Below are positions 1 to 64,000 of a stretch of DNA of 64,000 bases, piece after piece. The position numbers and the translations under genes were made by a program. Below the pieces are notes generated by a model. That model was given only the letters and a program-made list of their open reading frames with translations, did not search any database and was not told the DNA's origin. Origin of the DNA: an uncultured Thermodesulfatator sp. (GTDB taxonomy: Bacteria; Desulfobacterota; Thermodesulfobacteria; Thermodesulfobacteriales; Thermodesulfobacteriaceae); NCBI GenBank assembly GCA_964464535.1, contig CAYXGJ010000002.1, forward strand, positions 77,989-141,988, written 5' to 3'. How positions within the stretch are numbered: the stretch's first letter is position 1; the number at the start of each line of letters is the position of its first letter.

Positions 1-431
1 TTAAAAAAAAGGATTAAAGAAGAAGTTATGAAAAAGGCTAAGCTACCTTCTAAGGTTTTATTATTTTTAAGTTTAATTTTACCAAAATAATATCCAATTA
101 TAGAAGCACAAGGATCTGCTAAAGTTAAAATTAAAAGAATGATCTGAAAATATTTTAAATCTAAAATAAACCAGCTAAAAAAAATTCCAGCTAAAAAATA
201 CCAGGCATCATTTATTTTTTTATATTCTTCTTCTTTAAGAAGAGGTAACCACAGAAATTTTAGAGGAAGATACTTATAAAAAAATAAGCGCAAAAATTCA
301 AAAAGGGATAATCCTATCCATAAAAGTATTAAAATTAAACCTAAGGAAAAATAAGAAAATTTATAGCTTAAACCGTATAGGATTAATCCTACAGATATAT
401 GAAAAAGTTTTCTATAAAGATTTATTCCCAT
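1..431 (-). CDS. CTP-dependent polyprenol/diacylglycerol kinase family membrane protein (SEC59/DGK1/VTE5, COG0170), 3' end outside window
   Basis: Not in ORF track (no stop in window). Manual translation from ATG at 431, overlapping the guaA stop: [20 protein letters not shown]...[20 protein letters not shown]...[33 protein letters not shown]. RKxxH, ADPxAxxxG and KTxEGSxAFF are family hallmarks. Confidence 0.8.
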
Positions 432-1969
432 TCAATAGTAGCAGGTGGTTTTGAAGAAATATCATAAACAACTCTGTTTACACCTTTTACCTCATTTATT
501 ATTCTATTTGATAATCTTTCTAAAATTTCATAAGAAAGTTTAACCCAATCCGCAGTCATAGCATCCTGACTTTCCACACACCTTATAGCTATTACATATT
601 CATAAGTTCTTAGATCTCCCATTACACCAACAGTTTTTATTGGAAGAAGAACAGCAAAACTTTGCCATACCTTATAATACCATCCTGATTTGAGCATTTC
701 TTCTGTTACAATTGCATCTGCTTCTCTTAAAATATTAAGTTTTTCTTCATCAATTTCTCCAATTATTCTTACGGCTAATCCTGGACCAGGAAAAGGCTGT
801 CTCCAAACTATATGTTTAGGGAGTCCTAAAAGTTCAGCAATTTTTCTCACTTCATCTTTAAAAAGTTCTCTTAAAGGTTCTATTAGTTTTAAATTCATTT
901 TTTCTGGAAGTGCGCCCACATTATGATGGGTTTTAATTGTTACAGAAGGTCCTCTAAAGGATGTACTTTCTATTACATCAGGGTAAAGGGTTCCTTGAGC
1001 AAGGTACCTAACATTTTCAAATTTTTTTGCTTCCTTTTCAAAAATTTCAATAAAGGTTTCCCCAATAATTCTTCTTTTTTCCTCTGGATCTTTAATCCCT
1101 TTTAGACGAGATAAAAATGTATAACCTGCATCTACATAATGAACTTTAAGTCCCAAGCTTCTCATCAAATCTAAAACCTCTTCAGGTTCATTTTTTCTTA
1201 AAAGACCATTATTTACAAAAATTGGGATTAATCTATCGCTTATAGCTTTATGAACAAGTATAGCTGTAACAGTAGAATCTATACCTCCTGAGAGGGCACA
1301 TATAACTTTTTCCTCATCTTTAACAAGGTTGCGAATATATTTTATAGTTTCTTCAATAAAGGAGGGCATATTCCAATCAGATTTACATTTACATACTTCA
1401 AAAAGGAAATTATTTAATATTTTTGTGCCTATCTCAGTATGTATGACTTCTGGATGAAACTGAACTCCGTATAAAGCTTTATTCTCATGAGCTATTGCTG
1501 CAAAAGGAGAATTTTCAGTTTTTGCTAAAGCATAAAAACCTTCAGGTAATTTTTCAATTCTATCACTATGACTCATCCATACTTTATATTTTTTGCTTTT
1601 TTTGAGCCCTTTAAAAAGTTTATTGGTTTTTAAAATTTCTATATAAGCTGGTCCAAATTCTCTTTTATCACTTTTTTCAACAGCTCCTCCTAAAATATAG
1701 GTGATTAACTGAACACCATAACATATCCCTAAAATTGGTATTTTTAGATCAAAAATTTCTTTATTAATAAGAGGTGCATTTTTATCATATACACTACTTG
1801 GACCACCAGAAAAAATTATGCCAGAAGGAGAAAAATTTTTAATTTCTTCTAAGCTAACGAAACAGGATTTAATTTCACTATAAACTCCAAGTTCTCTTAT
1901 TCTACGAGCAATAAGCTGAGTAGTTTGAGAACCAAAATCAATAACTAAAACCTTATTTTTGGGATGCAT
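422..1969 (-). CDS. guaA: GMP synthase (glutamine-hydrolysing)
   Basis: GATase motifs DFGSQ, GICYG, QFHPE; synthetase motifs [39 protein letters not shown]. Likely start is ATG 1969 ([15 protein letters not shown]); the track's 2035 start overlaps the upstream gene. Confidence 0.98.
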
Positions 1970-1974
1970 TTTTT

Positions 1975-2445
1975 TTATCTTCTTGTTTTTCTTAAAAAAA
2001 TTAATCCTAAAAGTAAAACTAATACTAAAAAACAAATTTCTAATAATTCTATAAGAGAATATTTTAATTTTTCAATAGGAACATCTTTGGTATGGGATAT
2101 TTCAAAACTTAAAATAAGAAGTCTTCTTATTAAAGCAGTTATTGCTACTAAAAGGAAAGGCTCTATACATTTTGTTGCACTTTCTTCTAATAAAGCAACT
2201 TTAACAGTATAAAAGATTTCTGTAAAAATTAAAGCAATTAAAACTTTATCTAGAAAAAGAATAGCAGCTTGGCTAAAGTTTTCATAAGAAAAAATATTTA
2301 AAAGGATTTTAAAGCCATCAAAAACAATTAGTGTAAATCCTAATAATAAACCTATAGAGATCAGATAATAGCCTATTTCTTCAAATCTTAAAAGAAAGGT
2401 TTTACTAGATATTAGCCAAGATTTAGGGTTTTTATTAATTTTCAT
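1975..2445 (-). CDS. Phosphate-starvation-inducible PsiE-like membrane protein
   Basis: Four hydrophobic segments; [17 protein letters not shown] and [17 protein letters not shown] match the PsiE-like pattern. Confidence 0.7.
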
Positions 2446-3010
2446 CTAAAAACTCATTTAAAGAATTATATTTTGTCATAGTTTTAAAAAATCCCAAATT
2501 GAGAACATCTTCCAGGGCAGAGGAAGCAATTTCTAAAATTTTTAATACTTTTGGTTTTTCCTCATCTAAAAAAGGAGAGAGCACATAATCCATAACTGAG
2601 CCATTTAAAGGCTTACCTATTCCTAACCTCATTCTAGGAAATTCTGTAGTTCCTAAAGATTCAATTATAGAAAGCATTCCTTTATGTCCCCCTGCTCCAC
2701 CCTTAGGTAAAATTTTAATTTTCCCTAGTGGTAAATCTAGATCATCATAAATTATAAGTAAATTGGTAGAGGCAATATTTTCTCTTGTTATCCATTTTTT
2801 AACAGCTCTTCCCGAGAGGTTCATATAGGTTAAAGGTTTTATTAAAATTGCTTTATCTTCATAAAATGCAGCTTCACTTTCCAAATCTTTATAAAACTTA
2901 AAATTTAAGTTATGTTTTTTAGCAAAATTATCTATAACTAAAAAACCAAAATTATGTCTGGTATCTTTATACTTTTCCCCTGGATTCCCAAGACCACAAA
3001 AAAGCCACAT
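2435..3010 (-). CDS. pth: Peptidyl-tRNA hydrolase
   Basis: GLGNPGEKYKDTRHNFGF, KPLTYMNLSG, YDDLDLP, GGAGGHKG; conserved prs-rplY-pth order. Confidence 0.97.
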   Translation of the reverse strand: MWLFCGLGNPGEKYKDTRHNFGFLVIDNFAKKHNLNFKFYKDLESEAAFYEDKAILIKPLTYMNLSGRAVKKWITRENIASTNLLIIYDDLDLPLGKIKILPKGGAGGHKGMLSIIESLGTTEFPRMRLGIGKPLNGSVMDYVLSPFLDEEKPKVLKILEIASSALEDVLNLGFFKTMTKYNSLNEFLDEN

Positions 3011-3015
3011 TTAAA

Positions 3016-3630
3016 TTATTTGGTTGGTTTTTTTGGAATTTCCTCTTTTATTTCTTCTGTCTCTTCTTTTGCCTCAGTCAATATAGTTGCTACTGTTTCT
3101 TCTAGATTATCAATCACTTTAATTCCTTTAGGAATTTTTATATCTTTTACATGTAAAACATCTCCAATATCAAGATTACTTACATCAACAATTATTTTAT
3201 CAGGTATATCAGAAGGAAGGCATTCTACGGTTAATTCATGTAATAAAATTTCTAAAATACCTCCTTTACTAATTCCAACAGGTTTACCTATAAATTCTAA
3301 AGGAACATCTATGGTTATAGTTTCTTTTTCATGAATAGCAAGAAAATCAATATGAATTATTTTATCTGTAACAGGATGAATCTGATAATCTTTTAAAATA
3401 GCTTGTATTTTTGATGGTTCTTTATCAGTTAGTTGTAAGTTAAAAAAAATGGTTTCTCCTTTATATTTTATCAATGCACTTTCCAATTCACTTGATTTTA
3501 CAGCAATAGGTAAGGGTTGAAAGCGAGGTCCATATATTATAGCAGGAATTAATCCCTGTTTTCTTAATTTCTTATTAATTTCTTTGCCTGTTTTTTCTCT
3601 TTTAATAGCATTTAAGATAACCTGTTTCAT
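3016..3630 (-). CDS. rplY: 50S ribosomal protein L25/Ctc (long form)
   Basis: LRKQGLIPAIIYG, QIHPVTDKIIHIDF, C-terminal beta domain; sits between prs and pth. Confidence 0.95.
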   Translation of the reverse strand: MKQVILNAIKREKTGKEINKKLRKQGLIPAIIYGPRFQPLPIAVKSSELESALIKYKGETIFFNLQLTDKEPSKIQAILKDYQIHPVTDKIIHIDFLAIHEKETITIDVPLEFIGKPVGISKGGILEILLHELTVECLPSDIPDKIIVDVSNLDIGDVLHVKDIKIPKGIKVIDNLEETVATILTEAKEETEEIKEEIPKKPTK

Positions 3631-3654
3631 TTTTTTCTCACCTCCTGTAAATTT

Positions 3655-4602
3655 TTAAATAAATAAAGAACTAATAGATTCATCAGTATGTATTCTTTTT
3701 ATAGCTTCACCTAAAAGATTAGCTACAGATAAGACCTTTATTTTTTCTAAAGCTTTTGCTTCCTCTTTTAAAGGTATGGTATCACTAATAAAAAGTGCTT
3801 TTAAAGAAGATTTTTTAATTCTTTCTATAGCATTTCCAGATAAAACTGGATGAGTAGCCATTCCATAAACTTCAATTGCTCCTCTTTCTATTATAGCATC
3901 TGCTGCTTGACACATGGTTCCTGCTGTATCTATCAAATCATCTATAATAATAGCTATTTTATTCTTTACCTCACCTACAATGTTCATAACTGCGCTTTCA
4001 TTAGGTTTTTCTCTTCTTTTATCTACAATAGCAATCCCTGTATTTAATCTTTTTGCGTATTCTCTTGCTCTTTCAACTCCACCAGCATCTGGGGAAACAA
4101 TAACAATATTGTTACTTGGGAAATTTTCTTTTATATATTTAAGAAAGACTGGCAAAGCATATAAATGATCTACAGGAATATCAAAGAATCCTTGAATTTG
4201 ACCAACATGAAGATCCATAGTAAGGACCCTTCTTGCACCAGCAACAACTATCAAATTAGCAACTAATTTAGCTGAAATAGGGGTACGGGGAGCTGTTTTT
4301 CTATCCTGTCTTGCATACCCATAATAAGGAATAACAGCTGTTATCCTTCTTGCTGAAGCCCTGCGAGCAGCATCTATCATAATTAATAATTCCATTAAAT
4401 TCTCATTAACAGGTGGACATGTAGGTTGAATAATAAATACATCAGATCCTCTTATATTTTCTTTTATTTCTACAAAGAGCTCTCCGTCACTAAACCTCCT
4501 AATTGTACATTCTCCTAAAGGAATATTTAGATAATGGCAAATTTTTTGAGAAAGTTCTAGATTAGCAGTTCCTGAGAAAACTTTGAATTGGTTTATAGGC
4601 AT
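3655..4602 (-). CDS. prs: Ribose-phosphate pyrophosphokinase
   Basis: [41 protein letters not shown]; SD AGGAGG upstream. Confidence 0.98.
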
Positions 4603-4624
4603 AGGAAATCCCTCCTTTTAAAAA

Positions 4625-5458
4625 TTAATCTAAATTTTTTACTAAAAATACTTTACAATCCTTCAAAAGAGATTTTAAAATTTTATAAACAAAAAAAGGT
4701 GGTTCTTCATAAAATACACCAAAAATAGAAGACCCTGTTCCACTTATACTTACTGCACAAGCTCCAAATTTTTTTAAAATATCTTTATAGTTTTTTAAAT
4801 TTTCATATTTTTCAAAAATTAATCTTTCGAAATCATTAATAAGTCCTTGAGGTTGATACCAAGGAGGAATTTCGCTGTTATAATAAATCGGATTTTTTGA
4901 TTTTGTCAATCCTAAATTTTCATAAGCCCATTTAGTACTAATTTGGAAATTGGGATATATTATAATATACCAGGCTGGAAAATTTGGGAAAGGGATTATT
5001 TCATCCCCAATTCCTACTCCTATGGCAGAAAGATAGGGACTCAAAAAAAAGGGAACATCAGCTCCTAAGATCTTAGCTAAATTATAAAGAGTTTCTGAAT
5101 CTATACCATAAAGATAAGAAAGTCCTTTTAAAATAGAGGCTGCGTTACTACTTCCTCCTCCTAGTCCTGCACCAATAGGGATAGCCTTTTTAACCTTTAT
5201 AGCTGATTCTTCTTTTATACCAAAAGTTTCTTTAAATAGCTTATAGGCTTTATAAGCCAGATTTTCTTCTAAAGATATAGGGAAATTACAAAAAAAATCT
5301 AAAGAAAAGCTTCTTACTCCACTTTTTATTTCAATTTCATCAAAGAGATCAATTTTTTGAAAAATAGTATATATTTCATGATAATTATCCTCTCTTTTTT
5401 TTAAGACTTGAAGGGTAAGATTAATTTTTGCAGGGGAAAGAAGAAAATAACTTTTCAT
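4625..5458 (-). CDS. ispE: 4-diphosphocytidyl-2-C-methyl-D-erythritol kinase
   Basis: PAKINLTL, GHMP motif IPIGAGLGGGSSNAA, GADVPFF, SGTGSS. Confidence 0.93.
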   Translation of the reverse strand: MKSYFLLSPAKINLTLQVLKKREDNYHEIYTIFQKIDLFDEIEIKSGVRSFSLDFFCNFPISLEENLAYKAYKLFKETFGIKEESAIKVKKAIPIGAGLGGGSSNAASILKGLSYLYGIDSETLYNLAKILGADVPFFLSPYLSAIGVGIGDEIIPFPNFPAWYIIIYPNFQISTKWAYENLGLTKSKNPIYYNSEIPPWYQPQGLINDFERLIFEKYENLKNYKDILKKFGACAVSISGTGSSIFGVFYEEPPFFVYKILKSLLKDCKVFLVKNLD

Positions 5459-5466
5459 GATAAAAT

Positions 5467-5739
5467 TTATTCAACCAATTTTAAGAACTTAAGTTTGAGC
5501 TCATAAATAATACTTTGTAAAAGTTTTTCTTCATCTAAAGAGAGATTTCCTTTTGTCTTTTCTCTTAACATTTCTAAAGTATCTATAGTTTGTTTGGCAA
5601 GGGTTAAATTAACTTGCTTTTTATTAGTTATAGGATCAGGTATTTCTCCTAAATGAACTAAAGCAGCAGTATTTAAAGAAAGAACAAAAGTACTAAAGGT
5701 TATAAGATTAGAAAAAACCTCATCATATTCTTTACTCAT
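5467..5739 (-). CDS. DUF1844 family protein
   Basis: FSTFVLSL...LVHLGEIPDP...NLTLAKQTIDTLEMLREKTKGNLSLDEEKLL pattern. Confidence 0.8.
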   Translation of the reverse strand: MSKEYDEVFSNLITFSTFVLSLNTAALVHLGEIPDPITNKKQVNLTLAKQTIDTLEMLREKTKGNLSLDEEKLLQSIIYELKLKFLKLVE

Positions 5740-5742
5740 AAC

Positions 5743-6111
5743 TCATTTCTCCCTCTTTTTAGTTACTATAAGTTCTGTTCTACAAATATATCCACCTTTT
5801 ATAGGTTTTCTTGTTTCTAAGGTTTCATGAAGTTTTTTTATTTTGTCTGTAGAATAAAATTCTTTAGCCTTCTCTAAAAAACGTTTTGCATCTTTAACTT
5901 TTCCATCTATTAAGTAATCCCTTGCCCTTTTTAAAATAGCTCTTTCTCTCTCAGAAACTCTTGCACTTCTGTCTTGAAATCCAAATATAGAAGGTAGTTT
6001 TATTACATGATTAGAATTACATTTAGGGCAGGGTGGAAAATCCTCTTCCAATTTTTGTAAAGACTCAAAAATTTCTCCACATATTTCGCATTTAAACTCG
6101 TAAATAGGCAT
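5743..6111 (-). CDS. FmdB family zinc-ribbon protein with C-terminal helical extension
   Basis: MPIYEFKCEICG...CPKCNS...KLPSIFG zinc ribbon, followed by about 70 extra residues. Confidence 0.8.
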   Translation of the reverse strand: MPIYEFKCEICGEIFESLQKLEEDFPPCPKCNSNHVIKLPSIFGFQDRSARVSERERAILKRARDYLIDGKVKDAKRFLEKAKEFYSTDKIKKLHETLETRKPIKGGYICRTELIVTKKREK

Positions 6112-6145
6112 ATTTTTATTATAATATCTATTTTAAACTTTACAA
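6112..6145 (-). promoter_or_regulatory. Sigma70-type promoter TTGTAA-16-TATAAT ending 6 nt before the ATG (probably leaderless)
   Basis: Minus strand: TTGTAA 6145-6140, TATAAT 6123-6118, AAAAAT, ATG 6111; no SD. Confidence 0.6.
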
Positions 6146-6235
6146 TAAATCCTAAATTGGAGATTTAAAAATGCTTTTAAATTTATTAAAATGTTTTATA
6201 CTACCAAATTAAAACCTAAAATAACCTTTTAAACT

Positions 6236-7288
6236 ATGTTTAAATATTTAGATAATTGGATATTACTGGTTTTGGTATCAATTGTATTAGGATTATTTAT
6301 ATATTTGCTTAGTCCATTATTTTATATTTTTTGTTGGGCAGCAATTCTGGCTTTTTTTATTTATCCCCTATATAGGTTTATTAATTTAAAACTCAAAAAT
6401 CACAAAAGAATTTCTGCTATAATTGTAATAATGAGTCTTTTAATTTTTATCATAGTTCCTTTTGGATTTGTTTTATTTAGTTTTTACTCTCAGATTTTAT
6501 CATTTTTAAAAGGTTTGGAACCACTTACTCAAAAGGATTTAACAGAATTTATCGAAAGTTTTAAAAAATACCCCCATATTTATGTATTAGTTTCTAAAAT
6601 AATCGATCAAATCCAGCCTTATATTCCTCAAATTCAGGAAAAATTAGCTCAATTTATTTCAAATTTATTTCAAAGTGGGTTAGGATTTTTGAAAAATTTT
6701 ATTAAGTTTCTTTTTTCTTTTGGTTTTCAAATGGCATTTACTTTAATTACTCTTTATTATCTTTTAGTTGATGGAGAAAAATTTATAAATGAAACAATAA
6801 AACTTATTCCCGGAGAAAAAGAAGAGAAAGAAAAGATCTTACAAAGAATATCTTTTATTTTGAAAGGTGTTTTATATGGAAATATTTTAACAGCTCTTAT
6901 TCAAGGTTTTTTAGCTTTTTTCATATATTTTATATTAGGTATTCCTCAATATTTACTTTGGGCTTTTTTAACTATAATTGCTTCTTTTTTACCAATTTTT
7001 GGAACAGGGTTGATCTGGCTTCCTTTAACTATTTATTTACTACTTGTAGGAAGTTATATAAAGGCTTTTATCCTTTTACTTTATTCCACTTTAATAATTG
7101 CTCAAGTAGATAATATTTTAAAACCTTTTCTTATTGGAGGAAGAACAGGGATTCACAATCTTCTTGTCTTTTTTTCAGTTCTTGGTGGTCTTGCTAAATT
7201 TGGACTTTTGGGTCTTTTTCTTGGTCCAGTTATTCTTGGTTTAGTTCTTTCAATAATAGAAATTTACAAAATAAAGATTCCGCATTAA
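6236..7288 (+). CDS. AI-2E family transporter (PerM/TqsA-like)
   Basis: Multi-TM protein with DNILKPFLIG and VLGGLAKFGLLGLFLGPVILGL motifs. Confidence 0.88.
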   Translation: MFKYLDNWILLVLVSIVLGLFIYLLSPLFYIFCWAAILAFFIYPLYRFINLKLKNHKRISAIIVIMSLLIFIIVPFGFVLFSFYSQILSFLKGLEPLTQKDLTEFIESFKKYPHIYVLVSKIIDQIQPYIPQIQEKLAQFISNLFQSGLGFLKNFIKFLFSFGFQMAFTLITLYYLLVDGEKFINETIKLIPGEKEEKEKILQRISFILKGVLYGNILTALIQGFLAFFIYFILGIPQYLLWAFLTIIASFLPIFGTGLIWLPLTIYLLLVGSYIKAFILLLYSTLIIAQVDNILKPFLIGGRTGIHNLLVFFSVLGGLAKFGLLGLFLGPVILGLVLSIIEIYKIKIPH

Positions 7289-7293
7289 ATTTC

Positions 7294-8124
7294 ATGCCTG
7301 AACTTCCTGAAGTAGAAACAATTAAAAAGAATTTAGAAAGTAAACTAATTGGGCAAAAATTAAAAAATATTATAGTTTTCAATCAAGATTTTATCTTAAA
7401 AAACAAAATCAAAAATTTAAATACTATTGTGAATACAAAACTCCTTTCCATTAAAAGAAAAGGGAAATATTTAATTTTCTTTTTTGAAAAAGAGACTCTT
7501 CTTTTTCATTTAGGTTTGACAGGATCTTTCAATCTTTTTAGTAATAAAGATAAAGAAGAAATAACAGAAAAAGAGAAAAAGCATTTTATATTGAATTTTC
7601 AATTTGAAACACATGAATTAGTTTATTCTGACATAAGAAAATTCGGCAAAATTAGAAAGGCAAGGATTGAGGAAATTTCAACCCTTAAAGAACTAAAAAA
7701 TCTTGGTAAAGATGCTTTAGAAATAGATTTTGAAGAATTTAAAACCATATTTTTAAAAAGAAATAGGAACATAAAAAATTTATTAATGGATCAAAAAGTT
7801 ATATCTGGCTTAGGTAATATTTATGTAAATGAACTTCTTTTTAGAGCTCAAATAAGTCCGTTTAAAAATTCTAAAGATCTAAAAGAAAAAGAAATAAAAA
7901 AATTATTTTTTCAAATGAAAAAATTATTAAAAGAAGCTATAAGTTTTAGAGGATCTTCAATTAAAAACTATGTGGATGCACAGGGTAAAAAGGGAGAATT
8001 TCAAAATAGATTTTTAGTTTATGGGAAGAAAAATATGGTTTGTCTAAAATGCGGAGAGAGTTTAAGATATCAAAAAATATCTCAAAGAGGAACATTTTAT
8101 TGTCCTAATTGTCAGTCTATATAA
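7294..8124 (+). CDS. mutM: Formamidopyrimidine-DNA glycosylase/AP lyase
   Basis: N-terminal MPELPEVE, RKGKYL, HLGLTG, H2TH LMDQKVISGLGNIY, C-terminal CLKC...CPNC zinc finger. Confidence 0.96.
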   Translation: MPELPEVETIKKNLESKLIGQKLKNIIVFNQDFILKNKIKNLNTIVNTKLLSIKRKGKYLIFFFEKETLLFHLGLTGSFNLFSNKDKEEITEKEKKHFILNFQFETHELVYSDIRKFGKIRKARIEEISTLKELKNLGKDALEIDFEEFKTIFLKRNRNIKNLLMDQKVISGLGNIYVNELLFRAQISPFKNSKDLKEKEIKKLFFQMKKLLKEAISFRGSSIKNYVDAQGKKGEFQNRFLVYGKKNMVCLKCGESLRYQKISQRGTFYCPNCQSI

Positions 8125-8166
8125 ATTAACTTTTATAAAAATTTTAATTTTTCTTTAAAAAAACCC

Positions 8167-8194
8167 TTGACAAAATTTAGAAAATTCGTATAAA
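8167..8194 (+). promoter_or_regulatory. Sigma70-type promoter of the HU gene
   Basis: TTGACA 8167-8172, 16 nt, TATAAA 8189-8194; SD AGGAGG before ATG 8232. Confidence 0.55.
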
Positions 8195-8231
8195 AAATAA
8201 AAATAAGAAAAATTCAATAAAAGGAGGGGGT

Positions 8232-8510
8232 ATGAATAAGGCAGAATTAGTAAAAAGAATGGCAGAAATTGCAGAAGTACCTAAAGCAGCTGCAGAGAAG
8301 CTTTTAGATGCTTTTATGAAAGCAGTTGAGGAGGCAGTATCTAAAGGAGACAAGGTTGTATTAGTTGGATTTGGAAGCTTTCAAGTGGTTAAAAGAGCTG
8401 CCAGAGAAGGAAGAAATCCAAGAACTGGTAAACCCCTTAAAATTCCTGCCAAGAAGGTGGTAAAATTTAAACCTGGTAAAAAGCTTGAAGTAGCAGCTCA
8501 AAAAAGGTAA
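8232..8510 (+). CDS. hup: DNA-binding protein HU
   Basis: MNKAELV, GFGSF, AREGRNPRTG, KFKPGK. Confidence 0.95.
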   Translation: MNKAELVKRMAEIAEVPKAAAEKLLDAFMKAVEEAVSKGDKVVLVGFGSFQVVKRAAREGRNPRTGKPLKIPAKKVVKFKPGKKLEVAAQKR

Positions 8511-8518
8511 AATTTTTT

Positions 8519-8555
8519 AATTTTAATTGGGGGAATTTTTCCCCCAATTAAAATT
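8519..8555. terminator. Probable bidirectional intrinsic terminator
   Basis: Perfect hairpin AATTTTAATTGGGGGAA-TTT-TTCCCCCAATTAAAATT followed by a T-run, between the convergent hup and 844-aa genes. Confidence 0.75.
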
Positions 8556-8573
8556 TTTTTATTAAAAAAGTTT

Positions 8574-11108
8574 TTAATATTCTATAGATTTTATATCTTT
8601 ATTAATTGGGTTAATAATTTTAAAATTTAAAATGTTTCTTTTTTGTAAATAATAGGGAAGTTTCCAGTTTTGTGTGATTAAATCTTTTTGAATAAATATA
8701 ATAAATTGATTAGATTTAAAAGTTTCTAAAAGTTTTTTGATTTTTTCTGATAAGTCTTCTAATCTGAAAACTTGAGCCTCATAAAAATTTTCAAAATTAA
8801 ATTTTTGTAGATTTTCTGAAGCTACAAATAATGAAAATAAATAATCTTTATAAGGAGGGTTTAAAAAGTCTATTTCGGGTAATTTTGAAAGATCCTTTTG
8901 CGAAAGCCCTTTTAATCCATTATTTAAAATTTTTAAAAATAACTCAGGATCAACCCCGATAGTTAATACTTTTATTTTATTCATTTTTGCCCATTCTATT
9001 ACCTCTAAAAGTGCTTTCACATGGATATAATCTATATTTTTTAAACTTTCTTTTAGTTGAAATTCTGAAAGCTTATTTTCAAAATAATCCTCTAAAAGCC
9101 TTTGAAAGAAAGGTGGTAAATCTAAGGCTAAAATAATGTTTCTATTAAAATTATAAAGACTTTGCAAAAGATTTTTTAAATAATCCTTACAAAAAGGAAT
9201 TTCCTTTTCTATGCCTGCTAAAATTATTTGAGAATTGATGTATTTTAAAGCTTCTTCTCTAAATGAAAAATTACTTTTTATGCAGGTTTCTTCTGAAAAT
9301 AAGGGAATAAATATAGGTATCCCTTCAAAGGTTTTGTCTTCCCTTTTTAAAATAACTTTTCCAGATCGGATAAATATTTCTGAATAGGGATTCAGAGAAA
9401 CTAAATTTTTTAATGCCTCATCTAATTCATTTTGAGAAGAAACGTGTAGATAACCTATTATATATTCAGAATTATAAGGATTAGGAATAACTTTTAGATA
9501 AAAACCTTCAGAAGGTGGGTTAAACTGCCAAGTAAGGGGAGAAATATTTAAATAAATCAAATTCTCAAAAATTTTAGAAATTTCTGAAAACTCAATAAAG
9601 GAAAAAGATATTTTATAACCTAAATTTCTAAAATAATCAATAAACTTTTTATAAGTTGGAAGATCATCCTTTTTGAGAATAATTGTTCCTTGAGAATAAA
9701 AAAGCTTAGCTATACAATTGGGTATTTCCTCAAAATCTAAATTTCTCCAAAGTTTATATTCAGGATCTATAAATATTACTTCTGGTTTTCCGTTAACAGA
9801 AATTTGAAAATCTTGGGTTTCCTTTTCTAAATTTAAAACTACAAATTTACTCCCCTTTTCAGTTTCTATCTCAAGAGAGATAGGTATAGATTTGACCAAA
9901 TTTTTTGAGGCTAAATTTGTATAAAGGGTTAAATCTAACAAATAAAAATCTTTTTCTTGTATAATAGATTTAACTTCCCCCCTTAAATTTAGTTTTTGGA
10001 ATTCCTCATAAGAAATTATAAAGTTTTTAAATTCTGGATAACTTTGTTGAATTAAAATTAAAAAATCATTTAAACTTCTAAAGTTAAAAATACTCTTTTC
10101 ATAAAATTTTTTGAAAAAGTTTATAAAATTTTTCTCCCCAATTCTTTCAGCTAAAAATAAAAAATAAAAAAAAGCTTTAGATTCTTTTTTGGGGAATAAA
10201 ATCTGTAACTTTCTAAAATCTTTTTTATTTTCAGCAAGTTGATAATCTATTAAATAGGTGATTAAACCTTCTTTTATTTCTTCTTCTAAAAGTATTTCAT
10301 CTTCAAGTTTTTTCTTAGTTAAACAATGTAAAAATTGTTTCGTATCTTTCAAAGATGAATAACTAATAAATAAAACATTTGAAAAACTTTTAACCTTAGG
10401 AAAATCTTCAGGGACCAAAATAAGGTGAAATATTTTAAAAGGATGTAAGAAAATTCCTATATTTTCTAAATGATAGGCAAAGGTCTTAAAATTTTCAAAA
10501 ATTTTTTTTAGATCTTTTTCAGATAAAGTATAAAGCTGTGGAGAATAATAAAAATAAAAAGAAAAGTTTTTATAGGAAAATTTCATTTTTTCTAATTTAA
10601 AGGGACTTATAATTATGCAAGGATTTAAAAGAGGATTTTGAGTTTTAAAGGTATAAAGCAAAAAGTTTTTATCTCTTTCTATTTTTGATTCTTCTGAAGG
10701 AATTAAGATCTCCATATTTTCAAAAGTATCTGGAATTTTGAGGTTAATTTGATAAGTAAAGGGTTTACCAGGATAAGGAAAAGGAGGATGAACAATTGTT
10801 ATAGGTAAAAGATAGGGATTAAGATTTTTTTCAAAGGATATATATAAAGAACTTTCTTCTTTAGTAAAAATTTTTAAAAATTCTTCTTGCTCAAACAAAA
10901 GAACTTCAGAAGAGGTTTGAACTTCATTTATAGTAAGATCAGAAGTTATAAATTTATATTCTCCATTTAAATTGTCTGTAAAAAGAGAGCCCTTAAGAAG
11001 ATTTAACTCTGGATAAAGTTCTAAGTCTATTTTAAGAAGAGGAGTTCCTAAGGAAAGATTTGGTAAAAAAAGAATCCAAAAAAATAAAATATAAGTAAAA
11101 AGCCTCAT
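8574..11108 (-). CDS. Exported 844-aa protein: degenerate M1-aminopeptidase-like region fused to a degenerate ChaN-like domain
   Basis: N-terminal signal-like segment; KEGLITYLIDY (M1 'EGLTTY'-like); PEVIFIDPEYKLWRNL linker; C-terminal WAKMNKIKVLTIGV...GLKGLS...FENFYEAQV resembling ChaN. Canonical HExxH and GExH are not present. Confidence 0.55.
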   Translation of the reverse strand: MRLFTYILFFWILFLPNLSLGTPLLKIDLELYPELNLLKGSLFTDNLNGEYKFITSDLTINEVQTSSEVLLFEQEEFLKIFTKEESSLYISFEKNLNPYLLPITIVHPPFPYPGKPFTYQINLKIPDTFENMEILIPSEESKIERDKNFLLYTFKTQNPLLNPCIIISPFKLEKMKFSYKNFSFYFYYSPQLYTLSEKDLKKIFENFKTFAYHLENIGIFLHPFKIFHLILVPEDFPKVKSFSNVLFISYSSLKDTKQFLHCLTKKKLEDEILLEEEIKEGLITYLIDYQLAENKKDFRKLQILFPKKESKAFFYFLFLAERIGEKNFINFFKKFYEKSIFNFRSLNDFLILIQQSYPEFKNFIISYEEFQKLNLRGEVKSIIQEKDFYLLDLTLYTNLASKNLVKSIPISLEIETEKGSKFVVLNLEKETQDFQISVNGKPEVIFIDPEYKLWRNLDFEEIPNCIAKLFYSQGTIILKKDDLPTYKKFIDYFRNLGYKISFSFIEFSEISKIFENLIYLNISPLTWQFNPPSEGFYLKVIPNPYNSEYIIGYLHVSSQNELDEALKNLVSLNPYSEIFIRSGKVILKREDKTFEGIPIFIPLFSEETCIKSNFSFREEALKYINSQIILAGIEKEIPFCKDYLKNLLQSLYNFNRNIILALDLPPFFQRLLEDYFENKLSEFQLKESLKNIDYIHVKALLEVIEWAKMNKIKVLTIGVDPELFLKILNNGLKGLSQKDLSKLPEIDFLNPPYKDYLFSLFVASENLQKFNFENFYEAQVFRLEDLSEKIKKLLETFKSNQFIIFIQKDLITQNWKLPYYLQKRNILNFKIINPINKDIKSIEY

Positions 11109-11140
11109 AGGAGATAAAACTTTTTTGAAAAATAATTTTT

Positions 11141-11169
11141 TTGAAATATAATAACAGAGTTACTATACT
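11141..11169 (+). promoter_or_regulatory. Sigma70-type promoter of purQ-tatC
   Basis: TTGAAA 11141-11146, 17 nt, TATACT 11164-11169. Confidence 0.55.
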
Positions 11170-11195
11170 AAGAAAATCTAATTTTGTAAAGAAAT

Positions 11196-12008
11196 ATGAA
11201 AAAAGTTAAAGTTCTTGTTTTTTGGGGGTATGGAATAAACTGTGAAGTAGAAACTGCTTATGCTTTTAAAATATCTGGAGCAGAACCTGAGATAGTTCAT
11301 TTATCTGAAATTTTTTTTGGAGAAAAAAGAATTCTTGATTATCATATCCTTTGTTTTCCTGGTGGTTTTTTAGATGGAGATCATTTAGGTAGTGCCCAAG
11401 CTTGTGCGCATCGTTTTAAATTTCTTAAAATAAGAGGAAAGATACCTCTTTGGGAGGAATTATTGAAATTTTTGGACCGGGGTGGGCTTATATTAGGAAT
11501 ATGTAATGGATTTCAACTTTTAGTAAAAATGGGCTTGCTTCCTGGTGGAAAATATTTAGGACAGAGGAAAGCAACCCTTACTTATAATATTTCTGGTAAA
11601 TTTGAAGACAGATGGGTTTATTTAAAAGTAAATCCTAATACCCCTTGTGTGTTTTTAAAAGGGCTTAAAGAACTTTATCTTCCTGTCAGACATGGAGAGG
11701 GTAATTTTATAGCTGAAAATAAAGAAGTTTTGGAGGAACTAAAAAAAAATAACCAAATTGCCCTTCAATATATAGATCCTGAAACCAAAGAACCTACTTT
11801 AAAATATCCCTTTAACCCTAATGGTTCTCAAGAAGCAATAGCAGGTATATGTGATGTTTCAGGAAGAATATTTGGACTTATGCCTCATCCAGAAGCTTTT
11901 AATCATTGGACTAATCATCCCCATTGGACTAGAGAAAAAAATAAAGTAGCACAAGGACTTTATATTTTTAAAAATGCTGTAGAATGGGTAAAAACTAATA
12001 TTCTTTGA
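11196..12008 (+). CDS. purQ: Phosphoribosylformylglycinamidine synthase glutaminase subunit
   Basis: PGGFLDGD, GICNGFQ, PVRHGEG, YPFNPNGS, GLMPHPE. Confidence 0.93.
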   Translation: MKKVKVLVFWGYGINCEVETAYAFKISGAEPEIVHLSEIFFGEKRILDYHILCFPGGFLDGDHLGSAQACAHRFKFLKIRGKIPLWEELLKFLDRGGLILGICNGFQLLVKMGLLPGGKYLGQRKATLTYNISGKFEDRWVYLKVNPNTPCVFLKGLKELYLPVRHGEGNFIAENKEVLEELKKNNQIALQYIDPETKEPTLKYPFNPNGSQEAIAGICDVSGRIFGLMPHPEAFNHWTNHPHWTREKNKVAQGLYIFKNAVEWVKTNIL

Positions 12009-12775
12009 TGAGTTCTAAAAAAATAGCTCAATTTTTAAAGAAATTTTTAAAATTATGGAAACAAAAGGGTGCTTTAATAATATTTTTATTAATTACTATT
12101 TATTTAACTTTTTTCTGGCTATCTCCTTATATTTTAAAATATTTTCAAATCAACTATAATCAAAAGTTTATTTTTTATAGTGTTTCAGAACCCTTAGTGT
12201 CACTTTTAAAATTTTCTCTAGTTTTGACCTTTATCCTTTTATTTCCTTTCCTTTGGTATTTTTTAATTTCTTTTTTCAATTTCCTTTATTCCTTCAAAAA
12301 GAGTCATTTTTGGTTGTTTTATATATTAGGAATTTTTCTATTTTATTTAGGAATAGTTTTTTGCTACAAAGTTACCCTTCCTTTTGGGATAAAATTTCTT
12401 ATTTCCTTTAAAACAGAAAAGATTGAGCCAGCTATTTCTCTTGGTCACTTTGTTAATTTTTTTAGTTTTTTTGTTCTTGCTTTTGGACTAATTTTTGAAT
12501 TACCCTTATTTATCTGTTTTTTATCTATGGGGAAAATCATTAATCCTTTAAAACTTGGGAGCTATAGAAAAGAGATTTTTTTTATGATAGTGATAATTGC
12601 AGCCTTAGTTACACCTACCCCAGATGCCTTTAATATGTCTCTTCTTGCGATCCCCTTATATATATTATTTGAACTTGGTTTATTTTTAAGTAAGCTTATT
12701 CAAAAATCAGAAGCTATTTCAAAGGTTTCTAATACTCCTTTGGAGGATACCCAGAAAGAGCCTCAGAAAGATTAG
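12005..12775 (+). CDS. tatC: Twin-arginine translocase subunit TatC
   Basis: Multi-TM; FGLIFELP, AALVTPTPDAFNMSLLAIPLYILFELG. Confidence 0.9.
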   Translation: MMSSKKIAQFLKKFLKLWKQKGALIIFLLITIYLTFFWLSPYILKYFQINYNQKFIFYSVSEPLVSLLKFSLVLTFILLFPFLWYFLISFFNFLYSFKKSHFWLFYILGIFLFYLGIVFCYKVTLPFGIKFLISFKTEKIEPAISLGHFVNFFSFFVLAFGLIFELPLFICFLSMGKIINPLKLGSYRKEIFFMIVIIAALVTPTPDAFNMSLLAIPLYILFELGLFLSKLIQKSEAISKVSNTPLEDTQKEPQKD

Positions 12776-13289
12776 CAGCTTTATCTGGAGGCATAGCACT
12801 TAAAATACTTGCTATTTGTTGACTTTTCAATTGACTTAATATTTTTACAGCCATATCCTTATCCATATTTATTAAAACTTCAGCAGCCTTTCCTGCTCTC
12901 ATCTCAGATATAGCTCTTGCTAAAAGTTTAGTTCTTTCATCTTGTATAGCCTCAATTTTACTAAGTTTTTGATCTATGGTAGTTTCTAAATCTTTCAAAG
13001 CTGCCATTTGTTCACGAATTCTTTTTTCTATTAATTCTAATTCTTTTTCTCTTAATTCTATTTCTTTAGCTTTCTCAAAGAGTTTCGCTCTTTCTAAATC
13101 AAGGACTTCAAAAAATTCAGGAGGGCATCCTGTAAGAGCAAATTCTTCTTTTGCAGAAACTCTATTTACTTCTGAAAAGATTAATACTGTTACTAATATA
13201 AATTTAGTTACTCCTAAAAATATCAAAAACCAAAAAAGATTTTTAATTCTCACTTTAAAATTTATTTTAAATTTAAAAAGCCTATACAT
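12729..13289 (-). CDS. Flagella-associated MotE/FlbB-like protein (TM, coiled coil, MgtE_N-like domain)
   Basis: N-terminal TM, charged coiled coil, MRAGKAAEVL...ASILSAMPPDKAANLS; directly after fliJ. Confidence 0.7.
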   Translation of the reverse strand: MYRLFKFKINFKVRIKNLFWFLIFLGVTKFILVTVLIFSEVNRVSAKEEFALTGCPPEFFEVLDLERAKLFEKAKEIELREKELELIEKRIREQMAALKDLETTIDQKLSKIEAIQDERTKLLARAISEMRAGKAAEVLINMDKDMAVKILSQLKSQQIASILSAMPPDKAANLSEALSGYPPKEY

Positions 13290-13722
13290 AGTCTCTTCCT
13301 CTTCTTAAAAGAACTAAATCATCCATCTCTTTATAAAATCTTTTAATGTTTTCCAAATCCCATATTTGTTTGACCTTATTTTTTGAGATTTCCATTAATT
13401 TTCGCTCTTTATAGGCTTTTTCTAAAAGCTTAAGAAGAGTTTTTAATTCTTCATTTTGCATATCAATTTTTTTATTTAATAAAATTTCAAATTCTTTGTT
13501 TTTTTCTATCTGAAATAACCTATATTTGAATTCTTCAGCACTAAAAATACATCCTTTTTCTAAGGAATCGTAATAACTCTTTCTAAGAGAAATAATTGTT
13601 TCTTTTTCTTGTAATAATTTTTCAAGGTTTATTCTACAGTTTATAACTCTTATTTTAGTTTGTTCTTCTTGAAGGCTTTTATACCAAGTCAAGAGTTTTA
13701 AAATCTCTAATTTTTTTCTCAT
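13282..13722 (-). CDS. fliJ: Flagellar export protein FliJ
   Basis: 146-aa coiled coil right after fliI; KERKLME and EMDDL near the C-terminus. Confidence 0.75.
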   Translation of the reverse strand: MRKKLEILKLLTWYKSLQEEQTKIRVINCRINLEKLLQEKETIISLRKSYYDSLEKGCIFSAEEFKYRLFQIEKNKEFEILLNKKIDMQNEELKTLLKLLEKAYKERKLMEISKNKVKQIWDLENIKRFYKEMDDLVLLRRGRDYV

Positions 13723-15035
13723 AATTTTTTATTAAAAATTTCTCTTAATAAGTTTACCGAATCTTCTAAAGAGTATTTTTCTTCCACAGGTTGTTTTAGA
13801 AAATTTTTTAGCTCTCCTATTAAAGAAAGAGCTCTATCTATTTCAGGATTAGAACCTTTTACATAAGCCCCTATATTTATAAGATCTTCAGCCTTTTTAT
13901 AAGTAGCTAAAATAGCAATAGTTTGATAGGCTAAATCTAAATGTTCACTTGGCACAATATCTCTCATTACTCTACTTATACTTGTAAGGATATCAATAGG
14001 AGGATAATGTCCTTCATGAGCCAGATCTCTTGAAAGTACAATATGTCCATCCACTATGCTTCTCACTGAATCAGCTATAGGGTCATTAAGATCATCACCC
14101 TCTACCAAAACATTATATATTCCGGTAATATCACCTGCCCCGATTTTTGGACCAGCCCTTTCTAAAAGTTTAGGAAGTATTGCAAATACAGAGGGGGTAT
14201 ACCCACGAGCTGTAGGAGGTTCTCCAGAGGCAAGACCTATTTCTCTTCCTGCCATACAAAACCTGGTTAAAGAATCCATAAGAAGAAGCACTTTATATCC
14301 TTTGTCTCTAAAATATTCAGCAAGAGAAGTAGCATAATAGGCAGCTCTTATTCTTATAGATGGTGCTTCGTCGGAGGTTGCTACTACAACCACTGATTTT
14401 TTTAATCCATCCTCTTTTAAATCTCTTTCTATAAATTCTCTTACTTCTCTTCCTCTTTCTCCTATTAAAGCAATAACATTTATATCTGCATTAGTATATC
14501 TTGCTATCATTCCAAGAAGAGTACTTTTACCAATTCCAGAGCCTGCCATTATAGCTACCCTTTGTCCTCTTCCTATAGTTAGAAGTGCATTAATAGCTTT
14601 TATTCCCACATCTAAAATTTCTTTTATCGGAGCTCTTTCCAAAGGCTTTAGAGGTTCTCCGTAAAGAGGATAATAGTCTGAAATTTTAGGCTTTCTCTTA
14701 TTATCTAAGGGTTCTCCTAAAGCGTTTACTATTCTTCCAAGAAAATCTTCTCCTACAGGTGCATAGGAAGAACCTACAGGAAAAACTTTTGCTCCTACTT
14801 CAATTCCTTTTATATCCCCTAAGGCTGTTAGTAAAAGTTTATTATCCTTAAAACCTATTACCTCTGCAATTAAACTTGTATTTTGTCCTTCAATTCTGCA
14901 AAGATCCCCAACCTTTAAAAAGGGGCCGCTACTTTCAATGGTTAAACCAATAAGTTTGGTAACGTATCCATAAATTTCAAAAGGAATCATTTGTGAAATT
15001 TCTTTTTTGTATTCTTCTAAACTTTTAACCTTCAT
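13719..15035 (-). CDS. fliI: Flagellar export ATPase FliI
   Basis: Walker A AGSGIGKST, IGERGREV, LMDSLTRF, DPIADSVRSIVDGH. Confidence 0.96.
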   Translation of the reverse strand: MKVKSLEEYKKEISQMIPFEIYGYVTKLIGLTIESSGPFLKVGDLCRIEGQNTSLIAEVIGFKDNKLLLTALGDIKGIEVGAKVFPVGSSYAPVGEDFLGRIVNALGEPLDNKRKPKISDYYPLYGEPLKPLERAPIKEILDVGIKAINALLTIGRGQRVAIMAGSGIGKSTLLGMIARYTNADINVIALIGERGREVREFIERDLKEDGLKKSVVVVATSDEAPSIRIRAAYYATSLAEYFRDKGYKVLLLMDSLTRFCMAGREIGLASGEPPTARGYTPSVFAILPKLLERAGPKIGAGDITGIYNVLVEGDDLNDPIADSVRSIVDGHIVLSRDLAHEGHYPPIDILTSISRVMRDIVPSEHLDLAYQTIAILATYKKAEDLINIGAYVKGSNPEIDRALSLIGELKNFLKQPVEEKYSLEDSVNLLREIFNKKL

Positions 15036-15729
15036 CTTTTAAAAGGCTATCTAGAAGTTTTTTCCATCTTTTTTCAAAGGTTGCATCAATGACCCCTAAG
15101 GAGGTTTCAATAAATACTCCCCCCTTAGAAATGGATTCATCAGGAATTAATTTAATTTTTTGAGAAGGAGGTATATACTTTGATAGATTTTCTTCTAAAA
15201 ATTTATATTCTTCAGGATTTACTTTAATATTTAATTCTGTTCCCTCAGCAATATAATTTAAAGCTTCTTTTATTATTCTTAGTGGAATTTCAGGGTCTGC
15301 CTTGATTTCTTTTAAGGTTAATTTATTTGCTATATCTAAAGCTAAGTTTAAGATTTCTTTATCCATATTTATAATTGATTCTTGAATTTCCTTTTCTGTA
15401 TTTTTAAAAAAGGTTTCTATTATTTTAATTTTTTCTTGAAATTCTGTTTCTAATTTTGTTGCCAAGTTTTTATATTTTTCTTCTGCCTCCTTTTCCCCCT
15501 TTTCAAAACCTTCTTTATGTCCTTTTTTATATCCCTCAAGATAACCCCTGTTAAAGCCTTCTTTATAACCTTTTTCAAACCCCTCTTCTTTAATTTTATT
15601 TTTTTCTTTAGGATTAACTTTTAAGTTTACTTCAAAGATAGATTGGAAGGTTTCATTTTCTGTAGGTATTAAATCAGGTTTAATAATAGAAACTTCAGGC
15701 TTTTTTTTGGTTTTTAAAATTTTAGACAA
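15025..15729 (-). CDS. fliH: Flagellar assembly protein FliH
   Basis: GxxxG repeats (EGFEKGYKEGFNRGYLEGYKKGHKEGFEKG), DESISKGGVFIETSLGVIDA; between fliG and fliI. Confidence 0.92.
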   Translation of the reverse strand: MSKILKTKKKPEVSIIKPDLIPTENETFQSIFEVNLKVNPKEKNKIKEEGFEKGYKEGFNRGYLEGYKKGHKEGFEKGEKEAEEKYKNLATKLETEFQEKIKIIETFFKNTEKEIQESIINMDKEILNLALDIANKLTLKEIKADPEIPLRIIKEALNYIAEGTELNIKVNPEEYKFLEENLSKYIPPSQKIKLIPDESISKGGVFIETSLGVIDATFEKRWKKLLDSLLKDEG

Positions 15730-16732
15730 ATTCTTCTTCTCCTCTAGTGAGAACTATTTTCCCTTCTTGTTCTAATTTTTTAGCAGTTTTTATAATATTT
15801 TGCTGAGCTTTTTCAACTTCTGTAATTCTAACTGGGGGCATTAATTCCAATTCTTCTTTAAGTAAGTCAGCAGCACGTTTACTCATATTTCTGAAGAATT
15901 TTTCCTTTACTTCAGGGGAGGCACCTTTTAGAGCTAATTTCAAATCATCGGTTGAGATTTCTCTAAGAAGATTCTGTATTGCAAAATCATCAACCTTAAG
16001 AAAGTCTTCAAAAGTGAAGAGATGTTTTCTTATTTCTTCAGCTAAAGCAGGATTTTCGTCCTCAATTTCAGTTAAAAGTTCATCTTCCAAAGTTCTTCCT
16101 GCATGTGCTAAAATTTCTGCAGCTTTTTCAGGTCCTCCAATTTTTCTACCTAAGGCTCCTCCTACACTTTGCAATTCAGCTTCTAAGGAATCGCTTATTT
16201 CTTTTACAATTTCAGGGTCAACCTTATCTAATAAAGCAATTCTCAACAGAACTTCTCCTCTTATTCTTTCCGGAAGAAGTTGTAAAACCTGTCCAGATAA
16301 ATAGGGATCAAGGTGAACTAAAATAATAGCTATGGTTTGAGGATGCTCATTAGCAAGGAAACTTGCAATAGTTTTAGGATCAAGTTTTCTCAATTTTTTA
16401 AAAATTTCAGGCCCGATTTCTTTTTTAATTTCTTCATAGAGTTCTTTACCTTTTTCTCCATAAGCTTTTAATAAACTTTGTTTCAAAAAATCTTCTGGAG
16501 AGACATTAATATTTCCTAAAATCTCTTTTACTTCCATATTAGCTTCCTCTAAAATTTTTCTGACTGCTTCAGCAGGTATATATTCAATCTTAGCCATTTC
16601 AATTCCTATTCTTTTAATATCTTCTTCATCTAAATACTTGTATACCTCAGAAGTAAATTCTTCACCCATTAACATAAGGAAAATAGCTGCTTTTTGTGGT
16701 CCGGTTAATTTATTGGGGTCTATTTTAGCCAT
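15722..16732 (-). CDS. fliG: Flagellar motor switch protein FliG
   Basis: GPQKAAIFL, EHPQTIA, GG linker, LFTFED, ALKGA, NMSKRAA. Confidence 0.97.
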   Translation of the reverse strand: MAKIDPNKLTGPQKAAIFLMLMGEEFTSEVYKYLDEEDIKRIGIEMAKIEYIPAEAVRKILEEANMEVKEILGNINVSPEDFLKQSLLKAYGEKGKELYEEIKKEIGPEIFKKLRKLDPKTIASFLANEHPQTIAIILVHLDPYLSGQVLQLLPERIRGEVLLRIALLDKVDPEIVKEISDSLEAELQSVGGALGRKIGGPEKAAEILAHAGRTLEDELLTEIEDENPALAEEIRKHLFTFEDFLKVDDFAIQNLLREISTDDLKLALKGASPEVKEKFFRNMSKRAADLLKEELELMPPVRITEVEKAQQNIIKTAKKLEQEGKIVLTRGEEEFV

Positions 16733-16734
16733 TT

Positions 16735-18279
16735 TTAATATCCAGCCTCAGATAGAGCTTTTTTCCTTTCTTCTAATGTTTCTTCTAAAAGCCACTTTTT
16801 AATAAGCATAGCAGCTCTTTCTGGCTGACTCTTTATAATTCCCAAGGCAATTTCTTGAGGTAAGGGACCTAGTTCTTCTTCCTCAGGAGGAGTGGGTATA
16901 CCAGGGCGGGTAGGTGGTGCTTCTACAGGAATAGGCTTTGGTGTAAGGGCTTTAATAAGGGGTCTTATAACAAAAAGAAAGATAAGAATTAAAGCACCAA
17001 TTAATAAAAGAGGTTTATAAAATTGGGATACATAATCCATTATACCAGGTTTTGGCATAGGAATTTTTACAAATTCTTCAGCTTGTATTTTTACCTCATC
17101 TCCTCTATCAGGATTGTATCCTATAGCACCTTTTACCAATTCTTCAATCCAAGTAAGCTTAGCAGTAGAATTTTCTCCCAAAGCATTTTTGTCTACCAAA
17201 ACTGCTACACTTATTTTTTTAATACTTCCAGGAGAAATTTCAAGGTTTCTAAGTTTCTTACTAACTTCATAATTTTTGAGACTTCTTTTTTTAAAATAGG
17301 TTTCTCCTTGAATTTGAGGAGAAGTTGCTTCCATTTTTTTAAGAAGAGTTCCTTTTACACCAGCTTCTCCACCCTCATCAGGGATTTTGCTTGTTTTTTG
17401 TTCTTCTTCTGTTTCTTCAGAGACAACCGCTGTTCCTTCAGGGTCATAGATTTCTTCTGTAATACTTTCTTTATCAAAGGAAAGATCCACCCACACTTGA
17501 GCTATGGCTTTTCCATAACCTAAAGCTCCTGAAAGTATTTCTTCTATTTTGTCTCTTAATTGCTTTTCTACTTTTTCTTTATAGGCAAATTTGGTAACTG
17601 GTACCTCTTCTTCCTCTAAAGGGGTATAGAGGCTTTTCCCAGTATTGGCATCTACAACAGTTACATTTTTAGGATCAAGTTTTGGGACAGCTCCACTTAC
17701 TAAATTAACAATACCCTTTATTTGAGAAGGAGTTAATTGATAACCTGGGGTTAGCTCTATTAATACTGAAGCTTTAGGAGGTTTTTCTTCCTCTATAAAC
17801 ACAGTTTCTTTAGGTAAAGCAAGATGAACTCTTGCAGATTTTATTCCTCTTATTCCCATAATAGTTCTTGCAAGTTCCCCTTCAAGAGCCCTCTGATAGG
17901 TTATCTTTTCTTGAAACTCTGTAAGCCCCATTTTTTCCTTATCAAAAAGTTCAAATCCAGGACCACCTCCTCCAATAAATCCTTTACTTGCTATTTCCAT
18001 TCTCATTTCAGGAACCTTATCCTTAGGTACATAAATACTTCCGTCCAATTCTACTTTATAAGGAATTTTTTGTTCTTTAAGATACTGCACAATCTGACCG
18101 GTTGTCTGTTCGTCAAGACCTCTATAAAGAAGTCCCCAATTAGCCTTATTATATAACCAGATACTTAATATTAAAAGCAAGGTAATTCCTATAGATCCAC
18201 CAATAAAAAGTCTTCTTTGTTTTCTATCTAGTCTTTTCCAAAAATCTATCAGTTGATAGAGTATTTTTCTTAAATCCAT
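16735..18279 (-). CDS. fliF: Flagellar MS-ring protein FliF
   Basis: Two TMs; GFELFD, YQRALEGELARTI, ARVHLALP, NYEVS, GYNPDRGD. Confidence 0.96.
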   Translation of the reverse strand: MDLRKILYQLIDFWKRLDRKQRRLFIGGSIGITLLLILSIWLYNKANWGLLYRGLDEQTTGQIVQYLKEQKIPYKVELDGSIYVPKDKVPEMRMEIASKGFIGGGGPGFELFDKEKMGLTEFQEKITYQRALEGELARTIMGIRGIKSARVHLALPKETVFIEEEKPPKASVLIELTPGYQLTPSQIKGIVNLVSGAVPKLDPKNVTVVDANTGKSLYTPLEEEEVPVTKFAYKEKVEKQLRDKIEEILSGALGYGKAIAQVWVDLSFDKESITEEIYDPEGTAVVSEETEEEQKTSKIPDEGGEAGVKGTLLKKMEATSPQIQGETYFKKRSLKNYEVSKKLRNLEISPGSIKKISVAVLVDKNALGENSTAKLTWIEELVKGAIGYNPDRGDEVKIQAEEFVKIPMPKPGIMDYVSQFYKPLLLIGALILIFLFVIRPLIKALTPKPIPVEAPPTRPGIPTPPEEEELGPLPQEIALGIIKSQPERAAMLIKKWLLEETLEERKKALSEAGY

Positions 18280-18312
18280 ATAATTCTCCTATTAAAATTA
18301 CTTTTAAAATTT

Positions 18313-18606
18313 TTAGATTTGCATCCTCATAATTTCTTGATAAGCTTCTAAAATTTTATTTCTTATTCTCAAAAGAAGTTTAAAATTCAAATCAGCCTTA
18401 GATATAGCAAGTGCAACTTCTGAAAAATCTATATCTTCACCTTTAGCTAAAGCTTCTAACATTTTTTGAGCTTCCTTTTGAGAATTGTCTACCTCTTTTA
18501 TTTTTTCAAGAAAAAAATTTTTAAAATCTAACTTATTTTCCAGAGGTTTATTTTGAGGTTGTTGTAAATTTTTAATTTGAACATTTGTATTAAAATTAAT
18601 TTTCAT
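18313..18606 (-). CDS. fliE: Flagellar hook-basal body protein FliE
   Basis: IRNKILEAYQEIMRMQI C-terminus. Confidence 0.95.
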   Translation of the reverse strand: MKINFNTNVQIKNLQQPQNKPLENKLDFKNFFLEKIKEVDNSQKEAQKMLEALAKGEDIDFSEVALAISKADLNFKLLLRIRNKILEAYQEIMRMQI

Positions 18607-18621
18607 TTTAAGCCTCCATTT

Positions 18622-19032
18622 TTATCTTAATAAATCTAAGGTTCTTAGAATCATACTTTTTGTAGTAGAAAGAATAGTTAAATTTGCTTCATAAGCTCTT
18701 CCCGCAGATAAAAGCTCAACCATTTCGGTAATTACATCCACATTAGGATACTTTACAATTCCTCTTTCATCAGCATCTGGATGGCCAGGATCATAGACTT
18801 CTTTAAAAGGAGAAGGATCATCAACTATTTTTTCTACTTTTACAGCTTTAAGTTCAGGATTTTTTTCTGAAACAGGGACAGCTTTTAAAACTATAACCTT
18901 GGCTTTATATGGTCCTCCTTCTAGAGTTCTTGTTACTTGAGAATTTGCAATATTTGTTGCAGCAATATTTAATCTTATTCTTTGAGCTAAAAGGCCACTG
19001 CCTACTATTTGTGATAATTTAAGTAAATTCAT
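18622..19032 (-). CDS. flgC: Flagellar basal-body rod protein FlgC
   Basis: NIANSQVTRT, YDPGHPDAD, PNVDVITEMV, RAYEAN. Confidence 0.96.
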   Translation of the reverse strand: MNLLKLSQIVGSGLLAQRIRLNIAATNIANSQVTRTLEGGPYKAKVIVLKAVPVSEKNPELKAVKVEKIVDDPSPFKEVYDPGHPDADERGIVKYPNVDVITEMVELLSAGRAYEANLTILSTTKSMILRTLDLLR

Positions 19033-19034
19033 AT

Positions 19035-19430
19035 TTATCTACCTCCTTCAGTTATTGCTTCTCTTAATCTTTCTAATTCCTTTGAAAGAGCTTGTAATGT
19101 TGCTTCATATAACATTTGATTTTCTGTAAGCTGAACTAATTCTTCCTCAAGATTGACATTATTTGGAGTTCCCAAAGTTTCTTCTTCATAAGCTTTTATA
19201 AATTCATTTATACTTCTTAAAGATCCTCTAAAATGCTTAGGATGTGTGGTTTTGAGTCGATTTTTTTCGGAAAGATAACTCTGAATAATTTTTTCAAAAG
19301 GAATGTCTTTTCTTCTATATCCAGGGGTATCAACATTTGCTATATTTGAAGCAAGAAGAGAGTGTTTATAAGATCTAAGTTTTAAAGCAGTTTTTACAAG
19401 ATTAAAAGTTTTTTCAAAAACTCCTAACAT
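19035..19430 (-). CDS. flgB: Flagellar basal-body rod protein FlgB
   Basis: ASNIANVDTPGY, NNVNLEEE, NQMLY. Confidence 0.95.
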   Translation of the reverse strand: MLGVFEKTFNLVKTALKLRSYKHSLLASNIANVDTPGYRRKDIPFEKIIQSYLSEKNRLKTTHPKHFRGSLRSINEFIKAYEEETLGTPNNVNLEEELVQLTENQMLYEATLQALSKELERLREAITEGGR

Positions 19431-19441
19431 ATTTTATCTCC

Positions 19442-20767
19442 TTATAATAAACCTTCTTTTTCATATTGTTTGAGCTTGTTTCTCAAAGTTCTAACAGTAA
19501 TTCCTAAAAGTTCTGCAGCTTTGGTTCTATTTCCCTTACACATTTCTAAAGCCTTTAAAATAGCTTCCCTCTCAAGTTCTGAAAGAGGTTTTACTTCTAT
19601 AAAATTTTTTGCAAAATCTGTGCCTGTATAAGAAGAGGTTGAACTTTGAGAAAAAGGATCTGTAAGATTTTCCAGATCTATTAATTTTTCCTCACAGGTG
19701 AGAACAGCTCGTTCAATCATATTCTTTAGTTCTCTTACATTTCCCGGAAAAGGATAATTTTTTAAAAAAGAAAGAGCCTTTTCTGTGAAGCCCTTTATGT
19801 TTTTATGATAAAAAGTGGAAAAATTTTCCAGGAAGTAAAAAGCTAAAAGTTCTATATCCTCTTTTCTTTCTCTTAATGACGGAATTTTGACAGTAATAAC
19901 ATTTATTCTATAAAAGAGATCATTTCTAAAATGTCCTTCAGCAACTTCCTTTTCAATATCTTTGTTTGTGGTTGAGATAAGTCTTATATCTACTTTTATA
20001 GGTTGGTAACCACCTAAACGGTCTACTTCTTCTTCTTGAAGAACTCTTAAAAGTTTACTTTGAAGATGGGGGTGCATTTCTGTAATTTCATCTAATAAAA
20101 GAGTTCCTTTATCAGCTAATTCTATTTTTCCTTTTTTTCTAAAATTAGCTCCAGAAAAGGCACCCTTTTCATAGCCAAAAAGTTCAGATTCTAAAAGAGA
20201 TTCTGGTAAGGCTGCACAATTTATAGCAATAAAAGGACCAAATCTTCTAGGACTTTTTTGGTGAATATATTTGGAAAGAAGTTCCTTTCCTGTTCCTGTT
20301 TCCCCAATCAAAAGAATAGGAGCTTTGCTTTGAGCAACTTCCTCTAATTTTTTAAGAATTTTAAGCATATATGGATTTTTAGTAATGAAAGCCTCATTTT
20401 GCCAGAAAATCTTTTTTTCTTCTAAGGCATAAAGAATGGTTTTTTCCATAACTTCAAAAGGAGTTGAAAGAAGTTTAAAATCATAGGCTCCTCTTTTAAT
20501 GAATTCAATAGCATCTTCTAATTCTGCCCTTTCAGCTAAAAAAACAATAGATTTTAATCCTAACTTAAAAAAACTATCAACTAATGAAGGATTTTTGGTT
20601 TCTTCATAAGAGAGTTCATAAACCATTATATCTATAGATGAGGGAACCTTTTGAAAATCAAATTCAGACTTTTTAAAAAATAAAACCTCAAGACCCCTTT
20701 CTGAAAGAGAGTCTCTGAGGAGTTTTGCTTCTAAACTATCTCCAGTTAAACATATCCTTCCCTTCAT
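19442..20767 (-). CDS. Sigma-54-dependent Fis-family activator with an atypical receiver domain (FleR/FlrC position)
   Basis: GETGTGKE, GAFSGA, LLLDEI, FPGNVRELKN, C-terminal HTH; degenerate REC N-terminus. Confidence 0.88.
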   Translation of the reverse strand: MKGRICLTGDSLEAKLLRDSLSERGLEVLFFKKSEFDFQKVPSSIDIMVYELSYEETKNPSLVDSFFKLGLKSIVFLAERAELEDAIEFIKRGAYDFKLLSTPFEVMEKTILYALEEKKIFWQNEAFITKNPYMLKILKKLEEVAQSKAPILLIGETGTGKELLSKYIHQKSPRRFGPFIAINCAALPESLLESELFGYEKGAFSGANFRKKGKIELADKGTLLLDEITEMHPHLQSKLLRVLQEEEVDRLGGYQPIKVDIRLISTTNKDIEKEVAEGHFRNDLFYRINVITVKIPSLRERKEDIELLAFYFLENFSTFYHKNIKGFTEKALSFLKNYPFPGNVRELKNMIERAVLTCEEKLIDLENLTDPFSQSSTSSYTGTDFAKNFIEVKPLSELEREAILKALEMCKGNRTKAAELLGITVRTLRNKLKQYEKEGLL

Positions 20768-20775
20768 ATAATTAA

Positions 20776-22647
20776 TTAAAATACTGTTTGATGGGTTCTT
20801 TCTATAAGATTTCTCATTTTTTCATAACTTTTTGCAAGTTCACTTTCTAAAAAGTTTCCTTTTGTTAACTCTTTCCACATTTCTGTGGAAGACTTAATAT
20901 TCCCTTGCCTTTCTAAGTAATAAGCTTCTAACCATTTTATTTTTAAATTATCAGGGAATTTTTCTTTAGCATATTTTAAAGTATTTTCAAAAATAGCCTT
21001 ATCAGTATTAAAGGTCTCTAAAAGTAAAAGCACATAATCATCAGCTTTAGCTTTAAAAAAAGGATTATTCGTGTAAGCTAAAGCTTTGCTATACTGCCTT
21101 AAATAAAGAGCTCTATCACGAAAATATTTTAAGAGTTTTTCTTTAAATTTTTCTGATAAAGTTGAATTTAAAACTAAATTTAAATAATAATCACCACTGC
21201 TTAAGTTTTTTTGTCCCTCATAAAAAGCCTTTAAATAAAAATAATAGGGATCTTTTATCGAATCTTTATATTTGCCTTTATCTAAAAAATTAAAAATATC
21301 ATTAAATAAATCTAAGTTTCTATCTTCCAAAGCTAACAACCCCAATTTAAGCAAAATCTTAGGAATAAGATCTTCTCTATTATTTATTTCATAAGCTCTA
21401 ATAAAACAATAAGAAGCCTTAGTGTAAAAATTATAATTTAAGTAAATATCTCCTAGTATATAATAAGCTTCTCCACATTTAGTTTTTTCAAAAAGTTCTT
21501 TATCTTCCCCTTCTAGTTTTACCACTAAAGCAAGATTCTTCTTCTCAGAGTTTTCTTCAAAAAAGAAGCTTATACTTTTACAATAATAGGTTTTCACTAT
21601 ATCAATCAATGGACTTTTTTCGTAAGTTTTTAAAAATTCTATAGCACTTTTTCTTGCTAAGAAATAATTTTTATCTTCAAAGGAAACTTTAATAATCATA
21701 AAGCTTGCTTCTTCAACTATTTTCTCTTCAGGATATTTACTTTTAATTAAAGTAGCAAAAGAAATTAAATCCTCTTTAGTTTTTTCGGGAAGAAGTTCTT
21801 TAATTAAGCTCTTTTCATAAGCTATTTGATAAAGTCTAAATTTAGAAAAAAGAGCTTCTTTAGTGCCATCCCAATTAGTAATAATTAATTCATAAAATGT
21901 TTTTGCCTTTTCTTCATTCTTTTTAAAATAGGCTTCAGCTAATTGGTATATTAATTCTGGAGCTTCTTTATAAGTTCCATATACATTTATAAAAGTAAAA
22001 AAATCATCTTCAGCTTTTTTAAGCTCTCCTCTTTTAATAAAATAAAAACCTCTAAGTTTATAAATCTCTCCTAAATTTTTTTTAATCAAGGCCTTATCTA
22101 TTCTTTTTATTTCTTCTGCAGGAAGTTCTTTAATGAAATAAAGTAAAACTTTAGCTTCATTTTTTAAACTTTCATCACAATAAGAATTTAAAAAATCTTT
22201 CAAATCCTTTTTAGCAATTTTATACTCACCTCTTATTATATAAGATTTTATATTTATTAAATTTGCTAAGCAGGCTTCATGGGTTCCCTTTTTTACTGAG
22301 ATAACTTTTTCAGAAAATTCAGAAGCCCTTTCTGGAAAACCTAATCTGAGAAAGCTTTCAGAAATAATTAGATTTTCTTCAGGAGTAAGAGAAAAATCAG
22401 AAGGTAATTCCTTTAAAAAATCTATTGTTTTTTCATAAAGTTTTTGATTGTAGGCATTTTTTATTTTTTGTACAATCTCTTCAGCTTTTTTTACTTCAGC
22501 TTCCCTTTCTTTGGTTTTATTGAAAGAAAATAAAATAATGCCCAAATCTTTTGGACTTTCAGAAATTGAAAGAGAAAAGAAAATAAGAATAGATAAAAAA
22601 CTTAAAAAGATTATAAAAGTAATAATAAAAAATTTTAAATTTCTCAT
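20776..22647 (-). CDS. Membrane-anchored tetratricopeptide-repeat protein
   Basis: N-terminal TM; repeated helical motifs (LIYQLAEAYF, AYYILGDIY, WLEAYYLERQG). Confidence 0.7.
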   Translation of the reverse strand: MRNLKFFIITFIIFLSFLSILIFFSLSISESPKDLGIILFSFNKTKEREAEVKKAEEIVQKIKNAYNQKLYEKTIDFLKELPSDFSLTPEENLIISESFLRLGFPERASEFSEKVISVKKGTHEACLANLINIKSYIIRGEYKIAKKDLKDFLNSYCDESLKNEAKVLLYFIKELPAEEIKRIDKALIKKNLGEIYKLRGFYFIKRGELKKAEDDFFTFINVYGTYKEAPELIYQLAEAYFKKNEEKAKTFYELIITNWDGTKEALFSKFRLYQIAYEKSLIKELLPEKTKEDLISFATLIKSKYPEEKIVEEASFMIIKVSFEDKNYFLARKSAIEFLKTYEKSPLIDIVKTYYCKSISFFFEENSEKKNLALVVKLEGEDKELFEKTKCGEAYYILGDIYLNYNFYTKASYCFIRAYEINNREDLIPKILLKLGLLALEDRNLDLFNDIFNFLDKGKYKDSIKDPYYFYLKAFYEGQKNLSSGDYYLNLVLNSTLSEKFKEKLLKYFRDRALYLRQYSKALAYTNNPFFKAKADDYVLLLLETFNTDKAIFENTLKYAKEKFPDNLKIKWLEAYYLERQGNIKSSTEMWKELTKGNFLESELAKSYEKMRNLIERTHQTVF

Positions 22648-22669
22648 TTAACTAATAAAGTATCAAAAA

Positions 22670-23656
22670 TTATACCAAATTATATTTTTTAAGTTTTTCT
22701 ATAAAAGTTGTACGATTCAATCCTAATAATTTAGCTGCTTTTGTTTTGGTACCCTTTGATATTTCAAGAGCTTTTTTGAGATAATAAATTTCTATTTCTC
22801 TTAAAAGTTTATTTAATTCAATTCCTTCTTCAGATATTTCTGGAAGTGTATATTTAACCCATGTTTCTTTTTTTTCAATTAAACCTTCTCTTATAGGGAA
22901 TTTTAAATCTAATGAAGATATAGAAAGATCTTTAACTCCGATAATATTATTTTCTGAGAGTATTACTAGCCTTTCTATCAAATTTTCTAATTCTCTTATG
23001 TTACCAGGCCAGTGATAATTGATAAGTTTTTCTAAAGCAGAAGGAGTAATTGTTTTTTCCTCTATTCCTTCTCTTTCACATAACCTTTTTAAGAAGAATT
23101 TTACTAATAAAGGAATATCTTCTTTTCTTTCTCTTAAGGGAGGAAGTGTTAAAGGAATTACATTTAATCTAAAAAAAAGATCCTCCCTAAATCTTCCTTC
23201 CTTAACCTCTTTTTCTAAATCCTTATTGGTTGCAGCAATAATCCTTACTTCAATTTTAATAGCCTTATCACCACCTAATCTTTCTACTTGTTTTTCTTGA
23301 ATTACTCTTAAAAGTTTGGCCTGGAGTTTAGGACTTAAATCTCCTATTTCATCAAGAAAGATAGTTCCTTGGTTTGCAAGTTCAAATTTACCTGGTTTAC
23401 TTTTTATAGCTCCTGTAAAGGCTCCTTTTTCATATCCAAAAAGCTCAGCTTCTAAAAGTTCCTCTGGAATAGCGGCACAATTTATGGGAACAAAGGGTCC
23501 TTTTCTTTTACTACAAAAATGAATATATTTTGCCAAAACCTCTTTTCCTGTTCCTGATTCTCCAAGGATAAGAATTGTGCTTGAAGAAGGAGCTACCTTC
23601 TTTGCTAACTCATAAATTCTTTTCATTTGTGGATTTCGAGTTTCTAAAAGAAACAT
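22670..23656 (-). CDS. Sigma-54-dependent activator lacking an N-terminal regulatory domain (FleQ/FlrA position)
   Basis: Begins directly at the AAA+ domain: GESGTGKE, GAFTGA, FLDEIG, WPGNIRELEN; C-terminal HTH AAKLLGLNRTT. Confidence 0.9.
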   Translation of the reverse strand: MFLLETRNPQMKRIYELAKKVAPSSSTILILGESGTGKEVLAKYIHFCSKRKGPFVPINCAAIPEELLEAELFGYEKGAFTGAIKSKPGKFELANQGTIFLDEIGDLSPKLQAKLLRVIQEKQVERLGGDKAIKIEVRIIAATNKDLEKEVKEGRFREDLFFRLNVIPLTLPPLRERKEDIPLLVKFFLKRLCEREGIEEKTITPSALEKLINYHWPGNIRELENLIERLVILSENNIIGVKDLSISSLDLKFPIREGLIEKKETWVKYTLPEISEEGIELNKLLREIEIYYLKKALEISKGTKTKAAKLLGLNRTTFIEKLKKYNLV

Positions 23657-23693
23657 ATTAAAATTATATCACAATTTTGACAGATATGTCAAA
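23657..23693 (-). promoter_or_regulatory. Consensus sigma70 promoter (TTGACA-18-TATAAT, extended -10) with an overlapping palindrome; probably leaderless
   Basis: Minus strand: TTGACA 23692-23687, TGA-TATAAT 23668-23663, 6 nt, ATG 23656. Palindrome TTTGACA-GATA-TGTCAAA at 23676-23693. Confidence 0.7.
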
Positions 23694-23700
23694 TTTTTGA

Positions 23701-25542
23701 TTATTTATTTTTTATATATTTATGAGCATATTTTCTTACATAATGTCCTTCAAGAACATGAAATATACGTATTTTTTCAAGAAAGTTTTTGGAAAATGAG
23801 CCAATAGGTAGAAAAATTACTTTTTTACCTTGAAGGGAAGCAAATTTTTTTGCAAGATTAGTGGGGGGTTTTTTGGCTACATAAATTATATATTTTTCTA
23901 AGCTATAATCTATTCCGGCTAAGAGAAGTCTTTCAGCTTTATTTATTGCTATATCAAAATAAGGATCTTCCCATATATCATAGACTCTCATAGGAGGATA
24001 AGTAAGCATGAAACCTCCATATTTAGCTTTAGCAATACCAGGACCTACTACAGTTTCTTTTGGATCAGTGGAATAAAAAGCCATGTCTGATTCTTGATGA
24101 TGTTCTCCATGCCAGGTAAAATTCCAAGGATACCTTTCCTTTCCTGTTAATGGATCAGGATCTTCTTCGAAAATTATTACTATTGAACCTGCCTTTGCAT
24201 GAGCTTGGGGTTCTTCTTTAACATAAGGAGTTTCTTCAAAAAACCATTTTCTTATTGTTTCCTTTAAATCTAAACCATCTTTTAATGAAACTGTAAAAGG
24301 TTCAATTTTTCTTAAATTTTCTGTAATAACTTTAAGTCCTTTCTCCATCACCTTTTTTCCAAAAGTTTCAACTACTACATCCTCTGGAGGAAAAGAGCAA
24401 ATAACCTTTCCGGTGAAATCTTTCTTAAAAATTTTCCTTTCTTCTCTTGTAGTAAATCCTTGCAAGAAATTTAAGCTACTTCTTATGCTTTTTATTTTCC
24501 TTGAAATTCTTAGTCTTTTAGAAGGAAGTCTTAAATCTTCGGGAGAAAGATTTATAATAGGGAAGGGAGAAAGCTCTTCTTTTTGAAATTCATAGAAAGT
24601 TGCAATCTCCCAAAACCAGAAGGCAAATTCATCTCCTCCTATTCCTCTTACTGCTAAAATTAATGTATAAAGGTCAGGAATATATTGTCCTTTTATTAAA
24701 AGAAGATTCCTTAAAAATTGTCCAAAAACTTGAAGATCCTTGGGAGAAAGCTTTGTTCCTGTTTCTTTATAATACTTTTGTCTTGCCTTTTCAAAGACTT
24801 CTTCAAATAAAGTAATTCTATCAAGGGTAAATTTTTTATTTTCTATTAATTTTTTTCTATTTTTTTCATAAACACATTGAAAATACCCGGGCTCAGAAAG
24901 AATTTCTCTTAAACTTTTAGAATTTAAAGTATAAATTTCTATTTCTTTAGGTATATTTTTAGGAAGATATAGTAAACCCGAAGCTGTTTTAAGAGCACTT
25001 ATTACTCCCTTTACTTGATAAAAGGGCAAAATAATAGCGATAGAATTATATTTTTGAGAAATTTCAAGGATTTTTTCTGCGATGTATTTTTCTCTTTCTG
25101 TTAGATATTCTTCAAAAAAGGAAAGAGTTAAATTTACATATTTGATAAATTCTAATTCCTTAATAAGATAAGTAGGTAGAGGAGTAAAATTAGATAAGTC
25201 TTCTTGTGGTGCTTCCTTTGGAAGATCTATAAAAAAAATAGGGATACTTGAAAAAATAGCATATCTTGTTGCTTCAACTAAAGGGCATAAAGGTTCTACA
25301 ATTAGATATTCAGTTTCTTGTGTTTTATAAATGAGAGAAAGAACAGAAATGGTAGGAAGACTTTTTACAGCAAGCAACCATTTATCTTTTATAAAAAAAG
25401 GAAGGGCAATTGCTATAGCAGAAGGTTTAATTTCAGCTAAAAGTTTTATAATACTTTGAGTAATTTCAAGATTACTGGAAAAGAAAGGTAGGAAATATAA
25501 AATTGAAGTTTTATCCTTAAATTTTTTTTCAATTTTAAACAT
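23701..25542 (-). CDS. Conserved hypothetical 613-aa protein, partner of the adjacent MoxR AAA+ ATPase
   Basis: Long intact ORF 7 bp downstream of the ATPase; information-rich C-terminal half (ICSFPPED, DGLDLKETIRKW, TWHGEHHQESDMAFYST, PPMRVYDIWEDP). Confidence 0.8.
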   Translation of the reverse strand: MFKIEKKFKDKTSILYFLPFFSSNLEITQSIIKLLAEIKPSAIAIALPFFIKDKWLLAVKSLPTISVLSLIYKTQETEYLIVEPLCPLVEATRYAIFSSIPIFFIDLPKEAPQEDLSNFTPLPTYLIKELEFIKYVNLTLSFFEEYLTEREKYIAEKILEISQKYNSIAIILPFYQVKGVISALKTASGLLYLPKNIPKEIEIYTLNSKSLREILSEPGYFQCVYEKNRKKLIENKKFTLDRITLFEEVFEKARQKYYKETGTKLSPKDLQVFGQFLRNLLLIKGQYIPDLYTLILAVRGIGGDEFAFWFWEIATFYEFQKEELSPFPIINLSPEDLRLPSKRLRISRKIKSIRSSLNFLQGFTTREERKIFKKDFTGKVICSFPPEDVVVETFGKKVMEKGLKVITENLRKIEPFTVSLKDGLDLKETIRKWFFEETPYVKEEPQAHAKAGSIVIIFEEDPDPLTGKERYPWNFTWHGEHHQESDMAFYSTDPKETVVGPGIAKAKYGGFMLTYPPMRVYDIWEDPYFDIAINKAERLLLAGIDYSLEKYIIYVAKKPPTNLAKKFASLQGKKVIFLPIGSFSKNFLEKIRIFHVLEGHYVRKYAHKYIKNK

Positions 25543-25549
25543 GTTTGAA

Positions 25550-26437
25550 TTAATCTAAAGGACGTAATAAAGGTTTAGTTGATTTCTTATTTTCCAAAAG
25601 TTCTTTCAAATATATTAATGCTTGAGGACCGAGTATTACTGAAATAGCCTCTTTAAGAAGTGGTAAAAGATTTGTTAAATCCTTAGAGGATTTATTTGAG
25701 AATTTAATTTTTTTAAGGACATAACGCCCTATATTTACTCCATCTCTTACACTATAAAGTTCTCCATATTCGTGAGCCATTTGTAAAAACCTAACTATAT
25801 AGTCAAGAAGTCCTTCATCAGCCCAAGGCAAATTAGTTTTTAAAATAGCCTTTTCTTCTTCATAAGAAGGAAAATCTATAAAAATTTGAGGTTGCAATCT
25901 TGAATGGATATATTCAGGCAATTCAAAGGTTGAAGCATCTTCATTCATAGTTACGCAAAGTCTAAAATCTAGGTGAGCTTTTATTTTTATTCCTGCTATA
26001 ATAGATTCTACGTACCTTCTGGCATCAAGAAGAGGTGCAAGAGAAGCCCAGGATTTTTCACTCATTCGATTAGCCTCATCAATAATAGCTACTCCACCTT
26101 TTATCATAGCAGTAACTATAGGGCTTGCTACATACCTTATTTTTTTATCTTCTGAAATAACAGGAGTTATAATAAGATCTTCTGGTCTTGTATCAACAGT
26201 TGCCTGGAAAATATAAACTTCTTTATTTAGCCTTTTTGCAGCTGCATAGGCAAGGGTTGTTTTCCCAACCCCAGGTTTTCCAATAAGACGAGGGGTTAGA
26301 GGAAGGTCTTTTTCATCTAAAATAAGCCAGCAAGCAAGTATTTGTTCAATAATTTCATTCCTTGGATAAAGAGGAATATTTAATTCATCAGGGTGAGAAA
26401 GGTATATGGTTACACCGTCAATTACAACGCTTTCCAT
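25550..26437 (-). CDS. MoxR/CbbQ-type AAA+ ATPase (AAA_5)
   Basis: Walker A GKPGVGKT, TRPEDLI, Walker B IIDEANRM, FRLCVTMN, sensor/arginine finger YIHSRL. Confidence 0.88.
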   Translation of the reverse strand: MESVVIDGVTIYLSHPDELNIPLYPRNEIIEQILACWLILDEKDLPLTPRLIGKPGVGKTTLAYAAAKRLNKEVYIFQATVDTRPEDLIITPVISEDKKIRYVASPIVTAMIKGGVAIIDEANRMSEKSWASLAPLLDARRYVESIIAGIKIKAHLDFRLCVTMNEDASTFELPEYIHSRLQPQIFIDFPSYEEEKAILKTNLPWADEGLLDYIVRFLQMAHEYGELYSVRDGVNIGRYVLKKIKFSNKSSKDLTNLLPLLKEAISVILGPQALIYLKELLENKKSTKPLLRPLD

Positions 26438-26503
26438 ATAATTTTAAATATATTCCGCTTTTAAAAATTTGCTACCTTAAATTTTACAAGAATAAAAAAG
26501 TTA

Positions 26504-26535
26504 TTGACAAATGTAATTTAAAGGACTATTAATTT
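26504..26535 (+). promoter_or_regulatory. Possible sigma70 promoter of the NSS transporter
   Basis: TTGACA 26504-26509; -10 ambiguous (TATTAA at 17 nt or TAATTT at 20 nt); no SD before ATG 26543. Confidence 0.4.
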
Positions 26536-26542
26536 TAAAATT

Positions 26543-28021
26543 ATGAGAAAAAGAGAAACCTGGGCAACTCAAATAGGTCTTATTTTAGCAGCTGCAGGCA
26601 ATGCTATTGGTCTTGGGAATATTTTAAGATTTCCTTCTAAGGTTGCATTATATGGAGGGGGAGCCTTTGTGGTCCCTTATCTTATTTCTCTTTTTTTGTT
26701 AGGGTTTCCTCTTATGATTTTAGAATGGGTTATAGGAAGATACGCAGGCTCAAAAGGACACGGTTCTATGATTGGGATAATGGGAGTGTTTTTTAATCAA
26801 AGCCCCTTATCGAGAATAATAGGGAGTTTAGGTGTAGCTATCCCTTTTCTCATTGTTTGTTATTATATATATATAGAATCTTGGACTCTTGGTTTTGCCT
26901 TTTTATCCCTTTTTAAAAAACTTCCTCAATCTATTGAATATACCGATCCTAATCTTGCATTAATACCCTTTTTGAAGTTTTATAAAAAGTATACTCAACC
27001 TTCTTTCTTAGCCATCCTTTTTCTTTTAATAACTTTGGCACTTAATTGGTATATTTTAAAAAGAGGAGTTGTTAAAGGAATTGAATTTACAGCTAAAATT
27101 GGAATGCCTTTACTTTTTTTAATGGGTATTTTTTTATCCATAGTTTCTCTTTCTATAAATAATTGGAAAGGGATTGAGGGTCTTTATTTTATATTTAAAC
27201 CAAATTTTTCAAAATTGGTTGATCCTCAGGTATGGGTAGAAGCTTCTGGTCAGATATTTTTTACACTTTCCTTAGCTATGGGTGCCATAGCTACTTATGC
27301 AAGTTATGTAAAAAAGAACGAAGATGTGATAAAGGTAGGAATTTATACAGCTTTATTAAATGAATTAGCAGAAATAGGGATAGGTGCTTCTATTGCTATT
27401 CCTGCAGCTTTTGCTATTTTCGGAGCCTCCTCTATTCCTCAACTTGCTCAAGAAGGAACATTTAGACTTGGTTTTATGAGTATGCCAGCTATTTTAGTAA
27501 GTTTACCCTTTGGATATATTTTTTCTTTTATTTGGTTTCTCTTACTTTTTATTGCAGCTTTTACCTCTTCTTTAGCTCTTATTCAGCCATTAGTTGCACT
27601 TTTTGAAGATGAATTAAAATTTTCTCATAATTTAGCAGTTAATCTTTCTATGAGTATGGTAGCCTTTGGTGCTTTTCTTTCTGCTTTTGTTCCTAATTTC
27701 TTGGATGAATTAGATTTTTGGGCAGGAGCAGTATTTTTAATTCTTTTTGCCTTTATAGAAATTTTGGTTTTTGTTTGGTTATTTGGGGTAGACAATTTTT
27801 ATAAAGAATTAACCACAGACACTTTTTTGAAAATTTCCAAAGTAATGGTTTATGGTTTTTATGGATTTTCTTTGATCTTTTTAGGAATTCTTTTTTATTT
27901 TTGGATTTTGATAAAATTACCCCAATATTTTCAAAATATTACCTGGAATATAGTTGTAGCTAGAGGTTTTATTATAGTAACTATTTTTACTTTAAGTTTA
28001 TTGGCTATTAAAAGTAAATAA
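26543..28021 (+). CDS. Sodium-dependent amino-acid transporter, NSS/SLC6 family (LeuT-like)
   Basis: RETWATQIGLILAAAGNAIGLGNILRFP, GGGAFVVPY, YYIYIESW, QIFFTLSL, TSSLALIQP. Confidence 0.93.
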   Translation: MRKRETWATQIGLILAAAGNAIGLGNILRFPSKVALYGGGAFVVPYLISLFLLGFPLMILEWVIGRYAGSKGHGSMIGIMGVFFNQSPLSRIIGSLGVAIPFLIVCYYIYIESWTLGFAFLSLFKKLPQSIEYTDPNLALIPFLKFYKKYTQPSFLAILFLLITLALNWYILKRGVVKGIEFTAKIGMPLLFLMGIFLSIVSLSINNWKGIEGLYFIFKPNFSKLVDPQVWVEASGQIFFTLSLAMGAIATYASYVKKNEDVIKVGIYTALLNELAEIGIGASIAIPAAFAIFGASSIPQLAQEGTFRLGFMSMPAILVSLPFGYIFSFIWFLLLFIAAFTSSLALIQPLVALFEDELKFSHNLAVNLSMSMVAFGAFLSAFVPNFLDELDFWAGAVFLILFAFIEILVFVWLFGVDNFYKELTTDTFLKISKVMVYGFYGFSLIFLGILFYFWILIKLPQYFQNITWNIVVARGFIIVTIFTLSLLAIKSK

Positions 28022-28030
28022 AATGTTACC

Positions 28031-28058
28031 TTGACAAAGAAAAAATTGAGAATATATT
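28031..28058 (+). promoter_or_regulatory. Sigma70-type promoter of tRNA-Leu
   Basis: TTGACA 28031-28036, 16 nt, TATATT 28053-28058, ending 10 nt upstream of the tRNA. Confidence 0.55.
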
Positions 28059-28068
28059 AAAATTTAAC

Positions 28069-28155
28069 GCCGAGGTGGCGGAATTGGAAGACGCGCTGGC
28101 TTGAGGGGCTAGTGGACGCAAGTCCGTGCGGGTTCGAGTCCCGCCCTCGGCACCA
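28069..28155 (+). tRNA. tRNA-Leu(GAG), 87 nt, encoded CCA
   Basis: Acceptor GCCGAGG/CCTCGGC+A+CCA; anticodon arm CTGGC-TT-GAG-GG-GCTAG; long variable arm GGAC-GCAA-GTCC; T-loop GGTTCGAGTCC. Confidence 0.97.
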
Positions 28156-28159
28156 TAAA

Positions 28160-28993
28160 TTACTTTTTTTCTCTTTTAGGATTTAAAATTTCTTGCAAAG
28201 TCTCTCCTAATAAAGTAAAAGCAAGTACAGTAATTAAAATTGCAAATCCTGGGAAAATAGATAGCCACCAAGCAACTTCTAAAGTTTCTTTCCCTTCTAT
28301 TAAAATATTTCCCCAAGAAGGGATTGGTGGTTGAACTCCTATTCCTAAAAAGGACAAAGCAGACTCAATAAGAATAGCCTGTCCCAAACCTAAAGAAGCT
28401 GAGACCATAATAGGTGGTAAAGCATTAGGAATAAGATGTTTAAATATAATTCTAAAAGTTTCTGCTCCATAAACTTTGGCTATTAAAACAAAATCCCTCT
28501 CTTTTAAAGACATCATTTCTGCTCTAACAAGCCTTGCCACTCCCATCCAGCTTGTAACCCCAATTACAATCATTATAGTTAAAATAGAAGGTTCTAAATA
28601 GGCAATCACTGCTAAAATTAAAAATATAGTTGGGAAACAAAGCATTATATCTATAAAACGAGAAATAATTTGATCTACTATTCCTCCTAAATAACCAGCA
28701 AGGGAACCTAAAAATACCCCTATTCCAATAGAAATTCCTACTGCAACAAGACTTACTTCTAAAGAAATTCTTGAAGCATAAATCATTCGGCTTAAAACAT
28801 CTCTTCCAAGAAGATCAGTTCCTAATGGATGTGTAAAAGATGGGGGGAGAAGAATTTTATCTACATTTATTTCAAAAGGGTCATAGGGAGAGAGACAAGG
28901 AGCAAATAGAGCAAGAATCACTAAAATTAAAATTATTATGAGAGAAGTGAAACCTATTTTATGTTTTATAAGTTCTTTTAAAACTTCTTTCAT
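28160..28993 (-). CDS. oppC: Peptide/nickel ABC transporter permease (OppC/DppC)
   Basis: HPLGTDLLGRD, ARLVRAEMM, IIFKHLIPN, ESALSFLGIG, WWLSIFPG. Confidence 0.9.
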   Translation of the reverse strand: MKEVLKELIKHKIGFTSLIIILILVILALFAPCLSPYDPFEINVDKILLPPSFTHPLGTDLLGRDVLSRMIYASRISLEVSLVAVGISIGIGVFLGSLAGYLGGIVDQIISRFIDIMLCFPTIFLILAVIAYLEPSILTIMIVIGVTSWMGVARLVRAEMMSLKERDFVLIAKVYGAETFRIIFKHLIPNALPPIMVSASLGLGQAILIESALSFLGIGVQPPIPSWGNILIEGKETLEVAWWLSIFPGFAILITVLAFTLLGETLQEILNPKREKK

Positions 28994-29973
28994 TTGCTTT
29001 CTAATCTTATTCTTGGATCAGCAAGGGCGTAGCCTATATCTGCAAGAAAGTTTCCAAGAAGGGTAAGAAAAGAGATTAAAAATAGATTTGCCATTATTAC
29101 AGGATAATCTCTTGCCATAACTGCCTGCCACATTAATTGTCCAACTCCTGGGATACCAAAAATAGTTTCAAATATTACGCTTCCTCCAATTAATCCAGGA
29201 AGAGAAAGTCCTAAAATGGTAATAAGGGGTAAAAGAGCATTTCTTAAAGCATGTTTATAAATTATTACCTTTTTGGGAAGACCTTTAGCTCTGGCAAAAA
29301 GGATAAAATCTGACTTTAAAACCTCATAAGTTGAATTTCTTACATACCTTAAAACCCCGGCCATTCCTCCGAAAGTAGCTACAAATAAAGGACAGATAAG
29401 ATGTTTAGCCCAATCTAAGATTTTTTGTAAAAGGCTCATTTCATCATAACCAATAGTAGAATGAAGTCCTGAAATGGGAAGTAATTGAAGTTTTACTCCA
29501 AAAATCATCATTAATATTATAGCTAACCAGAAACTCGGCATGGCATATCCTATAAAAGTGATAATGGTAGTGATTCTATCAAAAGTACTTTCTGCTTTTA
29601 CTGCAGAATAAACACCTAAAGGAATGCTAAATAAAAGAATTAAAAGCAAGGATAAAGCATTTATAAAAATAGTTATGGGAAGCCTTTCTCTTATTTTATC
29701 CCAAACAGGTCTTTGATCTAAAGAAAAGGATTTTCCAAAATCAAGTTTTATAATTCCTTTTAACCAATTTAAATATTGTATATAAAGGGGCTTATCAAGT
29801 CCATACATTTTTACCAATTTTTCTCTATATTCAGGTGTAATTTTGGGATTAAACTCTGTTAAAGGACTTAATGGCCCTCCCGGAGCAAGATGAATAATAG
29901 AAAAGCTGATTATAGTTATTCCCAGAAGTGTAATTATAAGAGTTAAAAATCTTTTTAAAAGAAAGACAATCAT
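28990..29973 (-). CDS. oppB: Peptide/nickel ABC transporter permease (OppB/DppB)
   Basis: GLDKPLYIQY, DFGKSF, ARAKGL, KHALRNALLP, GSVIFETIF, RDYPVI, DPRIR. Confidence 0.9.
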   Translation of the reverse strand: MIVFLLKRFLTLIITLLGITIISFSIIHLAPGGPLSPLTEFNPKITPEYREKLVKMYGLDKPLYIQYLNWLKGIIKLDFGKSFSLDQRPVWDKIRERLPITIFINALSLLLILLFSIPLGVYSAVKAESTFDRITTIITFIGYAMPSFWLAIILMMIFGVKLQLLPISGLHSTIGYDEMSLLQKILDWAKHLICPLFVATFGGMAGVLRYVRNSTYEVLKSDFILFARAKGLPKKVIIYKHALRNALLPLITILGLSLPGLIGGSVIFETIFGIPGVGQLMWQAVMARDYPVIMANLFLISFLTLLGNFLADIGYALADPRIRLESK

Positions 29974-30671
29974 GTTATCTTTAACCCTCTTTTTCTCTCA
30001 GCTTCAGATGGTTTTAGGTAAAAGGGTAAAAGAGTTTCAGCAGACTTTAATTCAGCCACTCCCTGCTTTAACTTTATATAAGCTAACTTAGCTACTAAAC
30101 TAGCACTTAAATGAGGAGAAAAAGGTGGTTCAAAAAAAAGACTTTCTAAATTACTTTTAAGAAAATCTCTCCATTTATCTAAAGTTTCACTTAAGAATAA
30201 AGAGGGAGCATTTATATAAAAGGGCAAATCTTTTAAAGGTATACATAAAGGTGGAATAATAGTTTTTAAATTAAAATTTTCCCATTTATAAGAAGCAAAA
30301 AATATTTCTTTACTATAGGCATCAATAAGACTTACTATATTTCCAGAATAATTGACAAAATTAACTGTTAAAACTTCTAAACTTGAAACAGGAATAACAG
30401 GTCTTGGATAGACTAAATTTAGTCCTTTTAAAATAGAAAGTCCAATTCTTAAACCTGTAAAACTTCCTGGTCCTATATCTATAGCATAATAATCCAAATC
30501 CTCTAAAGAAAAATTTAAATTTTTTTCAAGAAAAGGAAGACCTTTAAAAATAATATTTGAATAGGACTCCTTAGAAAATAAAGTTACTTCACCTAAAAGA
30601 ATCTCTTTAAAAAAGGCTATTCCTCCAGTTTTTCCAGAGGTTTCAATAGCAAGAATTAAGGGAGATTCCAT
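29970..30671 (-). CDS. tsaB: tRNA threonylcarbamoyladenosine biosynthesis protein TsaB
   Basis: ILAIETS, GPGSFTGLRIG, PVIPVSSL, PFYLKPSEAE. Confidence 0.92.
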   Translation of the reverse strand: MESPLILAIETSGKTGGIAFFKEILLGEVTLFSKESYSNIIFKGLPFLEKNLNFSLEDLDYYAIDIGPGSFTGLRIGLSILKGLNLVYPRPVIPVSSLEVLTVNFVNYSGNIVSLIDAYSKEIFFASYKWENFNLKTIIPPLCIPLKDLPFYINAPSLFLSETLDKWRDFLKSNLESLFFEPPFSPHLSASLVAKLAYIKLKQGVAELKSAETLLPFYLKPSEAERKRGLKIT

Positions 30672-31735
30672 CCCTTTAAAAGCTTTAAAATGTCATTATA
30701 AAAAACTGCTAGGCTAAGGGCAATAATCAAAATAAGACCAATTTTAAAGATAAGTTCTTGAGTTTTTAGAGAAAGAGGTTTTTTTCTAATAGCTTCAATT
30801 CCAAAAAGAACAAGATGCCCTCCATCAAGCATAGGAAGAGGTAATATATTTATTACACCTAAATTTACAGAAAGAATAGCTGTAAAAGAAAATAGATAAG
30901 AGATTCCCATTTTTGCAGTTTCTCCTGCCATTTTTCCAATAGTAATTGGTCCTCCAAGGGTTGAAAAAGGCATTTCTCCTATGAAAAGTTTGTAAATAGC
31001 TACAAAAATAAGACCTACAAGTTCTACTACCTTTTCAATAGCTAAATTGAAAGCAGAAAATAGATTATGTTTTTGGTGGATAATTTCTTCAGAAGATTTT
31101 ATTCCTATTACAGGAATTTTTGTTTTTTTACCAAAAATATTATAATCTTCTTTAAGTTCTGGTTTGATTTTTACTTCAAAAATTTGGTTATCTCTTCTTA
31201 TTTTTAAAGTTATTAATTTTGAAACCTCTTTAGTCCTTAGAAAAAAGACAAGTTCTTGAAAAGATTTGACCTTTTTTCCATTTATTTCAAGTATTTCGTC
31301 TCCAGGTCTTAGTCCTACTTTTTCAGCAGGGGAGCCAGGCAAGATTTTACCAATTTTAGCAGGCACTATATAAGTTCCTATACTGGTAAAAAGAAACCAG
31401 AAAATAAAAATAGCTAAAACAAAATTAGCTAAAGGTCCTGCAATTACTATAATAGCTTTTTGTAAAGGTGTTTTAAAGGCAAAAGCCTTTTCAGGTTTTT
31501 CTAAAAGAGAGAGATTTTCCTGATGTTCTCCGTAAAGTTTAACATAACCTCCTAAAGGTATGAGAGAAAGCCTGTATTCAGTTTCTTCAGTTTTCAATCC
31601 AATAAGACGAGGTCCAAAACCTAAAGAAAAAATTTCAACCCTAACACCCATTAATTTAGCAGCTAAAAAGTGACCCCATTCATGAACAAAAATGAGAACA
31701 CCTATTACTAAAATAGCAACAATTAAAGTAATCAT
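30656..31735 (-). CDS. rseP: Site-2 intramembrane metalloprotease RseP
   Basis: HEWGH, PLGGYV, AGPLAN, PDZ domain, NILPLPMLDGGH. Confidence 0.95.
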   Translation of the reverse strand: MITLIVAILVIGVLIFVHEWGHFLAAKLMGVRVEIFSLGFGPRLIGLKTEETEYRLSLIPLGGYVKLYGEHQENLSLLEKPEKAFAFKTPLQKAIIVIAGPLANFVLAIFIFWFLFTSIGTYIVPAKIGKILPGSPAEKVGLRPGDEILEINGKKVKSFQELVFFLRTKEVSKLITLKIRRDNQIFEVKIKPELKEDYNIFGKKTKIPVIGIKSSEEIIHQKHNLFSAFNLAIEKVVELVGLIFVAIYKLFIGEMPFSTLGGPITIGKMAGETAKMGISYLFSFTAILSVNLGVINILPLPMLDGGHLVLFGIEAIRKKPLSLKTQELIFKIGLILIIALSLAVFYNDILKLLKGWNLP

Positions 31736-32895
31736 TTATTAGCACCTTCAATAAGATTTTTAGTAAATTCACAAACTTTTTTATGAAGCTCTAAAGCTTC
31801 ATAAATATTTTTTAAATTAATAGAGGGTATTTTAAATTCATTTAATGTTTTTTCAAGAAAATATGGAATTTTATCAAAACTGATTTTATAAGAAAGAAAA
31901 GCATCAACTACTACTTCATCTGCAGCCTCTAATATTAAAGGATAAGTTCCTCCCAGTTTTCCCGCTTTATAAGCAAGTTTTAAACAAGGGAACTTTTTAA
32001 AACTTGGTTTTTCAAAAATAAGTTTTTTTATCTTTTTAAGATCAAGATTTTCTATAGGTACCTCAGTTCTTTCTGGATAATTTAAAGCATAAGCTATAGC
32101 AATTTTCATATCAGCAGGGCTTACATGCATTAAATAACAACCATCAATAAGTTTAACTATTCCATGGACTAATCCTTGAGGATGAATAACTACTTCAATT
32201 TTATCTAAAGGGAAATCAAATAATATCATTGCCTCAAGTACTTCAAAACCTTTATTCATTAAAGTTGCAGAATCTACAGAAATTTTTTTACCCATTCTCC
32301 ATATGGGATGAGATATAGCTTTTTCAGGTGTTATTTTATGAAATTCTTTTAAAGGAGTTTTGTAAAAAGGACCTCCTGAAGCAGTAAGAATAAGTTTTTC
32401 TACATATATTTTTTTCTCTTTTTGCAATAACTGAAAAAAAGCAGAATGCTCACTATCTACAGGAATAAGTTCGGCTTGGTTTTTTTGAGCAACCTCTTTT
32501 AAAAGATTTCCAAGAGATATAATACATTCCTTATTTGCTATAGCTACCCTTTTTCCTGTTTTTAAAGCATAATAGGTGGGAATAAGAGCTTTTATTCCAG
32601 AAATTCCTATAATTACTGTATTTATAGAATCTAAAGAAGCAAGTTCTTTTAATCCCTCATCTCCCCATAATACTTCAGCCTTATAGCTTAAAGAAGAGTT
32701 TAAAACTTTTGCATCTTCTTCTTTTTCTACAACTATATAAGGTACTTTAAAGGTTTCTGAAAGTTTTTGAAGTTCTTTAATTTTTGATCTTGCTGTAAGA
32801 CCTATTATTTTAAATCTATGGGGATGTCTTTTAATATACTCTATAGTTGCTTTTCCTATAGATCCTGTAGCTCCAAAGATTACCAAGTTTTTCAT
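31732..32895 (-). CDS. dxr: 1-deoxy-D-xylulose-5-phosphate reductoisomerase
   Basis: GATGSIG, ANKE, PVDSEH, LTASGGPF, MGKKISVDSATLMNKG. Confidence 0.96.
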   Translation of the reverse strand: MKNLVIFGATGSIGKATIEYIKRHPHRFKIIGLTARSKIKELQKLSETFKVPYIVVEKEEDAKVLNSSLSYKAEVLWGDEGLKELASLDSINTVIIGISGIKALIPTYYALKTGKRVAIANKECIISLGNLLKEVAQKNQAELIPVDSEHSAFFQLLQKEKKIYVEKLILTASGGPFYKTPLKEFHKITPEKAISHPIWRMGKKISVDSATLMNKGFEVLEAMILFDFPLDKIEVVIHPQGLVHGIVKLIDGCYLMHVSPADMKIAIAYALNYPERTEVPIENLDLKKIKKLIFEKPSFKKFPCLKLAYKAGKLGGTYPLILEAADEVVVDAFLSYKISFDKIPYFLEKTLNEFKIPSINLKNIYEALELHKKVCEFTKNLIEGANK

Positions 32896-32907
32896 TCTGA
32901 ATTAATT

Positions 32908-33261
32908 TTATTTGGTACTTTCTGGGAACTTTAGAGGTTCTTTTGGAGGTATAGGTATAGAAGGAGGAATAGGAGGTGAAGTTTCATTAGAAACTTGGAC
33001 TTGAGGAATACTAGTTTTTAATATCAAGGGTTTGTGCTTTTCTGTAAAAACTTTAGTAAGAAGAACGGAATTTAAGAAAAAAAGCAAAACAAGAATCATA
33101 GTAACTTTATTTAAAAAATTAGTAGGTCCTGCTCCACCAAAGATTGCTTCTGCTCCTCTAAAAACTGCTCCATATTCAGAACCTTTGGTTACATTTACCA
33201 AAACTATAAGAATAATAAGAATAGCTAATATTATTTGTAATACAATTAAAAAAGTTTCCAT
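32908..33261 (-). CDS. secG: Preprotein translocase subunit SecG
   Basis: Two TMs around a Gly-rich loop (KGSEYGAVF...IFGGAGPTNFLNKVT); Pro-rich tail. Confidence 0.82.
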   Translation of the reverse strand: METFLIVLQIILAILIILIVLVNVTKGSEYGAVFRGAEAIFGGAGPTNFLNKVTMILVLLFFLNSVLLTKVFTEKHKPLILKTSIPQVQVSNETSPPIPPSIPIPPKEPLKFPESTK

Positions 33262-33276
33262 TTTTTTCCTCTGAAA

Positions 33277-34467
33277 TTATCTCATAGGAAAAAGTTTTGT
33301 ACCAGGTAAACTTTCTATGGGTTCAGTTAAAAACATTTCTCCTTTTTTTATCCAGTTTTTAAGTATTTCTGCAATTTTTCTTGCTTTAAAGAAACTAGAT
33401 ATAGGATAAGTTGGTACTTCTTTACCCAAGATATTTATTTTTCCATTTTTTAATTCTGCATAACTTACAATTCCATAATTTCTTTTTATTCCGTTAGGAT
33501 AATCGTAGGAATAATCTACTACCTGAGTAAAAAGATCTTCATCAGAAAGTCCCGCCCATTCAGCAACTTGTTCATTTAAAATAGGTATAGGGATTCCTAA
33601 TCCCACAGCTAAGGAACATCCATAACCTATATGGCTTGTTCCAACAAGCCATTCAGGGGTCATCTCTTTCAAATTACCTATAACCATAAGGGTTGCTGCT
33701 GGTTGAATGGGTACTCCCTTAGGAGTTCTTTTTACTTCCATATTATGTTGAGTTCCACACCAGATCACATATCCTTTTGCTCCTCCAAGAAAAATTCTTG
33801 TTCCTATACCTATAGTTTTTAAATAGGGATCCTTAAGTAATGGTGAAAGAGCCCCTGCAGTAGCGTAATTGGCATTTCCAAGATTGGGTTTTAAAACTCC
33901 CATATAGGTATATAAAATCTTATCTGATAGGTTTATTGCACAATTATAATTTTGATAAGCATTTCTTGGATTACATAATACTGCATTCTTTAAATCATGA
34001 ATAGTTATTTCTGCTTCATAAGTCCTTCTTGGATAACAGTGGGTTCCATATCCCAGAGCTCTTAAATATATTTTTTTCCCAGCTACTAAATCATGAATTA
34101 CATGGCCACCACCGTAAAGAAATTGTCCAGGAAAAACTTTATTAAGAGGATCATCTTCTCTTGTCTCAGTTGCACCTATATAAAAATCGACCGCAGCAAG
34201 TCCTCCATAAGCTGGAACATCATTTAACCACACTCTATAAGCTTTAATAGTAGGAATAGTATGTCCAAAATTAATGAAAGCACCTGAAGAACACATGGGA
34301 GAAAATGTTCCAGTGGTAACTACATCAACTTCTTTAGCTGCTTGAACTGGTCCCACTTCTTTTACAAGTTTAGAAAATTCTTCCGCAGTTAATACTACTA
34401 CTTCACCTTTTTCAATTTTTTTATTTATTTCTTCTATGGTTCTTTTTACCTTAAATTCATTGTTCAT
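33277..34467 (-). CDS. DUF39 homocysteine biosynthesis protein (aspartate-semialdehyde sulfurtransferase, MA1821/MJ0100-like), without CBS domains
   Basis: TIEEINKKI...DVVTTGTFSPMCSSGA, YGGGHVI, NPRNAYQNY, PLLKDP, YGCSLAVGLGIPIP. Confidence 0.85.
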   Translation of the reverse strand: MNNEFKVKRTIEEINKKIEKGEVVVLTAEEFSKLVKEVGPVQAAKEVDVVTTGTFSPMCSSGAFINFGHTIPTIKAYRVWLNDVPAYGGLAAVDFYIGATETREDDPLNKVFPGQFLYGGGHVIHDLVAGKKIYLRALGYGTHCYPRRTYEAEITIHDLKNAVLCNPRNAYQNYNCAINLSDKILYTYMGVLKPNLGNANYATAGALSPLLKDPYLKTIGIGTRIFLGGAKGYVIWCGTQHNMEVKRTPKGVPIQPAATLMVIGNLKEMTPEWLVGTSHIGYGCSLAVGLGIPIPILNEQVAEWAGLSDEDLFTQVVDYSYDYPNGIKRNYGIVSYAELKNGKINILGKEVPTYPISSFFKARKIAEILKNWIKKGEMFLTEPIESLPGTKLFPMR

Positions 34468-34478
34468 TTTAAAATCTC

Positions 34479-35075
34479 CTATTCAACTAAAGATATAACT
34501 TTATGTCCGGAAGTTTCCAAATCTGAAGCTATTTTATCAAGAGCTATTTTTTCAAGTCTTATAAAATATACTTTTTCTCCGTTTAAATTAACATCCATTC
34601 CAATAGAAATTATTTTTCCTCCACCCTTTCTTATTATTTCAAGGACTTCATCTAAGTTATCTTTTTTAGGAATGACATCTAAACGAGAGGAAGACTTAAG
34701 AAGCCCCATCAATTCAATAAAAGCCTCTAAAATGTCAGTAATAGTAATAATTCCTACTAATTTACCCTCTGTAATTACTGGAAGACCACCTATTTTATAT
34801 TTATATATAATTCTTGCTGCTTCATCAATTGAAGTTTCAGGATCTACAGTAATAGGATTTAAAATCATAACCTCCTTTAAAGGAAGTTGCAATTTTTCAG
34901 AGGAAAGATAAGCTCTTAAATTGCTTTCAGTTACAAGTCCTACTAATTTTCCATTTTCTATAACAATAGGAATATGCCTAATAGAAAATCGTCTCATTAG
35001 TTGTATTGCCTCTTCTACAGTATCTTCTGGGGAGGCTATAATTACTTCTGTAATCATCCAGTTCTTAACCTTCAT
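34479..35075 (-). CDS. CBS-pair + ACT-like domain protein (AcuB-like architecture)
   Basis: Two CBS motifs (IRHIPIV...LVGLVTE; IGGLPVI...LVGIITITD) plus a C-terminal ACT-like segment. Confidence 0.85.
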   Translation of the reverse strand: MKVKNWMITEVIIASPEDTVEEAIQLMRRFSIRHIPIVIENGKLVGLVTESNLRAYLSSEKLQLPLKEVMILNPITVDPETSIDEAARIIYKYKIGGLPVITEGKLVGIITITDILEAFIELMGLLKSSSRLDVIPKKDNLDEVLEIIRKGGGKIISIGMDVNLNGEKVYFIRLEKIALDKIASDLETSGHKVISLVE

Positions 35076-35107
35076 AAGGCTAATCTCCCTTTTTGTTTTT
35101 TTTGAAA

Positions 35108-35135
35108 ACTATACCACAAAAATTAAAAAATACAA
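35108..35135 (-). promoter_or_regulatory. Sigma70-type promoter for the CBS-DUF39-secG-dxr operon
   Basis: Minus strand: TTGTAT 35135-35130, 16 nt, TGG-TATAGT (extended -10) 35113-35108; SD AGGGAG before ATG 35075. Confidence 0.55.
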
Positions 35136-35144
35136 AAAAATAAA

Positions 35145-38100
35145 TTACTTAATGTTTAGGTAATCTTTCAAGATTTCTGAAGTAATAGTATTAGCTTTTA
35201 AAAATTCTTCAATAGGTCCTTCAAAGATAAGGTAACCTCCTTTTTCTCCTCCTTCAGGACCAAGTTCAATTACCCAATCTGCCCATTTAATAAGTTCAAG
35301 ATTATGTTCTATTACAATAACAGTATGTCCTTTATCAATAAGTCCTTGCAATACATTTACTAACTTTTCCACATCATTTATATGAAGTCCTGTAGTGGGT
35401 TCGTCTAAAATAAAAAGAGAGCCTCCTTTTGAGGATTTGACAAATTCCTTAGTAAGTTTTATTCTTTGAGCCTCTCCTCCAGAAAGAGAAGGACTTGGTT
35501 GACCAAGATTCAAATAATCAAGACCAATGTTGCAAAGAGTATTTAATTTTTGATAAATAGAGGAGAAGTGTTTGAAAAATTCTTTTGCTTCAGAAAAATC
35601 CATATTCAAAACTTCAGAAATATTTTTTCCTTTGAAATAGACTTCAAGGGTTTCTGGATTATATCTTTTACCTCCGCAATATTCACATACCTGATATACT
35701 TCTGGTAAAAATTTAATTTCCACTTTAAGATAACCTTGTCCTTTGCAATAAGGACATTGCCCTTCTTCAGTATTAAAAGAAAATCTGCCTTCCTTATAAC
35801 CTCTTTGTCTTGCTAAAGGAGTATTTGCAAAAACTTCTCTAATATTAGTAAAAACATTTATATAAGTTGCTGGAGTAGATCTTGGTGTATTTCCAATCGG
35901 AGAATGATCAACTAAGTAAACTCTCTTTATATTTTCAAATCCTCTTACATTTTTAACTCCCCATAAATCTAATTTTGACTTAGTTTTTATACTCAAAAGC
36001 TTTTTTAAATTTTCATAAAGAAGTTCACATATTAAAGTTGATTTTCCAGAACCAGAAACTCCTACTACTACTGTAAGTGAATTTAAGGGAATAGATACAT
36101 TTATATTTTTAAGATTTCTTAAATAAGCTCCCTCTAAAAGAATAAATTTAGAAGGTTTTCTTTTAAGACTCTTTAATTTCTTTCTGTTTATATCTTTAAG
36201 AGCTTTTGCAGTTTCCGAAATTTCATTTTTAAGAAGTTGAGAAGGAGTTCCTACAAATATAACTTCTCCTCCCTTTTTTCCTCCTCCTGGACCAAGATCT
36301 ACAATATAATCAGCAGAAAGAATAGTTTCTTCATCATGCTCAACTACAATTATAGTATTTCCCTTATTTTTTAAAGATTTTAAAACTTTTATCAACTTAG
36401 CATTATCCTTAGGATGAAGTCCAATTGTTGGTTCATCAAGAATATAAGCAACCCCTGTGAGATTGCTTCCAATTTCAGCGGATATTCTTACTCTTTTAGC
36501 TTCTCCAGAAGATAGAGTATCTGCTGATCTTCCAAGGGTTAAATATCCTACACCAAGCTCAATTAAATATTTGAGTCTTGATATTATTTCAGAAATAAGT
36601 CCTTCAGCTAAAATTTTTTCTTTACCTTCAAGCTTAAGGTTTTTTAAAAATTCTATTGCCTTTTCAATACTAAGTTCACAAAATTCAGGAAGGGAAAGAC
36701 CGTTTATTTTATAATAAAAAACTTCCTCTTTATACCTACTTCCTTTACATAAAGGACAGACCTTATCTTCTATTTTCCCAAGACCTTGACAGTGAGAACA
36801 AGCACCGATTCTTGAATTAAAAGCAAAAAGCAAGGGATCAGGTTCAGGAAGGCTAACTCCACATTTTACACAGGCTCTCTTTTGGCTAAAAAGAAATTCC
36901 TTAGAATTTACCAGAAGTAAAGCTTCTCCCTTACCCTCCTTTAAAGTTTTTAAAAATAGCTCTTCAAAATTTTTAAATTTTTTAAAATTAGTCTTACCTA
37001 TTAAAGCTTCAATGGTATGCTCTTTATATCTTGATAAAGAAGGTATAGGTGGGAGTTTATAGAAAATTGAATCAATTCTTACTTCGTAATATCCGGAGTT
37101 TAAAAGCTTTTCAAAAAGATTCCTGTAAATTCCTTTGCGGTGTTTTACTATGGGTGCAAGAAAGGAAACTTCAGCATTTTCAAGTTTTTCTTCCTTAAAA
37201 AGTTTTTTAGCAAATTCAAGAAGTTCCTTTTCTGAACGAGGTATTAATGGGAAATTACATTTTGGACAATAGGTTTTACTTATCTTTGAATAAAGAAGTC
37301 TTAAATAAGGAAGTATTTCTGTAAGGGTACCAACTGTAGAACGAGGAGATAATTCTCCTGATTTTTGTTCTAAAGCCACTGTAGGTGGAATACCAGAAAT
37401 AAGGTCATAATCTATTTCTTCATAAAGTTTTAAAAATTGTCTTAAATAGGCAGGTAAAGTTTCTAAAAATCTTCTTTGTCCCTCAGTGAAAATAACATCA
37501 AAAGCAAGAGTTGATTTTCCAGAGCCAGAAACTCCTGTAATCACAATAAATTTTTCTCTTGGCAAATCTACATCTATATTTTTTAAGTTATGATGTCTTA
37601 TACCTCTAAGTTTTATGTAAGTATCTTCATAATGATATTTTTTTTCCTTTTCAGCTTTTTCTTTAAGTTTTAAACCTGTTAAATATTCTTTTAAATAATA
37701 AGCTGTTTTACTTTTTTGATCTTTTAAATTTAAAAAATCCTTTAAAGATCCTTCAAAGATAAGGTAACCTCCTTTTTCTCCTCCTTCAGGACCAAGTTCA
37801 ATTACCCAATCTGAGGAAAGTATTATTTCAGGATGATGCTCAACTACCACAATGGTATGTCCTTTTTCTTTAAGATATTTTAAAGAAGAAACAAGTTTTT
37901 CTATATCTTTTAAATGAAGTCCTACTGTTGGTTCGTCAAGGAGAATAAGCGCTTTTTCACTTTTTATTTGAGATAGAATTTCTGCAATTTTTAATCTTTG
38001 TGCTTCTCCTCCAGAAAGAGTCGAAAGGGGTTGTCCCAATTTTAAATAACCAAGACCAAGTTTTTGCAAGATATTTAAAGTTCCTTTTATAGGAGGATGA

Positions 38101-40409
38101 TTTTCAAAAAATTCAATAGCAGAATCTACTGTAAGTTCAAGTATTTCTGCAATATTTTTATCTTTCCATTTTATTTCAAGTACTTCTTCTTTATATCTTT
38201 TTCCTTTACATACCTCACAAGGAATGACAAGATCTGAAAGAAACTGCATTTCTATAACTTCAAAACCAAGACCTTTACATTCGGAACATTGTGAAATTTC
38301 AGAATTAAAAGAGAAAAAGGTTTCAGTATATCCGTATTTTTTAGCAAGAGGAGTGCTTGCAAGAAGTTTTCTAATATAGGGGAAAATTCCTATATAAGTA
38401 GCAACTATACTTCTTGGAGAACGTGCTAAAGGTTCTTGAGTAATAAAAAGAACTTGAGAAAAATGTTCATAACCTTCTATAGATTCACAAGAATCAAAAC
38501 TTAAATTTTGTTTGTAAGCAGTGATACCTTTGTAAATTATTTCTTCAAGAAGGGTTGATTTTCCAGAGCCAGAAGCTCCTACTATAGAGGTAATAGCACC
38601 AACAGGTAAAGAAAAAGTTATTTCTTTTAAATTATATTTTTTAGCCTTTATTATTTTTAATTTTTTGGGGTAAGAGTAAGAAGTATAATAAGAGACTTTT
38701 CTTTGAGAACTTAAGTATTTAAGTGCTAAAGCAGTAGGGGTATCTTTTTCAAATATCTTCTTTGGAGTTCCTGCATAAAGAAGATAACCCCCTTTTTCTC
38801 CTCCCTCAGGGCCAAGATCTATTAAAAAATCAGCTTGGGTAATAATTTCTGGATCATGTTCTACTATAACTACAGTATTATTTTGAGAAACCAAATTTTC
38901 CATAAATTTAAGTATCTTTTGAGTATCAGTAGGGTGAAGACCTGTTGTTGGTTCATCAATAAGATAAAGGGTTTCTACTAAATTAGAAGAAAGAGCTCTT
39001 GTTAAAAGGCATCTACTTGCTTCTCCTCCAGAAAGAGTTTTACTTGCTCTGTTTAAGGTGAGATAGGAAAGTCCAACCTCTTCTAAATAAAAAAGCCTTT
39101 TTAAAATCTCCTTTGCAAGTCTCTCTTCAGCTGGTAATCTATTTTTAGAAAGAAATTCCTTTATAAATTCCTTTGCTTGTAATATTTCTAAGTTGTAAAA
39201 ATCTCCTATATTTAAGTCTTGAATATAAAAAATAAGCGCTTGTGAATTGAAACGAGTTCCCTTACATATAGGACAGGTTATTTCTCTTCTCAGTTTTGAA
39301 AGAAGGATTCTTATATGAGGTTTATATTTTTTACTTTCAAGCCAATCTATAACTTCTTTAAGTCCATACCAATCTCCTTCTCCAAAAAAGATTTTCCTTT
39401 TTATTTCTGAAGAAAATCTTTCAAAAGGTAAGTTTAGATCTATTCCTTGTTTTTTTAAAAAATCTATAAGATCAAATTTTACTTCCAACATAAAAGGATA
39501 ATCAAGAAGAGGAATTGCTCCATCTTTTATCGATTTTTCAGGATGTTTTACCAAGGCTTTAAAATCTACTACTAAAAGATTTCCAAATCCTTTACATTCA
39601 GGACAAGCTCCTTGAGAAGTATTAAAAGAAAAAAGATTTGGAGTTTTTTGGGGAACTTTAAATCCACAGGTAGGACATACCAATTCGCGAGTATAAGTAA
39701 ATTCTTCGCCATATAATGTTTTCACTTTTATATGATCAGAAAATTTAAAAGCCAGCTCAATAGCTTGAGCGATCTCTGAAAGATCCTCTTCAGAAGGTTT
39801 AAGCCTATAAATAACCACTTCTATTTCATCAACATATGGAAATTTTTCTATTTCTTCAAGCTCACATATTTTACCATCCCAGAAAATTCTACTGAATCCT
39901 GCAGAAAGAAGTCCCTCTTTAAGATAATTGAAATCTGTTTTTATCTTTTGTGGAGAAAGTAAATAAATAGGTATGTTTTTAAAATTTTGGATAATTTCTT
40001 TAGCAATCAAATGAGGGTCTTTAATGTAGATATATTGATTACATCTTGGGCATTTTGGGATACTTGCTTTGTAATAAAGCATTTTAGTAAAATGGCTTAT
40101 TTCAGTAAGTGTTGCAACTGTTGAACGGGAAGTTTTAATATAATTTCCCTGAGGAAAAGCAAGAGCTGGAGGAATATTGTTTATGTCTTCTACTTTTGGT
40201 TTGGGGAGTTTTTCAAAATATTGTCTTACATATGAAGAAAAGGTTTCTAAATATCTTCTCTGTCCTTCAGCATAAAGGGTATCAAAGACTAAACTTGATT
40301 TACCAGCACCAGAAATTCCTGTAACTACAACAAGCTTATAAAAAGGTAATCTTAAATCAAAACCTTTAAGATTATTTTGGGAGACTTTAATAACTTCAAC
40401 AAATTTCAT
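35145..40409 (-). CDS. uvrA: Excinuclease ABC subunit A, double-length (two tandem UvrA modules)
   Basis: Four Walker A motifs (GISGAGKSS, GASGSGKST, GVSGSGKST twice), four LSxGE signatures, multiple CxxC fingers; the second module starts near 37620 (IKLRGIRHHNLKNID). Confidence 0.93.
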   Translation of the reverse strand: MKFVEVIKVSQNNLKGFDLRLPFYKLVVVTGISGAGKSSLVFDTLYAEGQRRYLETFSSYVRQYFEKLPKPKVEDINNIPPALAFPQGNYIKTSRSTVATLTEISHFTKMLYYKASIPKCPRCNQYIYIKDPHLIAKEIIQNFKNIPIYLLSPQKIKTDFNYLKEGLLSAGFSRIFWDGKICELEEIEKFPYVDEIEVVIYRLKPSEEDLSEIAQAIELAFKFSDHIKVKTLYGEEFTYTRELVCPTCGFKVPQKTPNLFSFNTSQGACPECKGFGNLLVVDFKALVKHPEKSIKDGAIPLLDYPFMLEVKFDLIDFLKKQGIDLNLPFERFSSEIKRKIFFGEGDWYGLKEVIDWLESKKYKPHIRILLSKLRREITCPICKGTRFNSQALIFYIQDLNIGDFYNLEILQAKEFIKEFLSKNRLPAEERLAKEILKRLFYLEEVGLSYLTLNRASKTLSGGEASRCLLTRALSSNLVETLYLIDEPTTGLHPTDTQKILKFMENLVSQNNTVVIVEHDPEIITQADFLIDLGPEGGEKGGYLLYAGTPKKIFEKDTPTALALKYLSSQRKVSYYTSYSYPKKLKIIKAKKYNLKEITFSLPVGAITSIVGASGSGKSTLLEEIIYKGITAYKQNLSFDSCESIEGYEHFSQVLFITQEPLARSPRSIVATYIGIFPYIRKLLASTPLAKKYGYTETFFSFNSEISQCSECKGLGFEVIEMQFLSDLVIPCEVCKGKRYKEEVLEIKWKDKNIAEILELTVDSAIEFFENHPPIKGTLNILQKLGLGYLKLGQPLSTLSGGEAQRLKIAEILSQIKSEKALILLDEPTVGLHLKDIEKLVSSLKYLKEKGHTIVVVEHHPEIILSSDWVIELGPEGGEKGGYLIFEGSLKDFLNLKDQKSKTAYYLKEYLTGLKLKEKAEKEKKYHYEDTYIKLRGIRHHNLKNIDVDLPREKFIVITGVSGSGKSTLAFDVIFTEGQRRFLETLPAYLRQFLKLYEEIDYDLISGIPPTVALEQKSGELSPRSTVGTLTEILPYLRLLYSKISKTYCPKCNFPLIPRSEKELLEFAKKLFKEEKLENAEVSFLAPIVKHRKGIYRNLFEKLLNSGYYEVRIDSIFYKLPPIPSLSRYKEHTIEALIGKTNFKKFKNFEELFLKTLKEGKGEALLLVNSKEFLFSQKRACVKCGVSLPEPDPLLFAFNSRIGACSHCQGLGKIEDKVCPLCKGSRYKEEVFYYKINGLSLPEFCELSIEKAIEFLKNLKLEGKEKILAEGLISEIISRLKYLIELGVGYLTLGRSADTLSSGEAKRVRISAEIGSNLTGVAYILDEPTIGLHPKDNAKLIKVLKSLKNKGNTIIVVEHDEETILSADYIVDLGPGGGKKGGEVIFVGTPSQLLKNEISETAKALKDINRKKLKSLKRKPSKFILLEGAYLRNLKNINVSIPLNSLTVVVGVSGSGKSTLICELLYENLKKLLSIKTKSKLDLWGVKNVRGFENIKRVYLVDHSPIGNTPRSTPATYINVFTNIREVFANTPLARQRGYKEGRFSFNTEEGQCPYCKGQGYLKVEIKFLPEVYQVCEYCGGKRYNPETLEVYFKGKNISEVLNMDFSEAKEFFKHFSSIYQKLNTLCNIGLDYLNLGQPSPSLSGGEAQRIKLTKEFVKSSKGGSLFILDEPTTGLHINDVEKLVNVLQGLIDKGHTVIVIEHNLELIKWADWVIELGPEGGEKGGYLIFEGPIEEFLKANTITSEILKDYLNIK
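35217..35281. repeat. 65-bp perfect direct repeat, copy at end of UvrA module 2
   Basis: TCCTTCAAAGATAAGGTAACCTCCTTTTTCTCCTCCTTCAGGACCAAGTTCAATTACCCAATCTG, identical to 37749-37813. Confidence 0.95.
37749..37813. repeat. 65-bp perfect direct repeat, copy at end of UvrA module 1
   Basis: Identical to 35217-35281; both encode DWVIELGPEGGEKGGYLIFEG; offset 2532 bp (844 codons). Confidence 0.95.
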
Positions 40410-40768
40410 TCGCCCTTGATTCTTTCCATCCGCTCCTGTGCTCTCTTACAATCAATACAAAGAGTAGCCTCAGGACGAGCTATAAGTCTTTTTTCATCTA
40501 TAGGCTCTCCACAGGCTTCACATATTCCATATGTTCCATCTTCTATTTTTCTTAAAGCCTTTTCTATTTTCTTCAAAAGTTTTTGTTCTCTATCTCTTAG
40601 TCTTAATTCAAAAGCAAGATTACTTTCTCTGGTTGCTTGATCTAAGGTGTCAGGAAGAGGTTCTCCTATTTCTGTCAATTCTTTCTTAGTTTCCATAACA
40701 TCCTTTAGAATTTCTTCTCTCCTTTTTAAAAGTAACTGTTTGAAAAAATCAAGTTTTTCTTTTTCCAT
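40406..40768 (-). CDS. dksA: RNA polymerase-binding factor DksA
   Basis: Coiled-coil tip DTLDQA, RDREQKLLKKI, C4 finger CEAC...CIDC. Confidence 0.88.
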   Translation of the reverse strand: MEKEKLDFFKQLLLKRREEILKDVMETKKELTEIGEPLPDTLDQATRESNLAFELRLRDREQKLLKKIEKALRKIEDGTYGICEACGEPIDEKRLIARPEATLCIDCKRAQERMERIKGE

Positions 40769-40777
40769 AAAAACCCC

Positions 40778-41263
40778 CTAAGATTTTTCTTCTAAAATAA
40801 GTTCTCCGCTTTTACCACCACTCTTATAAATCAGACGGATATCTGTAATTTTTATACCTTTATGTAAGGATTTACACATATCATAAATAGTTAAAGCTGC
40901 TATAGAAGTAGCTATTAATGCTTCCATTTCAACCCCTGTTTTTGCTACAGTTTTTACTTTACTTGTAACTTCAATAGCAAATTTTTCTGGAACAAATTCA
41001 AATTCTATGTCTATTTTAGAAATAGGTAAAGGATGACAAAGGGGTATAAGTTCGGAAGTTTTCTTAGCTGCAAGTATTCCAGCTACCTTTGCACAAGCTA
41101 AAAAATCCCCCTTTGGAATATCTTGAGAAATAATTTGAGGATAAATATCTTCTGGGAAAATTACTTCTGCTTTTGCTATGGCAACTCTTTCTGTATCTAA
41201 TTTTTCACTTACATCTACCATATGAAGTTCACCTTTTTCTGTAAAATGAGAAAATTGAGACAT
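40778..41263 (-). CDS. moaC: Cyclic pyranopterin monophosphate synthase
   Basis: MVDVSEK, LIPLCHP, TGVEMEAL, YDMCKS, KSGGKSG. Confidence 0.96.
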   Translation of the reverse strand: MSQFSHFTEKGELHMVDVSEKLDTERVAIAKAEVIFPEDIYPQIISQDIPKGDFLACAKVAGILAAKKTSELIPLCHPLPISKIDIEFEFVPEKFAIEVTSKVKTVAKTGVEMEALIATSIAALTIYDMCKSLHKGIKITDIRLIYKSGGKSGELILEEKS

Positions 41264-41275
41264 TTTGAAAACCTC

Positions 41276-42421
41276 TTATTTATTTCCGAAGATAAATTTT
41301 TCCCAAAACTTATTTTTCTTATTTTTAGAAATCTTTGGGTTTGAAAGTAATTCGTTACCAAAATTTTTTATTCCTTCTACCTCAGCAAATTTTTTTAATA
41401 ACTTTTCTCCCTCTTTGCTTAGGTTTTTAGGTATCTCTATTTGAGCTTTCAAAATTAAATTACCTCTTTTACTTGTTTTTACATCAGGAAGACCTTTTCC
41501 CTCAATAATTATTTCCTCTCCTGACTGTATTCCTGGAGGTATTTGTATTTCCAGCTCCTCTCCAAAGTAAGGGATTTTTATTTTATCTCCTAAAATGGCA
41601 GAAACAAGGTTAATTTTTAATTGACCTATTACATCATTTTTTTCTCTATAAAAATAACGATGAGGTTTTATTTTTACTCTTAAAAATAGATCCCCAGGTT
41701 TTCCGCCAAAAAGTCCTGGTTCACCTTCTTTTGGTATTCTTAAAATACTTCCATCCTCAATACCAGCAGGGATAACAACTTCAAATTCCTTTTTCTTCCA
41801 AACTTTACCTGATCCTTTACACTTTTCACAATGTGCTATATAAGCCTTTCCCTTACCTTTACAATCTGGACAGGTATAACTTATTCTAAAAAAACCCTCT
41901 GTGTAAGTAACCCTTCCTGTACCTTTACATACCTCGCATATTTTAACTCCCTTTTCTAGATCATAACCTAATCCTTTACAAAAATCGCATATTTCAAATT
42001 TTTCAATCTCCAATTTTACTTTTTTGTCTTGGAAAAGATCTTCAAAATCTAAAGCTATCTCATAAGATAGATCAGCTCCATCTCTCGGTTTAGTATGGAA
42101 TTTTTCTTCAAAAGAAAAATTGAAAAATTCTTCAAAGATATCGGAAAAGGCTTTAAAAATATCAGAAATATTTTCAAATCCTCTATAACCTGATGATCTT
42201 AATCCAGAATAGCCATAAGCATCATATATTGCTCTTTTTTCTGGATCTGAAAGAACCTCGTAAGCTTCTGAAATTTCCTTAAATTTCTCTTCGGCTTCTT
42301 TATTTCCTGGGTTTCTGTCAGGATGATACTTTAAAGCAAGTCTTCTATAAGCACGCTTTATCTCTTCTTGAGTTGCGTCTCTTGGAACTCCAAGGATAGT
42401 ATAATAATCTTTATAAACCAT
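41276..42421 (-). CDS. dnaJ: Molecular chaperone DnaJ
   Basis: J-domain with HPD, four CxxCxGxG repeats, C-terminal GDL motif. Confidence 0.93.
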
Positions 42422-42422
42422 C

Positions 42423-42689
42423 TTATTTGTTTAAACTTTTTTGTTTTAAAATTTCAGAAATTTCGTAAGGAGAGGTAATCTTTTCTTTTTTATCCAATTC
42501 TTTTATATTTTCTTGAGTAACTAATCCTGCTGCAATTTCTCTTAAAGCAGTAACAATTTCTTTATTATCACATTCTATAAGAGGTTGAATTCCCTCTCTT
42601 AACCACTTTATCCTTTCTATAGCTAAATGAATTAGTCTAAATCTACTGGGTACCTTTTTAAGGCAATCCTCTACTGTAATTCTTGCCAT
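42423..42689 (-). CDS. rpoZ: RNA polymerase omega subunit
   Basis: [23 protein letters not shown]. Confidence 0.93.
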
Positions 42690-42731
42690 TTTTTCCCACC
42701 TAAGATGGATTTTAACAATTTTTAAAGTTTC

Positions 42732-42956
42732 TTAAACAGCTATTACTTCAGTTACTTCAGGAATTTCTTTTTTTAGATATCTTTCAATTCCCATTTTAAG
42801 AGTCATAAGAGCCATGGGACAGGAACCACAAGCACCTTTTAATTTTACCTTTACTACCCCTTCTTCTGTAACCTCTACTAATTCTACATCTCCTCCATCT
42901 GCTTGTAAATAAGGTCTAACCTTTGATAAAGCTTTTTCAACCTCATCTTTAAGCAT
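42732..42956 (-). CDS. NifU/Nfu-type Fe-S cluster carrier domain protein
   Basis: VRPYLQADGGDVEL, LKGACGSCP. Confidence 0.9.
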   Translation of the reverse strand: MLKDEVEKALSKVRPYLQADGGDVELVEVTEEGVVKVKLKGACGSCPMALMTLKMGIERYLKKEIPEVTEVIAV

Positions 42957-43011
42957 TAAAATTACCTCCTTGATTTGATATTTAATTTTTAAAAATTTAA
43001 TACAAATTTTC

Positions 43012-43040
43012 TTGACAGCAAGGTTACATTTATTTAAAAT
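43012..43040 (+). promoter_or_regulatory. Sigma70 promoter of ilvD-mlaEFD
   Basis: TTGACA 43012-43017, 17 nt, TAAAAT 43035-43040; SD AAGGAG. Confidence 0.65.
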
Positions 43041-43067
43041 TAATTAATTTTAAAATAAGGAGTTTTT

Positions 43068-44723
43068 ATGAGAAGTGATAGAGTAAAAAAGGGTTTAGAG
43101 AGAGCCCCTCACAGGTCTTTATTTAAAGCTCTTGGATTTACGGATGAAGAATTAAAAAAACCACTTATTGGAATTGCTAACTCCTTTAATGAAATAGTCC
43201 CTGGTCATATTCATTTAAGGCAAATTGTATCTGCAGTAAAAGCAGGAATTAGAGAAGAGGGGGGAGTTCCTGTAGAATTTGGTGTAATAGGGGTGTGCGA
43301 TGGTATAGCCATGAATCACGAAGGTATGAAATATTCTTTGCCTAGTCGCGAAATAATTGCTGATTCTATAGAAATAATGAGCATGGCTCATGCTTTTGAT
43401 GGTTTGGTTTTAGTAACAAGCTGTGATAAAATCACTCCTGGTATGCTTATGGCTATGTTTAGACTTAATATACCTTCTATAATTATAGCTGGTGGACCAA
43501 TGCTTTTAGGAAGTTATAAAGGAAAAAGGGCTAATCTTATTTCAGTTTTTGAAGGGATTGGTAAAGTTAAAGCTAAAGAAATGACTGAAGAAGAATTAAG
43601 AGAACTTGAAGCCTGTGCTTGTCCCACATGTGGTTCTTGTGCTGGTATGTTTACAGCAAATTCTATGAATTGTCTTTCTGAAGCTATAGGTCTTGCTCTT
43701 CCTGGCAATGGCACAATTCCAGCTGTATTTGCTGATAGAATAAGACTTGCTAAGGAAACTGGTAGAAAGATAATGGAGCTTGTCAAGAAAAATCTTACTC
43801 CTAAAAAATTAATCACCAAAGAATCTTTTGAAAATGCTATAGCTGTTGATATGGCTTTAGGTTGCTCTACAAACACAGTTCTTCATCTTTTAGCTATTGC
43901 TAAAGAAGCAGGAATAGATATCAATTTAAAAACCTTTGATGAAATTTCAAGAAAAACTCCAGTTCTTGCCAAACTTATTCCTGCAGGAGAACACGGAATT
44001 GTTGACCTTCATTTTGCAGGTGGAATACCAGCAGTAATGAAAGAACTTTCTAAATTAGGAATAATAAACCTTGAGGTAAAAACTGTTACAGGAAAAACTT
44101 TAAAGGAAAACCTTAAAGGAGTAAAAGTTCTCAATTATGAAGTAATAAGACCAGTTAAAAATCCTTATCATAAAGAAGGGGGAATAGCTATACTTTATGG
44201 AAATTTAGCGCCTGAGGGTGCAGTAGTAAAAACAAGCGCTATTGTTCCAAAGATGTTAAAATATTCTGGAACAGCAAAAGTTTTTAATTCAGAAGAAGAG
44301 GCTTATCAAGCTATCTTAGAGGGGAAGATAAAATCCGGAGATGTTTTAGTTATTAGATATGAAGGACCTAAAGGTGGACCAGGAATGAGAGAAATGCTTT
44401 CTCCTACCTCAGCAATTATAGGAATGGGGTTAGGTGATTCTGTTGCTCTTATCACTGATGGAAGATTTAGTGGTGGAACACAAGGAGCTTGTATTGGACA
44501 TGTCTCTCCAGAAGCAGCAGAAGGAGGTCCGATTGCACTTGTTGAAGACGGAGATATTATAGAAATAGATATCCCCCGAAGAAGGCTTAATCTAAAGGTT
44601 TCAGAAAAGGAATTAGAAAGAAGAAGAAAAAAATGGAAACCTCCTCAAAAAAAATTAAAAGGAATATTGAAAAAATATTATAGCTTGGTACAATCAGGAG
44701 CTAAAGGAGCAATTTTAGAATGA
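43068..44723 (+). CDS. ilvD: Dihydroxy-acid dehydratase
   Basis: [62 protein letters not shown]. Confidence 0.97.
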
Positions 44724-45487
44724 ATCCTTTTTCTTTCTTAGGAAGAGCTTTCTTTAAAATTCTTAGTGATTGTGGCGGAATTTTTCTTTTCTTTTTAAAA
44801 AGCTTTATTTATTCCTTCTTTCCTCCTTATAGAGTAAAACTTCTTATAAAACATATGGAATTTATTGGAGTAAAATCCTGGTTAGTAGTAATTTTAACCT
44901 CCCTTTTTTCTGGAATGGTTACTGCTTATCAAGTAAATATTGCTTTAGCTAAGGTAGGATCTCAAAGTATACTTGGAGGTGTGGTTGCCTTAACTCTTAC
45001 TAGAGAATTAGGACCAGTTCTTACTGCAGTAGTAGTTATTGCAAGAGCAGGATCAGCTATTTCTGCTGAATTAGGAAGTATGAGAATAACTGAGCAAATT
45101 GATGCTCTTAAAATTATGGCTGTTAATCCAATTCAATATCTTATGAGCCCAAGACTATGGGCTGCTATAATAGTTTTACCCCTTTTAACAGCTATTTCAG
45201 ATTTTGTGGGTATTACAGGAGGTTATATAATAGGAACTTTTTTACTTCATATAGATCCTGGGCTTTTAACAGCAAGAATGATAGATATGGTAGAATTAAA
45301 AGATATTATGAGTGGAATAATTAAATCCATTTTCTTTGGCGCCTTTTTAGTAGTGGTTTGTGGATATAAGGGATATTATGCTTCTGGAGGAGCAGAAGGT
45401 GTAGGAAGAGCTACTACTGAAGCTGTAGTTATTTCTACAGTAGGTATTTTAGTTTCTGATTATATTTTAACTACTCTTTTCTTTTAA
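44720..45487 (+). CDS. mlaE: MCE/Mla ABC transporter permease
   Basis: [35 protein letters not shown]. Confidence 0.92.
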
Positions 45488-45492
45488 CAAAT

Positions 45493-46221
45493 ATGCTTAC
45501 TATAAAAGAACTCAAAAAAAGTTTTAATGGACTTGAAGTTTTAAAAGGAGTTAATTTATTTATTCCTGAAGGAAAAGTCACATTTATAATGGGACAAAGC
45601 GGAACAGGTAAAAGTGTACTTTTAAAACATATAGTTGGACTTTTAAAACCTGATAGTGGTGAAATATGGTTCGAAAATAAAGATATTACCAAACTTTCTG
45701 AAAAGGAATTACAGAAAATAAGAAGAAAAATAGGTTTCTTATTTCAAGAAGGAGCACTTTTTGATTCTCTGACTGTAAAGGGGAATATAATATTTCCTTT
45801 AAAAGAACACTTTAAAATGCCAAAATCTGAAATGGAAAAAACAGTAGAGGAACTTTTATCTGCAGTAGATTTACTGTCTGCTAAAGATAAATATCCTTCT
45901 GAGCTTTCTGGAGGAATGAAAAAGAGAGCAGCTCTTGCAAGAACCCTTGCCCTTAAACCCCAAGTAGTACTTTTTGATGAGCCAACTACAGGACTTGATC
46001 CAATTTTACAAGTTTCTATCTTAGACTTAATCAAAAGTCTTAAAGAAAAATACAATCTTACCTGTGTAATAGTAAGTCATGACCTTAATCTTGCTTTTAA
46101 ATTTGCAGATTATATTGCCTTTTTACATGAAGGGATTATCATAGAAGTAGGGACTCCTGAAGAAATAAAAGCATCTACAAATGAATTTGTTAAAAAATTT
46201 GTAGAAAGTGCTTCGTTATAA
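45493..46221 (+). CDS. mlaF: MCE/Mla ABC transporter ATPase
   Basis: GQSGTGKS, FQEGALFDSL, LSGGMKKR, DEPTTGLDP, VSHD. Confidence 0.92.
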   Translation: MLTIKELKKSFNGLEVLKGVNLFIPEGKVTFIMGQSGTGKSVLLKHIVGLLKPDSGEIWFENKDITKLSEKELQKIRRKIGFLFQEGALFDSLTVKGNIIFPLKEHFKMPKSEMEKTVEELLSAVDLLSAKDKYPSELSGGMKKRAALARTLALKPQVVLFDEPTTGLDPILQVSILDLIKSLKEKYNLTCVIVSHDLNLAFKFADYIAFLHEGIIIEVGTPEEIKASTNEFVKKFVESASL

Positions 46222-46245
46222 ATTAAATAATAGGAGGGTTTAAAA

Positions 46246-47262
46246 ATGGCTATAAAAGGGGGAACAGAGATAAAAGTCGGTATATTTGTATTTTTAGGAA
46301 TTATAGCTCTTTTATATCTTACTTTTAAGCTTGCAGAAGAGGCCTTTACCCCGAAGGATGTTTACAAAATTTATGCAGTATTTGATAATATTTCTGGTCT
46401 TACAAAGGGAGCTAAAATAGAAATGGCAGGGATTCCTATCGGAAGGGTAGGAAAGATTGAACTAACTCCTGAAGGAAAAGCTAAAGTTGAGCTTTTAATT
46501 TATAAAGACTATAAGATTCGGGAAGATTCAAAGGCAGCTATAAGAACTTATGGTGTTTTAGGAGATAAATTTGTAGATATTAAACCTGGATTTTCTATTA
46601 CCTATCTACAACCTGGTTCTATGATAGCTTATACAGAAGGTGCAATTTCTGTGGATGAAATTTTAGCAAGTGTTGGTCCTACTGTAGAGGGTTTAAAGGA
46701 ATTAATTGGTACTGAAGAAGGTAAAGAAAATCTGAAAATTTTAGTAGCAAATATTAGAGATGCTTCTCAAAGTTTTAAAATTATTGCAGAAAGAATAGAA
46801 AAAGGGGAGGGTACTTTAAGCAAACTTATAAGTGATGACAAGCTTTATAAAGATTTAACTGCAACAGCAGAAAATTTGAAAAAAGTTTCGGCTCAGATAG
46901 AAAGTGGGCAAGGGACTCTTGGAAAACTGGTTAAAGATGAAGAATTGTATAAAAGCTTAAGACAAACTGTAGCTAATTTGGAAAGTGTCTCTAAGAGACT
47001 TGAAAAGGGAGAAGGAACTCTTGGTAAATTGATGACCGATGAGAAGCTTTATAAAGATTTAAAAGCTATTTCTGAAGATCTAAGAAAGATAACAGCTCAG
47101 ATAGAAAGTGGGCAAGGGACTCTTGGAAAATTATTAAAAGATGATTCCCTTTATACAGAGGCTAAAAAAACTTTAAAGAGTGTTAATAGGGCTGCTAAAG
47201 GAGTAGAAGAACAGGTACCTATTACTGTTCTTGGAATTATGGCTGGTGCAGCTATGCAATAA
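46246..47262 (+). CDS. mlaD: MCE-domain protein with extended helical repeats
   Basis: N-terminal TM, MCE domain (GLTKGAKIEMAGIPIGRV...GVLGDKFVDI), four 34-aa GxGTLGKLxxDxxLY repeats. Confidence 0.88.
   Translation: MAIKGGTEIKVGIFVFLGIIALLYLTFKLAEEAFTPKDVYKIYAVFDNISGLTKGAKIEMAGIPIGRVGKIELTPEGKAKVELLIYKDYKIREDSKAAIRTYGVLGDKFVDIKPGFSITYLQPGSMIAYTEGAISVDEILASVGPTVEGLKELIGTEEGKENLKILVANIRDASQSFKIIAERIEKGEGTLSKLISDDKLYKDLTATAENLKKVSAQIESGQGTLGKLVKDEELYKSLRQTVANLESVSKRLEKGEGTLGKLMTDEKLYKDLKAISEDLRKITAQIESGQGTLGKLLKDDSLYTEAKKTLKSVNRAAKGVEEQVPITVLGIMAGAAMQ
46777..47184 (+). repeat. Four tandem 102-bp (34-aa) repeats in ABAB order inside mlaD
   Basis: Units start at 46777, 46879, 46981 and 47083. 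The 36-bp GCTCAGATAGAAAGTGGGCAAGGGACTCTTGGAAAA is identical at 46891-46926 and 47095-47130. Confidence 0.9.
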
Positions 47263-47264
47263 GT

Positions 47265-47717
47265 TTAAATTTCAAACACTGCTTTTACCTTAAATTTTTT
47301 AATAGCTGGAAAGAGTTTTATTTTTATTTCAAATCTTTCTTCTAAATTTTTACAAAAATCTTTTAAATCCTTTTCTGATTTTGTAACCACTGTAAACCAG
47401 AAATTAAGTTTATGTTCTCTTAGATAAGCATGGGTTATTTCAGGAAGTTTTGCTATTTCATAAACTATTTTTATTTTATCTTCAGGTATAACTGTTGCAC
47501 ATAAACAAGTGAAATATCCCAGTTTATAAGAATTAACAGTTGCTCCAAAATGTCTTATTATTCTCTTTTTTTTTAAATTTTTTAAAAAATCTATAATTTC
47601 CCTTTCTTCAAGAGCAAATTTTTCAGCTAAAATTTTGAATGGTTCTGGAACTAAAGGAAAATCTTTTTGTAAAAAATTGAGAAGCTCCTTTAATTTTTTT
47701 TCTTTAAGATTATCCAT
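47265..47717 (-). CDS. ahbA: Siroheme decarboxylase alpha subunit (AhbA/NirDL-like, Lrp/AsnC fold)
   Basis: LQKDFPLVPEPF, IIRHFGA, HAYLREH, NFWFTV. ATG 47717 preferred over the track's TTG 47723. Confidence 0.75.
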   Translation of the reverse strand: MDNLKEKKLKELLNFLQKDFPLVPEPFKILAEKFALEEREIIDFLKNLKKKRIIRHFGATVNSYKLGYFTCLCATVIPEDKIKIVYEIAKLPEITHAYLREHKLNFWFTVVTKSEKDLKDFCKNLEERFEIKIKLFPAIKKFKVKAVFEI

Positions 47718-47751
47718 GTTCAAAAATTACCAGTAAGATTCAATTTTGCAA
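47718..47751 (-). promoter_or_regulatory. Sigma70-type promoter TTGCAA-16-TAATTT (extended -10) ending 6 nt before ATG (probably leaderless)
   Basis: Minus strand: TTGCAA 47751-47746, TGG-TAATTT 47729-47724, TTGAAC, ATG 47717; no SD. Confidence 0.5.
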
Positions 47752-47831
47752 TGAAAACTTTTCTTTTTGGATAAAAATTTTATGATATTATAGGATGAAC
47801 TTTTAAAGATAAAAATCTGGAGGTAATTAAA

Positions 47832-48296
47832 ATGAAAAAAGGTGAGATAATTTTGGAAGAAATTTTTAAACTTTTACCTCATAGATATCCTTTTTTAATG
47901 ATTGATAAGGTTGTAGAGGTAGATGCAGAAAAGGAGTATGTAAAAGCAATTAAAAATGTTACTATTAATGAGTCCTTTTTTATGGGGCATTTTCCGGAAA
48001 ATCCCATTATGCCAGGGGTTTTAATTTTAGAAACCATGGCTCAAGCGGCGGGTGTAGGGCTTATGGTTATATTTCCAGAGTATAAAGGAAAACTTTTTGT
48101 TCTTGCAGGAATTGATAAAGCAAGATTTAGGCAACCTGTTTATCCTGGAGATACACTTATTATTGAAGTTCAAGGTTTTAGGAGAAAAGGAAATATAATT
48201 AAGACTGCAATTACTGCTAAAGTTAATGAAAAAATAGTTGCAGAGGCAGAAATTACAGCAGGAATTTTAAATAAAGAGGAGAAAACAAATGAATAA
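47832..48296 (+). CDS. fabZ: 3-hydroxyacyl-ACP dehydratase
   Basis: LPHRYPFLMID, NESFFMGHFP, MPGVLILE. Confidence 0.96.
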   Translation: MKKGEIILEEIFKLLPHRYPFLMIDKVVEVDAEKEYVKAIKNVTINESFFMGHFPENPIMPGVLILETMAQAAGVGLMVIFPEYKGKLFVLAGIDKARFRQPVYPGDTLIIEVQGFRRKGNIIKTAITAKVNEKIVAEAEITAGILNKEEKTNE

Positions 48297-49098
48297 AATT
48301 TCCCCTACAGCTTACATAGATCCTTCAGCTGAAATAGAAGAAGATGTAGAAATAGGTCCAGGTGTTTATATAGGACCAAAAGTTTATATAGGAAGGGGAA
48401 CAATTATAAAGGCTCATTCCTATATTGAAAACAATACCAAAATAGGAAAATATAATCAGATAGGTCCTTTTACCGTAATTGGAACACCTCCTCAACATAT
48501 TGGTTACAAAGGTGAAGAAACAAGAGTAGAAATAGGCAATTATAATATAATTAGAGAATTTGTAACTATTCATAGAGGAACTACTTTTGATGATGGAATT
48601 ACATATATAGGAAATAATTGTTTTCTTATGAGTTATGTCCATGTGGCTCATGATTGTAAAATAGGAGATTATGTTATTATGGCAAATAATGCTACCTTAG
48701 GAGGGCATGTAAGAGTAGAGGAAAAAGTAGTTATGGGTGGTTTTTCAGGAGTTCATCAGTTTTGCAAAATAGGAGCCTATGCTTTTATTGGTGCTATGAG
48801 CGGGGTAGATAAAGATGTTCCTCCCTATGTAAAGGTTTTTGGTATTCCTGCTAAGATACAAGGAATAAATCTTGTAGGATTAAGAAGAGCAGGTTTTACT
48901 AAAGAAGATATTCGAAAAATCTCACAAGCAATTGGATATTTTTTAGATGCTCCTTCAACCATTAAAGAAATAATTACAGAATTAAGAGATATATTTGGTG
49001 AAGATCCGGTTATAGAAAGGCTTATCCTATTTTTGGAAAAACCTTCAAAACAGGGTATAATGAGAAGGAAACCCTTTGAAGGAGAGGAGGCATTTTAG
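48289..49098 (+). CDS. lpxA: Acyl-ACP--UDP-N-acetylglucosamine O-acyltransferase
   Basis: Hexapeptide repeats, REFVTIHRGT, HVAHDC, LGGHV, VHQFC. Confidence 0.95.
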   Translation: MNKISPTAYIDPSAEIEEDVEIGPGVYIGPKVYIGRGTIIKAHSYIENNTKIGKYNQIGPFTVIGTPPQHIGYKGEETRVEIGNYNIIREFVTIHRGTTFDDGITYIGNNCFLMSYVHVAHDCKIGDYVIMANNATLGGHVRVEEKVVMGGFSGVHQFCKIGAYAFIGAMSGVDKDVPPYVKVFGIPAKIQGINLVGLRRAGFTKEDIRKISQAIGYFLDAPSTIKEIITELRDIFGEDPVIERLILFLEKPSKQGIMRRKPFEGEEAF

Positions 49099-49107
49099 TT
49101 ATTTGTT

Positions 49108-49932
49108 ATGGATTTTGAGGATAATAAAATAGGATTAATTGCAGGAGAAGGCGAATTTCCTGTTATTTTAGCCCGGAGCTTAAAAGATAAGAATTATGAA
49201 ATTGTTGCTATTTGTTTTTCCAATCACCAAAAAGAAAAACTAAAAAAGTTTACTTCTAAAGTTTTTAAAATTTCCATTGGTCAATTTGGGGAACTTATTA
49301 AAATTTTTAAAGAGAATAAGATTAAAAAGCTTGTTTTTTTAGGGAAAATAGATAAAAGTCATGCTTTAAAAGTTGGTATTCCAGATTTTAAAGCTTTAGC
49401 TTTATGGAGAAGGCTTATAATTAAAGAAGATAATTCAATTTTAAAGGGAGTTATAGAAGAATTGGAAAAGGAAGGATTTGTAATAAAGGGTCCCTCAGAA
49501 TTTTTACAAGAGTTTTTAACTACTGAAGGAATATTTACTAAAAGAGCTCCTACAAAAGAAGAATGGGAAGATATAGAATATGGGTTTAAAATTGCTAAAA
49601 TAATTGGATCTTTAGATATTGGACAGTGTGTAGTTGTAAAAAATAAGATGACAGTTGCTATAGAAGCTATGGAAGGAACAGATGCAACAATTTTAAGGGC
49701 AGGTAAACTTAGAAAAAATACTGTAGTTATAAAAGTAGCTAAACCCATTCAAGACCTAAGAATGGACCTACCTGTAGTTGGATTAAAAACTATAGAAACA
49801 CTTATCAAAGCACAAGCTAAGGTTTTAGCTTTGGAAGCAGAGAAAACATTTTTTTTACAAAAAGAAGAGGCTATCAAATTAGCTGATAAAAATAATATTT
49901 CTATATTAGGATATAAAGGTAAAGAAGAATAG
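49108..49932 (+). CDS. lpxI: UDP-2,3-diacylglucosamine diphosphatase LpxI
   Basis: GLIAGEG, DIGQCVVV, AIEAMEGTD, DLRMDLPVVG; located after lpxA. Confidence 0.9.
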   Translation: MDFEDNKIGLIAGEGEFPVILARSLKDKNYEIVAICFSNHQKEKLKKFTSKVFKISIGQFGELIKIFKENKIKKLVFLGKIDKSHALKVGIPDFKALALWRRLIIKEDNSILKGVIEELEKEGFVIKGPSEFLQEFLTTEGIFTKRAPTKEEWEDIEYGFKIAKIIGSLDIGQCVVVKNKMTVAIEAMEGTDATILRAGKLRKNTVVIKVAKPIQDLRMDLPVVGLKTIETLIKAQAKVLALEAEKTFFLQKEEAIKLADKNNISILGYKGKEE

Positions 49933-49934
49933 AA

Positions 49935-50891
49935 ATGGATAAAGTAAAAGTAGCAGTTATAGGAGTAGGGCATTTAGGAAGATTTCATGCTAAAAAATTT
50001 ACCGAAATTCCAAAAGCAGAACTTTTAGCCATAGTAGATATAAATCCAGAAAGAATTAAAGAAACTCTCAATTTATTAGAAGAAAAAAAACACTCCATAA
50101 AAACTTTTACTAACTATAAAGAGGTTATCCCCTTAGTTGATGCAGTAAGCATAGCAACTCCAACCATTACCCATTATGAAATTGCTAAAGATTTTTTAGA
50201 AGCAGGAAAACCTGTTTTTTTAGAAAAACCTCTTGCTCACGAATTAAGTTTAGCAGAGGAGCTTGTTGAGATTTCAATCAAAAAAAATCTTCCCTTTCAA
50301 ATTGGTTATATTGAAAGATTTCAAGAACCAGTAAAAAAACTTCTGCAAAATGTAAAGGATCCTCTTTTTATAGAGGCTCATAGATTATCCTCTTTTACAG
50401 AAAGAAATCTTGATATAGATGTAATTTTAGATCTTATGATACATGATCTTGACCTTGCCTTACTTTTAAAAAACTATAAAAAAATTGAGTTTATTCATGC
50501 TGTAGGAGCCCCGCTTTTTACTCAATTGCCAGATATTGTAAATGCAAGAGTAGTTTTTGAAGACGGAACTACTTGTAATTTTACTGCGAGTAGAGTTTCT
50601 CTTAATAGACAAAGAAAGTTTAGAGTTTTTTCAGAAGGTGCCTATTATGTAGTTGATACCATAGAAAAAAGCTATTTAGAGGTTAGAGTAGATCTCCAAA
50701 CCAAGGAATATAAATTAGATAAAAAATCTTTTCCAGAAAGTGACCCTTTAAAAGAGGAGCTTGAATCCTTTATTAAATGTATTATTAATAAAGGCGAAGT
50801 TAAAGTGACAGGAGAGTCTGCTTTAAAATCACTTGGACTTGCATTTCAAATAAAAAAGCAAGTAGAAAATAATTTTAAAAAATATCTATGA
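49935..50891 (+). CDS. Gfo/Idh/MocA family oxidoreductase (GnnA-like by position)
   Basis: VIGVGHLG, EKP, ERF, DLMIHD, ASRVS; inside the lpxA-lpxI-x-lpxB operon. Confidence 0.85.
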   Translation: MDKVKVAVIGVGHLGRFHAKKFTEIPKAELLAIVDINPERIKETLNLLEEKKHSIKTFTNYKEVIPLVDAVSIATPTITHYEIAKDFLEAGKPVFLEKPLAHELSLAEELVEISIKKNLPFQIGYIERFQEPVKKLLQNVKDPLFIEAHRLSSFTERNLDIDVILDLMIHDLDLALLLKNYKKIEFIHAVGAPLFTQLPDIVNARVVFEDGTTCNFTASRVSLNRQRKFRVFSEGAYYVVDTIEKSYLEVRVDLQTKEYKLDKKSFPESDPLKEELESFIKCIINKGEVKVTGESALKSLGLAFQIKKQVENNFKKYL

Positions 50892-52036
50892 TCTATCAGA
50901 GCTCTCCTCGTATTTTAATAATAACAGGTGAAATTTCTGGAGATATCTATGGATATTTACTAATTAAAAGAATAAAAGATCTAAATTCAGCTTTTCAATT
51001 TGTTGGAATAGGTGGACCTAAGATGAGAAGTCTTAGTATAGAGATATTATTTTCTGCTGAATCACTTGCTTTAGTGGGATTACCAAGTTTTTCTGAGCTT
51101 AAAAAATATTGGTTTATTTACAAAAAAATTGAAGAATTTTTAAGAAAAAGAAAGATAGATGCAATAATATTAGTAAATTTTCCAGGTTTTAATTTAAAAA
51201 TTGCTAAATTGGCTAAAAAGTTAGGATATCCTGTAATATATTATATAGCCCCTCAAGCATGGGCTTGGAACAAAAAGAGGGTTCATATTTTAAGAAAATA
51301 TGTAGATAGATTATATGTAGTTCTTCCTTTTGAAAAAGAATTTTTTTCTTCTTATGGGATATCTACTATTTATTTGGGACATCCTATTTTAGATCTAATA
51401 AAAACTAATCTCTCAGAAAAATTTTTTTACGAAATATACCAATTTGATAAATCTGAACCCTTAGTAAGTTTTTTTCCAGGTAGTAGGGAAAGAGAAATAA
51501 CTCGTCACATACCCATGTTTTTAAAAATTTTTGAAAACTTAAAAAAGTTAAATCCTCATATTCAAGGGATAATGGTTAAAGCCCCTGGGCTTAAAGATTC
51601 TTTTTTATGGGATAGAGCAAGATCCCAACTTAAGGTTATAGAAAATACTCAGTATGAAGTTTTAAAATATTCTACAGTTGCTCTTCTTGCCTCAGGAACC
51701 ATTACCTTAGAAGCTGCTCTTCTTGAAACTCCTGCTATAGTTACTTATTCTTTGCCTTCTTGGATGTATTTTATTGCGAAAAAATTGATAAAAGTTCCCT
51801 ATATTAGTCTTGCTAATTTAATTTTGCAAAAGGAAATATATCCAGAAGTAATAAGGGAAAAAGATAAGATAAAAGCTATTACTCAGAAAATAAATGAGTT
51901 TATAGATAATGAAAAAGCAAGAAATGAGGTTAAAAAAGAGCTTTCTGTTATAAAAAGGCTGATTGGTCCTCCTGGAGCAAGTTGGAGAATTGCTGAAGAT
52001 ATGATAAAGTATATTTTATCTCTTAAAAAGAGTTGA
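50888..52036 (+). CDS. lpxB: Lipid-A-disaccharide synthase
   Basis: GEISGD, VNFPGFN, YYIAPQAWAW, GHP, PGSR, ASGTITLE, YISLAN. Confidence 0.95.
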   Translation: MIYQSSPRILIITGEISGDIYGYLLIKRIKDLNSAFQFVGIGGPKMRSLSIEILFSAESLALVGLPSFSELKKYWFIYKKIEEFLRKRKIDAIILVNFPGFNLKIAKLAKKLGYPVIYYIAPQAWAWNKKRVHILRKYVDRLYVVLPFEKEFFSSYGISTIYLGHPILDLIKTNLSEKFFYEIYQFDKSEPLVSFFPGSREREITRHIPMFLKIFENLKKLNPHIQGIMVKAPGLKDSFLWDRARSQLKVIENTQYEVLKYSTVALLASGTITLEAALLETPAIVTYSLPSWMYFIAKKLIKVPYISLANLILQKEIYPEVIREKDKIKAITQKINEFIDNEKARNEVKKELSVIKRLIGPPGASWRIAEDMIKYILSLKKS

Positions 52037-52073
52037 GCTTATTGAATTTCGAAAAAATAGAGGAGGCTTACTT

Positions 52074-53366
52074 ATGGCTGAAAGCCTAAAAAAAATGTAT
52101 AGGACAATTGTAGAAGATCCCTTTCCTTCAGAATTAAGAATTACCTTTGGAGATCAAACCCTTATTTATAAGAAAAAAAGATGGGAGGTGGAAATAGAAT
52201 CTGGTGTGTTTGAAAAAAAGGGTTTAAGATATGGAGAAAATCCAGACCAAGAGGCTGCTATCTATGAATTAGTTGCAGGCAATTTAGTTTTAGGAGAGTG
52301 TGAATTTATTAAACCTGGTCTTGGCTTAATTTCAAGTTTAAAAGAAAGTGATTTTATTCAATTTGGTAAACACCCTAGTAAAATTAATCTTACTGATATA
52401 GATAATACACTTAACATTTTAAAATATTTAACTGAAAAGCCTGCTTGTGTAATTGTTAAGCATAACAATCCTTCTGGAGTTGCTTACGGAAATACAATAG
52501 AAGAGGCCTTTTTAAAAGCTTATCAGGCAGATAGAATAGCTGCTTTTGGTGGAGCTATAGCTCTAAATAGACCTGTTAATAAAGCTTGTGCAGAAGCTAT
52601 AGCAGAACAATATTTTGAAGTTTTGGCTGCACCTGAATATGAAGAAGGAAGTATAGAGATTTTAAAGAAAAGAAAGTCTTTAAGAATTATTAAAATTAAA
52701 AAATTGGACAAGTTAGAAGAATATGCCAAATATAGAGTGATTGAGTTTAAAAGCCTTATTGATGGAGGTATAATTGTTCAAGTTTCTCAATTAAATAGAA
52801 TTAGAAAAAAGGAAGATTTGCTTCCTGCAGTAGCTATAAAAGATGGAATAGAATATAAATGTCTTAGAGAACCTGATGAGAGAGAAATAAAAGATATGAT
52901 TTTTGGATGGGCGGTTGAGATGGGAGTTACTTCTAATTCAGTGTTATTTGTGAAAAATGAATGTACAGTAAGTATAGGAACAGGAGAGCAAGACAGAGTT
53001 GGCTGCGTTGAAATAGCTATTTTTAAAGCCTACACCAAATATGCTGATCTTCTCTGCTATGAAAAATATAAAATACCCTATAAACAATTAGAATTAGAGA
53101 TAGAAAAAGGTCAAAGACCTAAAATTCAAAAAGAGGAAATTGATGAGGAAACCAAAGAAAAAAAGGCAGGTCTTATAGGTGCAGTTATGATTTCAGATGG
53201 ATTTTTACCCTTTAGAGATTCCGTAGATGTAGCAGCCAAACATGGTATTACAGCTATTTTACAACCAGGAGGTTCTATAAGAGATTGGGAAGTAATTCAA
53301 GCCTGCAATGAATATAAGCCTCCTATAGCTATGATGTTTACTGGACAAAGGGCATTTAGACATTAA
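52074..53366 (+). CDS. purH: PurH-family protein containing only the AICAR-transformylase-type domain (no N-terminal MGS-like cyclohydrolase domain)
   Basis: LRYGENP, VKHNNPSG, AFGGAIA, GTGEQDRV, SDGFLPFRD, QPGGSIRD, FTGQRAFRH; no MGS-like N-terminus. Confidence 0.8.
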   Translation: MAESLKKMYRTIVEDPFPSELRITFGDQTLIYKKKRWEVEIESGVFEKKGLRYGENPDQEAAIYELVAGNLVLGECEFIKPGLGLISSLKESDFIQFGKHPSKINLTDIDNTLNILKYLTEKPACVIVKHNNPSGVAYGNTIEEAFLKAYQADRIAAFGGAIALNRPVNKACAEAIAEQYFEVLAAPEYEEGSIEILKKRKSLRIIKIKKLDKLEEYAKYRVIEFKSLIDGGIIVQVSQLNRIRKKEDLLPAVAIKDGIEYKCLREPDEREIKDMIFGWAVEMGVTSNSVLFVKNECTVSIGTGEQDRVGCVEIAIFKAYTKYADLLCYEKYKIPYKQLELEIEKGQRPKIQKEEIDEETKEKKAGLIGAVMISDGFLPFRDSVDVAAKHGITAILQPGGSIRDWEVIQACNEYKPPIAMMFTGQRAFRH

Positions 53367-53391
53367 TTTAAATATACAAAAGGGGTTTCTT

Positions 53392-53862
53392 ATGAACAAA
53401 ATACCTTTTACTTCAGAAGGTATTGAAAAAATTAAAAAAGAGCTCGAATATCTTATTAAGGTTGAGAGAAGAAATGTAGTGAAAGCTATAGAAGAAGCAA
53501 GAGCTCACGGAGATATTTCAGAAAATGCTGAATATGAAGCAACAAAAGAAAGACAAGCCTATATAGAAGGTCGGATACAAGAATTATCAGGAATTTTAGC
53601 TAATGCAGAAATAATTCCCGCTCTTAATAAAGTTCCTGATAAGGTTCAGTTTGGAGTTAAAGTAAAATTATTAAATTTGGATACAGAAGAAGTGATTACT
53701 TATAGAATTGTTGGTCCCTATGAAGCAGATCCATCTAATGGAAGTATCTCTATATATTCTCCTTTGGCAAGGTCTTTAATAGGAAAAGAGATAGGGGATG
53801 AAGTTCAAGTAAATACTCCTTCAGGAATAAAGAATTTTGAAATTTTGAATATAGAAATTTAA
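53392..53862 (+). CDS. greA: Transcription elongation factor GreA
   Basis: AHGDISENAEY, ISIYSPLARSL. Confidence 0.96.
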   Translation: MNKIPFTSEGIEKIKKELEYLIKVERRNVVKAIEEARAHGDISENAEYEATKERQAYIEGRIQELSGILANAEIIPALNKVPDKVQFGVKVKLLNLDTEEVITYRIVGPYEADPSNGSISIYSPLARSLIGKEIGDEVQVNTPSGIKNFEILNIEI

Positions 53863-53880
53863 TTATCAAAGGAGGATAAA

Positions 53881-55044
53881 GTGGAATTTTTAAACAAAAG
53901 GTATCTTTTTACTCCAGGTCCAGTTCCTGTAGCAGAAGAAGTACTTTTATCTATGGCTCAACCTGTTACCCATCATAGATTACCAGAATTTTCAGAGATT
54001 TTAAAAGAAATTAGAGAAGATCTGAAATATCTTTTTCAGACCAAAAAGGAGGTCTATTTTTTTGCTTCCTCAGGAACAGGGGCTATGGAATCAGCTATTG
54101 TTAATCTCTTTTCTCCACAAGATAAAGTGATTGTGGTAGTTGGTGGAAAATTTGGGCAAAGATGGTTGGAACTTTCCCAAACCTATAGTTTAGAACCAAT
54201 AGTTATAGAAGTTTCCTGGGGAAAAGCTGTAAAACCTGAAAAGATAGAAAAGATTTTAAAAACAAAAAAAGATATAAAAGGGGTTTTAATTCAAGCTTGT
54301 GAAACCTCAACCGGGGTGAAACATCCTATTAAAGAAATTGCAGAAATTGTTAGAGATACTCCCGCAGTAATAGTAGTTGATGCTATCACTGCTCTTGGGA
54401 TATATGATCTTCCAATGGATAAATGGGGGCTTGATGTAGTTATTACAGGTTCTCAAAAGGCTTTAAGCTTACCTCCTGGATTATCTTTTATTGCCTTTTC
54501 AGATAAAGCTCAAGATTTAGTTAAAAAATCAAAACTTCCTAAATATTATTTTGATCTCCAAAAAGAAAAAAAGGCCTACGAAAAGAATACCACAGCCTTT
54601 ACTCCTGCTGTGAGTTTACTTATAGGATTAAGAAAAATGCTTAAACGTATAAAAGAAATAGGGCTTGAAAGACTTTTTAAACATTATCAAATACTTTCTC
54701 TTGCTTGTAGAAAAGCTATATTGGCAATGGATTTAGAAATTTTTCCTGAAGTTCCTTCTGAATCTCTTACAGTTATTAAGACCCCAAATGGATTAAATAC
54801 AGGGGAACTTTTAAAATTTTTAAGAAATAAATTAGGAGTTGTTTTTGCAGGAGGGCAGGATCATCTTAAAGGAAAAATTTTAAGAATTACTCATATGGGG
54901 AACCAATCTCCTTTTGATCTTTTAATAGCTCTCTCAGCTTTGGAGATAGGATTGAACCTTTTTGGATATAAGATTTCCTTTGGTAAAGGAATAAAAGAGG
55001 CTGAAGAAGTCCTTTTAAATTATATAAAAGAGGAATATTTATAA
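53881..55044 (+). CDS. Class V PLP aminotransferase (alanine-glyoxylate/serine-pyruvate type; probable phosphoserine aminotransferase)
   Basis: LFTPGP, SSGTGAME, ETSTG, DAIT, GSQKALSLPPGL, RITHMG; GTG start with SD GGAGG; directly upstream of serA. Confidence 0.88.
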   Translation: MEFLNKRYLFTPGPVPVAEEVLLSMAQPVTHHRLPEFSEILKEIREDLKYLFQTKKEVYFFASSGTGAMESAIVNLFSPQDKVIVVVGGKFGQRWLELSQTYSLEPIVIEVSWGKAVKPEKIEKILKTKKDIKGVLIQACETSTGVKHPIKEIAEIVRDTPAVIVVDAITALGIYDLPMDKWGLDVVITGSQKALSLPPGLSFIAFSDKAQDLVKKSKLPKYYFDLQKEKKAYEKNTTAFTPAVSLLIGLRKMLKRIKEIGLERLFKHYQILSLACRKAILAMDLEIFPEVPSESLTVIKTPNGLNTGELLKFLRNKLGVVFAGGQDHLKGKILRITHMGNQSPFDLLIALSALEIGLNLFGYKISFGKGIKEAEEVLLNYIKEEYL

Positions 55045-55071
55045 AAAAATTCTAAAAAAGGAGAGTAAAAA

Positions 55072-56652
55072 ATGAAAGTTTTAATTTCAGATCCTATTTC
55101 AGAAGAGGGAATAGAAATCTTAAAAAATGAAGGCTTAGAAGTTGTTTATAAACCAGGTCTTTCTTATGAAGAATTGTTAGAAATAATTCCTCAATTTGAT
55201 GCACTTGTTATAAGAAGTGCAACAAAAGTTACTAAGGAAGTAATTGAAAAAGCAAAAAATTTAAAAGTTATAGGAAGAGCAGGAACAGGACTTGACAATG
55301 TAGATTTACAAGCTGCGAACGAAAAAGGGATTGTGGTTATGAATGTTCCAGGAGGAAATACCTTATCTGCAGCAGAACATACCTTGGCTTTACTTTTCGC
55401 AATTGCAAGGAATATTCCTCAAGCTGTAATTTGTTTAAAAGAAGGAAAATGGGAAAAAAAGAAATTTATGGGGGTGGAGCTTAATAATAAAGTTTTAGGA
55501 ATTATTGGATTAGGAAGAATAGGAAGTATTGTTGCAGATAGAGCTCTTGGAATGAAAATGAAAGTTATAGCTTATGATCCCTATATTTCTCCAGAAACAG
55601 CAGAAAAAAAGGGAGTAGAACTTGTAAGTTTAGAAGAATTATATAAAAGATCAGATTTTATCACTATTCATACACCTTTAACAAAAGAGACTTATCATCT
55701 TATAGATGAAAAAGCCTTTTCTATGATGAAAGACGGAGTTTACATTATAAATTGTGCTAGAGGAGGAATTATAGATGAGGAAGCACTTTATAAGGCTATG
55801 GTTTCAGGGAAGGTTGCAGGAGCAGCTCTTGATGTTTTCGAGAAAGAACCGGTAGATCCAAATCATCCTTTACTTTCTTTAGAAAATTTTATTGGAACTC
55901 CCCATCTTGGAGCCTCAACCATAGAAGCTCAAAAGATAGTTGCCATAGAAATAGCAAAACAGATAGTTGATTATCTCTTTAAGGGAATAATAAGAAATGC
56001 AGTAAATGTTCCTTCTTTGCCACTAGAGATTTTAAAAATCATTACACCTATATTAACTCTTGCAGAAAAAATTGGTTTACTTGCTGCCCAAATTACAGAG
56101 GGAGCTATTCAAAAAGTGGAAATTACCTACAAAGGTGAAATTTCCCAATTAGATGTTAGACCTATAACCCTTGCTTTTGTTAAAGGGCTTCTTTCATCCT
56201 TTTTAAAAGAAGATGTTAATTATGTTAATGCCCTTATAAGAGCAAAGGAAAGGGATATAAAAATAATAGAATCTAAAACAGAAATTTCAGAAGATTTTAC
56301 TTCTCTCATAAGTGCTAAAGTGAAACATACTGGAGGTTATACAGTTGTTGAAGGAACTATTTTTGGTAAAAAAGAACCTCGTATAGTTAGAATTAATGGA
56401 TTTAGACTGGATGCTTTGCCAGAAGGACACATGCTTTATATTTTTAATGAGGATAGACCAGGGGTTATAGGGAAAATAGGGACCATTCTTGGTAATCACA
56501 ATTTAAATATCTCAAGAATGCATGTAGGACAAGATCCTACGAGAAGAGCAAATGTAATACTTCTTAGTTTAGATCAACCTCCCACAGCAGAAGCCTTAAA
56601 AGAATTAAGTGAGCTTTCTACAGTTTATTTAGTAAAACCCTTAGAACTTTAA
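55072..56652 (+). CDS. serA: D-3-phosphoglycerate dehydrogenase (ASB + ACT form)
   Basis: RAGTGLDNVD, GLGRIG, NCARGG, LDVF, TPHLGAST, C-terminal ACT (DRPGVIG). Confidence 0.95.
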   Translation: MKVLISDPISEEGIEILKNEGLEVVYKPGLSYEELLEIIPQFDALVIRSATKVTKEVIEKAKNLKVIGRAGTGLDNVDLQAANEKGIVVMNVPGGNTLSAAEHTLALLFAIARNIPQAVICLKEGKWEKKKFMGVELNNKVLGIIGLGRIGSIVADRALGMKMKVIAYDPYISPETAEKKGVELVSLEELYKRSDFITIHTPLTKETYHLIDEKAFSMMKDGVYIINCARGGIIDEEALYKAMVSGKVAGAALDVFEKEPVDPNHPLLSLENFIGTPHLGASTIEAQKIVAIEIAKQIVDYLFKGIIRNAVNVPSLPLEILKIITPILTLAEKIGLLAAQITEGAIQKVEITYKGEISQLDVRPITLAFVKGLLSSFLKEDVNYVNALIRAKERDIKIIESKTEISEDFTSLISAKVKHTGGYTVVEGTIFGKKEPRIVRINGFRLDALPEGHMLYIFNEDRPGVIGKIGTILGNHNLNISRMHVGQDPTRRANVILLSLDQPPTAEALKELSELSTVYLVKPLEL

Positions 56653-56658
56653 TAAGTT

Positions 56659-57747
56659 ATGGAGAAACCTAATCTAAGAAATTGTGAGTTGGAAGAATTT
56701 AAAAATTTAATGGAAGTTTTTGGAGAGCCTTTATATAGAGGAGAGCAGATTTTTCACTGGATTACCTGTAAAAATGCCATAAGCTTTGAAGAAATGACAG
56801 ATCTTCCTAAGAGTTTAAGAACAAAGCTTTCTGAAAATTTTTCTCTTGAACTTCCAGAGATAGTTGATAGAGAAGAGGATATAGATGGAACAGTTAAAAT
56901 TGCTTTAAAATTAAAAGACAATAATTTAATTGAAACAGTTATAATCCCAGAAAGGGATCACTATACTCTTTGTGTCTCAACCCAAGTAGGATGTCCTATA
57001 GGTTGTAAATTTTGTGTTACAGGGAAACTCAGTTTTAAAAGAAATTTAGAAGTTTATGAAATACTTTCTCAAGTAGTTATTGCAAGAAGATATTTAAAAG
57101 AAAAGAAAGAAAAACTTCCTTTAAGAAATATAGTTTTTATGGGAATGGGAGAACCTCTTTTAAATTTGAAAAATCTTATAAAAGCTTTAAAAATACTTGC
57201 TCATCCAAGAGGATTTAACTATTCCAGAAAAAGACTTACAGTTTCAACTGTAGGACTTTTAAAGGAAATGGAGATACTTGCTAAGGAGTTTCCTACCGCT
57301 TTGGCATTGAGCTTACATGCCCCCACAGATGAAATTAGGAAAAAACTTATTCCTGTAGCTAAAAAATATTCTGTTAAAGAACTTATTTCAGCCTGTAAAA
57401 AATTTCCCCGTATAAAAAATAGTAGAACCACAATAGAATATGTAATAATAAAAGATGTAAATGATAGTTTGGAGTCTGCAGAAAAACTGGCAGATCTTCT
57501 AAAGGGATATCCTTTTAAAGTAAATCTTATTCCTTTTAATCCTCATCCTGAAATTCCTTTTGAAAGACCTTCTGAAGAAATAGTAGAAAAATTTCAAAAA
57601 TACCTTCTTTCAAAGGGAATATTAACTACTGTAAGAAAAAGTAAAGGTCTTGGGATTGATGCTGCCTGTGGACAGCTGGGTGCAAAAATTTTAAAATCTC
57701 TAACTCCAGACTCCATTGATAAAGAAACCGCAATTGGGACAGGTTAA
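56659..57747 (+). CDS. rlmN: Dual-specificity RNA methyltransferase RlmN
   Basis: CVSTQVGCPIGCKFC, FMGMGEP, STVG, SLHA, NLIPFN, DAACGQL. Confidence 0.96.
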   Translation: MEKPNLRNCELEEFKNLMEVFGEPLYRGEQIFHWITCKNAISFEEMTDLPKSLRTKLSENFSLELPEIVDREEDIDGTVKIALKLKDNNLIETVIIPERDHYTLCVSTQVGCPIGCKFCVTGKLSFKRNLEVYEILSQVVIARRYLKEKKEKLPLRNIVFMGMGEPLLNLKNLIKALKILAHPRGFNYSRKRLTVSTVGLLKEMEILAKEFPTALALSLHAPTDEIRKKLIPVAKKYSVKELISACKKFPRIKNSRTTIEYVIIKDVNDSLESAEKLADLLKGYPFKVNLIPFNPHPEIPFERPSEEIVEKFQKYLLSKGILTTVRKSKGLGIDAACGQLGAKILKSLTPDSIDKETAIGTG

Positions 57748-58716
57748 ATCAGGCTTAAGATCTATTTTTAAAACCCTAAAACCATATCTTTCAATAATTA
57801 AATAATTACACTTTGGACAATAGGTATTTTCATATTGATTTCCGGGAACATTTCCTATGTAAATATAATAAAGACCAGCTTCTTTTCCAATATAATAAGC
57901 TTTTAATAAAGTTTCTTCAGGAGTAAAGGGCTTATCCAAGAGTTGATAATGGGGGAAAAAGCGAGAAATATGCCAGGGAACATCAGGCCCTAGCTCATTT
58001 TTTATAAAATTTGCAAGTTCTTTTAATTCAGCTGAATCATCGTTTTCTTCTGGAATAATAAGAGTGGTAACCTCTACCCATATACCCTGGCTTTTTAAAT
58101 ATTTTAAATTATCTAAAACAGGTTGTAGTTTAGCTTTACAAAACTTTTTGTAAAATTCTTTTCTAAAAGCCTTTAAATCTACATTTATTCCATGAAGATA
58201 GGGTTTAATATAATCAATTGCTTCTTTTGTCATGTAACCATTAGAAACAAAAACATTTTTTAATCCCTCCTTTTCAGCTAATTTGGCACAATCATAGGCG
58301 AATTCAAAAAAGATAGTAGGTTCAGTGTAAGTATAGGAAATACTTTTTGCCCTTTGAGCTTTAGCTATTTTTACAATATCTTTTGGTGAAGTTAATTTAC
58401 CAGGAATACCTCCATAAATTTGAGGATATTGAGAAATTTCAAAATTTTGACAAAAACTGCAACGAAAATTACAACCTACAGTTGCTATAGAATAACTCCA
58501 TGAGCCTGGTAAAAAATGATAAAGTGGTTTTTTTTCAATAGGATCTAAGTGTTCTGCAATTATTTTTCCATAAACTAAGGAAAAAAGAATCCCTTCTTCA
58601 TTTTTTCTAACTCCACAAATCCCTACCTGATTGGGATAAATAATGCAATGATGATTACATAAATTGCATTTTACTTTTTTATCTTCCAAATGTTCGTATA
58701 AAAGAGCTTCTCTCAT
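57700..58716 (-). CDS. amrS: AmmeMemoRadiSam system radical SAM enzyme
   Basis: CNLCNHHC, CGVR, DPIEKKPLYHF, GCNFRCSFCQN, YTYTEP, WHISRFFP, terminal CPKC/CPNC. Confidence 0.9.
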   Translation of the reverse strand: MREALLYEHLEDKKVKCNLCNHHCIIYPNQVGICGVRKNEEGILFSLVYGKIIAEHLDPIEKKPLYHFLPGSWSYSIATVGCNFRCSFCQNFEISQYPQIYGGIPGKLTSPKDIVKIAKAQRAKSISYTYTEPTIFFEFAYDCAKLAEKEGLKNVFVSNGYMTKEAIDYIKPYLHGINVDLKAFRKEFYKKFCKAKLQPVLDNLKYLKSQGIWVEVTTLIIPEENDDSAELKELANFIKNELGPDVPWHISRFFPHYQLLDKPFTPEETLLKAYYIGKEAGLYYIYIGNVPGNQYENTYCPKCNYLIIERYGFRVLKIDLKPDLTCPNCGFFINGVWS

Positions 58717-58739
58717 ATTTAGTTATTGTAAGACACTTT

Positions 58740-59480
58740 TCAATTCTTTTCAATTCTTTTCAAAAAATTCTTTACCTCTTCAGTGTAATCACCCTTGCGG
58801 GATTTATAAATATAAAGAGGAGGGAAAATTCTTATTTCTTCTTTAGCATTTTTAACTGCACATAAAAGAACAAGTTTTGCCTCTGAACCAGGATAGGAAT
58901 AAACCAGTCTTAAAAGTTTAGGTTCAAGTTTATGATTTTTAAGAAGATATATTAATTCTGCAAGTCTTAAAGCTGTAAAAATTAAATAGAGTTTACCTTT
59001 ATTTTTTAAAAGAGAGCTTACTTTTTTTAAAAATTCATTAAGATCACACTCTATATCTTTTCTGGTAATATTTTCAATTTCATAAGGACTTTTTCTTCCA
59101 GCTTTGCTTTTAAAATAGGGAGGATTAGAAAAAACTATATCAAAATTACCAGGTTTAAAAGGTGGATTTCTAATATCTCCCTTAATTACAAATAGTTTTT
59201 CGTGAAATCTATTTTCAAGGATATTTTTTTTTAGACATTCTATATAAAGTGTTTCAAGCTCCAAAGCAAAAATTTTTGAATAGGGAAATCTTTTTAAAGC
59301 AATGAGAGAAATAATACCAGATCCTGCTCCAACTTCTAAAACCAAATCCTTTTGTTTTAGACTTAAAAAGTGGGCTAATAAAACAGAATCTATACCAAAT
59401 CTAAAACCTTTTTCAGGCTGATAAACAATTATAGAGCCCTCTAAAAAGGGAGTAGGAACTAACTGCATAGATTTTCCCAT
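58740..59480 (-). CDS. tRNA1(Val) A37 N6-methyltransferase-like protein (TrmN6/YfiC family)
   Basis: FRFGIDSVLL, LEVGAGSG, FSNPPYF; the start may be ATG 59468. Confidence 0.82.
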   Translation of the reverse strand: MGKSMQLVPTPFLEGSIIVYQPEKGFRFGIDSVLLAHFLSLKQKDLVLEVGAGSGIISLIALKRFPYSKIFALELETLYIECLKKNILENRFHEKLFVIKGDIRNPPFKPGNFDIVFSNPPYFKSKAGRKSPYEIENITRKDIECDLNEFLKKVSSLLKNKGKLYLIFTALRLAELIYLLKNHKLEPKLLRLVYSYPGSEAKLVLLCAVKNAKEEIRIFPPLYIYKSRKGDYTEEVKNFLKRIEKN

Positions 59481-60625
59481 AAATAATAAACTACCTGATT
59501 ATGAAGAAGTTTCCCTTTAAAAGTTAGGGATATTCTGTTTTTTCTCCTTTTTATTAATTTTTCTTTTATCAAGGTATCTAAAATATCTTTTGGTAAATAA
59601 TAATTATATTTTCTTTTTAATTCTTTCAAGCTAATACCCTCTTTTAATCTTAATCCCATAAATATATATTCTTTTGCTAACTCGTAATGGTTAAGATTTT
59701 CAATTATTTTTAAGGAAAGTTTTTTTTCTTTTAAAAGTGAATTTAAATAATAATTTAAATTTCTTGGATTTTTCCATCTTAGATTTTTTATTCTTGAGGT
59801 AGCAGATGGCCCCAATCCTAAGTATGGTTTAAGTTTCCAATAAAGAAGATTGTGCTTACATTCATAAGTAGGTATGGCGTAATTAGAAATTTCATATCTT
59901 TCATATCCATTTATTTTTAAGGTTTCTTCAATTATTTTATAAAAATTCATTAATTTTTCGTCCTTTATCCAATATTTTTCCCCTTTAAAAATTTGATAAA
60001 AAGGTGTTCCCTTTTCTAAGGTTAATTCATAAAAAGACAAATGGGGAGGTTTAAATTCTAAAGCCTTAAATATTTCCTTTTTAAGAGTTTTTTCTCCTTG
60101 TCCTTTCCATCCAAATATAAAATCTAAAGAAAAATTTTTGAAACCGCTTTTAACAATAAATTCTAAGGCTTTAAAAATATTTTTTAAGGTATGGAGTCTT
60201 CCTAAAAATTTTAGACCCTTTGAAGAAAAACTTTGCACTCCTAAGCTTATACGATTAAATCCTATTTCATAAAAAGCTTTTGTCTTTTCTAAAGTAAATG
60301 TTTCAGGATTTGCTTCCAAAGTTAATTCTTTCGGAGAAAATTTAAAATTCTTGTTTAAAAAATTGAAAAGGTTTTCATAAAAATAAGGAGAAAGAAGAGA
60401 AGGAGTCCCGCCACCTGCATAAAAGGTTATAAAAGAAAGATCTTTTATTCCAAATTTCTCTTCTAAAAAAAACCTTAAAAGTTTTAATTCTTCCTTTAAA
60501 GCTTTTAAAAACTTATTTTCTAAATATTTTGAAATTTTCATCTCTAAAGAATAAAAATCACAATAAGGACACTTTTTTAAACAAAAGGGCACATGAAGGT
60601 ATAGTCCTAAATCTAATTTTTTCAT
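59459..60625 (-). CDS. hemW: HemN-like radical SAM heme chaperone
   Basis: LYLHVPFCLKKCPYCDF, GGGTPS, EANP, RISLGVQS, YEISNY, HNLLYW (HemW-type HNxxYW). Confidence 0.85.
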   Translation of the reverse strand: MKKLDLGLYLHVPFCLKKCPYCDFYSLEMKISKYLENKFLKALKEELKLLRFFLEEKFGIKDLSFITFYAGGGTPSLLSPYFYENLFNFLNKNFKFSPKELTLEANPETFTLEKTKAFYEIGFNRISLGVQSFSSKGLKFLGRLHTLKNIFKALEFIVKSGFKNFSLDFIFGWKGQGEKTLKKEIFKALEFKPPHLSFYELTLEKGTPFYQIFKGEKYWIKDEKLMNFYKIIEETLKINGYERYEISNYAIPTYECKHNLLYWKLKPYLGLGPSATSRIKNLRWKNPRNLNYYLNSLLKEKKLSLKIIENLNHYELAKEYIFMGLRLKEGISLKELKRKYNYYLPKDILDTLIKEKLIKRRKNRISLTFKGKLLHNQVVYYLWENLCS

Positions 60626-60670
60626 TCAAAATTTCTTTAAATTTATCAAAAAAATTTTAAAATTATTTAG

Positions 60671-61771
60671 ATGAGAATTTTCTGGAAATATCATATTAAA
60701 GAATATACTTTTTATACTTTTTCTTTTTTCATAATATTTAGTGCTATTATAACCTTAGTTCAGGGAATAATCAAATTACAAACTTTTTTAGATTTAAATC
60801 CATCTTTTAAAATTATTTTTCAACTTTTTATTCTTATCTTTTTTCAACTTCTCTCTTTTATTTATAATTTATCAGTCTTTATGGGAGTTCTTTTTGCTAT
60901 ACATAGACTGAAATATGAAAAAGAAGTGCTTGCCTTCTGTTCTTTAGGTTTTTCTTTAAAGGAGTTTATGAAACCCCTTTTTATTTTTTCCTTAATTAGT
61001 TTAATAATGATCTTTTTAGCCCATTTTTTTCTTTCTCCTTGGTCTAAAAGAAAAATAAAAGAAATTCAAATAGAACTTGTTAAGGCTCAAGCAAAAAAAT
61101 CTTTTCCCGAAAAAAGACCTATTGCCTTAGGGAAAGATTATTCTCTTTATGTGAGAAAATCAGAATTAAGAGACAAAGTTCATTATTTTAAGAATATATT
61201 TTTTCTAAAAAGAGAGAAAGAAGGTAAAAAAGGTTTTTTTATTGCTCAAGAAGGAAGTTATTCTCCTGAAGAAAATATATTTACTTTAATAAAAGGATGG
61301 GGAATTTTTGTAGATCCTCAAAATAATATAGAAGTCTTAAAATTTGGGGATTATAAGTTTAGGTTAGATATGAAAACCTTTGAAGAAGAGAGGCTTTATT
61401 TCAAAAGAGGGGAAAAAAGTTTTTCAGAATTAAAAGAGGAAATAAAAAAACTTAAACCAGGAACTTCAAACTATTTCAGATATTTCAATGAATATTATCA
61501 AAGATTTTTCTTTCCCCTTTCGGTTTTATTCTTAGCTTTTCAAGCTTTTTTTCTTAGTATTTACCTTAAAACCTCTTACAGATTTTTGCTTTTTTTTGTC
61601 GGAATTACAGCCTTTCTAATTTTTTTCATTTTTTATAATTTTTTTTCTTCCTTAGGAGAAAACGGAAAAATTTTTCCCTTGTGGAGTTTTGTTATATTTT
61701 ATCTTTTAATTAGTATTTTACTTGTTTTTCAATATGTGGGATTAAAAAGAAAAAGAGAGTTATGTTTATGA
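60671..61771 (+). CDS. lptF: LPS export ABC transporter permease, LptF/LptG family
   Basis: 3+3 TM layout, LKYEKEVLAFCSLG, periplasmic beta-jellyroll-like segment; tandem with a paralogue. Confidence 0.75.
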   Translation: MRIFWKYHIKEYTFYTFSFFIIFSAIITLVQGIIKLQTFLDLNPSFKIIFQLFILIFFQLLSFIYNLSVFMGVLFAIHRLKYEKEVLAFCSLGFSLKEFMKPLFIFSLISLIMIFLAHFFLSPWSKRKIKEIQIELVKAQAKKSFPEKRPIALGKDYSLYVRKSELRDKVHYFKNIFFLKREKEGKKGFFIAQEGSYSPEENIFTLIKGWGIFVDPQNNIEVLKFGDYKFRLDMKTFEEERLYFKRGEKSFSELKEEIKKLKPGTSNYFRYFNEYYQRFFFPLSVLFLAFQAFFLSIYLKTSYRFLLFFVGITAFLIFFIFYNFFSSLGENGKIFPLWSFVIFYLLISILLVFQYVGLKRKRELCL

Positions 61772-62829
61772 AAATCTATAAAAAATATCTTTTAGCTGAC
61801 CTTATAAAGATAAATTTACTTTTATTATTTATTTTTTCTTCTTTTTACTTTTTAGTTGATTTTTTTGATAAATTGGGAGAATTTTTATCTTTTAAAAAAC
61901 CTTTTTATCTCTTTTTAGATTATATTTTTTGGAAATCCTTAACCAATTTATATGAATTTTTTCCCTTTGTTTGTGGATTGTCAGGAATAATTTTATTTCT
62001 TTGGTTAACAAGAACAGGAGAATTACTTGGCTTTTTATCTCTTGGATTTTCAAAAAAAGAACTAATAAGTCTTACAGGAAAGGGAATTTGTGTTTTTGCT
62101 CTATTATTAGGATTGGCAATAAGCATCCTATTTCCTAAAGCAGCCTTCTTAAGTCTTTATACTTGGGACTATAGAATAGCTGAAAAAAGAGAACAATATT
62201 TAGTATTTAATGAACAAATTTTTATTAGGGGTCCTGATTTTTATCTCATAGCTAAACCTTTAGAACCAAAAGGTGAATATTTGCAGGATATACTTCTTGT
62301 TTTTATAAATAAAGAAGAGCTAAAAAAAATTATATGGGCTAAAGAGGGATTTTATAAATCTGAAAAGTGGTTTTTAAAGGAGGTTATTACTCAAGAGGAA
62401 AATAAAAATTTTTCTCCTGAGTTTTTTAAGAACTTAGAAGCTAATCTTTCTATAAAACCAGAAACTTTAGTAATGGTAGAAAAACCTTTGAAATTTTTGT
62501 CTCTTAAAGAATTATTTGAAAGATATAAATTTTTAAAAATGGTTAAAAGACCTTATAAAGAAGAAGTAGCGGAAATATTTTTAAAAGTGATTTATCCTTT
62601 TTTACCTCTTTTTTTAGGATTTTTCCCTACTATGATTTTTATAAAAAACTACACACCCTCTCAAGTGATTATCCCCTTTTTTAAAGGTTTAATTTGGTAT
62701 TTTATTTTATTAACTTTTTGTCTTTTTTTACAAACTCTTTTAAGAAAAGGTATATTTGTTGCAGGGATTTTATTATCTTTTTTGATATTTATTAGTTTTT
62801 TATCTTGTTTTTTTAAGAAAATCTGGTAA
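61762..62829 (+). CDS. lptG: LPS export ABC transporter permease, LptF/LptG family
   Basis: YKKYLL, LTRTGELLGFLSLGFS, AKEGFY...WFL; follows lptF. Confidence 0.72.
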   Translation: MFMKIYKKYLLADLIKINLLLLFIFSSFYFLVDFFDKLGEFLSFKKPFYLFLDYIFWKSLTNLYEFFPFVCGLSGIILFLWLTRTGELLGFLSLGFSKKELISLTGKGICVFALLLGLAISILFPKAAFLSLYTWDYRIAEKREQYLVFNEQIFIRGPDFYLIAKPLEPKGEYLQDILLVFINKEELKKIIWAKEGFYKSEKWFLKEVITQEENKNFSPEFFKNLEANLSIKPETLVMVEKPLKFLSLKELFERYKFLKMVKRPYKEEVAEIFLKVIYPFLPLFLGFFPTMIFIKNYTPSQVIIPFFKGLIWYFILLTFCLFLQTLLRKGIFVAGILLSFLIFISFLSCFFKKIW

Positions 62830-62866
62830 AAAAAAGTAGGAAAAAATTACTAGCGGGAGGTTATCT

Positions 62867-63106
62867 ATGTCTATAGAAGAAAAAGTTATTGAGATTATTT
62901 CTCAAAAATTAAATCTTTCAAAAGATCAGATTAAACTTGAAGCCTCATTTGTAGATGATTTAGGAGCAGATTCTCTTGATCTTGTGGAGCTTGTAATGGC
63001 TATGGAAGAGACTTTTGGAATGGAAGTTCCTGATGAAGAAGCAGAGAAGTTAAGAACTGTTAAGGATGTTATAGAATACATAAAGGCAAAAACAGGTGAA
63101 CAATAA
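62867..63106 (+). CDS. acpP: Acyl carrier protein
   Basis: [18 protein letters not shown]. Confidence 0.97.
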
Positions 63107-63121
63107 TTAAGAGGTAAAGTT

Positions 63122-64000
63122 GTGAAAAAAAGAGTAGTTGTAACAGGGCTTGGTGCAGTTACTCCTCTTGGAATAGGAGTTGAAGAAACTTGGAAAAATA
63201 TTAAAGCTGGCAAATCTGGAATAGGAAGAATTACTAAGTTTGATGCTTCTTCTTTTCCCAGTCAAATTGCAGGTGAAGTAAAGAATTTTAAGCCTGAAGA
63301 ATTTATGCCTGCTAAGCTTGTTTCTCGTATTGATGCTTTTATTCAATATGCTATTGCAGGGGCAAGAATGGCTTTAGAAGATGCAAAGTTGCCTTTAGAG
63401 GATCTTGGGGATGAGGTTGGAGTTATTATAGGTGTTGGAATGGGAGGAGTTGGACTTGTTGAACATTATACAAGGATTCTTGATGAAAAAGGTTATAGAA
63501 GGGTTAGTCCTTTTTTTATACCTATGATCATCCCCAACATGGCTGCTGGACAGGTGGCTATTTTATTTGGAGCAAGAGGTCCTAACAATGCAATATGTAC
63601 TGCTTGCGCCGCTGGGAATCATGCTATAGGAGAAGCCTTTAGAATAATAAGAGAAGGTAAAGCTAAAGTAATGATTTGTGGAGGAACAGAAAGTGTAATA
63701 ACTCCCTTGTGTATAGCTGGATTTTCAGTTATGAAAGCTTTATCTACAAGAAATGAAGAACCTGAAAAAGCATCTTGTCCTTTTGATAGTAAAAGAGATG
63801 GTTTTGTTGTAGCAGAAGGATGTGGAATATTAATTTTAGAAGATTTAGAACATGCTCAAAAAAGAGGGGCTAAGATATATGCAGAAATAATCGGATATGC
63901 CTTTAATTCAGATGCCTATCATATGACAGCACCCCCTCCCAATGGGGAAGGTGCTGCAAAATGTATGGAATTAGCTCTTCAGGATGCAGAAATTGAACCT
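63122..64000 (+). CDS. fabF: Beta-ketoacyl-ACP synthase II, truncated by the window edge
   Basis: Not in ORF track. GTG 63122 with SD GAGGT; KKRVVVTGLGAVTPLG, GVGMGG, PNMAAG, catalytic TACAAGNHAIG, GGTES, PFDSKRDGFV, DAYHMTAP. Confidence 0.95.
   Translation, partial: MKKRVVVTGLGAVTPLGIGVEETWKNIKAGKSGIGRITKFDASSFPSQIAGEVKNFKPEEFMPAKLVSRIDAFIQYAIAGARMALEDAKLPLEDLGDEVGVIIGVGMGGVGLVEHYTRILDEKGYRRVSPFFIPMIIPNMAAGQVAILFGARGPNNAICTACAAGNHAIGEAFRIIREGKAKVMICGGTESVITPLCIAGFSVMKALSTRNEEPEKASCPFDSKRDGFVVAEGCGILILEDLEHAQKRGAKIYAEIIGYAFNSDAYHMTAPPPNGEGAAKCMELALQDAEIEP

Follow-up and report, generated by a model that had tools for sequence, protein, structure and literature searches.

The locus raises the question of whether a protein built from two enzyme folds, both apparently stripped of their catalytic residues, can be a retained product with a role of its own and not a decaying gene. 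The window, that is, the whole 64,000-nucleotide stretch of DNA analysed here, carries on its minus strand a gene for an 844-residue protein with an M1-like and a ChaN-like half (8574..11108, stop codon at 8574-8576; from the list of open reading frames), and the reading frame runs without interruption, as the original prediction had it. Database protein P0001 shares 100% identity with the protein, for which 14 orthologues were identified. An NCBIfam scan assigned it to no family, and phmmer against PDB sequences returned chance-level matches only (AGR3 and NCS-1; E > 0.1). The motif strings given below were read straight from the translation and are therefore deterministic observations, not statistical ones, and the motifs were assigned in a MAFFT alignment with 94 intact relatives.

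In the clade of the window protein the gene is monocistronic and lies between hup and purQ-tatC, close to a flagellar operon of which it is not a part. A promoter-like site, TTTACA-17-TATAGT (11162..11190, minus strand; a pattern match only, with 10 of 12 positions agreeing in a consensus scan), sits in the 87-bp spacer 5' of the start codon, on the side of the divergent purQ. At the other end of the gene, between it and the convergent hup (HU) gene, lies a perfect palindromic hairpin (8519..8555, not assigned to a strand) picked out by a terminator scan and by inspection of the sequence; with its 17-bp stem, GGGGG/CCCCC core and flanking runs of A and T, it is likely a bidirectional terminator. 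Synteny around the gene is conserved among relatives. A flagellar connection was considered and rejected: the relative position is not the same in L006, and L007 lacks it. The neighbours of the intact relatives are unrelated housekeeping genes (mnmG/mnmE/yidC, or glucoamylase/usp/kup/ftsH), and the genomic context, both in the window clade and around the intact relatives, indicates no functional linkage, ligand or partner. Furthermore, tblastn found no intact paralogue of the protein within the window.

Profile comparison reveals where the protein belongs. Aligned with P0015, which consists of Peptidase_M1, ChaN and PDZ domains, it matches end to end (hhalign 99.7%, E 3e-27, 777 columns), and the profile search collected 805 cluster representatives at E <= 1e-3. 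Fusions of M1 and ChaN, which had been said to occur in some anaerobes, indeed form a large family, normally with a PDZ domain as well, of more than 2000 proteins; it is widespread and common in Nitrospirota, and its members are annotated as ‘ChaN family lipoprotein’, ‘aminopeptidase N’ or ‘uncharacterized iron-regulated protein’. A literature search for the M1-ChaN fusion, or for PF04187 by accession or Pfam name, found no relevant experimental study. The M1-ChaN-PDZ proteins (~1000 aa, e.g. P0015) have the same domain order, signal peptide, middle domain and residues D448, R455 and E461 as the window protein. However, they keep HExxH-x17-E, the Tyr of GYGKG, the TIKI 2His/2Glu motif and the PDZ domain, whereas the window protein lacks all four, and the two share only ~20% identity. 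A sister group from the same bacterial family, Caldimicrobium Group II (P0143, P0145, P0146, P0148, P0152 and P0153; 926-975 aa), resembles the window protein in that HExxH is gone from M1 and the Tyr loop is deleted, but it retains all ChaN catalytic residues (Pfam ChaN scores of ~190-220 bits) together with PDZ and is thus half-dead.

The N-terminus had been described as signal-like, and residues 1-21 (11046..11108, minus strand), read from the sequence as MRLFTYILFFWILFLPNLSLG and followed by TP, do resemble a Sec signal peptide, with predicted cleavage after S-L-G. In the AF2 model a helix at residues 2-14 is followed by low pLDDT at 13-21, and hydrophobic N-termini of a similar kind are found in all groups of the family. 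The segment looks like the type cut by signal peptidase I. There is no lipobox Cys, the first 160 residues containing no Cys at all and the first one being C164; to judge from this N-terminus, the protein is not a lipoprotein, despite its database name ‘ChaN family lipoprotein’. Cleavage of the signal peptide would release the protein into the periplasm.

In the full-length AF2 model (pLDDT 83.8, pTM 0.77), residues 22-455 form an M1-aminopeptidase fold (Foldseek, E 1e-19). The best structural matches are IRAP, ERAP1/2, PfA-M1 and PepN, with E values of 1e-19 to 1e-16 and a probability of 1.0 over ~540 columns, and the defining succession of an N-terminal beta domain, a thermolysin-like domain and a beta sandwich is present. 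Thus, the M1-like N-terminal domain I, all-beta in the model, comprises residues 22-195 (10524..11045, minus strand), which fall within the ~540-column alignments to IRAP, ERAP1 and PfA-M1; the thermolysin-like domain, without its catalytic centre, comprises residues 196-372 (9993..10523, minus strand), as supported by Foldseek and by hhalign to P0015; and the domain III-like beta sandwich, assigned from the secondary structure of the model, comprises residues 373-455 (9744..9992, minus strand). The sandwich ends in the family-wide invariant motif DPEYxLWR, which includes D448 and R455; these two residues and E461 are 99-100% conserved in the dead, half-dead and intact groups alike. Pfam PF01433 (Peptidase_M1) does not match the window protein even at E <= 10, whereas in the intact relative P0015 it scores 57.4 bits against a cut-off of 27.7, at aa 308-448. 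Despite the lack of a Pfam M1 match, the M1 kinship is established by the end-to-end profile homology to the M1+ChaN+PDZ proteins and by Foldseek. The helical domain IV that caps the active site in M1 enzymes is absent, and good M1 superpositions end at ~540 columns; the model instead shows an alpha/beta domain and the ChaN domain after the beta sandwich, in the place of domain IV.

The zinc site of this half has gone, as had been proposed. The vestige of HExxH-x17/18-E, H261-C262-L-T-K265...E280 in the MAFFT alignments (10269..10328, minus strand), is read in the translation as KQFLHCLTKKK (H261, C262, K265) and IKEGLITYLIDY (E280). HExxH has become HCLTK (-x14-E), so that the catalytic Glu is now Cys (E262C) and the second zinc His is now Lys (H265K). 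In the intact relatives, H, E, H and E are each 100% conserved at these columns, whereas 62% of the dead-clade proteins still have H261 and 38% still have E280. The register of the former HExxH is D--TK in hhalign and HCLTK in MAFFT, and neither restores a zinc site. Moreover, the loop bearing the transition-state Tyr, GYGKG (xYxKG), has Tyr in 94/94 intact proteins, and its column is deleted in 13/13 double-dead and 6/6 Group II proteins. At the GxMEN exopeptidase position, aligned to GAMENWG of F3, the window protein reads KVKSFSNV; the intact relatives, with TGYSMPTF, also lack GxMEN.

The middle alpha/beta domain, delimited in the AF2 models (aa 456-605; 9294..9743, minus strand), gave only weak BcsB-like matches in Foldseek (E 0.04-0.09). 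The C-terminal ChaN/TIKI-fold domain, devoid of the 2His/2Glu motif (aa 606-844; 8577..9293, minus strand), is identified by both Pfam and Foldseek. PF04187 (Cofac_haem_bdg) matches aa 647-803 at 44.1 bits against a cut-off of 27.7 (E 3e-11), covering profile positions 29-195 of 213 and thus starting past the GExH motif. With the model of aa 455-844, Foldseek found 2G5G (E 4.8e-7, TM 0.64), then PMT, EreC, HopBA1, BcR135 and RRSP, and the parallel beta-sheet core with flanking helices characteristic of the TIKI fold is present. For the ChaN domain of P0015, a single-sequence phmmer search against the PDB missed 2G5G, which a profile of 15 domain sequences recovered at E 9.5e-14. Both halves therefore gave the expected folds, M1 and ChaN/TIKI, in structure searches that could have pointed to different ones.

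The TIKI motif comprises GExH, a strand Glu and GxxH, as defined in PMC6254334, and in RRSP catalysis requires every one of its four residues (PMC6254334). The first element, G-E-x-H...H, survives by alignment as G632-I633-E634-K635...K641 (9186..9215, minus strand); in the translation, ILAGIEKEIPF (G632-K635), GExH reads GIEK, and this substitution holds in the MAFFT alignment. The E, H and H columns are 100% conserved in the intact family and in Group II. The strand Glu (xEMF) corresponds to L662-D663-L664-P665 (9114..9125, minus strand), where LALDLPPFF (D663) confirms in the same alignment the change of xEMF into LDL(P); the Glu column falls either on D663 or on a deletion of one residue, according to where the gap is placed. 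The second GxxH is represented by Q807-K808-D809-L810 (8679..8690, minus strand), that is, QKDL, with Leu at a column that is His in 100% of the intact family and Group II. Overall, three of the four 2His/2Glu residues are lost, and the fourth is either Asp or a gap. Columns invariant in the 94 intact relatives are altered as E633I, H635K, H641K, H768Q, D783L, H810L and R820Y, and W693 and N718 are likewise replaced. The remaining ChaN-like features, EWAKMNKIKVLTIGV, GLKGLS and FENFYEAQ, are all present in the translation as reported. No PDZ domain is matched, and the protein ends ~10 residues past the ChaN domain. The M1 Tyr loop, the further ChaN residues and the PDZ domain are losses additional to those listed in the original prediction.

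The fold without the motif has a precedent: the C1/C2 region of the Pasteurella multocida toxin has a TIKI fold that lacks 2His/2Glu and has no endopeptidase activity (PMC6254334). It is also among the Foldseek matches of the window ChaN domain (2EBH/2EBF), although it belongs to an intracellular toxin of a pathogen, with another domain context and no close sequence kinship.

Loss of the sites extends across the whole lineage. It is found in 14/14 close orthologues (48-86% identity), in the Thermodesulfobacteriaceae group of T. commune and in the L006/L007 lineage, which is 33-35% identical to the window protein. The former catalytic positions vary among orthologues, and the adjacent GLITYLIDY, DPEYKLWR and GFYLKVIPNP are invariant. 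In a tree built on Poisson distances, the double-dead proteins form a clade with 100% bootstrap on a long stem branch, inside a clade with the Caldimicrobium-type proteins (100%). The latter have a dead M1 with intact ChaN and PDZ; the T. commune group retains only ‘GE’ of the catalytic motifs and has no PDZ; in the window clade no catalytic motif remains. PDZ is thus present in Group II and the intact proteins and absent from all double-dead groups. Nesting and motif states together indicate that the losses took place within Thermodesulfobacteriaceae in a definite order, the M1 site first and then ChaN together with PDZ. This joint loss is indirect evidence that PDZ serves the ChaN/TIKI activity in the M1-ChaN-PDZ family. 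Because loss of the M1 site recurs independently while ChaN stays intact, ChaN appears to be the more indispensable module.

A gene that has lost both centres could be nearly useless and slowly eroding; the constraint that it seems to be under would then reflect only the need to avoid misfolding in so large an exported protein, or insufficient time to decay. Such a relic is suggested by several observations: of the syntenic genes compared, that of the window protein evolves fastest, with omega at its highest and amino-acid identity at its lowest; the stem branch leading to its clade is long; a frameshift breaks the orthologue of one T. commune genome in two; and a search for RNA evidence returned only DNA runs, from hot-spring and sediment metagenomes. 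However, other T. commune genomes carry an intact gene (P0285, on 24 contigs), full-length frames of ~840-870 aa persist in all lineages sampled, although identity within the clade goes down to 33%, and a neutral 2.5-kb frame at ~27% GC would gain stop codons fast. The rates, by which decay was to have been recognised, point the same way: dN/dS is 0.25 against L001 (95% bootstrap 0.19-0.33; dS 0.28), far under neutrality, and in this closest, unsaturated comparison the values per domain are 0.15-0.33, lowest for the middle domain (0.15), with bootstrap upper bounds below 1 in each of the five domains. Furthermore, L006 versus L007, a second double-dead lineage, gives an omega of 0.19, so that omega is 0.19-0.26 in two independent lineages, with confidence intervals below 1 and bootstrap upper bounds of at most 0.33. 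These values indicate that the gene is not decaying and is under purifying selection, and erosion is unlikely to explain its state. Constraint on the gene is nevertheless modest, and some strains may be able to do without it, as suggested by the highest omega in the syntenic block and the T. commune frameshift. With enzyme homology, loss of the catalytic residues and retention under selection all found, the protein qualifies as a putative pseudoenzyme.

Selection could also be maintaining a working enzyme whose active site has been rebuilt from residues different from those of the ancestor, such as a cluster of carboxylates in ChaN, or H261 and E280 with new partners. Indeed, the dead clade conserves E745, E773 and E788 at 92-100%, which intact relatives do not; D747 and E784 of the same domain are conserved in the dead clade too, but are common to intact relatives; and the window protein itself retains H261 and E280. 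Against this, H261 and E280 are not conserved among orthologues, PDZ, the companion of an active ChaN domain, disappeared along with the site, and the alternative metal site that would have overturned the original prediction was sought and not found: His or Cys occupies none of the 92 columns that are >=85% conserved across the dead clade. No nucleophile-type triad is conserved either; most of the conserved columns are hydrophobic, Pro or Gly (64/92 being F, L, P, G or Y), and we consider a rebuilt enzyme quite improbable. Binding or shuttling of heme or metal independently of the TIKI catalytic residues would be analogous to C. jejuni ChaN, the founder of PF04187. The prediction noted that ChaN proteins were described as heme-binding, and the founding structure is, by the title of 2G5G, a heme complex. 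This is the closest solved structure, and members of the family are often annotated as ‘iron-regulated protein’. C. jejuni ChaN shares the fold of the window C-terminal domain. However, it is a stand-alone protein of ~270 aa that keeps GEKH...H (GEKHDEVKH), LEM and AGSYH, whereas in the window protein the domain is fused behind an M1-like body and differs exactly in the GExH...H, LEM and GxxH positions. Genes for a TonB-dependent receptor or for heme or iron transport are missing from the neighbourhood of the gene, in the window as in relatives, and the dead clade conserves no His or Cys and no ChaN-domain Tyr at >=85%. A heme or metal binder is therefore the reading to which we give the least credence.

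Collectively, these data support the view of the original prediction that the protein is a retained, non-catalytic scaffold or binding protein; at a probability of roughly 0.6, we favour a periplasmic, non-catalytic binding or scaffold protein. The gene product would be a Sec-exported, vertically inherited descendant of the M1-ChaN-PDZ fusion family, the parent architecture of which combined an M1-type zinc metallopeptidase, an alpha/beta linker domain, a ChaN/TIKI-type hydrolase domain and PDZ. In the proposed scenario, the M1 site (HExxH, distal Glu and Tyr loop) was lost first; the TIKI 2His/2Glu centre and PDZ would then have been lost together in a single ancestor, after which the remaining catalytic positions may have drifted differently in each sub-lineage. 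Purifying selection would keep the folds, the inter-domain contacts and the reading frame, implying that the protein still does something useful without catalysis. Judged by motifs defined in related families, catalysis has been lost and the protein presumably has no enzymatic activity of any kind. Its most likely role would be to bind a peptide or protein of the periplasm in what was once the substrate cavity, acting by this presumed mechanism as a scaffold, an adaptor, a sequestering factor or a regulator of another enzyme. The ‘new function’ suggested earlier is one way to read this; equally, the role that was kept may be a non-catalytic one already present in the ancestor.

Among eukaryotes, pseudoenzymes have been well described. 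TAF2, a subunit of TFIID, has kept the M1-aminopeptidase fold as a non-catalytic scaffold after loss of its zinc site; unlike the window protein, it is eukaryotic and nuclear, keeps helical domain IV and has no TIKI domain, and the loss was independent. Bacterial pseudoenzymes are known mostly as single dead domains, e.g. EnvC and NlpD. These degenerate-LytM factors of Gram-negative bacteria are periplasmic metallopeptidase folds that have lost their zinc ligands and bind as amidase activators. We propose them as a possible functional analogy, although their fold (M23) is unrelated, only one domain is dead and their partners have been established by experiment.

A more far-reaching and rather tentative idea is that the parent family is an unrecognised periplasmic protease machine with two active sites, of which the window protein would be a dead derivative kept as a binding or regulatory scaffold. 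The TIKI/ChaN hydrolase and the linker domain would then replace M1 domain IV and close a shared chamber, PDZ would pick the substrates, and the window protein would be analogous to the dLytM factors. If this were true, Caldimicrobium, T. commune and the window clade would represent successive stages on the way from a bifunctional enzyme to a pseudoenzyme, and the series would amount to a natural experiment on this transition.

For the favoured binding or scaffold protein, significance in practical terms will stay limited until its ligand or a phenotype has been found, and the case cautions against annotating these proteins as ‘aminopeptidase N’, ‘iron-regulated protein’ or ‘lipoprotein’. What the family offers is a single polypeptide in which the catalytic centres of two unrelated hydrolase folds both appear to be gone and which purifying selection maintains throughout a whole bacterial family, with living intermediates that reveal the order of events, the M1 site and then the TIKI site with its PDZ partner. 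It would thus be a clean system for asking which non-catalytic function sustains such scaffolds.

The target gene (8574-11108, minus strand) is an uninterrupted ORF of 844 codons in an AT-rich window (GC ~24-35%). The original prediction described its product as an M1-peptidase-like and ChaN-like protein lacking both catalytic sites, and all the motif strings it quoted were located in the translation. Pfam recognizes only ChaN in the window protein (PF04187, 44.1 bits versus a cut-off of 27.7), the match starting at profile position 29, past the first catalytic motif; there is no direct Pfam M1 match, no NCBIfam match and no PDB sequence match. A database search returned 14 close orthologues of Thermodesulfobacterium type (48-86% identity) and one distant protein, P0015, comprising Peptidase_M1, full-length ChaN (219 bits) and PDZ domains. 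When the orthologue profile was aligned with P0015 using hhalign, the match covered 777 columns (probability 99.7%, E 3e-27), and thus the entire window protein, not only its C-terminus, is homologous to the M1-ChaN-PDZ architecture. This architecture is abundant (>2000 proteins at E <= 1e-10, with many carrying a Nitrospirota label), its members being named 'ChaN family lipoprotein', 'hypothetical protein', 'aminopeptidase N' or 'uncharacterized iron-regulated protein'; a literature search turned up no publication about this fusion. The AlphaFold2 model of the window protein is confident (pLDDT 83.8, pTM 0.77, 37-sequence alignment). In Foldseek searches against the PDB, residues ~20-540 match the M1 aminopeptidases IRAP, ERAP1/2, PfA-M1 and PepN (E 1e-19 to 1e-16). 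A separate model of residues 455-844 (pLDDT 84.5) has a sole strong match, C. jejuni ChaN (2G5G, E 4.8e-7, TM 0.64), followed by other TIKI-superfamily structures, namely, PMT, EreC, HopBA1, BcR135 and RRSP. Thus, neither half has a different fold: the N-terminal half is M1 and the C-terminal half ChaN/TIKI. The middle alpha/beta domain (residues 456-605; 9294-9743) gives nothing convincing, just weak BcsB-like matches (E 0.04-0.09); together with the ChaN domain it occupies the place of the helical domain IV of M1 enzymes.

As a reference for the lost residues, the window clade was aligned with 94 both-site relatives from an exhaustive profile search, and family-invariant polar residues were scored. 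Intact M1 sides read SLG-H-E-x-x-H-QWFGN ... NW-x-E-G-LTTYL plus GYGKG, and the H, E, H, E and Y are each present in 100%. In the same columns the window protein has H261, C262, K265 (H261-C262-L-T-K265) and E280 (within IKEGLITYL), and a ~25-residue deletion has removed the Tyr loop. Among the orthologues, H261 is kept in 62% and E280 in 38%, so that neither is conserved, and position 262 is occupied by C, A, L or Y. The intact relatives themselves have HExxH-x17-E, not x18, and carry TGYSMPTF in place of the M1 GxMEN exopeptidase motif (e.g. P0015, residues 280-345); judging from the sequences, the intact family is unlikely to be a classical aminopeptidase, the 'aminopeptidase N' label notwithstanding. 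Among PDB sequences, tricorn-interacting factor F3 matches this family best (E 4.5e-14). The ChaN half of the intact proteins is marked by xIG-E-x-H-xxxxx-H, IGM-E-MF, YFxRW, N718, an H-P motif, QxLW-D-E-TMA and AGxG-H-xxYGxGIP-x-R. At these places the window protein has GIEK...K641 (G632-I-E-K635), LDL (L662-D663-L-P665), no RW, G718, Q768, RLEDLS and QKDL...Y820, with WAKMNKIKVLTIGV, GLKGLS and FENFYEAQ located farther along; E784 is the sole survivor among ~12 invariant polar positions. The TIKI catalytic centre is a 2His/2Glu motif in which every residue is essential, and PMT, a TIKI fold without this motif, is inactive (RRSP study, PMC6254334). The four corresponding positions in the window protein are I633, K635, D663 (or a gap) and L810. 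The PDZ domain is also absent, the C-terminus lying ~10 residues past the ChaN domain.

From the motif table, Pfam scans, source names and genome matches, four family states can be defined. State I, the family majority, has both sites and PDZ (~950-1030 aa). State II (Group II; 926-975 aa), in which some members are named Caldimicrobium sp., has lost the M1 site and Tyr loop and keeps all ChaN residues (~190-220 bits) and PDZ. In state III (860-873 aa), which includes T. commune, T. hveragerdense and T. thermophilum, M1 is dead, ChaN (48-71 bits) is down to 'GE' and PDZ is lost. State IV, the window clade, has no catalytic residues left. A second deep branch, IVb (loci L006 and L007 and protein P0140), is 33-35% identical to the window protein and lacks GE, yet keeps the second GxxH His (EKHRIIYGWGLP). 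In a neighbour-joining tree built from 779 columns with Poisson distances and 300 bootstraps, all proteins that have lost both sites are united, they group with Group II apart from intact proteins, and III joins IV, each with 100% bootstrap, with the caveat that long-branch attraction is possible among fast-evolving sequences. All these proteins belong to Thermodesulfobacteriaceae, and the loss is lineage-wide. Vertical descent agrees with this taxonomy and with the conserved gene arrangement, the orthologue being convergent on hup in the window, L006 and L007. In the simplest history, the M1 site would have been lost once, the ChaN site would then have been inactivated once with PDZ lost alongside, and the leftover catalytic residues, now useless, would have drifted independently. 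Independent losses of the M1 site with ChaN and PDZ intact were found in ~1000-aa proteins (P0158, P0178, P0222, P0243, P0247, P0258, P0268, P0274 and P0134, the last reading HGVLH), whereas a dead ChaN with a live M1 was not seen among the aligned relatives. This asymmetry suggests, at the sequence level, that ChaN-PDZ was the core, indispensable module of the family's ancestral function.

Could a new active or binding site have replaced the old ones? C. jejuni ChaN is known as a heme-binding protein, and heme or metal binding by the window protein would fit this kinship. The ChaN-domain profile indeed matches 2G5G (E 9.5e-14); however, 2G5G retains GEKHDEVKH, LEM and AGSYH, so that even next to a 'heme-binding' ChaN the window domain is degenerate. 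Given its full TIKI catalytic signature, C. jejuni ChaN may also be a hydrolase. In an alignment of 13 double-dead sequences, conservation reaches at least 85% in 92 columns, of which 64 are F, L, P, G or Y and none is His or Cys; the search for an alternative intact metal-binding site thus found no conserved His/Cys site. Across the 14 close orthologues, most of the His and Cys residues present in the window protein vary, the exceptions that are largely kept being C465 (13/14), C164 (11/13) and H261 (12/13), and we consider a heme or metal binder very unlikely. It is also quite unlikely that the protein is an enzyme whose site has been rebuilt from carboxylates. The sole hint of novelty is an acidic set in the ChaN domain (8700-8880, residues 745-788): E745, E773 and E788 are 92-100% conserved in the double-dead clade only and may form an acidic patch or cation site peculiar to this lineage, while D747 and E784 in the same domain are conserved in intact relatives too. 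The ex-catalytic positions are variable, whereas the adjoining structural motifs GLITYLIDY, FFYxLFL, DPEYKLWR and GFYLKVIPNP are invariant. Furthermore, D448, R455 and E461 in D-P-E-Y-x-L-W-R ... E-I-P (9744-9790; residues 440-461), where the beta sandwich meets the middle domain, show 99-100% conservation whether the protein is dead, half-dead or intact (113 aligned members) and are probably an inter-domain latch. Collectively, this pattern points to preservation of the inter-domain architecture.

A further possibility is a slowly eroding relic. Synteny with loci L001, L002, L003 and L005 of other genomes is complete, so that neighbouring genes could serve as controls. Against L001 the target gene has a dN/dS of 0.25 (Nei-Gojobori; 95% bootstrap interval 0.19-0.33) or 0.22 (YN00) at an unsaturated dS of 0.28, and a neutral ratio indicative of decay was not found. 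The ratio is below 1 in all five domains, each of which is thus under purifying selection: N-terminal beta, 0.33 (0.16-0.65); M1 catalytic-like, 0.31 (0.16-0.62); beta sandwich, 0.29 (0.12-0.79); middle alpha/beta, the most constrained in this unsaturated comparison, 0.15 (0.08-0.29); and ChaN-like, 0.24 (0.15-0.37). Overall values against L002 and L003 are 0.21-0.26, and the independent IVb pair L006/L007 gives 0.19 (0.15-0.23), with dS near saturation. Neighbouring genes range from 0.04 (fliG) to 0.23 against L001, and the target is 85% identical to its L001 counterpart, compared with 88-97% for most neighbours and 79% for a perM-like gene; it is the least constrained gene of its block, yet clearly non-neutral. 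In one T. commune genome the orthologue is split at ~residue 471-475, being intact in other strains, which reflects either an assembly error or a real pseudogene, dispensable in some backgrounds. The halves lie on the same 282,617-bp contig: P0292 (488 aa) is residues 1-471 of the 868-aa P0137 followed by a frameshifted tail, and P0296 (394 aa) is residues 475-868. Overall, we regard the relic explanation as unlikely. L001 (CAZZLG010000063.1), whose proteins are 79-97% identical to those of the window (most at least 85%), is labelled 'uncultured Thermodesulfatator sp.'; the window's other close relatives are labelled Thermodesulfobacterium, and the L001 label looks doubtful.

The target gene, which is monocistronic, converges on hup, encoding HU (8232-8510, plus strand), and between them lies a palindrome (8519-8555) with a 17-bp perfect stem, a GGGGG/CCCCC core and A/T-run flanks, likely a bidirectional intrinsic terminator. 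On the other side, purQ-tatC is divergent, the 87-bp spacer containing a promoter-like pattern match, TTTACA-17-TATAGT. The N-terminus, MRLFTYILFFWILFLPNLSLG/TP, has Sec-type n-, h- and c-regions and a predicted small-x-small cleavage site, with no lipobox Cys (the earliest is C164), and the protein is presumably exported to the periplasm. Gene context, including that of intact relatives, was uninformative as to ligand or partner, and the 64-kb window contains no intact paralogue. A flagellar cluster (12729-18279 and beyond, minus strand) lies 1.6 kb away; fliG, fliI and a fliJ-like gene were named from their sizes and by inspecting the sequences, and the naming of fliH and of a fliF upstream is less certain. 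It is on the opposite side of the orthologue in L006 and absent within the 14-kb locus L007, and no functional link is suggested. A low-complexity, serine-rich 110-aa ORF (12976-13308, plus strand) lies antisense, mostly inside a 186-aa gene of this cluster (12729-13289, minus strand); its 76-92% identical copies in L001 and L002 are due to its shadowing a conserved gene, and it is almost certainly not a gene itself.

The window protein is thus very probably a conserved double pseudoenzyme, and we assign a probability of about 0.6 to this reading combined with a binding or scaffold mechanism; the specific mechanism is itself tentative. Presumably catalytically inert, the protein would act by binding, most plausibly by holding a peptide or protein in the ex-substrate cavity, and might in this way serve as a scaffold, adaptor, sequestering factor or regulator of another enzyme. 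Precedents include TAF2, an M1-fold scaffold, and EnvC and NlpD, periplasmic dLytM activators. The C1/C2 domain of PMT likewise has a TIKI fold without the catalytic motif (PMC6254334). Dead hydrolase scaffolds are already known as a class; what is new is a single bacterial protein in which two unrelated hydrolase domains are both dead, the intermediates of its decay being still extant.

Follow-up and report, generated by a model that had tools for sequence, protein, structure and literature searches.

A MoxR-group AAA+ ATPase and a YehM-related partner protein as a conserved two-gene unit

Which kind of partner can a MoxR-type ring use when no VWA adaptor is encoded beside it? Few AAA+ motors are as poorly understood as the MoxR-group ATPases, and mechanistic studies have dealt almost exclusively with versions that use a VWA adaptor. 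The usual arrangement is a pair with a VWA partner, as in CbbQ/CbbO, NorQ/NorD, and RavA/ViaA. The question is raised by two adjacent genes in the window, i.e., the complete 64-kb stretch of DNA that was analyzed, which a first-pass annotation had described as a MoxR-type ATPase and partner unit without a recognizable VWA gene. This description is borne out and the arrangement is conserved. The pair is a real, widely conserved and unstudied two-gene unit.

The features of the locus are listed in Table 1. Both open reading frames are present on the minus strand with the short gap originally reported. The upstream intergenic region that had been assigned to the unit is found as well. It measures 105 nt, is shared with a divergent SNF-family symporter gene and contains a sigma-70-like site approximately 44 nt upstream of the ATPase start codon. 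This promoter is a candidate only, since the region has no more promoter-like sites in total than expected from shuffling. The symporter gene lies 5′ of the pair, and a gene for a sigma-54 activator lies 3′ of it, followed by one for a TPR protein. The activator has its own sigma-70 promoter, which sits in the 44-nt gap after the partner gene and overlaps the palindrome TTGACATATCTGTCAA. In other genomes, the ATPase and partner genes are separated by 1 nt (L002) or overlap (L004, L009), which suggests translational coupling of the two proteins. Evidence at the RNA level was sought, and the sequence of the pair was found in DNA runs only, from hot-spring and sediment metagenomes.

Table 1. Features of the ATPase-partner locus, with positions in the window
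Feature	Position	Strand	Basis or remark
MoxR-group AAA_5 AAA+ ATPase gene, 295 aa	25550..26437	minus	ORF list and Pfam
Partner gene, 613 aa	23701..25542	minus	ORF list
Spacer from ATPase stop TAA to partner ATG, 7 nt (ttcaaac)	25543..25549	minus	
Sigma-70-like promoter candidate for the pair, TTGTCA-18-TAAAAT, 10/12	26481..26510	minus	consensus scan
TIKI/TraB-like α/β domain, partner residues 1-206	24925..25542	minus	profile homology, AF2 model, residue signature
Helical region packed on the N-domain, partner residues 207-337	24532..24924	minus	pLDDT 80-96
Low-confidence basic linker, partner residues 338-378	24409..24531	minus	AF2 and composition
Highly conserved α/β C-terminal domain, partner residues 379-613	23704..24408	minus	AF2 and conservation
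Perfect sigma-70 promoter of the downstream sigma-54 activator, TTGACA-18-TATAAT with TG extension, 12/12	23663..23692	minus	outside the unit

The ATPase and the Architecture of Its Partner

On its profile scores, the ATPase is assigned to the MoxR group of AAA_5 AAA+ ATPases. It lies above the cut-offs of both Pfam AAA_5 (69.8 bits, cut-off 22) and Pfam AAA_3 (36.5 bits, cut-off 27). The cut-offs of the NCBIfam equivalogs, including GvpN and CbbX, are never reached; the GvpN and CbbX models match the P-loop only, at scores far below. The Walker A and B motifs and the arginine-finger region, earlier reported as intact, are all present. Walker A reads GKPGVGKT from residue 53 (G53-T60), Walker B reads VAIIDE from residue 116 (D120/E121) and sensor-1 reads CVTMN from residue 161 (N165), and R140/R141, R159, R180, R231, and R238 are invariant in six orthologs of bacterial and archaeal origin. 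In a PDB search, midasin, CbbQ, and NorQ are the nearest solved relatives, with CbbQ and NorQ as the closest bacterial ones (E 7e-6 to 3e-5). A particular likeness to YehL is absent (BLASTP E 0.16; hhalign probability 7%). The ATPase is 55-70% identical to orthologs from other bacterial phyla and from Promethearchaeota (Asgard archaea). The homolog search returned only orthologs with at least 62% identity, with no outgroup among them.

The partner consists of four parts: a TIKI/TraB-like α/β domain, a helical region, a basic linker and a new C-terminal α/β domain. It is annotated as ‘hypothetical protein’ in every source, a Pfam scan of the window protein gives no match, and PDB sequence and profile searches are empty. 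The first-pass annotation had regarded it as a novel adaptor or effector. This holds in so far as the protein falls in no characterized family, with neither a Pfam nor a PADLOC match, but not for its first ~300 residues (the TIKI/TraB-like domain and the helices), which are related to YehM of E. coli. Judged by profile comparison, the N-terminal module of the partner is homologous to the N-terminal module of DUF5682/YehM. When the partner-family profile was compared with a 90-sequence profile of DUF5682 (PF18934), residues 16-297 aligned with residues 5-320 of YehM (hhalign probability 94.6%, E 7.3e-8), which takes the alignment into the helical region. Nothing aligned past window residue 297, and the second-best alignment had a probability of 0.1%. 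The H, E, ‘RE..MA’ and ‘GG.H’ motifs of the partner family and YehM line up. The gathering cut-off of DUF5682 (26 bits) is not reached, as the window partner has no match and the best of the scanned members reaches 23.6 bits, over only 50 residues; by comparison, YehM has 330.8 bits (E 2.4e-98). Longer members of the partner family carry insertions of 60-180 aa at residues 231-237.

The published TIKI signature comprises a 2His/2Glu catalytic set plus a nearby basic residue (PMC6254334). In the partner family, the order His … Glu … Arg-Glu … Gly-x-x-His is kept in ~80% of the members, with the first His present in 103, the Glu in 107, the second His in 100 and the Arg in 106 of 129. In the window partner, S22, A46, and Q176 replace the family His, Glu, and His, respectively, while E26 and R150/E151 are retained, and all its Thermodesulfobacterium relatives have likewise lost both His and one Glu. 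Because of this loss, the N-domain of the window partner is predicted to be catalytically dead, for which PMT, an inactive member of the TIKI superfamily, is a published precedent (PMC6254334). TraB models stay below their curated thresholds (TIGR00261 at 15.9 bits versus 178; PF01963 at E 0.059-0.21 in 3 of 21 members), and comparison of the N-domain profile with the window's own ChaN domain gives a probability of 8.7%, which is above that of scrambled sequences. AF2 confidently models the N-domain as alternating β/α. The model of the full-length partner, based on 21 sequences, has a pLDDT of 70, with values below 50 in the C-terminal half, and Foldseek on this model is uninformative. Only one Foldseek match has a high probability (0.95, with E 8e-3 and a low TM), namely that to a chain of Tetrahymena complex IV; this complex contains a TraB-family subunit, which is not necessarily the matched chain.

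The linker contains a median of 29% K+R across the partner family, versus a background of 13%, and has a median net charge of +7 and the semi-conserved pattern K-[KR]-I-R-F-H-R-R … P-G-E-W. The C-domain, modeled on residues 340-613 with an alignment of 138 sequences, reaches a pLDDT of 92.2 and a pTM of 0.84, and across the family it is more conserved than the TIKI-like domain. Eleven of its residues are kept in at least 122 of 129 members, the near-universal ones being S383, E387, D388, E392, G423, T429, E480, E484, S485, H595, and R603, which include an almost invariant Ser/Glu/Asp/His/Arg cluster. The C-terminal half had been singled out as information-rich on the strength of five segments, i.e., ICSFPPED, TWHGEHHQESDMAFYST, GPGIAKAKYGG, PPMRVYDIWEDP, and ERLLLAGIDYS, and all five indeed lie in the most conserved stretch of the family. 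In the segment WHGEHHQESD, which had been proposed as a possible metal-binding site, the near-universal residues are E480, E484, and S485, H481 is 85% conserved, and H482 and W477-H478 are not conserved. Relatives of the C-domain were not detectable in Pfam, PDB, or BFVD, the best Foldseek E values being 0.18 (PDB) and 0.039 (BFVD). An RNase-H-like fold was considered for this domain and set aside, as the Foldseek scores do not rise above noise and the DEDD pattern does not accommodate the conserved residues. A hidden VWA/MIDAS domain was not found either: 21 partner members gave no VWA Pfam match at E ≤ 1, and one BFVD ‘VWFA’ match to the C-domain (E 0.039, probability 0.12, TM 0.16) is not meaningful.

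Conservation of the Pair and Its Flanking Genes

The partner family is large, with 1,604 representatives at 50% identity and members in at least 595 species genomes. Eighty loci were examined, namely the best of at least 595, which biases the sample to closer relatives. Within this sample, the ATPase gene lies directly upstream of the partner gene on the same strand in 68 of 76 evaluable GTDB loci (89%; identity 59-92%). Thus the two genes do co-occur elsewhere, and their pairing is far beyond chance. The same gene order was seen by hand inspection in T. indicus, a Desulfobacterota MAG, Wallbacteria, an unassigned contig and Promethearchaeota, and Parachlamydiaceae also carry the pair. Within Thermodesulfobacteriota, the gene tree agrees with taxonomy. 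In Asgard archaea and numerous bacterial phyla alike, the pair has been inherited and transferred as one tightly coupled unit. The partner also occurs alone, with no ATPase within 6 kb at 8 of the 76 loci and additionally at L006 (about 10%). At these loci, a search for a divergent ATPase revealed no upstream ORF with a Walker A motif, save an unrelated ABC-like gene in L059.

The 248 flanking ORFs fall into 174 clusters. No recurrent third gene is present beside the pair, and the flanking genes vary from lineage to lineage. RlmL, KsgA, and FtsJ genes are found beside the pair in three lineages. A link to ribosome biogenesis was rejected as unsupported, because the FtsJ neighbors come from one Desulfobacterales-type lineage and RlmL is not retained as a neighbor even among close Thermodesulfatator relatives.

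Known Systems and Alternative Readings

The reading preferred here, with a probability of about 0.5, is a self-contained ATPase-effector module, made up of the two genes, which is related to YehL/YehM and needs no VWA adaptor. As with yehL and yehM in the yehLMPQ operon of E. coli, a large partner gene comes straight after that of an AAA_5 ATPase. The N-terminal homology of the partner to YehM makes the pair a relative of YehL/YehM, and not a system unconnected to known MoxR systems. The analogy is drawn from the partner only, since the ATPase (295 aa, versus 362 aa for YehL) is not specifically YehL-like. However, nothing in YehM corresponds to the C-terminal ~270 residues of the partner, nothing in the partner is homologous to the C-terminal ~440 residues of YehM, and the YehP-type VWA_CoxE and YehQ-type SWIM genes of the E. 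coli operon are absent beside this pair. With CbbQ-CbbO and NorQ-NorD, the pair shares the two-gene layout of a small single-ring AAA_5 ATPase and a large partner, and by analogy it would be expected to remodel or mature a client. In contrast, the partners in those systems carry VWA/MIDAS, which is not detectable in this one, and no client gene as in CbbQ-, NorQ- or GvpN-type systems (Rubisco, NO reductase, gas-vesicle) is found near this pair.

These comparisons bring up other readings, of which a canonical MoxR-VWA system would have its adaptor gene at another place in the genome and use the 613-aa protein as an accessory subunit, like YehM to YehL/YehP/YehQ. The general habit of MoxR-group ATPases to use VWA partners is in line with it, as is the occurrence of the homologous N-module in YehM, whose operon also encodes the VWA_CoxE protein YehP and the SWIM protein YehQ. 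At one archaeal locus, a VWA gene even lies 5 kb from the pair, but unrelated PAP2, methyltransferase, and GTPase genes separate them. No VWA gene adjoins the pair at any of the seven hand-inspected loci (the window and six others), none is present among the recurrent flank families (67 downstream and 64 upstream ORFs), and a phmmer screen of all ORFs in the 64-kb window against two VWA proteins, which was crude and of low sensitivity, returned nothing. Moreover, an unlinked specific adaptor is not likely for a pair that crosses phyla and domains as a unit. This reading is considered quite unlikely. An ATP-dependent TIKI-type hydrolase or protease, in which the AAA+ ring unfolds or presents substrates to the TIKI/TraB-like site and the C-domain recognizes the substrate, is regarded as unlikely. 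The partner family does share an α/β domain with the catalytic layout of active enzymes, 2His/2Glu plus Arg, with TIKI, TraB, PrgY, erythromycin esterase, and ChaN in ~80% of its members, and TIKI proteases typically bear appended domains that promote their function (PMC6254334). Nevertheless, the family never reaches a curated threshold of this superfamily, and it differs from it by its coupling to an AAA+ ATPase and its fusion to a new C-terminal domain. In the window and Thermodesulfobacterium partners, both His and one Glu are gone, as in the inactive PMT, while the ATPase and the conserved C-domain are kept, so that a TIKI-type hydrolytic step cannot be the function here. The higher conservation of the C-domain would also be unusual for a mere recognition domain, and no MoxR-group ring is known to thread substrates into peptidases.

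A conflict or defense module of the McrBC type, with an AAA_5 NTPase controlling a nuclease-like effector, an RNase-H-like C-domain and a linker that binds nucleic acid, is considered improbable. McrB is an AAA_5-type NTPase too, its gene is likewise followed by a dedicated effector gene, and no VWA adaptor is involved. The partner linker is strongly basic, a Wadjet-like cluster (L004) and a restriction-modification gene (L007) occur near the pair, and the non-significant top Foldseek matches are repeatedly RNase-H-like (short pAgo PIWI, integrase core, RuvC-like resolvases, the C-terminal half of UvrC, terminase). Yet every match has E ≥ 0.039, a probability ≤ 0.16 and TM ≤ 0.19, and in the predicted model the universal residues would lie on a helix N-terminus and in loops instead of at the DEDD strand and helix positions. 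Unlike McrC, the partner has no PD-(D/E)xK or other recognized nuclease domain, and PADLOC gives no match to the partner and only weak, generic P-loop matches to the ATPase (~20 bits or less). The 55-70% identity of the ATPase across the domains of life and a tree that follows taxonomy are atypical of fast-evolving defense genes. Finally, a functional tie to flagellar or sigma-54 regulation, which had been put forward as a possible motility link, is very improbable. It is suggested by the genes downstream on the same strand, which encode a receiver-less sigma-54 activator, the TPR protein, a second sigma-54 regulator, and flgC, fliF, fliG, fliH, and fliI, by the lack of a terminator-like site between partner and activator, and by a sigma-54 activator as downstream neighbor in 6 of 67 loci. 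Three of these six, however, reflect Thermodesulfobacterium synteny, and elsewhere the neighbors are unrelated. A motility link finds no support, given that the genes beside the pair change in every other lineage and that a perfect sigma-70 promoter of its own precedes the regulator gene. Moreover, the pair is present in Promethearchaeota and Parachlamydiaceae, which are not expected to carry a bacterial flagellar apparatus. The link is thus largely refuted by the comparative context.

A Proposed Mode of Action

If the pair is indeed a self-contained ATPase-effector module, the ATPase would form a hexameric ring, by analogy with CbbQ and NorQ. The N-terminal module shared with YehM would dock on this ring, a role proposed because it is the sole part common to two different partner families behind AAA_5 ATPases. 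ATP hydrolysis may then remodel the partner, or a client held by it, allowing the C-domain to act on its substrate. This C-domain would be the working part and is probably catalytic or metal/ligand-binding. Where the TIKI-type 2His/2Glu site is kept, as in most family members, it may contribute a hydrolase step. In the genome of the window, where this site appears to have decayed and C-domain and ATPase are intact, the N-domain would serve as structure only, leaving the function to the C-domain.

More tentatively, the pair could be a previously unrecognized AAA+-driven enzyme, the C-domain being a new fold with a new acid/His/Ser/Arg catalytic site that is gated by the ring and directed at a highly conserved cellular target. 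It would then represent a third MoxR-group type, beside the VWA-adaptor systems and GvpN. Such a target, if real, would account for a motor that is 55-70% identical between Asgard archaea and bacteria. This wider scheme is possible but less likely than not.

Within the library searched, no paper was found on DUF5682 or on the function of YehM, and none combining MoxR with TraB, Tiki, or PrgY. With just two genes and about 900 residues, the module is compact, and it is widespread, being present in at least 595 species genomes of bacteria and Asgard archaea. In place of a VWA adaptor, it has a partner with a front common to the equally unexplained YehM of E. coli and a back that is modeled with confidence as a domain without a structural relative. 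It therefore offers a simple system for asking how a MoxR-type ring engages a non-VWA partner and which role the YehM-type N-module plays, a question that has been open for yehLMPQ since the sequencing of the E. coli genome. Thermodesulfobacterium, moreover, has lost the TIKI-type site in nature, which sets apart what each of the two partner domains does with no need for engineering.

The pair in the window and in other genomes

The ATPase (295 aa, AAA_5/MoxR group) and its partner (613 aa) are encoded on the minus strand of the window, which is AT-rich (about 30% G+C). Only 7 nt (ttcaaac) lie between the ATPase stop codon and the partner ATG. The 105-nt intergenic region 5′ of the ATPase gene is shared with a divergent SNF-family symporter gene and contains a candidate sigma-70-like site (see table). 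The first-pass annotation had described a two-gene unit with a 7-bp gap and its own upstream intergenic region, all of which is confirmed by the ORF coordinates and the sequence; every partner motif quoted there is present in the 613-aa ORF. Public sequencing runs with window sequence were hot-spring and sediment metagenome DNA, and no RNA run was found among them.

Full-length partner homologues, all named 'hypothetical protein', occur in Thermodesulfobacterium, Thermodesulfatator, Thermosulfurimonas and many Desulfobacterota MAGs. With a cut-off of E <= 1e-3, an exhaustive profile search gave 1,604 representatives at 50% identity, including members from Candidatus Wallbacteria, Syntrophobacteria and Promethearchaeota; 417 have E <= 1e-30. 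At least 595 GTDB species genomes carry a partner relative, and these also cover Omnitrophota, Acidobacteriota, Geobacter and Parachlamydiaceae. Linkage was counted in the 76 loci with enough upstream sequence among the best 80 of these genomes. In 68 of them (89%), an ATPase orthologue with 59-92% identity lies directly upstream of the partner on the same strand, so that the two genes do co-occur outside the window. The same order is repeated in hand-inspected loci of T. indicus, a Desulfobacterota MAG, Wallbacteria, an unassigned contig and a Promethearchaeota contig, where the genes overlap or are 1 nt apart. The pair is a conserved, tightly linked two-gene module that is real and widespread.

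No ATPase was found within 6 kb of the partner in eight GTDB loci and for one 806-aa member, where the upstream ORFs are unrelated genes. Such orphan partner loci amount to about 10% (L036, L054, L059, L071, L072, L081, L084 and L088). L071 has a neighbouring ORF that opens with a TIR-like motif, 'FLSYSHKD'; in L059, a gene upstream of the partner encodes an ABC/AAA_15-like ATPase.

To survey the flanks, the closest ORF upstream and the closest ORF downstream of the pair were scanned against Pfam in all loci. Among the 67 downstream and 64 upstream ORFs, VWA is absent from the recurrent families. The most frequent families are PAS/histidine kinases (11) and sigma-54 activators (6, of which three reflect Thermodesulfobacterium synteny) downstream, and FtsJ (7) and D-Ala-D-Ala ligase (4) upstream. 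The 248 flanking ORFs fall into 174 clusters, and the bigger clusters are each limited to one lineage. The one VWA gene seen, in an archaeal locus, is 5 kb from the pair with unrelated genes in between. A crude screen of every window ORF by phmmer with two VWA proteins gave no match, in agreement with the earlier remark that the pair has no recognisable VWA gene. The module has neither a VWA gene nor a third conserved gene at its loci. MoxR relatives that do without VWA are already known, for example GvpN.

rRNA methyltransferase genes are found beside the pair in three lineages, although this may be a coincidence since the link varies within lineages. Genes for DUF58 and DUF4129 proteins are located close to the pair in Wallbacteria. 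As DUF58 is a common companion of MoxR ATPases of the MRP type, the pair may have a second MoxR system, of the classical kind, as its neighbour.

Coordinates of the features discussed (window unless a locus of another genome is named)
Feature	Locus	Coordinates	Strand	Remarks
ATPase ORF	window	25550..26437	-	295 aa
Partner ORF	window	23701..25542	-	613 aa
Candidate sigma-70-like site TTGTCA-18-TAAAAT	window	26510..26481	-	in 105-nt intergenic region upstream of ATPase
Perfect sigma-70 promoter TTGACA-18-TATAAT	window	23663-23692	-	TG extension, 12/12; in 44-nt gap from partner stop to activator ATG
Sigma-54 activator next to the pair	window	22670..23656	-	328 aa; AAA+ and HTH_8 only, no receiver or sensor domain
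TPR/YbgF-like protein	window		-	623 aa; follows the activator
Second sigma-54 regulator	window		-	441 aa; follows the TPR/YbgF-like protein
flgC, fliF, fliG, fliH, fliI	window		-	follow the second regulator
ChaN-domain ORF	window	8574-11108	-	844 aa
UvrA-like ORF	window	35145-40409	-	1,754 aa
RlmL-like gene beside pair	L002	11830-12942
RrnaAD/KsgA-type gene beside pair	L009	12310-13080		first base is the partner's last base
FtsJ gene beside pair	seven Desulfobacterales-type loci, e.g. L026	4163-4774
DUF58 and DUF4129 genes near pair	L008	12707-14637	-	Wallbacteria; opposite strand, contig end
ATPase orthologue of Promethearchaeota	L007	8648-9961	+	437 aa

Domains of the ATPase and the partner

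The ATPase exceeds the Pfam cut-offs of both AAA_5 (69.8 bits) and AAA_3 (36.5 bits) and has a Walker A (GKPGVGKT), a Walker B (VAIIDE) and a sensor-1 motif (CVTMN). Midasin AAA domains, CbbQ and NorQ are the closest solved structures by sequence. Bacterial and Asgard archaeal ATPases are 55-70% identical and their partners 30-46%, so the ATPases are the better conserved. The AAA_5 motor is intact and under very strong constraint. The Promethearchaeota orthologue has a very acidic and lysine-rich C-terminal tail of ~150 residues that bacterial orthologues lack.

The partner had been regarded as uncharacterised, and this holds: it matches no Pfam family at E <= 0.1, no PDB entry by sequence and no PADLOC system. 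Its residues 1-206 form an alternating beta/alpha domain in the structure model (pLDDT about 90). The family consensus of this N-domain, P-[IV]-L-H-x-R-x-E-F-A ... V-A-V-E-[YL]-P ... R-E-x-x-M-A ... G-G-x-x-H, has two His, two Glu and one Arg, which come in the same order as in the TIKI-superfamily signature of 2His/2Glu plus a basic residue (PMC6254334). Further similarities lie under the curated TraB/TIKI thresholds: NCBIfam TIGR00261 (TraB) scores 15.9 bits (E 0.005), and weak PF01963 matches occur in 3 of 21 members scanned. The T. indicus orthologue bears the UniRef name 'TraB determinant'. In Foldseek the domain aligns with a chain of complex IV from Tetrahymena at a probability of 0.95 (E 8e-3, low TM); this complex reportedly includes a TraB-family subunit, which may or may not be the chain matched. 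Compared with the ChaN domain encoded in the window, the N-domain scores above ten scrambles, with a probability of only 8.7%. These matches to a TIKI/TraB-like domain are weak but agree with one another.

The partner also resembles E. coli YehM, a genuine member of DUF5682 (E 2.4e-98) whose gene directly follows the AAA_5 ATPase gene yehL. Sub-threshold DUF5682 matches were found in 8 of the 21 members, over the 'RE..MA..GG.H' stretch. A profile of 129 family members matches YehM with 88% probability and a 90-sequence DUF5682 profile with 94.6% (E 7.3e-8), aligning window residues 16-297 with YehM 5-320; past residue 297 nothing aligns. YehL/YehM is the closest relative of the module through this shared N-module. 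However, the partner stays below the Pfam cut-off, its C-terminal part has no homology to DUF5682/YehM, the ATPase has no specific similarity to YehL, and genes for YehP and YehQ, present in yehLMPQ, are lacking.

Helical residues 207-337 pack against the N-domain in the model. A subgroup of 700-806 aa (P0125, P0126, P0137, P0162, P0184 and others) carries insertions of 60-180 aa in this region, at window positions 231-237; L006, which encodes one such partner, has no adjacent ATPase. Residues 338-378 form a basic linker of low model confidence, with a family median of 29% K+R versus 13% in the whole protein; 90 of 129 members have a net charge of +5 or more here.

The C-terminal domain (residues 379-613) is the best conserved part. 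A model of residues 340-613 from a 138-sequence alignment (mean pLDDT 92.2, pTM 0.84) has three elements: one long helix, a centre rich in beta structure and, at the C-terminus, a beta-alpha-beta-alpha-beta-alpha unit. Foldseek gave nothing significant against PDB (best E 0.18, TM <= 0.19) or BFVD (best E 0.039), and a profile search of PDB sequences was empty. At least 122 of 129 members share each of S383, E387, D388, E392, G423, T429, E480, E484, S485, H595 and R603; conservation is less strict at D422, D425, R427, R431, H481 and C382. Within the 'WHGEHHQESD' segment, E480, E484 and S485 are universal, H481 is 85% conserved and H482 is unconserved. The domain is new and has a near-invariant polar cluster; these residues suggest a site for catalysis or for binding a metal or ligand.

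Proposed working of the module and alternatives

The module would be of the same general kind as other MoxR-group ATPase-partner pairs. The overall model, in which an ATPase ring drives the partner, with a docking N-module and the C-domain as effector, is given a probability of about 50%. Like CbbQ and NorQ, the ATPase would assemble into a ring. The N-module may dock on this ring, since it is the sole element common to two partner families that are both encoded behind AAA_5 genes. ATP would then drive access of the C-domain to a substrate, or its action on it. In the window genome, where the TIKI-type site has decayed and the other parts are retained, the C-domain would be the seat of the essential activity. 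The basic linker may engage the ring pore or an acidic surface, and could pair with the long acidic tail of the Promethearchaeota ATPase. What would be new is a MoxR-type system that lacks VWA and has a novel effector domain; the literature searched makes no mention of DUF5682 and no link between MoxR ATPases and TraB/TIKI proteins.

Alternatively, the module could be an ATP-dependent TIKI-type hydrolase, as the signature in the consensus would allow. Of 129 diverse members, 103 have His at the first of three key positions, 107 have Glu at the second and 100 have His at the third, but the window partner, like its Thermodesulfobacterium relatives, has Ser22, Ala46 and Gln176 there. By TIKI criteria its N-domain would be inactive, like the inactive superfamily member PMT (PMC6254334). 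This function is excluded for the window genome, and as a reading of the family it is unlikely. Somewhat less likely than a hydrolase is a VWA adaptor encoded elsewhere in the genome, given a pair that travels without one. Less likely again is a McrBC-like conflict system, in which the C-domain would be nuclease-like.

A flagellar role had been raised because the pair lies directly upstream of a flagellar regulator on the same strand. Read-through from the partner into this sigma-54 activator is possible, because no terminator-like site was found in the 44-nt gap. However, the activator clearly has a predicted promoter of its own, a perfect sigma-70 match, and in all other lineages the pair has different neighbours. 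A link to motility is therefore unsupported and highly improbable. The -35 element of the activator promoter lies within a palindrome, TTGACATATCTGTCAA, which is a possible operator.

Other genes in the window

The window encodes a second TIKI-superfamily protein, unlinked to the pair, with a C-terminal Cofac_haem_bdg/ChaN domain (E 3e-11). Moreover, a UvrA-like ORF that is matched several times by the ABC_tran, UvrA_inter and UvrA_DNA-bind models is longer than expected, as the usual UvrA has about 940 aa.

Follow-up and report, generated by a model that had tools for sequence, protein, structure and literature searches.

An AcuB-family CBS-ACT gene precedes a predicted L-ASST (DUF39) gene and may encode its trans-acting regulator

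Formation of homocysteine from aspartate semialdehyde and sulfide has been shown only for MA1821/22, Dde_3007, and DvMF_1464. In the archaeal proteins MA1821 and MJ0100, the DUF39 (COG1900a) catalytic domain is followed by a C-terminal CBS pair, and MA1822 is the NIL-ferredoxin of the MA1821 system; archaeal L-ASST carries CBS regulatory modules in cis as well as NIL regulatory modules (PMC12068725). Two cysteines are conserved in COG1900a, corresponding to the essential Cys54 and to Cys131 of MA1821 (PMC12068725). The Desulfovibrio proteins Dde_3007, DvMF_1464, and DVU2938 are DUF39 proteins without CBS domains. A requirement for Desulfovibrio DUF39 in homocysteine synthesis has been demonstrated genetically, and Dde_3007 and DvMF_1464 function with no reported CBS partner. 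Kuehl et al. (2014) noted the absence of CBS domains from Desulfovibrio DUF39 and speculated that SAM feedback is missing. The regulation of L-ASST is largely unstudied, and bacterial DUF39 enzymes were previously thought to lack the archaeal feedback module.

AcuB (Bacillus and Geobacillus; 9S4V-9S52, 9QS7) and TTHA0829 (Thermus thermophilus; 5AWE) are stand-alone CBS-CBS-ACT proteins of about 200 residues with no catalytic domain. Only in 2026 was AcuB shown to be an inhibitor, controlled by adenine nucleotides and Ap4A, that docks on AcuC; docking occurs through the ACT domain and inhibits AcuC, which provides a precedent for regulation in trans (PMC13039410, PMC13121692). Arg33 and His34 of AcuB bridge the nucleotide phosphates (PMC13039410, PMC13121692), and the substitution R33E abolishes Ap4A binding (PMC13039410). 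At a second nucleotide site, the threonines of a Thr-x-Thr-Asp motif contact the beta-phosphate and the aspartate contacts the ribose (PMC13121692). A further small protein consisting of ligand-binding domains only, DarB, is reported to be a c-di-AMP receptor that controls a separate enzyme, Rel, by protein-protein contact (PMC7900238). DarB differs from the CBS-ACT proteins in having no ACT domain and in its c-di-AMP ligand, and the likeness considered here is limited to the CBS fold.

The DNA analyzed here, a 64-kb stretch that we refer to as the window, contains a gene pair from a hot-spring sulfate reducer. Both genes lie on the minus strand: an AcuB-family CBS-CBS-ACT gene (34479-35075, 198 aa) is followed after an 11-nt gap (34468-34478) by a DUF39/HcyBio gene (33277-34467, 396 aa). 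Reading the junction directly (34468-34481, minus strand), we observed that the TAG stop codon of the CBS-ACT gene (34481-34479) is overlapped by an AGGAG Shine-Dalgarno sequence (34480-34476), which is followed by 8 nt and then by the DUF39 ATG at 34467. A sigma-70 and terminator scan detected no terminator-like site between the two genes. The junction is operon-like, and we infer from this arrangement that the genes are co-transcribed. Similarly short gaps of 9 to 13 nt occur in seven related loci (L001-L005, L018, and L039), and the median across 52 loci containing the pair is about 17 nt. Upstream of the CBS-ACT gene, a 69-nt spacer (35076-35144, minus strand) contains an AGGGAG Shine-Dalgarno sequence (35090-35085) and an extended -10-like element, TGgTATAGT (35116-35108), which is possibly an internal promoter; this element falls below the sigma-70 threshold of the scan because its -35 region is weak. 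Across the region, the same scan gave no enrichment of sigma-70 or terminator sites over shuffled sequences. An Rfam search of the window returned one tRNA only, and no riboswitch, for SAM or any other ligand, was found near the pair.

The downstream protein matches the PF01837 HcyBio profile over its full length (positions 1-349 of 349; 515 bits, E = 1e-154). An earlier note on this DNA had described a DUF39 protein that retains the PMCSSG cysteine and lacks CBS domains, and this description is borne out: Pfam profiles detect no CBS domain in the 396 residues, and the cysteine in question, Cys59 (PMCSSG; codon 34291-34293, minus strand), aligns with the essential Cys54 of MA1821. A second cysteine, Cys144 (GTHCYPR; codon 34036-34038, minus strand), aligns with Cys131, and both residues are invariant in all 116 aligned DUF39 relatives. 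We considered MMP16/ComF (COG1900d), which contains an inserted ferredoxin domain, and rejected it: with the TIGR03287 (MMP16) profile the score is 116 bits, whereas the cut-off lies at 364, and the protein contains neither a Fer4 match nor a CxxCxxCxxxC motif. The AlphaFold2 model is of high confidence (pLDDT 92.7), and a Foldseek search with it found no solved structural relative at E of 0.001 or less. On sequence grounds, its catalytic domain is clearly orthologous to that of MA1821 and MJ0100, and the protein is predicted to be the catalytic subunit of L-ASST. In its full-length PF01837 domain, both cysteines, and association with a CBS element it resembles MA1821 and MJ0100, and in the absence of a fused CBS domain it resembles the Desulfovibrio proteins, which come from broadly related sulfate reducers. 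Unlike in Desulfovibrio, a separate sensor gene precedes DUF39 in this lineage. The pair also differs from the MA1821 system in having no NIL-ferredoxin gene adjacent to it or anywhere in the window, where we found neither a CxxCxxCxxxC motif nor a tblastn match using the NIL-ferredoxin of a relative; the earlier remark that the window lacks the ferredoxin partner is therefore confirmed. In relatives, a NIL-ferredoxin gene is located 4.4 kb downstream (L004) or directly downstream (L072 and L079).

The upstream protein contains two Pfam CBS domains and no cysteine residues, and its layout can be divided into CBS1 (about residues 1-60), CBS2 (about 61-124), and ACT (about 125-198; 34482-34703, minus strand). 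Although the ACT domain is not matched by Pfam profiles, it is recognizable in the AlphaFold2 model (pLDDT 90.7), in which residues 129-197 adopt the beta-alpha-beta-beta-alpha-beta topology of ACT domains (DSSP: strands 129-135, 155-162, 168-175, and 192-197; helices 141-150 and 180-188); in 5awe and 9s4w, the aligned region is likewise the ACT domain. The claim that a gene for a CBS pair plus ACT lies 11 bp upstream of DUF39 is thereby confirmed, with the ACT domain assigned by model topology and structural matches. We presume that this domain is a docking or effector module. In a Foldseek search of the PDB, the best 19 structural matches were all full-length CBS-CBS-ACT structures of AcuB or TTHA0829, and phmmer aligned the protein end to end with both 5awe (E = 4e-25) and Geobacillus AcuB 9s4w (E = 2e-24). 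The protein therefore belongs to the AcuB family, and AcuB is also the name given by IMG to its close homologues.

The residues that contact nucleotides in AcuB are largely retained. The phosphate-bridging motif Ile32-Arg33-His34 (codons 34974-34982, minus strand) aligns with IRH of Geobacillus AcuB, is invariant in two of our alignments (A2 and A3), and is at least 95% conserved over 90 members of the subfamily. At the second nucleotide site, Thr111-Ile112-Thr113-Asp114 (codons 34734-34745, minus strand), Thr111 and Asp114 show at least 95% conservation across the subfamily, and AcuB and TTHA0829 carry the same residues. From this conservation we predict that the CBS-ACT protein binds AMP, ADP, ATP, or Ap4A. 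The earlier note had expected SAM or MTA, but such a ligand is not evident from these residues, as the protein keeps Arg33-His34, where MJ0100 has Asn-His, and also keeps the Thr-x-Thr-Asp motif. There are also differences from AcuB: the window gene is not part of an acuABC operon and lies next to, and upstream of, the DUF39/L-ASST gene, and the aspartate that contacts ribose at site I of AcuB is replaced by Asn52, which counts against the explanation we favor.

Based on these observations, we tentatively propose, with confidence a little short of even, that the CBS-ACT protein is an adaptor that senses adenine nucleotides and controls L-ASST in trans, by analogy with the action of AcuB on AcuC. 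The two genes would form a module consisting of a dimeric AcuB-family CBS-CBS-ACT protein and the catalytic subunit of L-ASST; the latter, working with a NIL-ferredoxin whose gene lies elsewhere, would convert aspartate semialdehyde and sulfide to homocysteine. In this model, the Bateman module (the CBS pair) would take up AMP, ADP, ATP, or Ap4A through Arg33-His34 and Thr111/Thr113/Asp114, and its ligand state would set the docking of the ACT domain on L-ASST, such that homocysteine synthesis would be tuned and probably inhibited. That the two proteins interact physically, and whether regulation is positive or negative, is extrapolated from AcuB. The bacterial lineage would then possess a regulatory subunit in trans where methanogens possess a CBS pair in cis, the two having been recruited independently, and the bacterial protein would probably respond to the energy or stress state of the cell and not to SAM. 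We found no literature that connects AcuB-like proteins with DUF39 or homocysteine.

The genomic distribution of the pair bears on this proposal. Among the 80 genome loci with the nearest DUF39 relatives, 14 have a CBS-ACT gene immediately upstream and in the same orientation; the remaining 66 have no CBS-ACT neighbor, and none was found elsewhere in the approximately 1.1 Mb of flanking sequence of these 80 loci. Conversely, DUF39 lies directly downstream in 38 of the 75 usable metagenome loci retrieved with the CBS-ACT protein and is not found nearby in the other 37, of which 10 lead into a LarE-like gene and Mrp and 27 have other contexts. The adjacency, whose conservation had been suggested as a check, is conserved well beyond the genus, but many loci of either gene are unpaired, and the link is obligate in neither direction. 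The CBS-ACT gene precedes DUF39 in every one of the 52 pair loci. The flanks of these loci vary widely, with at least 16 families among the upstream neighbors and at least 11 among the downstream neighbors, and therefore the pair alone is constant. Because the adjacency recurs in many loci with otherwise different flanks, it is above chance. We found the pair in Thermodesulfobacteriales, Desulfurivibrionaceae-like Desulfobulbia, a third deltaproteobacterial clade, and a Desulfarculia MAG; all taxon-assignable pair loci belong to one phylum, and the counts are therefore inflated by shared ancestry. In phylogenetic trees, the DUF39-linked CBS-ACT proteins form one clade, the DUF39-linked Desulfarculia protein is basal to the entire subfamily, and the DUF39 proteins with a CBS-ACT partner fall into four separate clades, a pattern that would fit an old pairing followed by repeated loss. 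Taken with the spacing, these data make a functional link between the two proteins plausible.

The same loci can be read in another way. The CBS-ACT protein could be a generic sensor of adenine nucleotides or Ap4A that serves a client other than DUF39, such as the LarE-like PP-loop sulfur transferase or some protein whose gene lies elsewhere, with the adjacency reflecting a partly retained ancestral Desulfobacterota gene order of CBS-ACT, DUF39, and LarE-like. We regard this as somewhat unlikely, although several observations agree with it. In the 10 loci mentioned above, the LarE-like gene directly follows the CBS-ACT gene without DUF39, and DUF39 has a LarE-like gene after it in 23 pair loci and in 29 of the 74 DUF39 genome loci; MoaA-like and KdsA neighbors are common to loci with and without DUF39. 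DUF39 often occurs without a CBS-ACT partner, and we found no alignment columns that would act as specificity-determining positions between DUF39-linked and other CBS-ACT proteins. Nor do any columns separate partner-bearing from partner-less DUF39 proteins; both negative results also weigh against our own proposal. On the other hand, the pair is kept despite the turnover of its flanks, and its spacing is very tight, with the Shine-Dalgarno sequence placed over the stop codon, whereas gaps between CBS-ACT and LarE-like genes are longer and more variable (41 to 541 nt). Moreover, the LarE-like gene is missing from the window and from L001-L004, where the pair is still present.

The earlier note had proposed instead a Rosetta-stone fission, in which the CBS module of an archaeal DUF39-CBS protein became a separate gene. 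The CBS pair would still bind SAM or MTA, methionine or a different amino acid would be the ligand of the ACT domain, and the result would be end-product feedback in trans; we consider this improbable. Fused DUF39-CBS proteins do exist, and the catalytic domain of a 504-residue representative (P0122) is 57% identical to the window protein, whose C-terminus coincides exactly with the domain boundary of the fused form, at the start of its linker to the CBS pair (alignment A1). SAM and methionine are thought to regulate archaeal L-ASST (PMC12068725), and PH1780 and some other CBS proteins that score well against the window protein bind SAM or MTA. However, the CBS pairs fall into different subfamilies. 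With AcuB-type proteins the window pair reaches 84 and 81 bits, but with MJ0100, which ranks about 14th, it reaches 59 bits, the level of IMPDH; the pair of the fused type, in turn, reaches 120 bits with MJ0100 but 40 to 52 bits with AcuB-type proteins. The order of CBS-ACT followed by DUF39 is the reverse of that in the fusion, where CBS is C-terminal, and the window protein is collinear with AcuB throughout, including an ACT domain that the fusion does not have. In place of the Arg33-His34 of the window protein, Asn-His occurs in MJ0100 and Asp-His in the fused representative, and in the window lineage Asn140 stands where the beta1-alpha1 loop of ACT domains usually has a glycine. Among the 150 best DUF39 representatives, DUF39 stands alone or is joined either to a CBS pair or to a 2x[4Fe-4S] ferredoxin; none is fused to an AcuB-type CBS-ACT module, which weighs against the explanation we favor. 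The CBS element of the window is therefore not a fission product, given its end-to-end match to AcuB, its Arg33-His34 motif, its similarity to MJ0100 that is no closer than to IMPDH, and its reversed gene order; we rejected simple gene fission on the basis of gene order, CBS subfamily, and the extra ACT domain. The broader idea that a CBS-ACT protein acts in trans on DUF39 fares better, as it agrees with the tight, co-directional pair and with the AcuB-AcuC precedent, but the protein is not a detached archaeal module.

Finally, it is very improbable that the protein is a true AcuB acting on an AcuC-type lysine deacetylase elsewhere in the genome, and through AcuC on acetyl-CoA synthetase, with the DUF39 adjacency irrelevant: its top sequence and structure matches are AcuB proteins, IMG gives that name to its close homologues, its R33/H34 signature is conserved, and a gene with an HDAC zinc motif lies about 3 kb away in L145, but it is only 27-34% identical to Geobacillus and Bacillus AcuB and sits on a long branch, the canonical acuABC context is missing at its locus, acuA, acuC, and acsA were not recognized in the 64-kb window (annotated by eye), and no HDAC motif was found beside CBS-ACT in 159 of 160 loci, that of L145 not being adjacent. 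Grouping with an AcuB that acts on AcuC had been named beforehand as an outcome that would count against a role with DUF39; the grouping holds at the family level, but apart from the L145 case no AcuC or AcuA gene lies near the CBS-ACT gene in the window or in the 160 loci.

Returning to a trans-acting regulator of L-ASST, one may ask how far the principle could extend. More speculatively, AcuB-type proteins may be general, exchangeable trans sensors of nucleotides or alarmones whose ACT domain can be retargeted, with L-ASST, and possibly also the LarE-like sulfur transferase, as the Thermodesulfobacteriota client; in these anaerobes, energy charge or Ap4A would then gate methionine and sulfur assimilation, a role that SAM has in methanogens. 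We hold this generalization to be rather doubtful. If the link between the two genes reflects inherited gene order only, the finding shrinks to a routine annotation note. If the conserved operon pairing is functional, it would give the AcuB adaptor family a second testable client and the anaerobic homocysteine pathway a candidate regulatory subunit, and the label "acetoin utilization protein AcuB" would be corrected wherever no acu operon lies near the gene.

The CBS-CBS-ACT protein of the AcuB family (CBS-ACT, 198 amino acids) and the DUF39 (HcyBio) protein (396 amino acids) are encoded on the minus strand at 34479–35075 and 33277–34467, respectively, 11 nt apart and with CBS-ACT upstream, as the earlier note had described. 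Judged by sequence, the source of this DNA (G+C ~30%) is a Thermodesulfobacterium near T. geofontis; CBS-ACT is 96% identical to its OPF15 strain counterpart, and the same sequence is present in hot-spring metagenomes. The pair sits in a long co-directional minus-strand run of dnaJ, moaC, dksA, a gene for a 1754-amino-acid UvrA-like protein, CBS-ACT, DUF39, secG, dxr, rseP, tsaB, and two permease genes. At the junction (GAA TAG GAG ATT TTA AA ATG), an AGGAG Shine-Dalgarno sequence overlaps the CBS-ACT stop codon 8 nt ahead of the DUF39 start, and a terminator scan found no terminator-like structure between the two genes. A separate AGGGAG lies in the 69-nt spacer 5′ of CBS-ACT, together with an extended −10-like TGgTATAGT whose −35 is weak, and the spacer may contain a promoter.

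Several other features of the window were recorded. The UvrA-like protein (35145–40409, minus strand) consists of two full UvrA units, one after the other: residues 3–910 span the entire UvrA model, the total score with NCBIfam UvrA models is ~1840 bits, and the long-UvrA model PRK00635 stays below its cut-off. Close relatives keep its gene in the same place (loci L001, L139, L140, L159, and L161–L163). Flagellar genes for FliJ, FliI, FliH, FliG, FliF, FliE, FlgC, and FlgB, then a sigma-54-type response regulator, were recognized by eye from translations at 13282–20767 (minus strand). Two minus-strand open reading frames, one of 613 amino acids (23701–25542) adjoining a MoxR-like AAA ATPase gene (25550–26437) and one of 844 amino acids (8574–11108), match no NCBIfam model at E ≤ 1e-5. 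An AhbA-like siroheme decarboxylase subunit (47265–47723, minus strand; 128 bits, slightly below the cut-off of 140) is encoded between mla genes and a fabZ-lpxA-lpxI-lpxB cluster.

DUF39 covers the whole HcyBio profile (PF01837, 515 bits), the only domain that Pfam finds in it, and it is indeed without CBS domains. Assignment to the MMP16/ComF subtype was rejected (TIGR03287, 116 bits; cut-off 364). Cys59 (in PMCSSG) and Cys144, invariant in 116 of 116 aligned relatives, are the equivalents of Cys54 and Cys131 of MA1821. In that protein, which serves L-aspartate semialdehyde sulfurtransferase (hereafter L-ASST) as its catalytic subunit, Cys54 is essential (PMC12068725). Searching 1.84 billion cluster representatives yielded 930 relatives, and full-length proteins among the 150 best show three architectures: DUF39 alone (~380–406 amino acids), DUF39 with a CBS pair (P0122; 504 amino acids, 57% identical to the window protein), and DUF39 with a 2×[4Fe-4S] domain (~440 amino acids). 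When aligned with P0122, the window protein ends at the point where P0122 enters the linker leading to its CBS pair. Its AlphaFold2 model (pLDDT 92.7, pTM 0.91) has no structural neighbor in the PDB at E ≤ 0.001 by Foldseek, and no PDB sequence relative was found; no experimental structure yet represents the L-ASST/COG1900 fold.

Pfam matches two CBS domains in CBS-ACT without an ACT hit, but residues 129–197 of the structural model (pLDDT 90.7) form a C-terminal beta-alpha-beta-beta-alpha-beta ACT fold. Over its full length the protein aligns with TTHA0829 (5AWE, E 4e-25), Geobacillus AcuB (9S4W, E 2e-24), and TM0892 (1VR9), and its top 19 Foldseek PDB matches are full-length AcuB or TTHA0829 chains. 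By sequence and structure its best matches are AcuB-type, the grouping that the earlier note had named as counting against its proposal. The function of AcuB was established by two 2026 papers: its Bateman module binds AMP, ADP, ATP, or Ap4A, in which Arg33-His34 bridges the phosphates and Thr-x-Thr-Asp forms the second site, and the deacetylase AcuC is docked on and inhibited by its ACT domain (PMC13121692, PMC13039410). CBS-ACT carries I32-R33-H34 and T111-x-T113-D114, and R33, H34, T111, and D114 are each at least 95% conserved among 90 subfamily members. It differs from AcuB at the site-I ribose Asp, a position taken by Asn52; other Thermodesulfobacteriales have Ser or Asn there, and Desulfobulbia have Asp.

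We surveyed the adjacency from both sides. Scanning for DUF39 with each GTDB species represented by one genome yielded 599 confirmed loci. We kept the closest 80: five from Thermodesulfobacteriales and the remainder nearly all from other Desulfobacterota, at 62–67% identity, the exceptions by label being L072 (Ca. Solincola) and L079 (Clostridia). A CBS-ACT homologue immediately precedes DUF39 on the same strand in 14 of these 80 (L001–L005; L013, L017, L018, and L019, labeled Desulfurivibrio, Hydrosulfovibrio, or Desulfurivibrionaceae; L026, L029, L030, and L039; and L064, a Desulfarculia MAG); the other 66 have none within 8 kb, and none was found anywhere else in ~1.1 Mb of DUF39 flanks. 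A metagenome scan with a CBS-ACT alignment gave 363 confirmed loci, and 75 of the best 80 had at least 400 bp downstream. Among these 75, DUF39 directly follows CBS-ACT in 38 (gaps of 14–128 nt), a LarE-like and then an Mrp/ApbC gene follow in 10 that have no DUF39, and 27 have other neighbors (such as TrmI-like with LpxL-like, a MoaA-like gene before and an epimerase gene after CBS-ACT, and a class II aldolase before and a flavodoxin after it). The adjacency recurs on both sides and is missing from those 66 genome loci and from 37 of the metagenome loci.

Across the 52 pair loci, the gene 5′ of CBS-ACT comes from at least 16 families and the gene 3′ of DUF39 from at least 11, so the pair, with a median gap of ~17 nt, is the constant element. 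Order, strand, and spacing kept amid flank turnover are what functional operon partners usually show. We tentatively favor, at slightly under an even chance, CBS-ACT as a trans regulator of DUF39/L-ASST, by a mechanism that would be modeled on the AcuB-AcuC precedent. Caveats apply: every taxon-assignable pair locus belongs to one phylum, DUF39 genes are mostly without the partner, half of the CBS-ACT subfamily is found elsewhere, and no residue pattern separating linked from unlinked proteins was found in either CBS-ACT or DUF39. In a crude neighbor-joining tree of 96 proteins, built without support values, DUF39-linked CBS-ACT proteins form one clade with that of locus L150 as the sole exception, the DUF39-linked L064 protein is basal to the subfamily, proteins of other contexts occupy clades of their own, and the AcuB proteins of Thermus and Geobacillus lie far off as outgroups. 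In the DUF39 tree, equally crude, partner-bearing proteins are spread over four clades, among which partner-less ones are interspersed. The simplest reading of these trees would be an old pairing within Desulfobacterota, repeatedly lost or separated.

CBS-ACT could also be a generic sensor whose synteny with DUF39 is inherited, which we consider rather unlikely. In its favor, the recurrent LarE-like neighbor offers an alternative or additional client. This PP-loop sulfur transferase (L005:9179–9973, L094:6819–7670, and 27 other genome loci) scores 227–260 bits with TIGR00268 (cut-off 150), has the cysteine set CxxC...PCLATR, and lies directly 3′ of DUF39 in 29 of 74 evaluable loci among the closest 80 of 599, in several Desulfobacterota orders. 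The window itself has only a weak PP-loop match to GuaA, and we found no paper discussing a LarE-like gene beside DUF39. Its product may be an unrecognized member of the sulfide-to-homocysteine pathway or the real client of the CBS-ACT sensor. The NIL-ferredoxin partner of L-ASST (MA1822-type) was likewise not found in the window, in agreement with the earlier note; among relatives, it is directly downstream of DUF39 in L072 (1996–2400) and L079 (3108–3524), present in L034 (61–684), and clear in L004, a Thermodesulfobacteriaceae MAG (10092–10535; 4.4 kb downstream of DUF39, after secG-dxr-rseP-tsaB). The corresponding place in the window holds the second permease gene.

The earlier proposal, that CBS-ACT is the split-off CBS module of MA1821/MJ0100, did not survive. 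Searching the PDB with only the CBS pair of CBS-ACT puts AcuB-type proteins on top (83.7 and 81.4 bits), whereas MJ0100 comes at rank ~14 with 59 bits, on a par with IMPDH CBS pairs; conversely, the P0122 CBS pair scores 120 bits against MJ0100 and 40–52 bits against AcuB-type proteins. At the position of Arg33-His34, MJ0100 has Asn-His and P0122 has Asp-His, which would fit a phosphorylated adenine nucleotide in CBS-ACT and phosphate-free SAM/MTA in the other two. The archaeal fusion also has the opposite order and no counterpart of the ACT domain. Together these points speak against a detached archaeal module, so the archaeal arrangement is matched by analogy (independent recruitment) rather than through fission. 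SAM/Met feedback via fission of the archaeal enzyme is improbable.

Least probable of all, and very unlikely, is a true AcuB serving a distant AcuC, since the acu operon context is absent around CBS-ACT and the only hint of an AcuC-type neighbor is an HDAC zinc-site motif ~3 kb from CBS-ACT in locus L145. This motif (DxDxHHGDG; L145 ~9841, minus strand) is the only one in 160 related loci, and L145 is without DUF39 and has its CBS-ACT on a separate branch of the tree. Many close homologues of CBS-ACT (P0003–P0120) bear the IMG label “acetoin utilization protein AcuB”, probably an over-annotation inherited from the family.

CBS-less bacterial DUF39 proteins, genetically needed for Desulfovibrio homocysteine synthesis (PMC4045070, PMC5764234), are already known, as are the architecture and mechanism of AcuB. 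We found no report in the searchable literature of an AcuB-like gene partnered with DUF39. What is new is probably an AcuB-family adaptor with a new client or, equivalently, an L-ASST with a candidate trans regulatory subunit.
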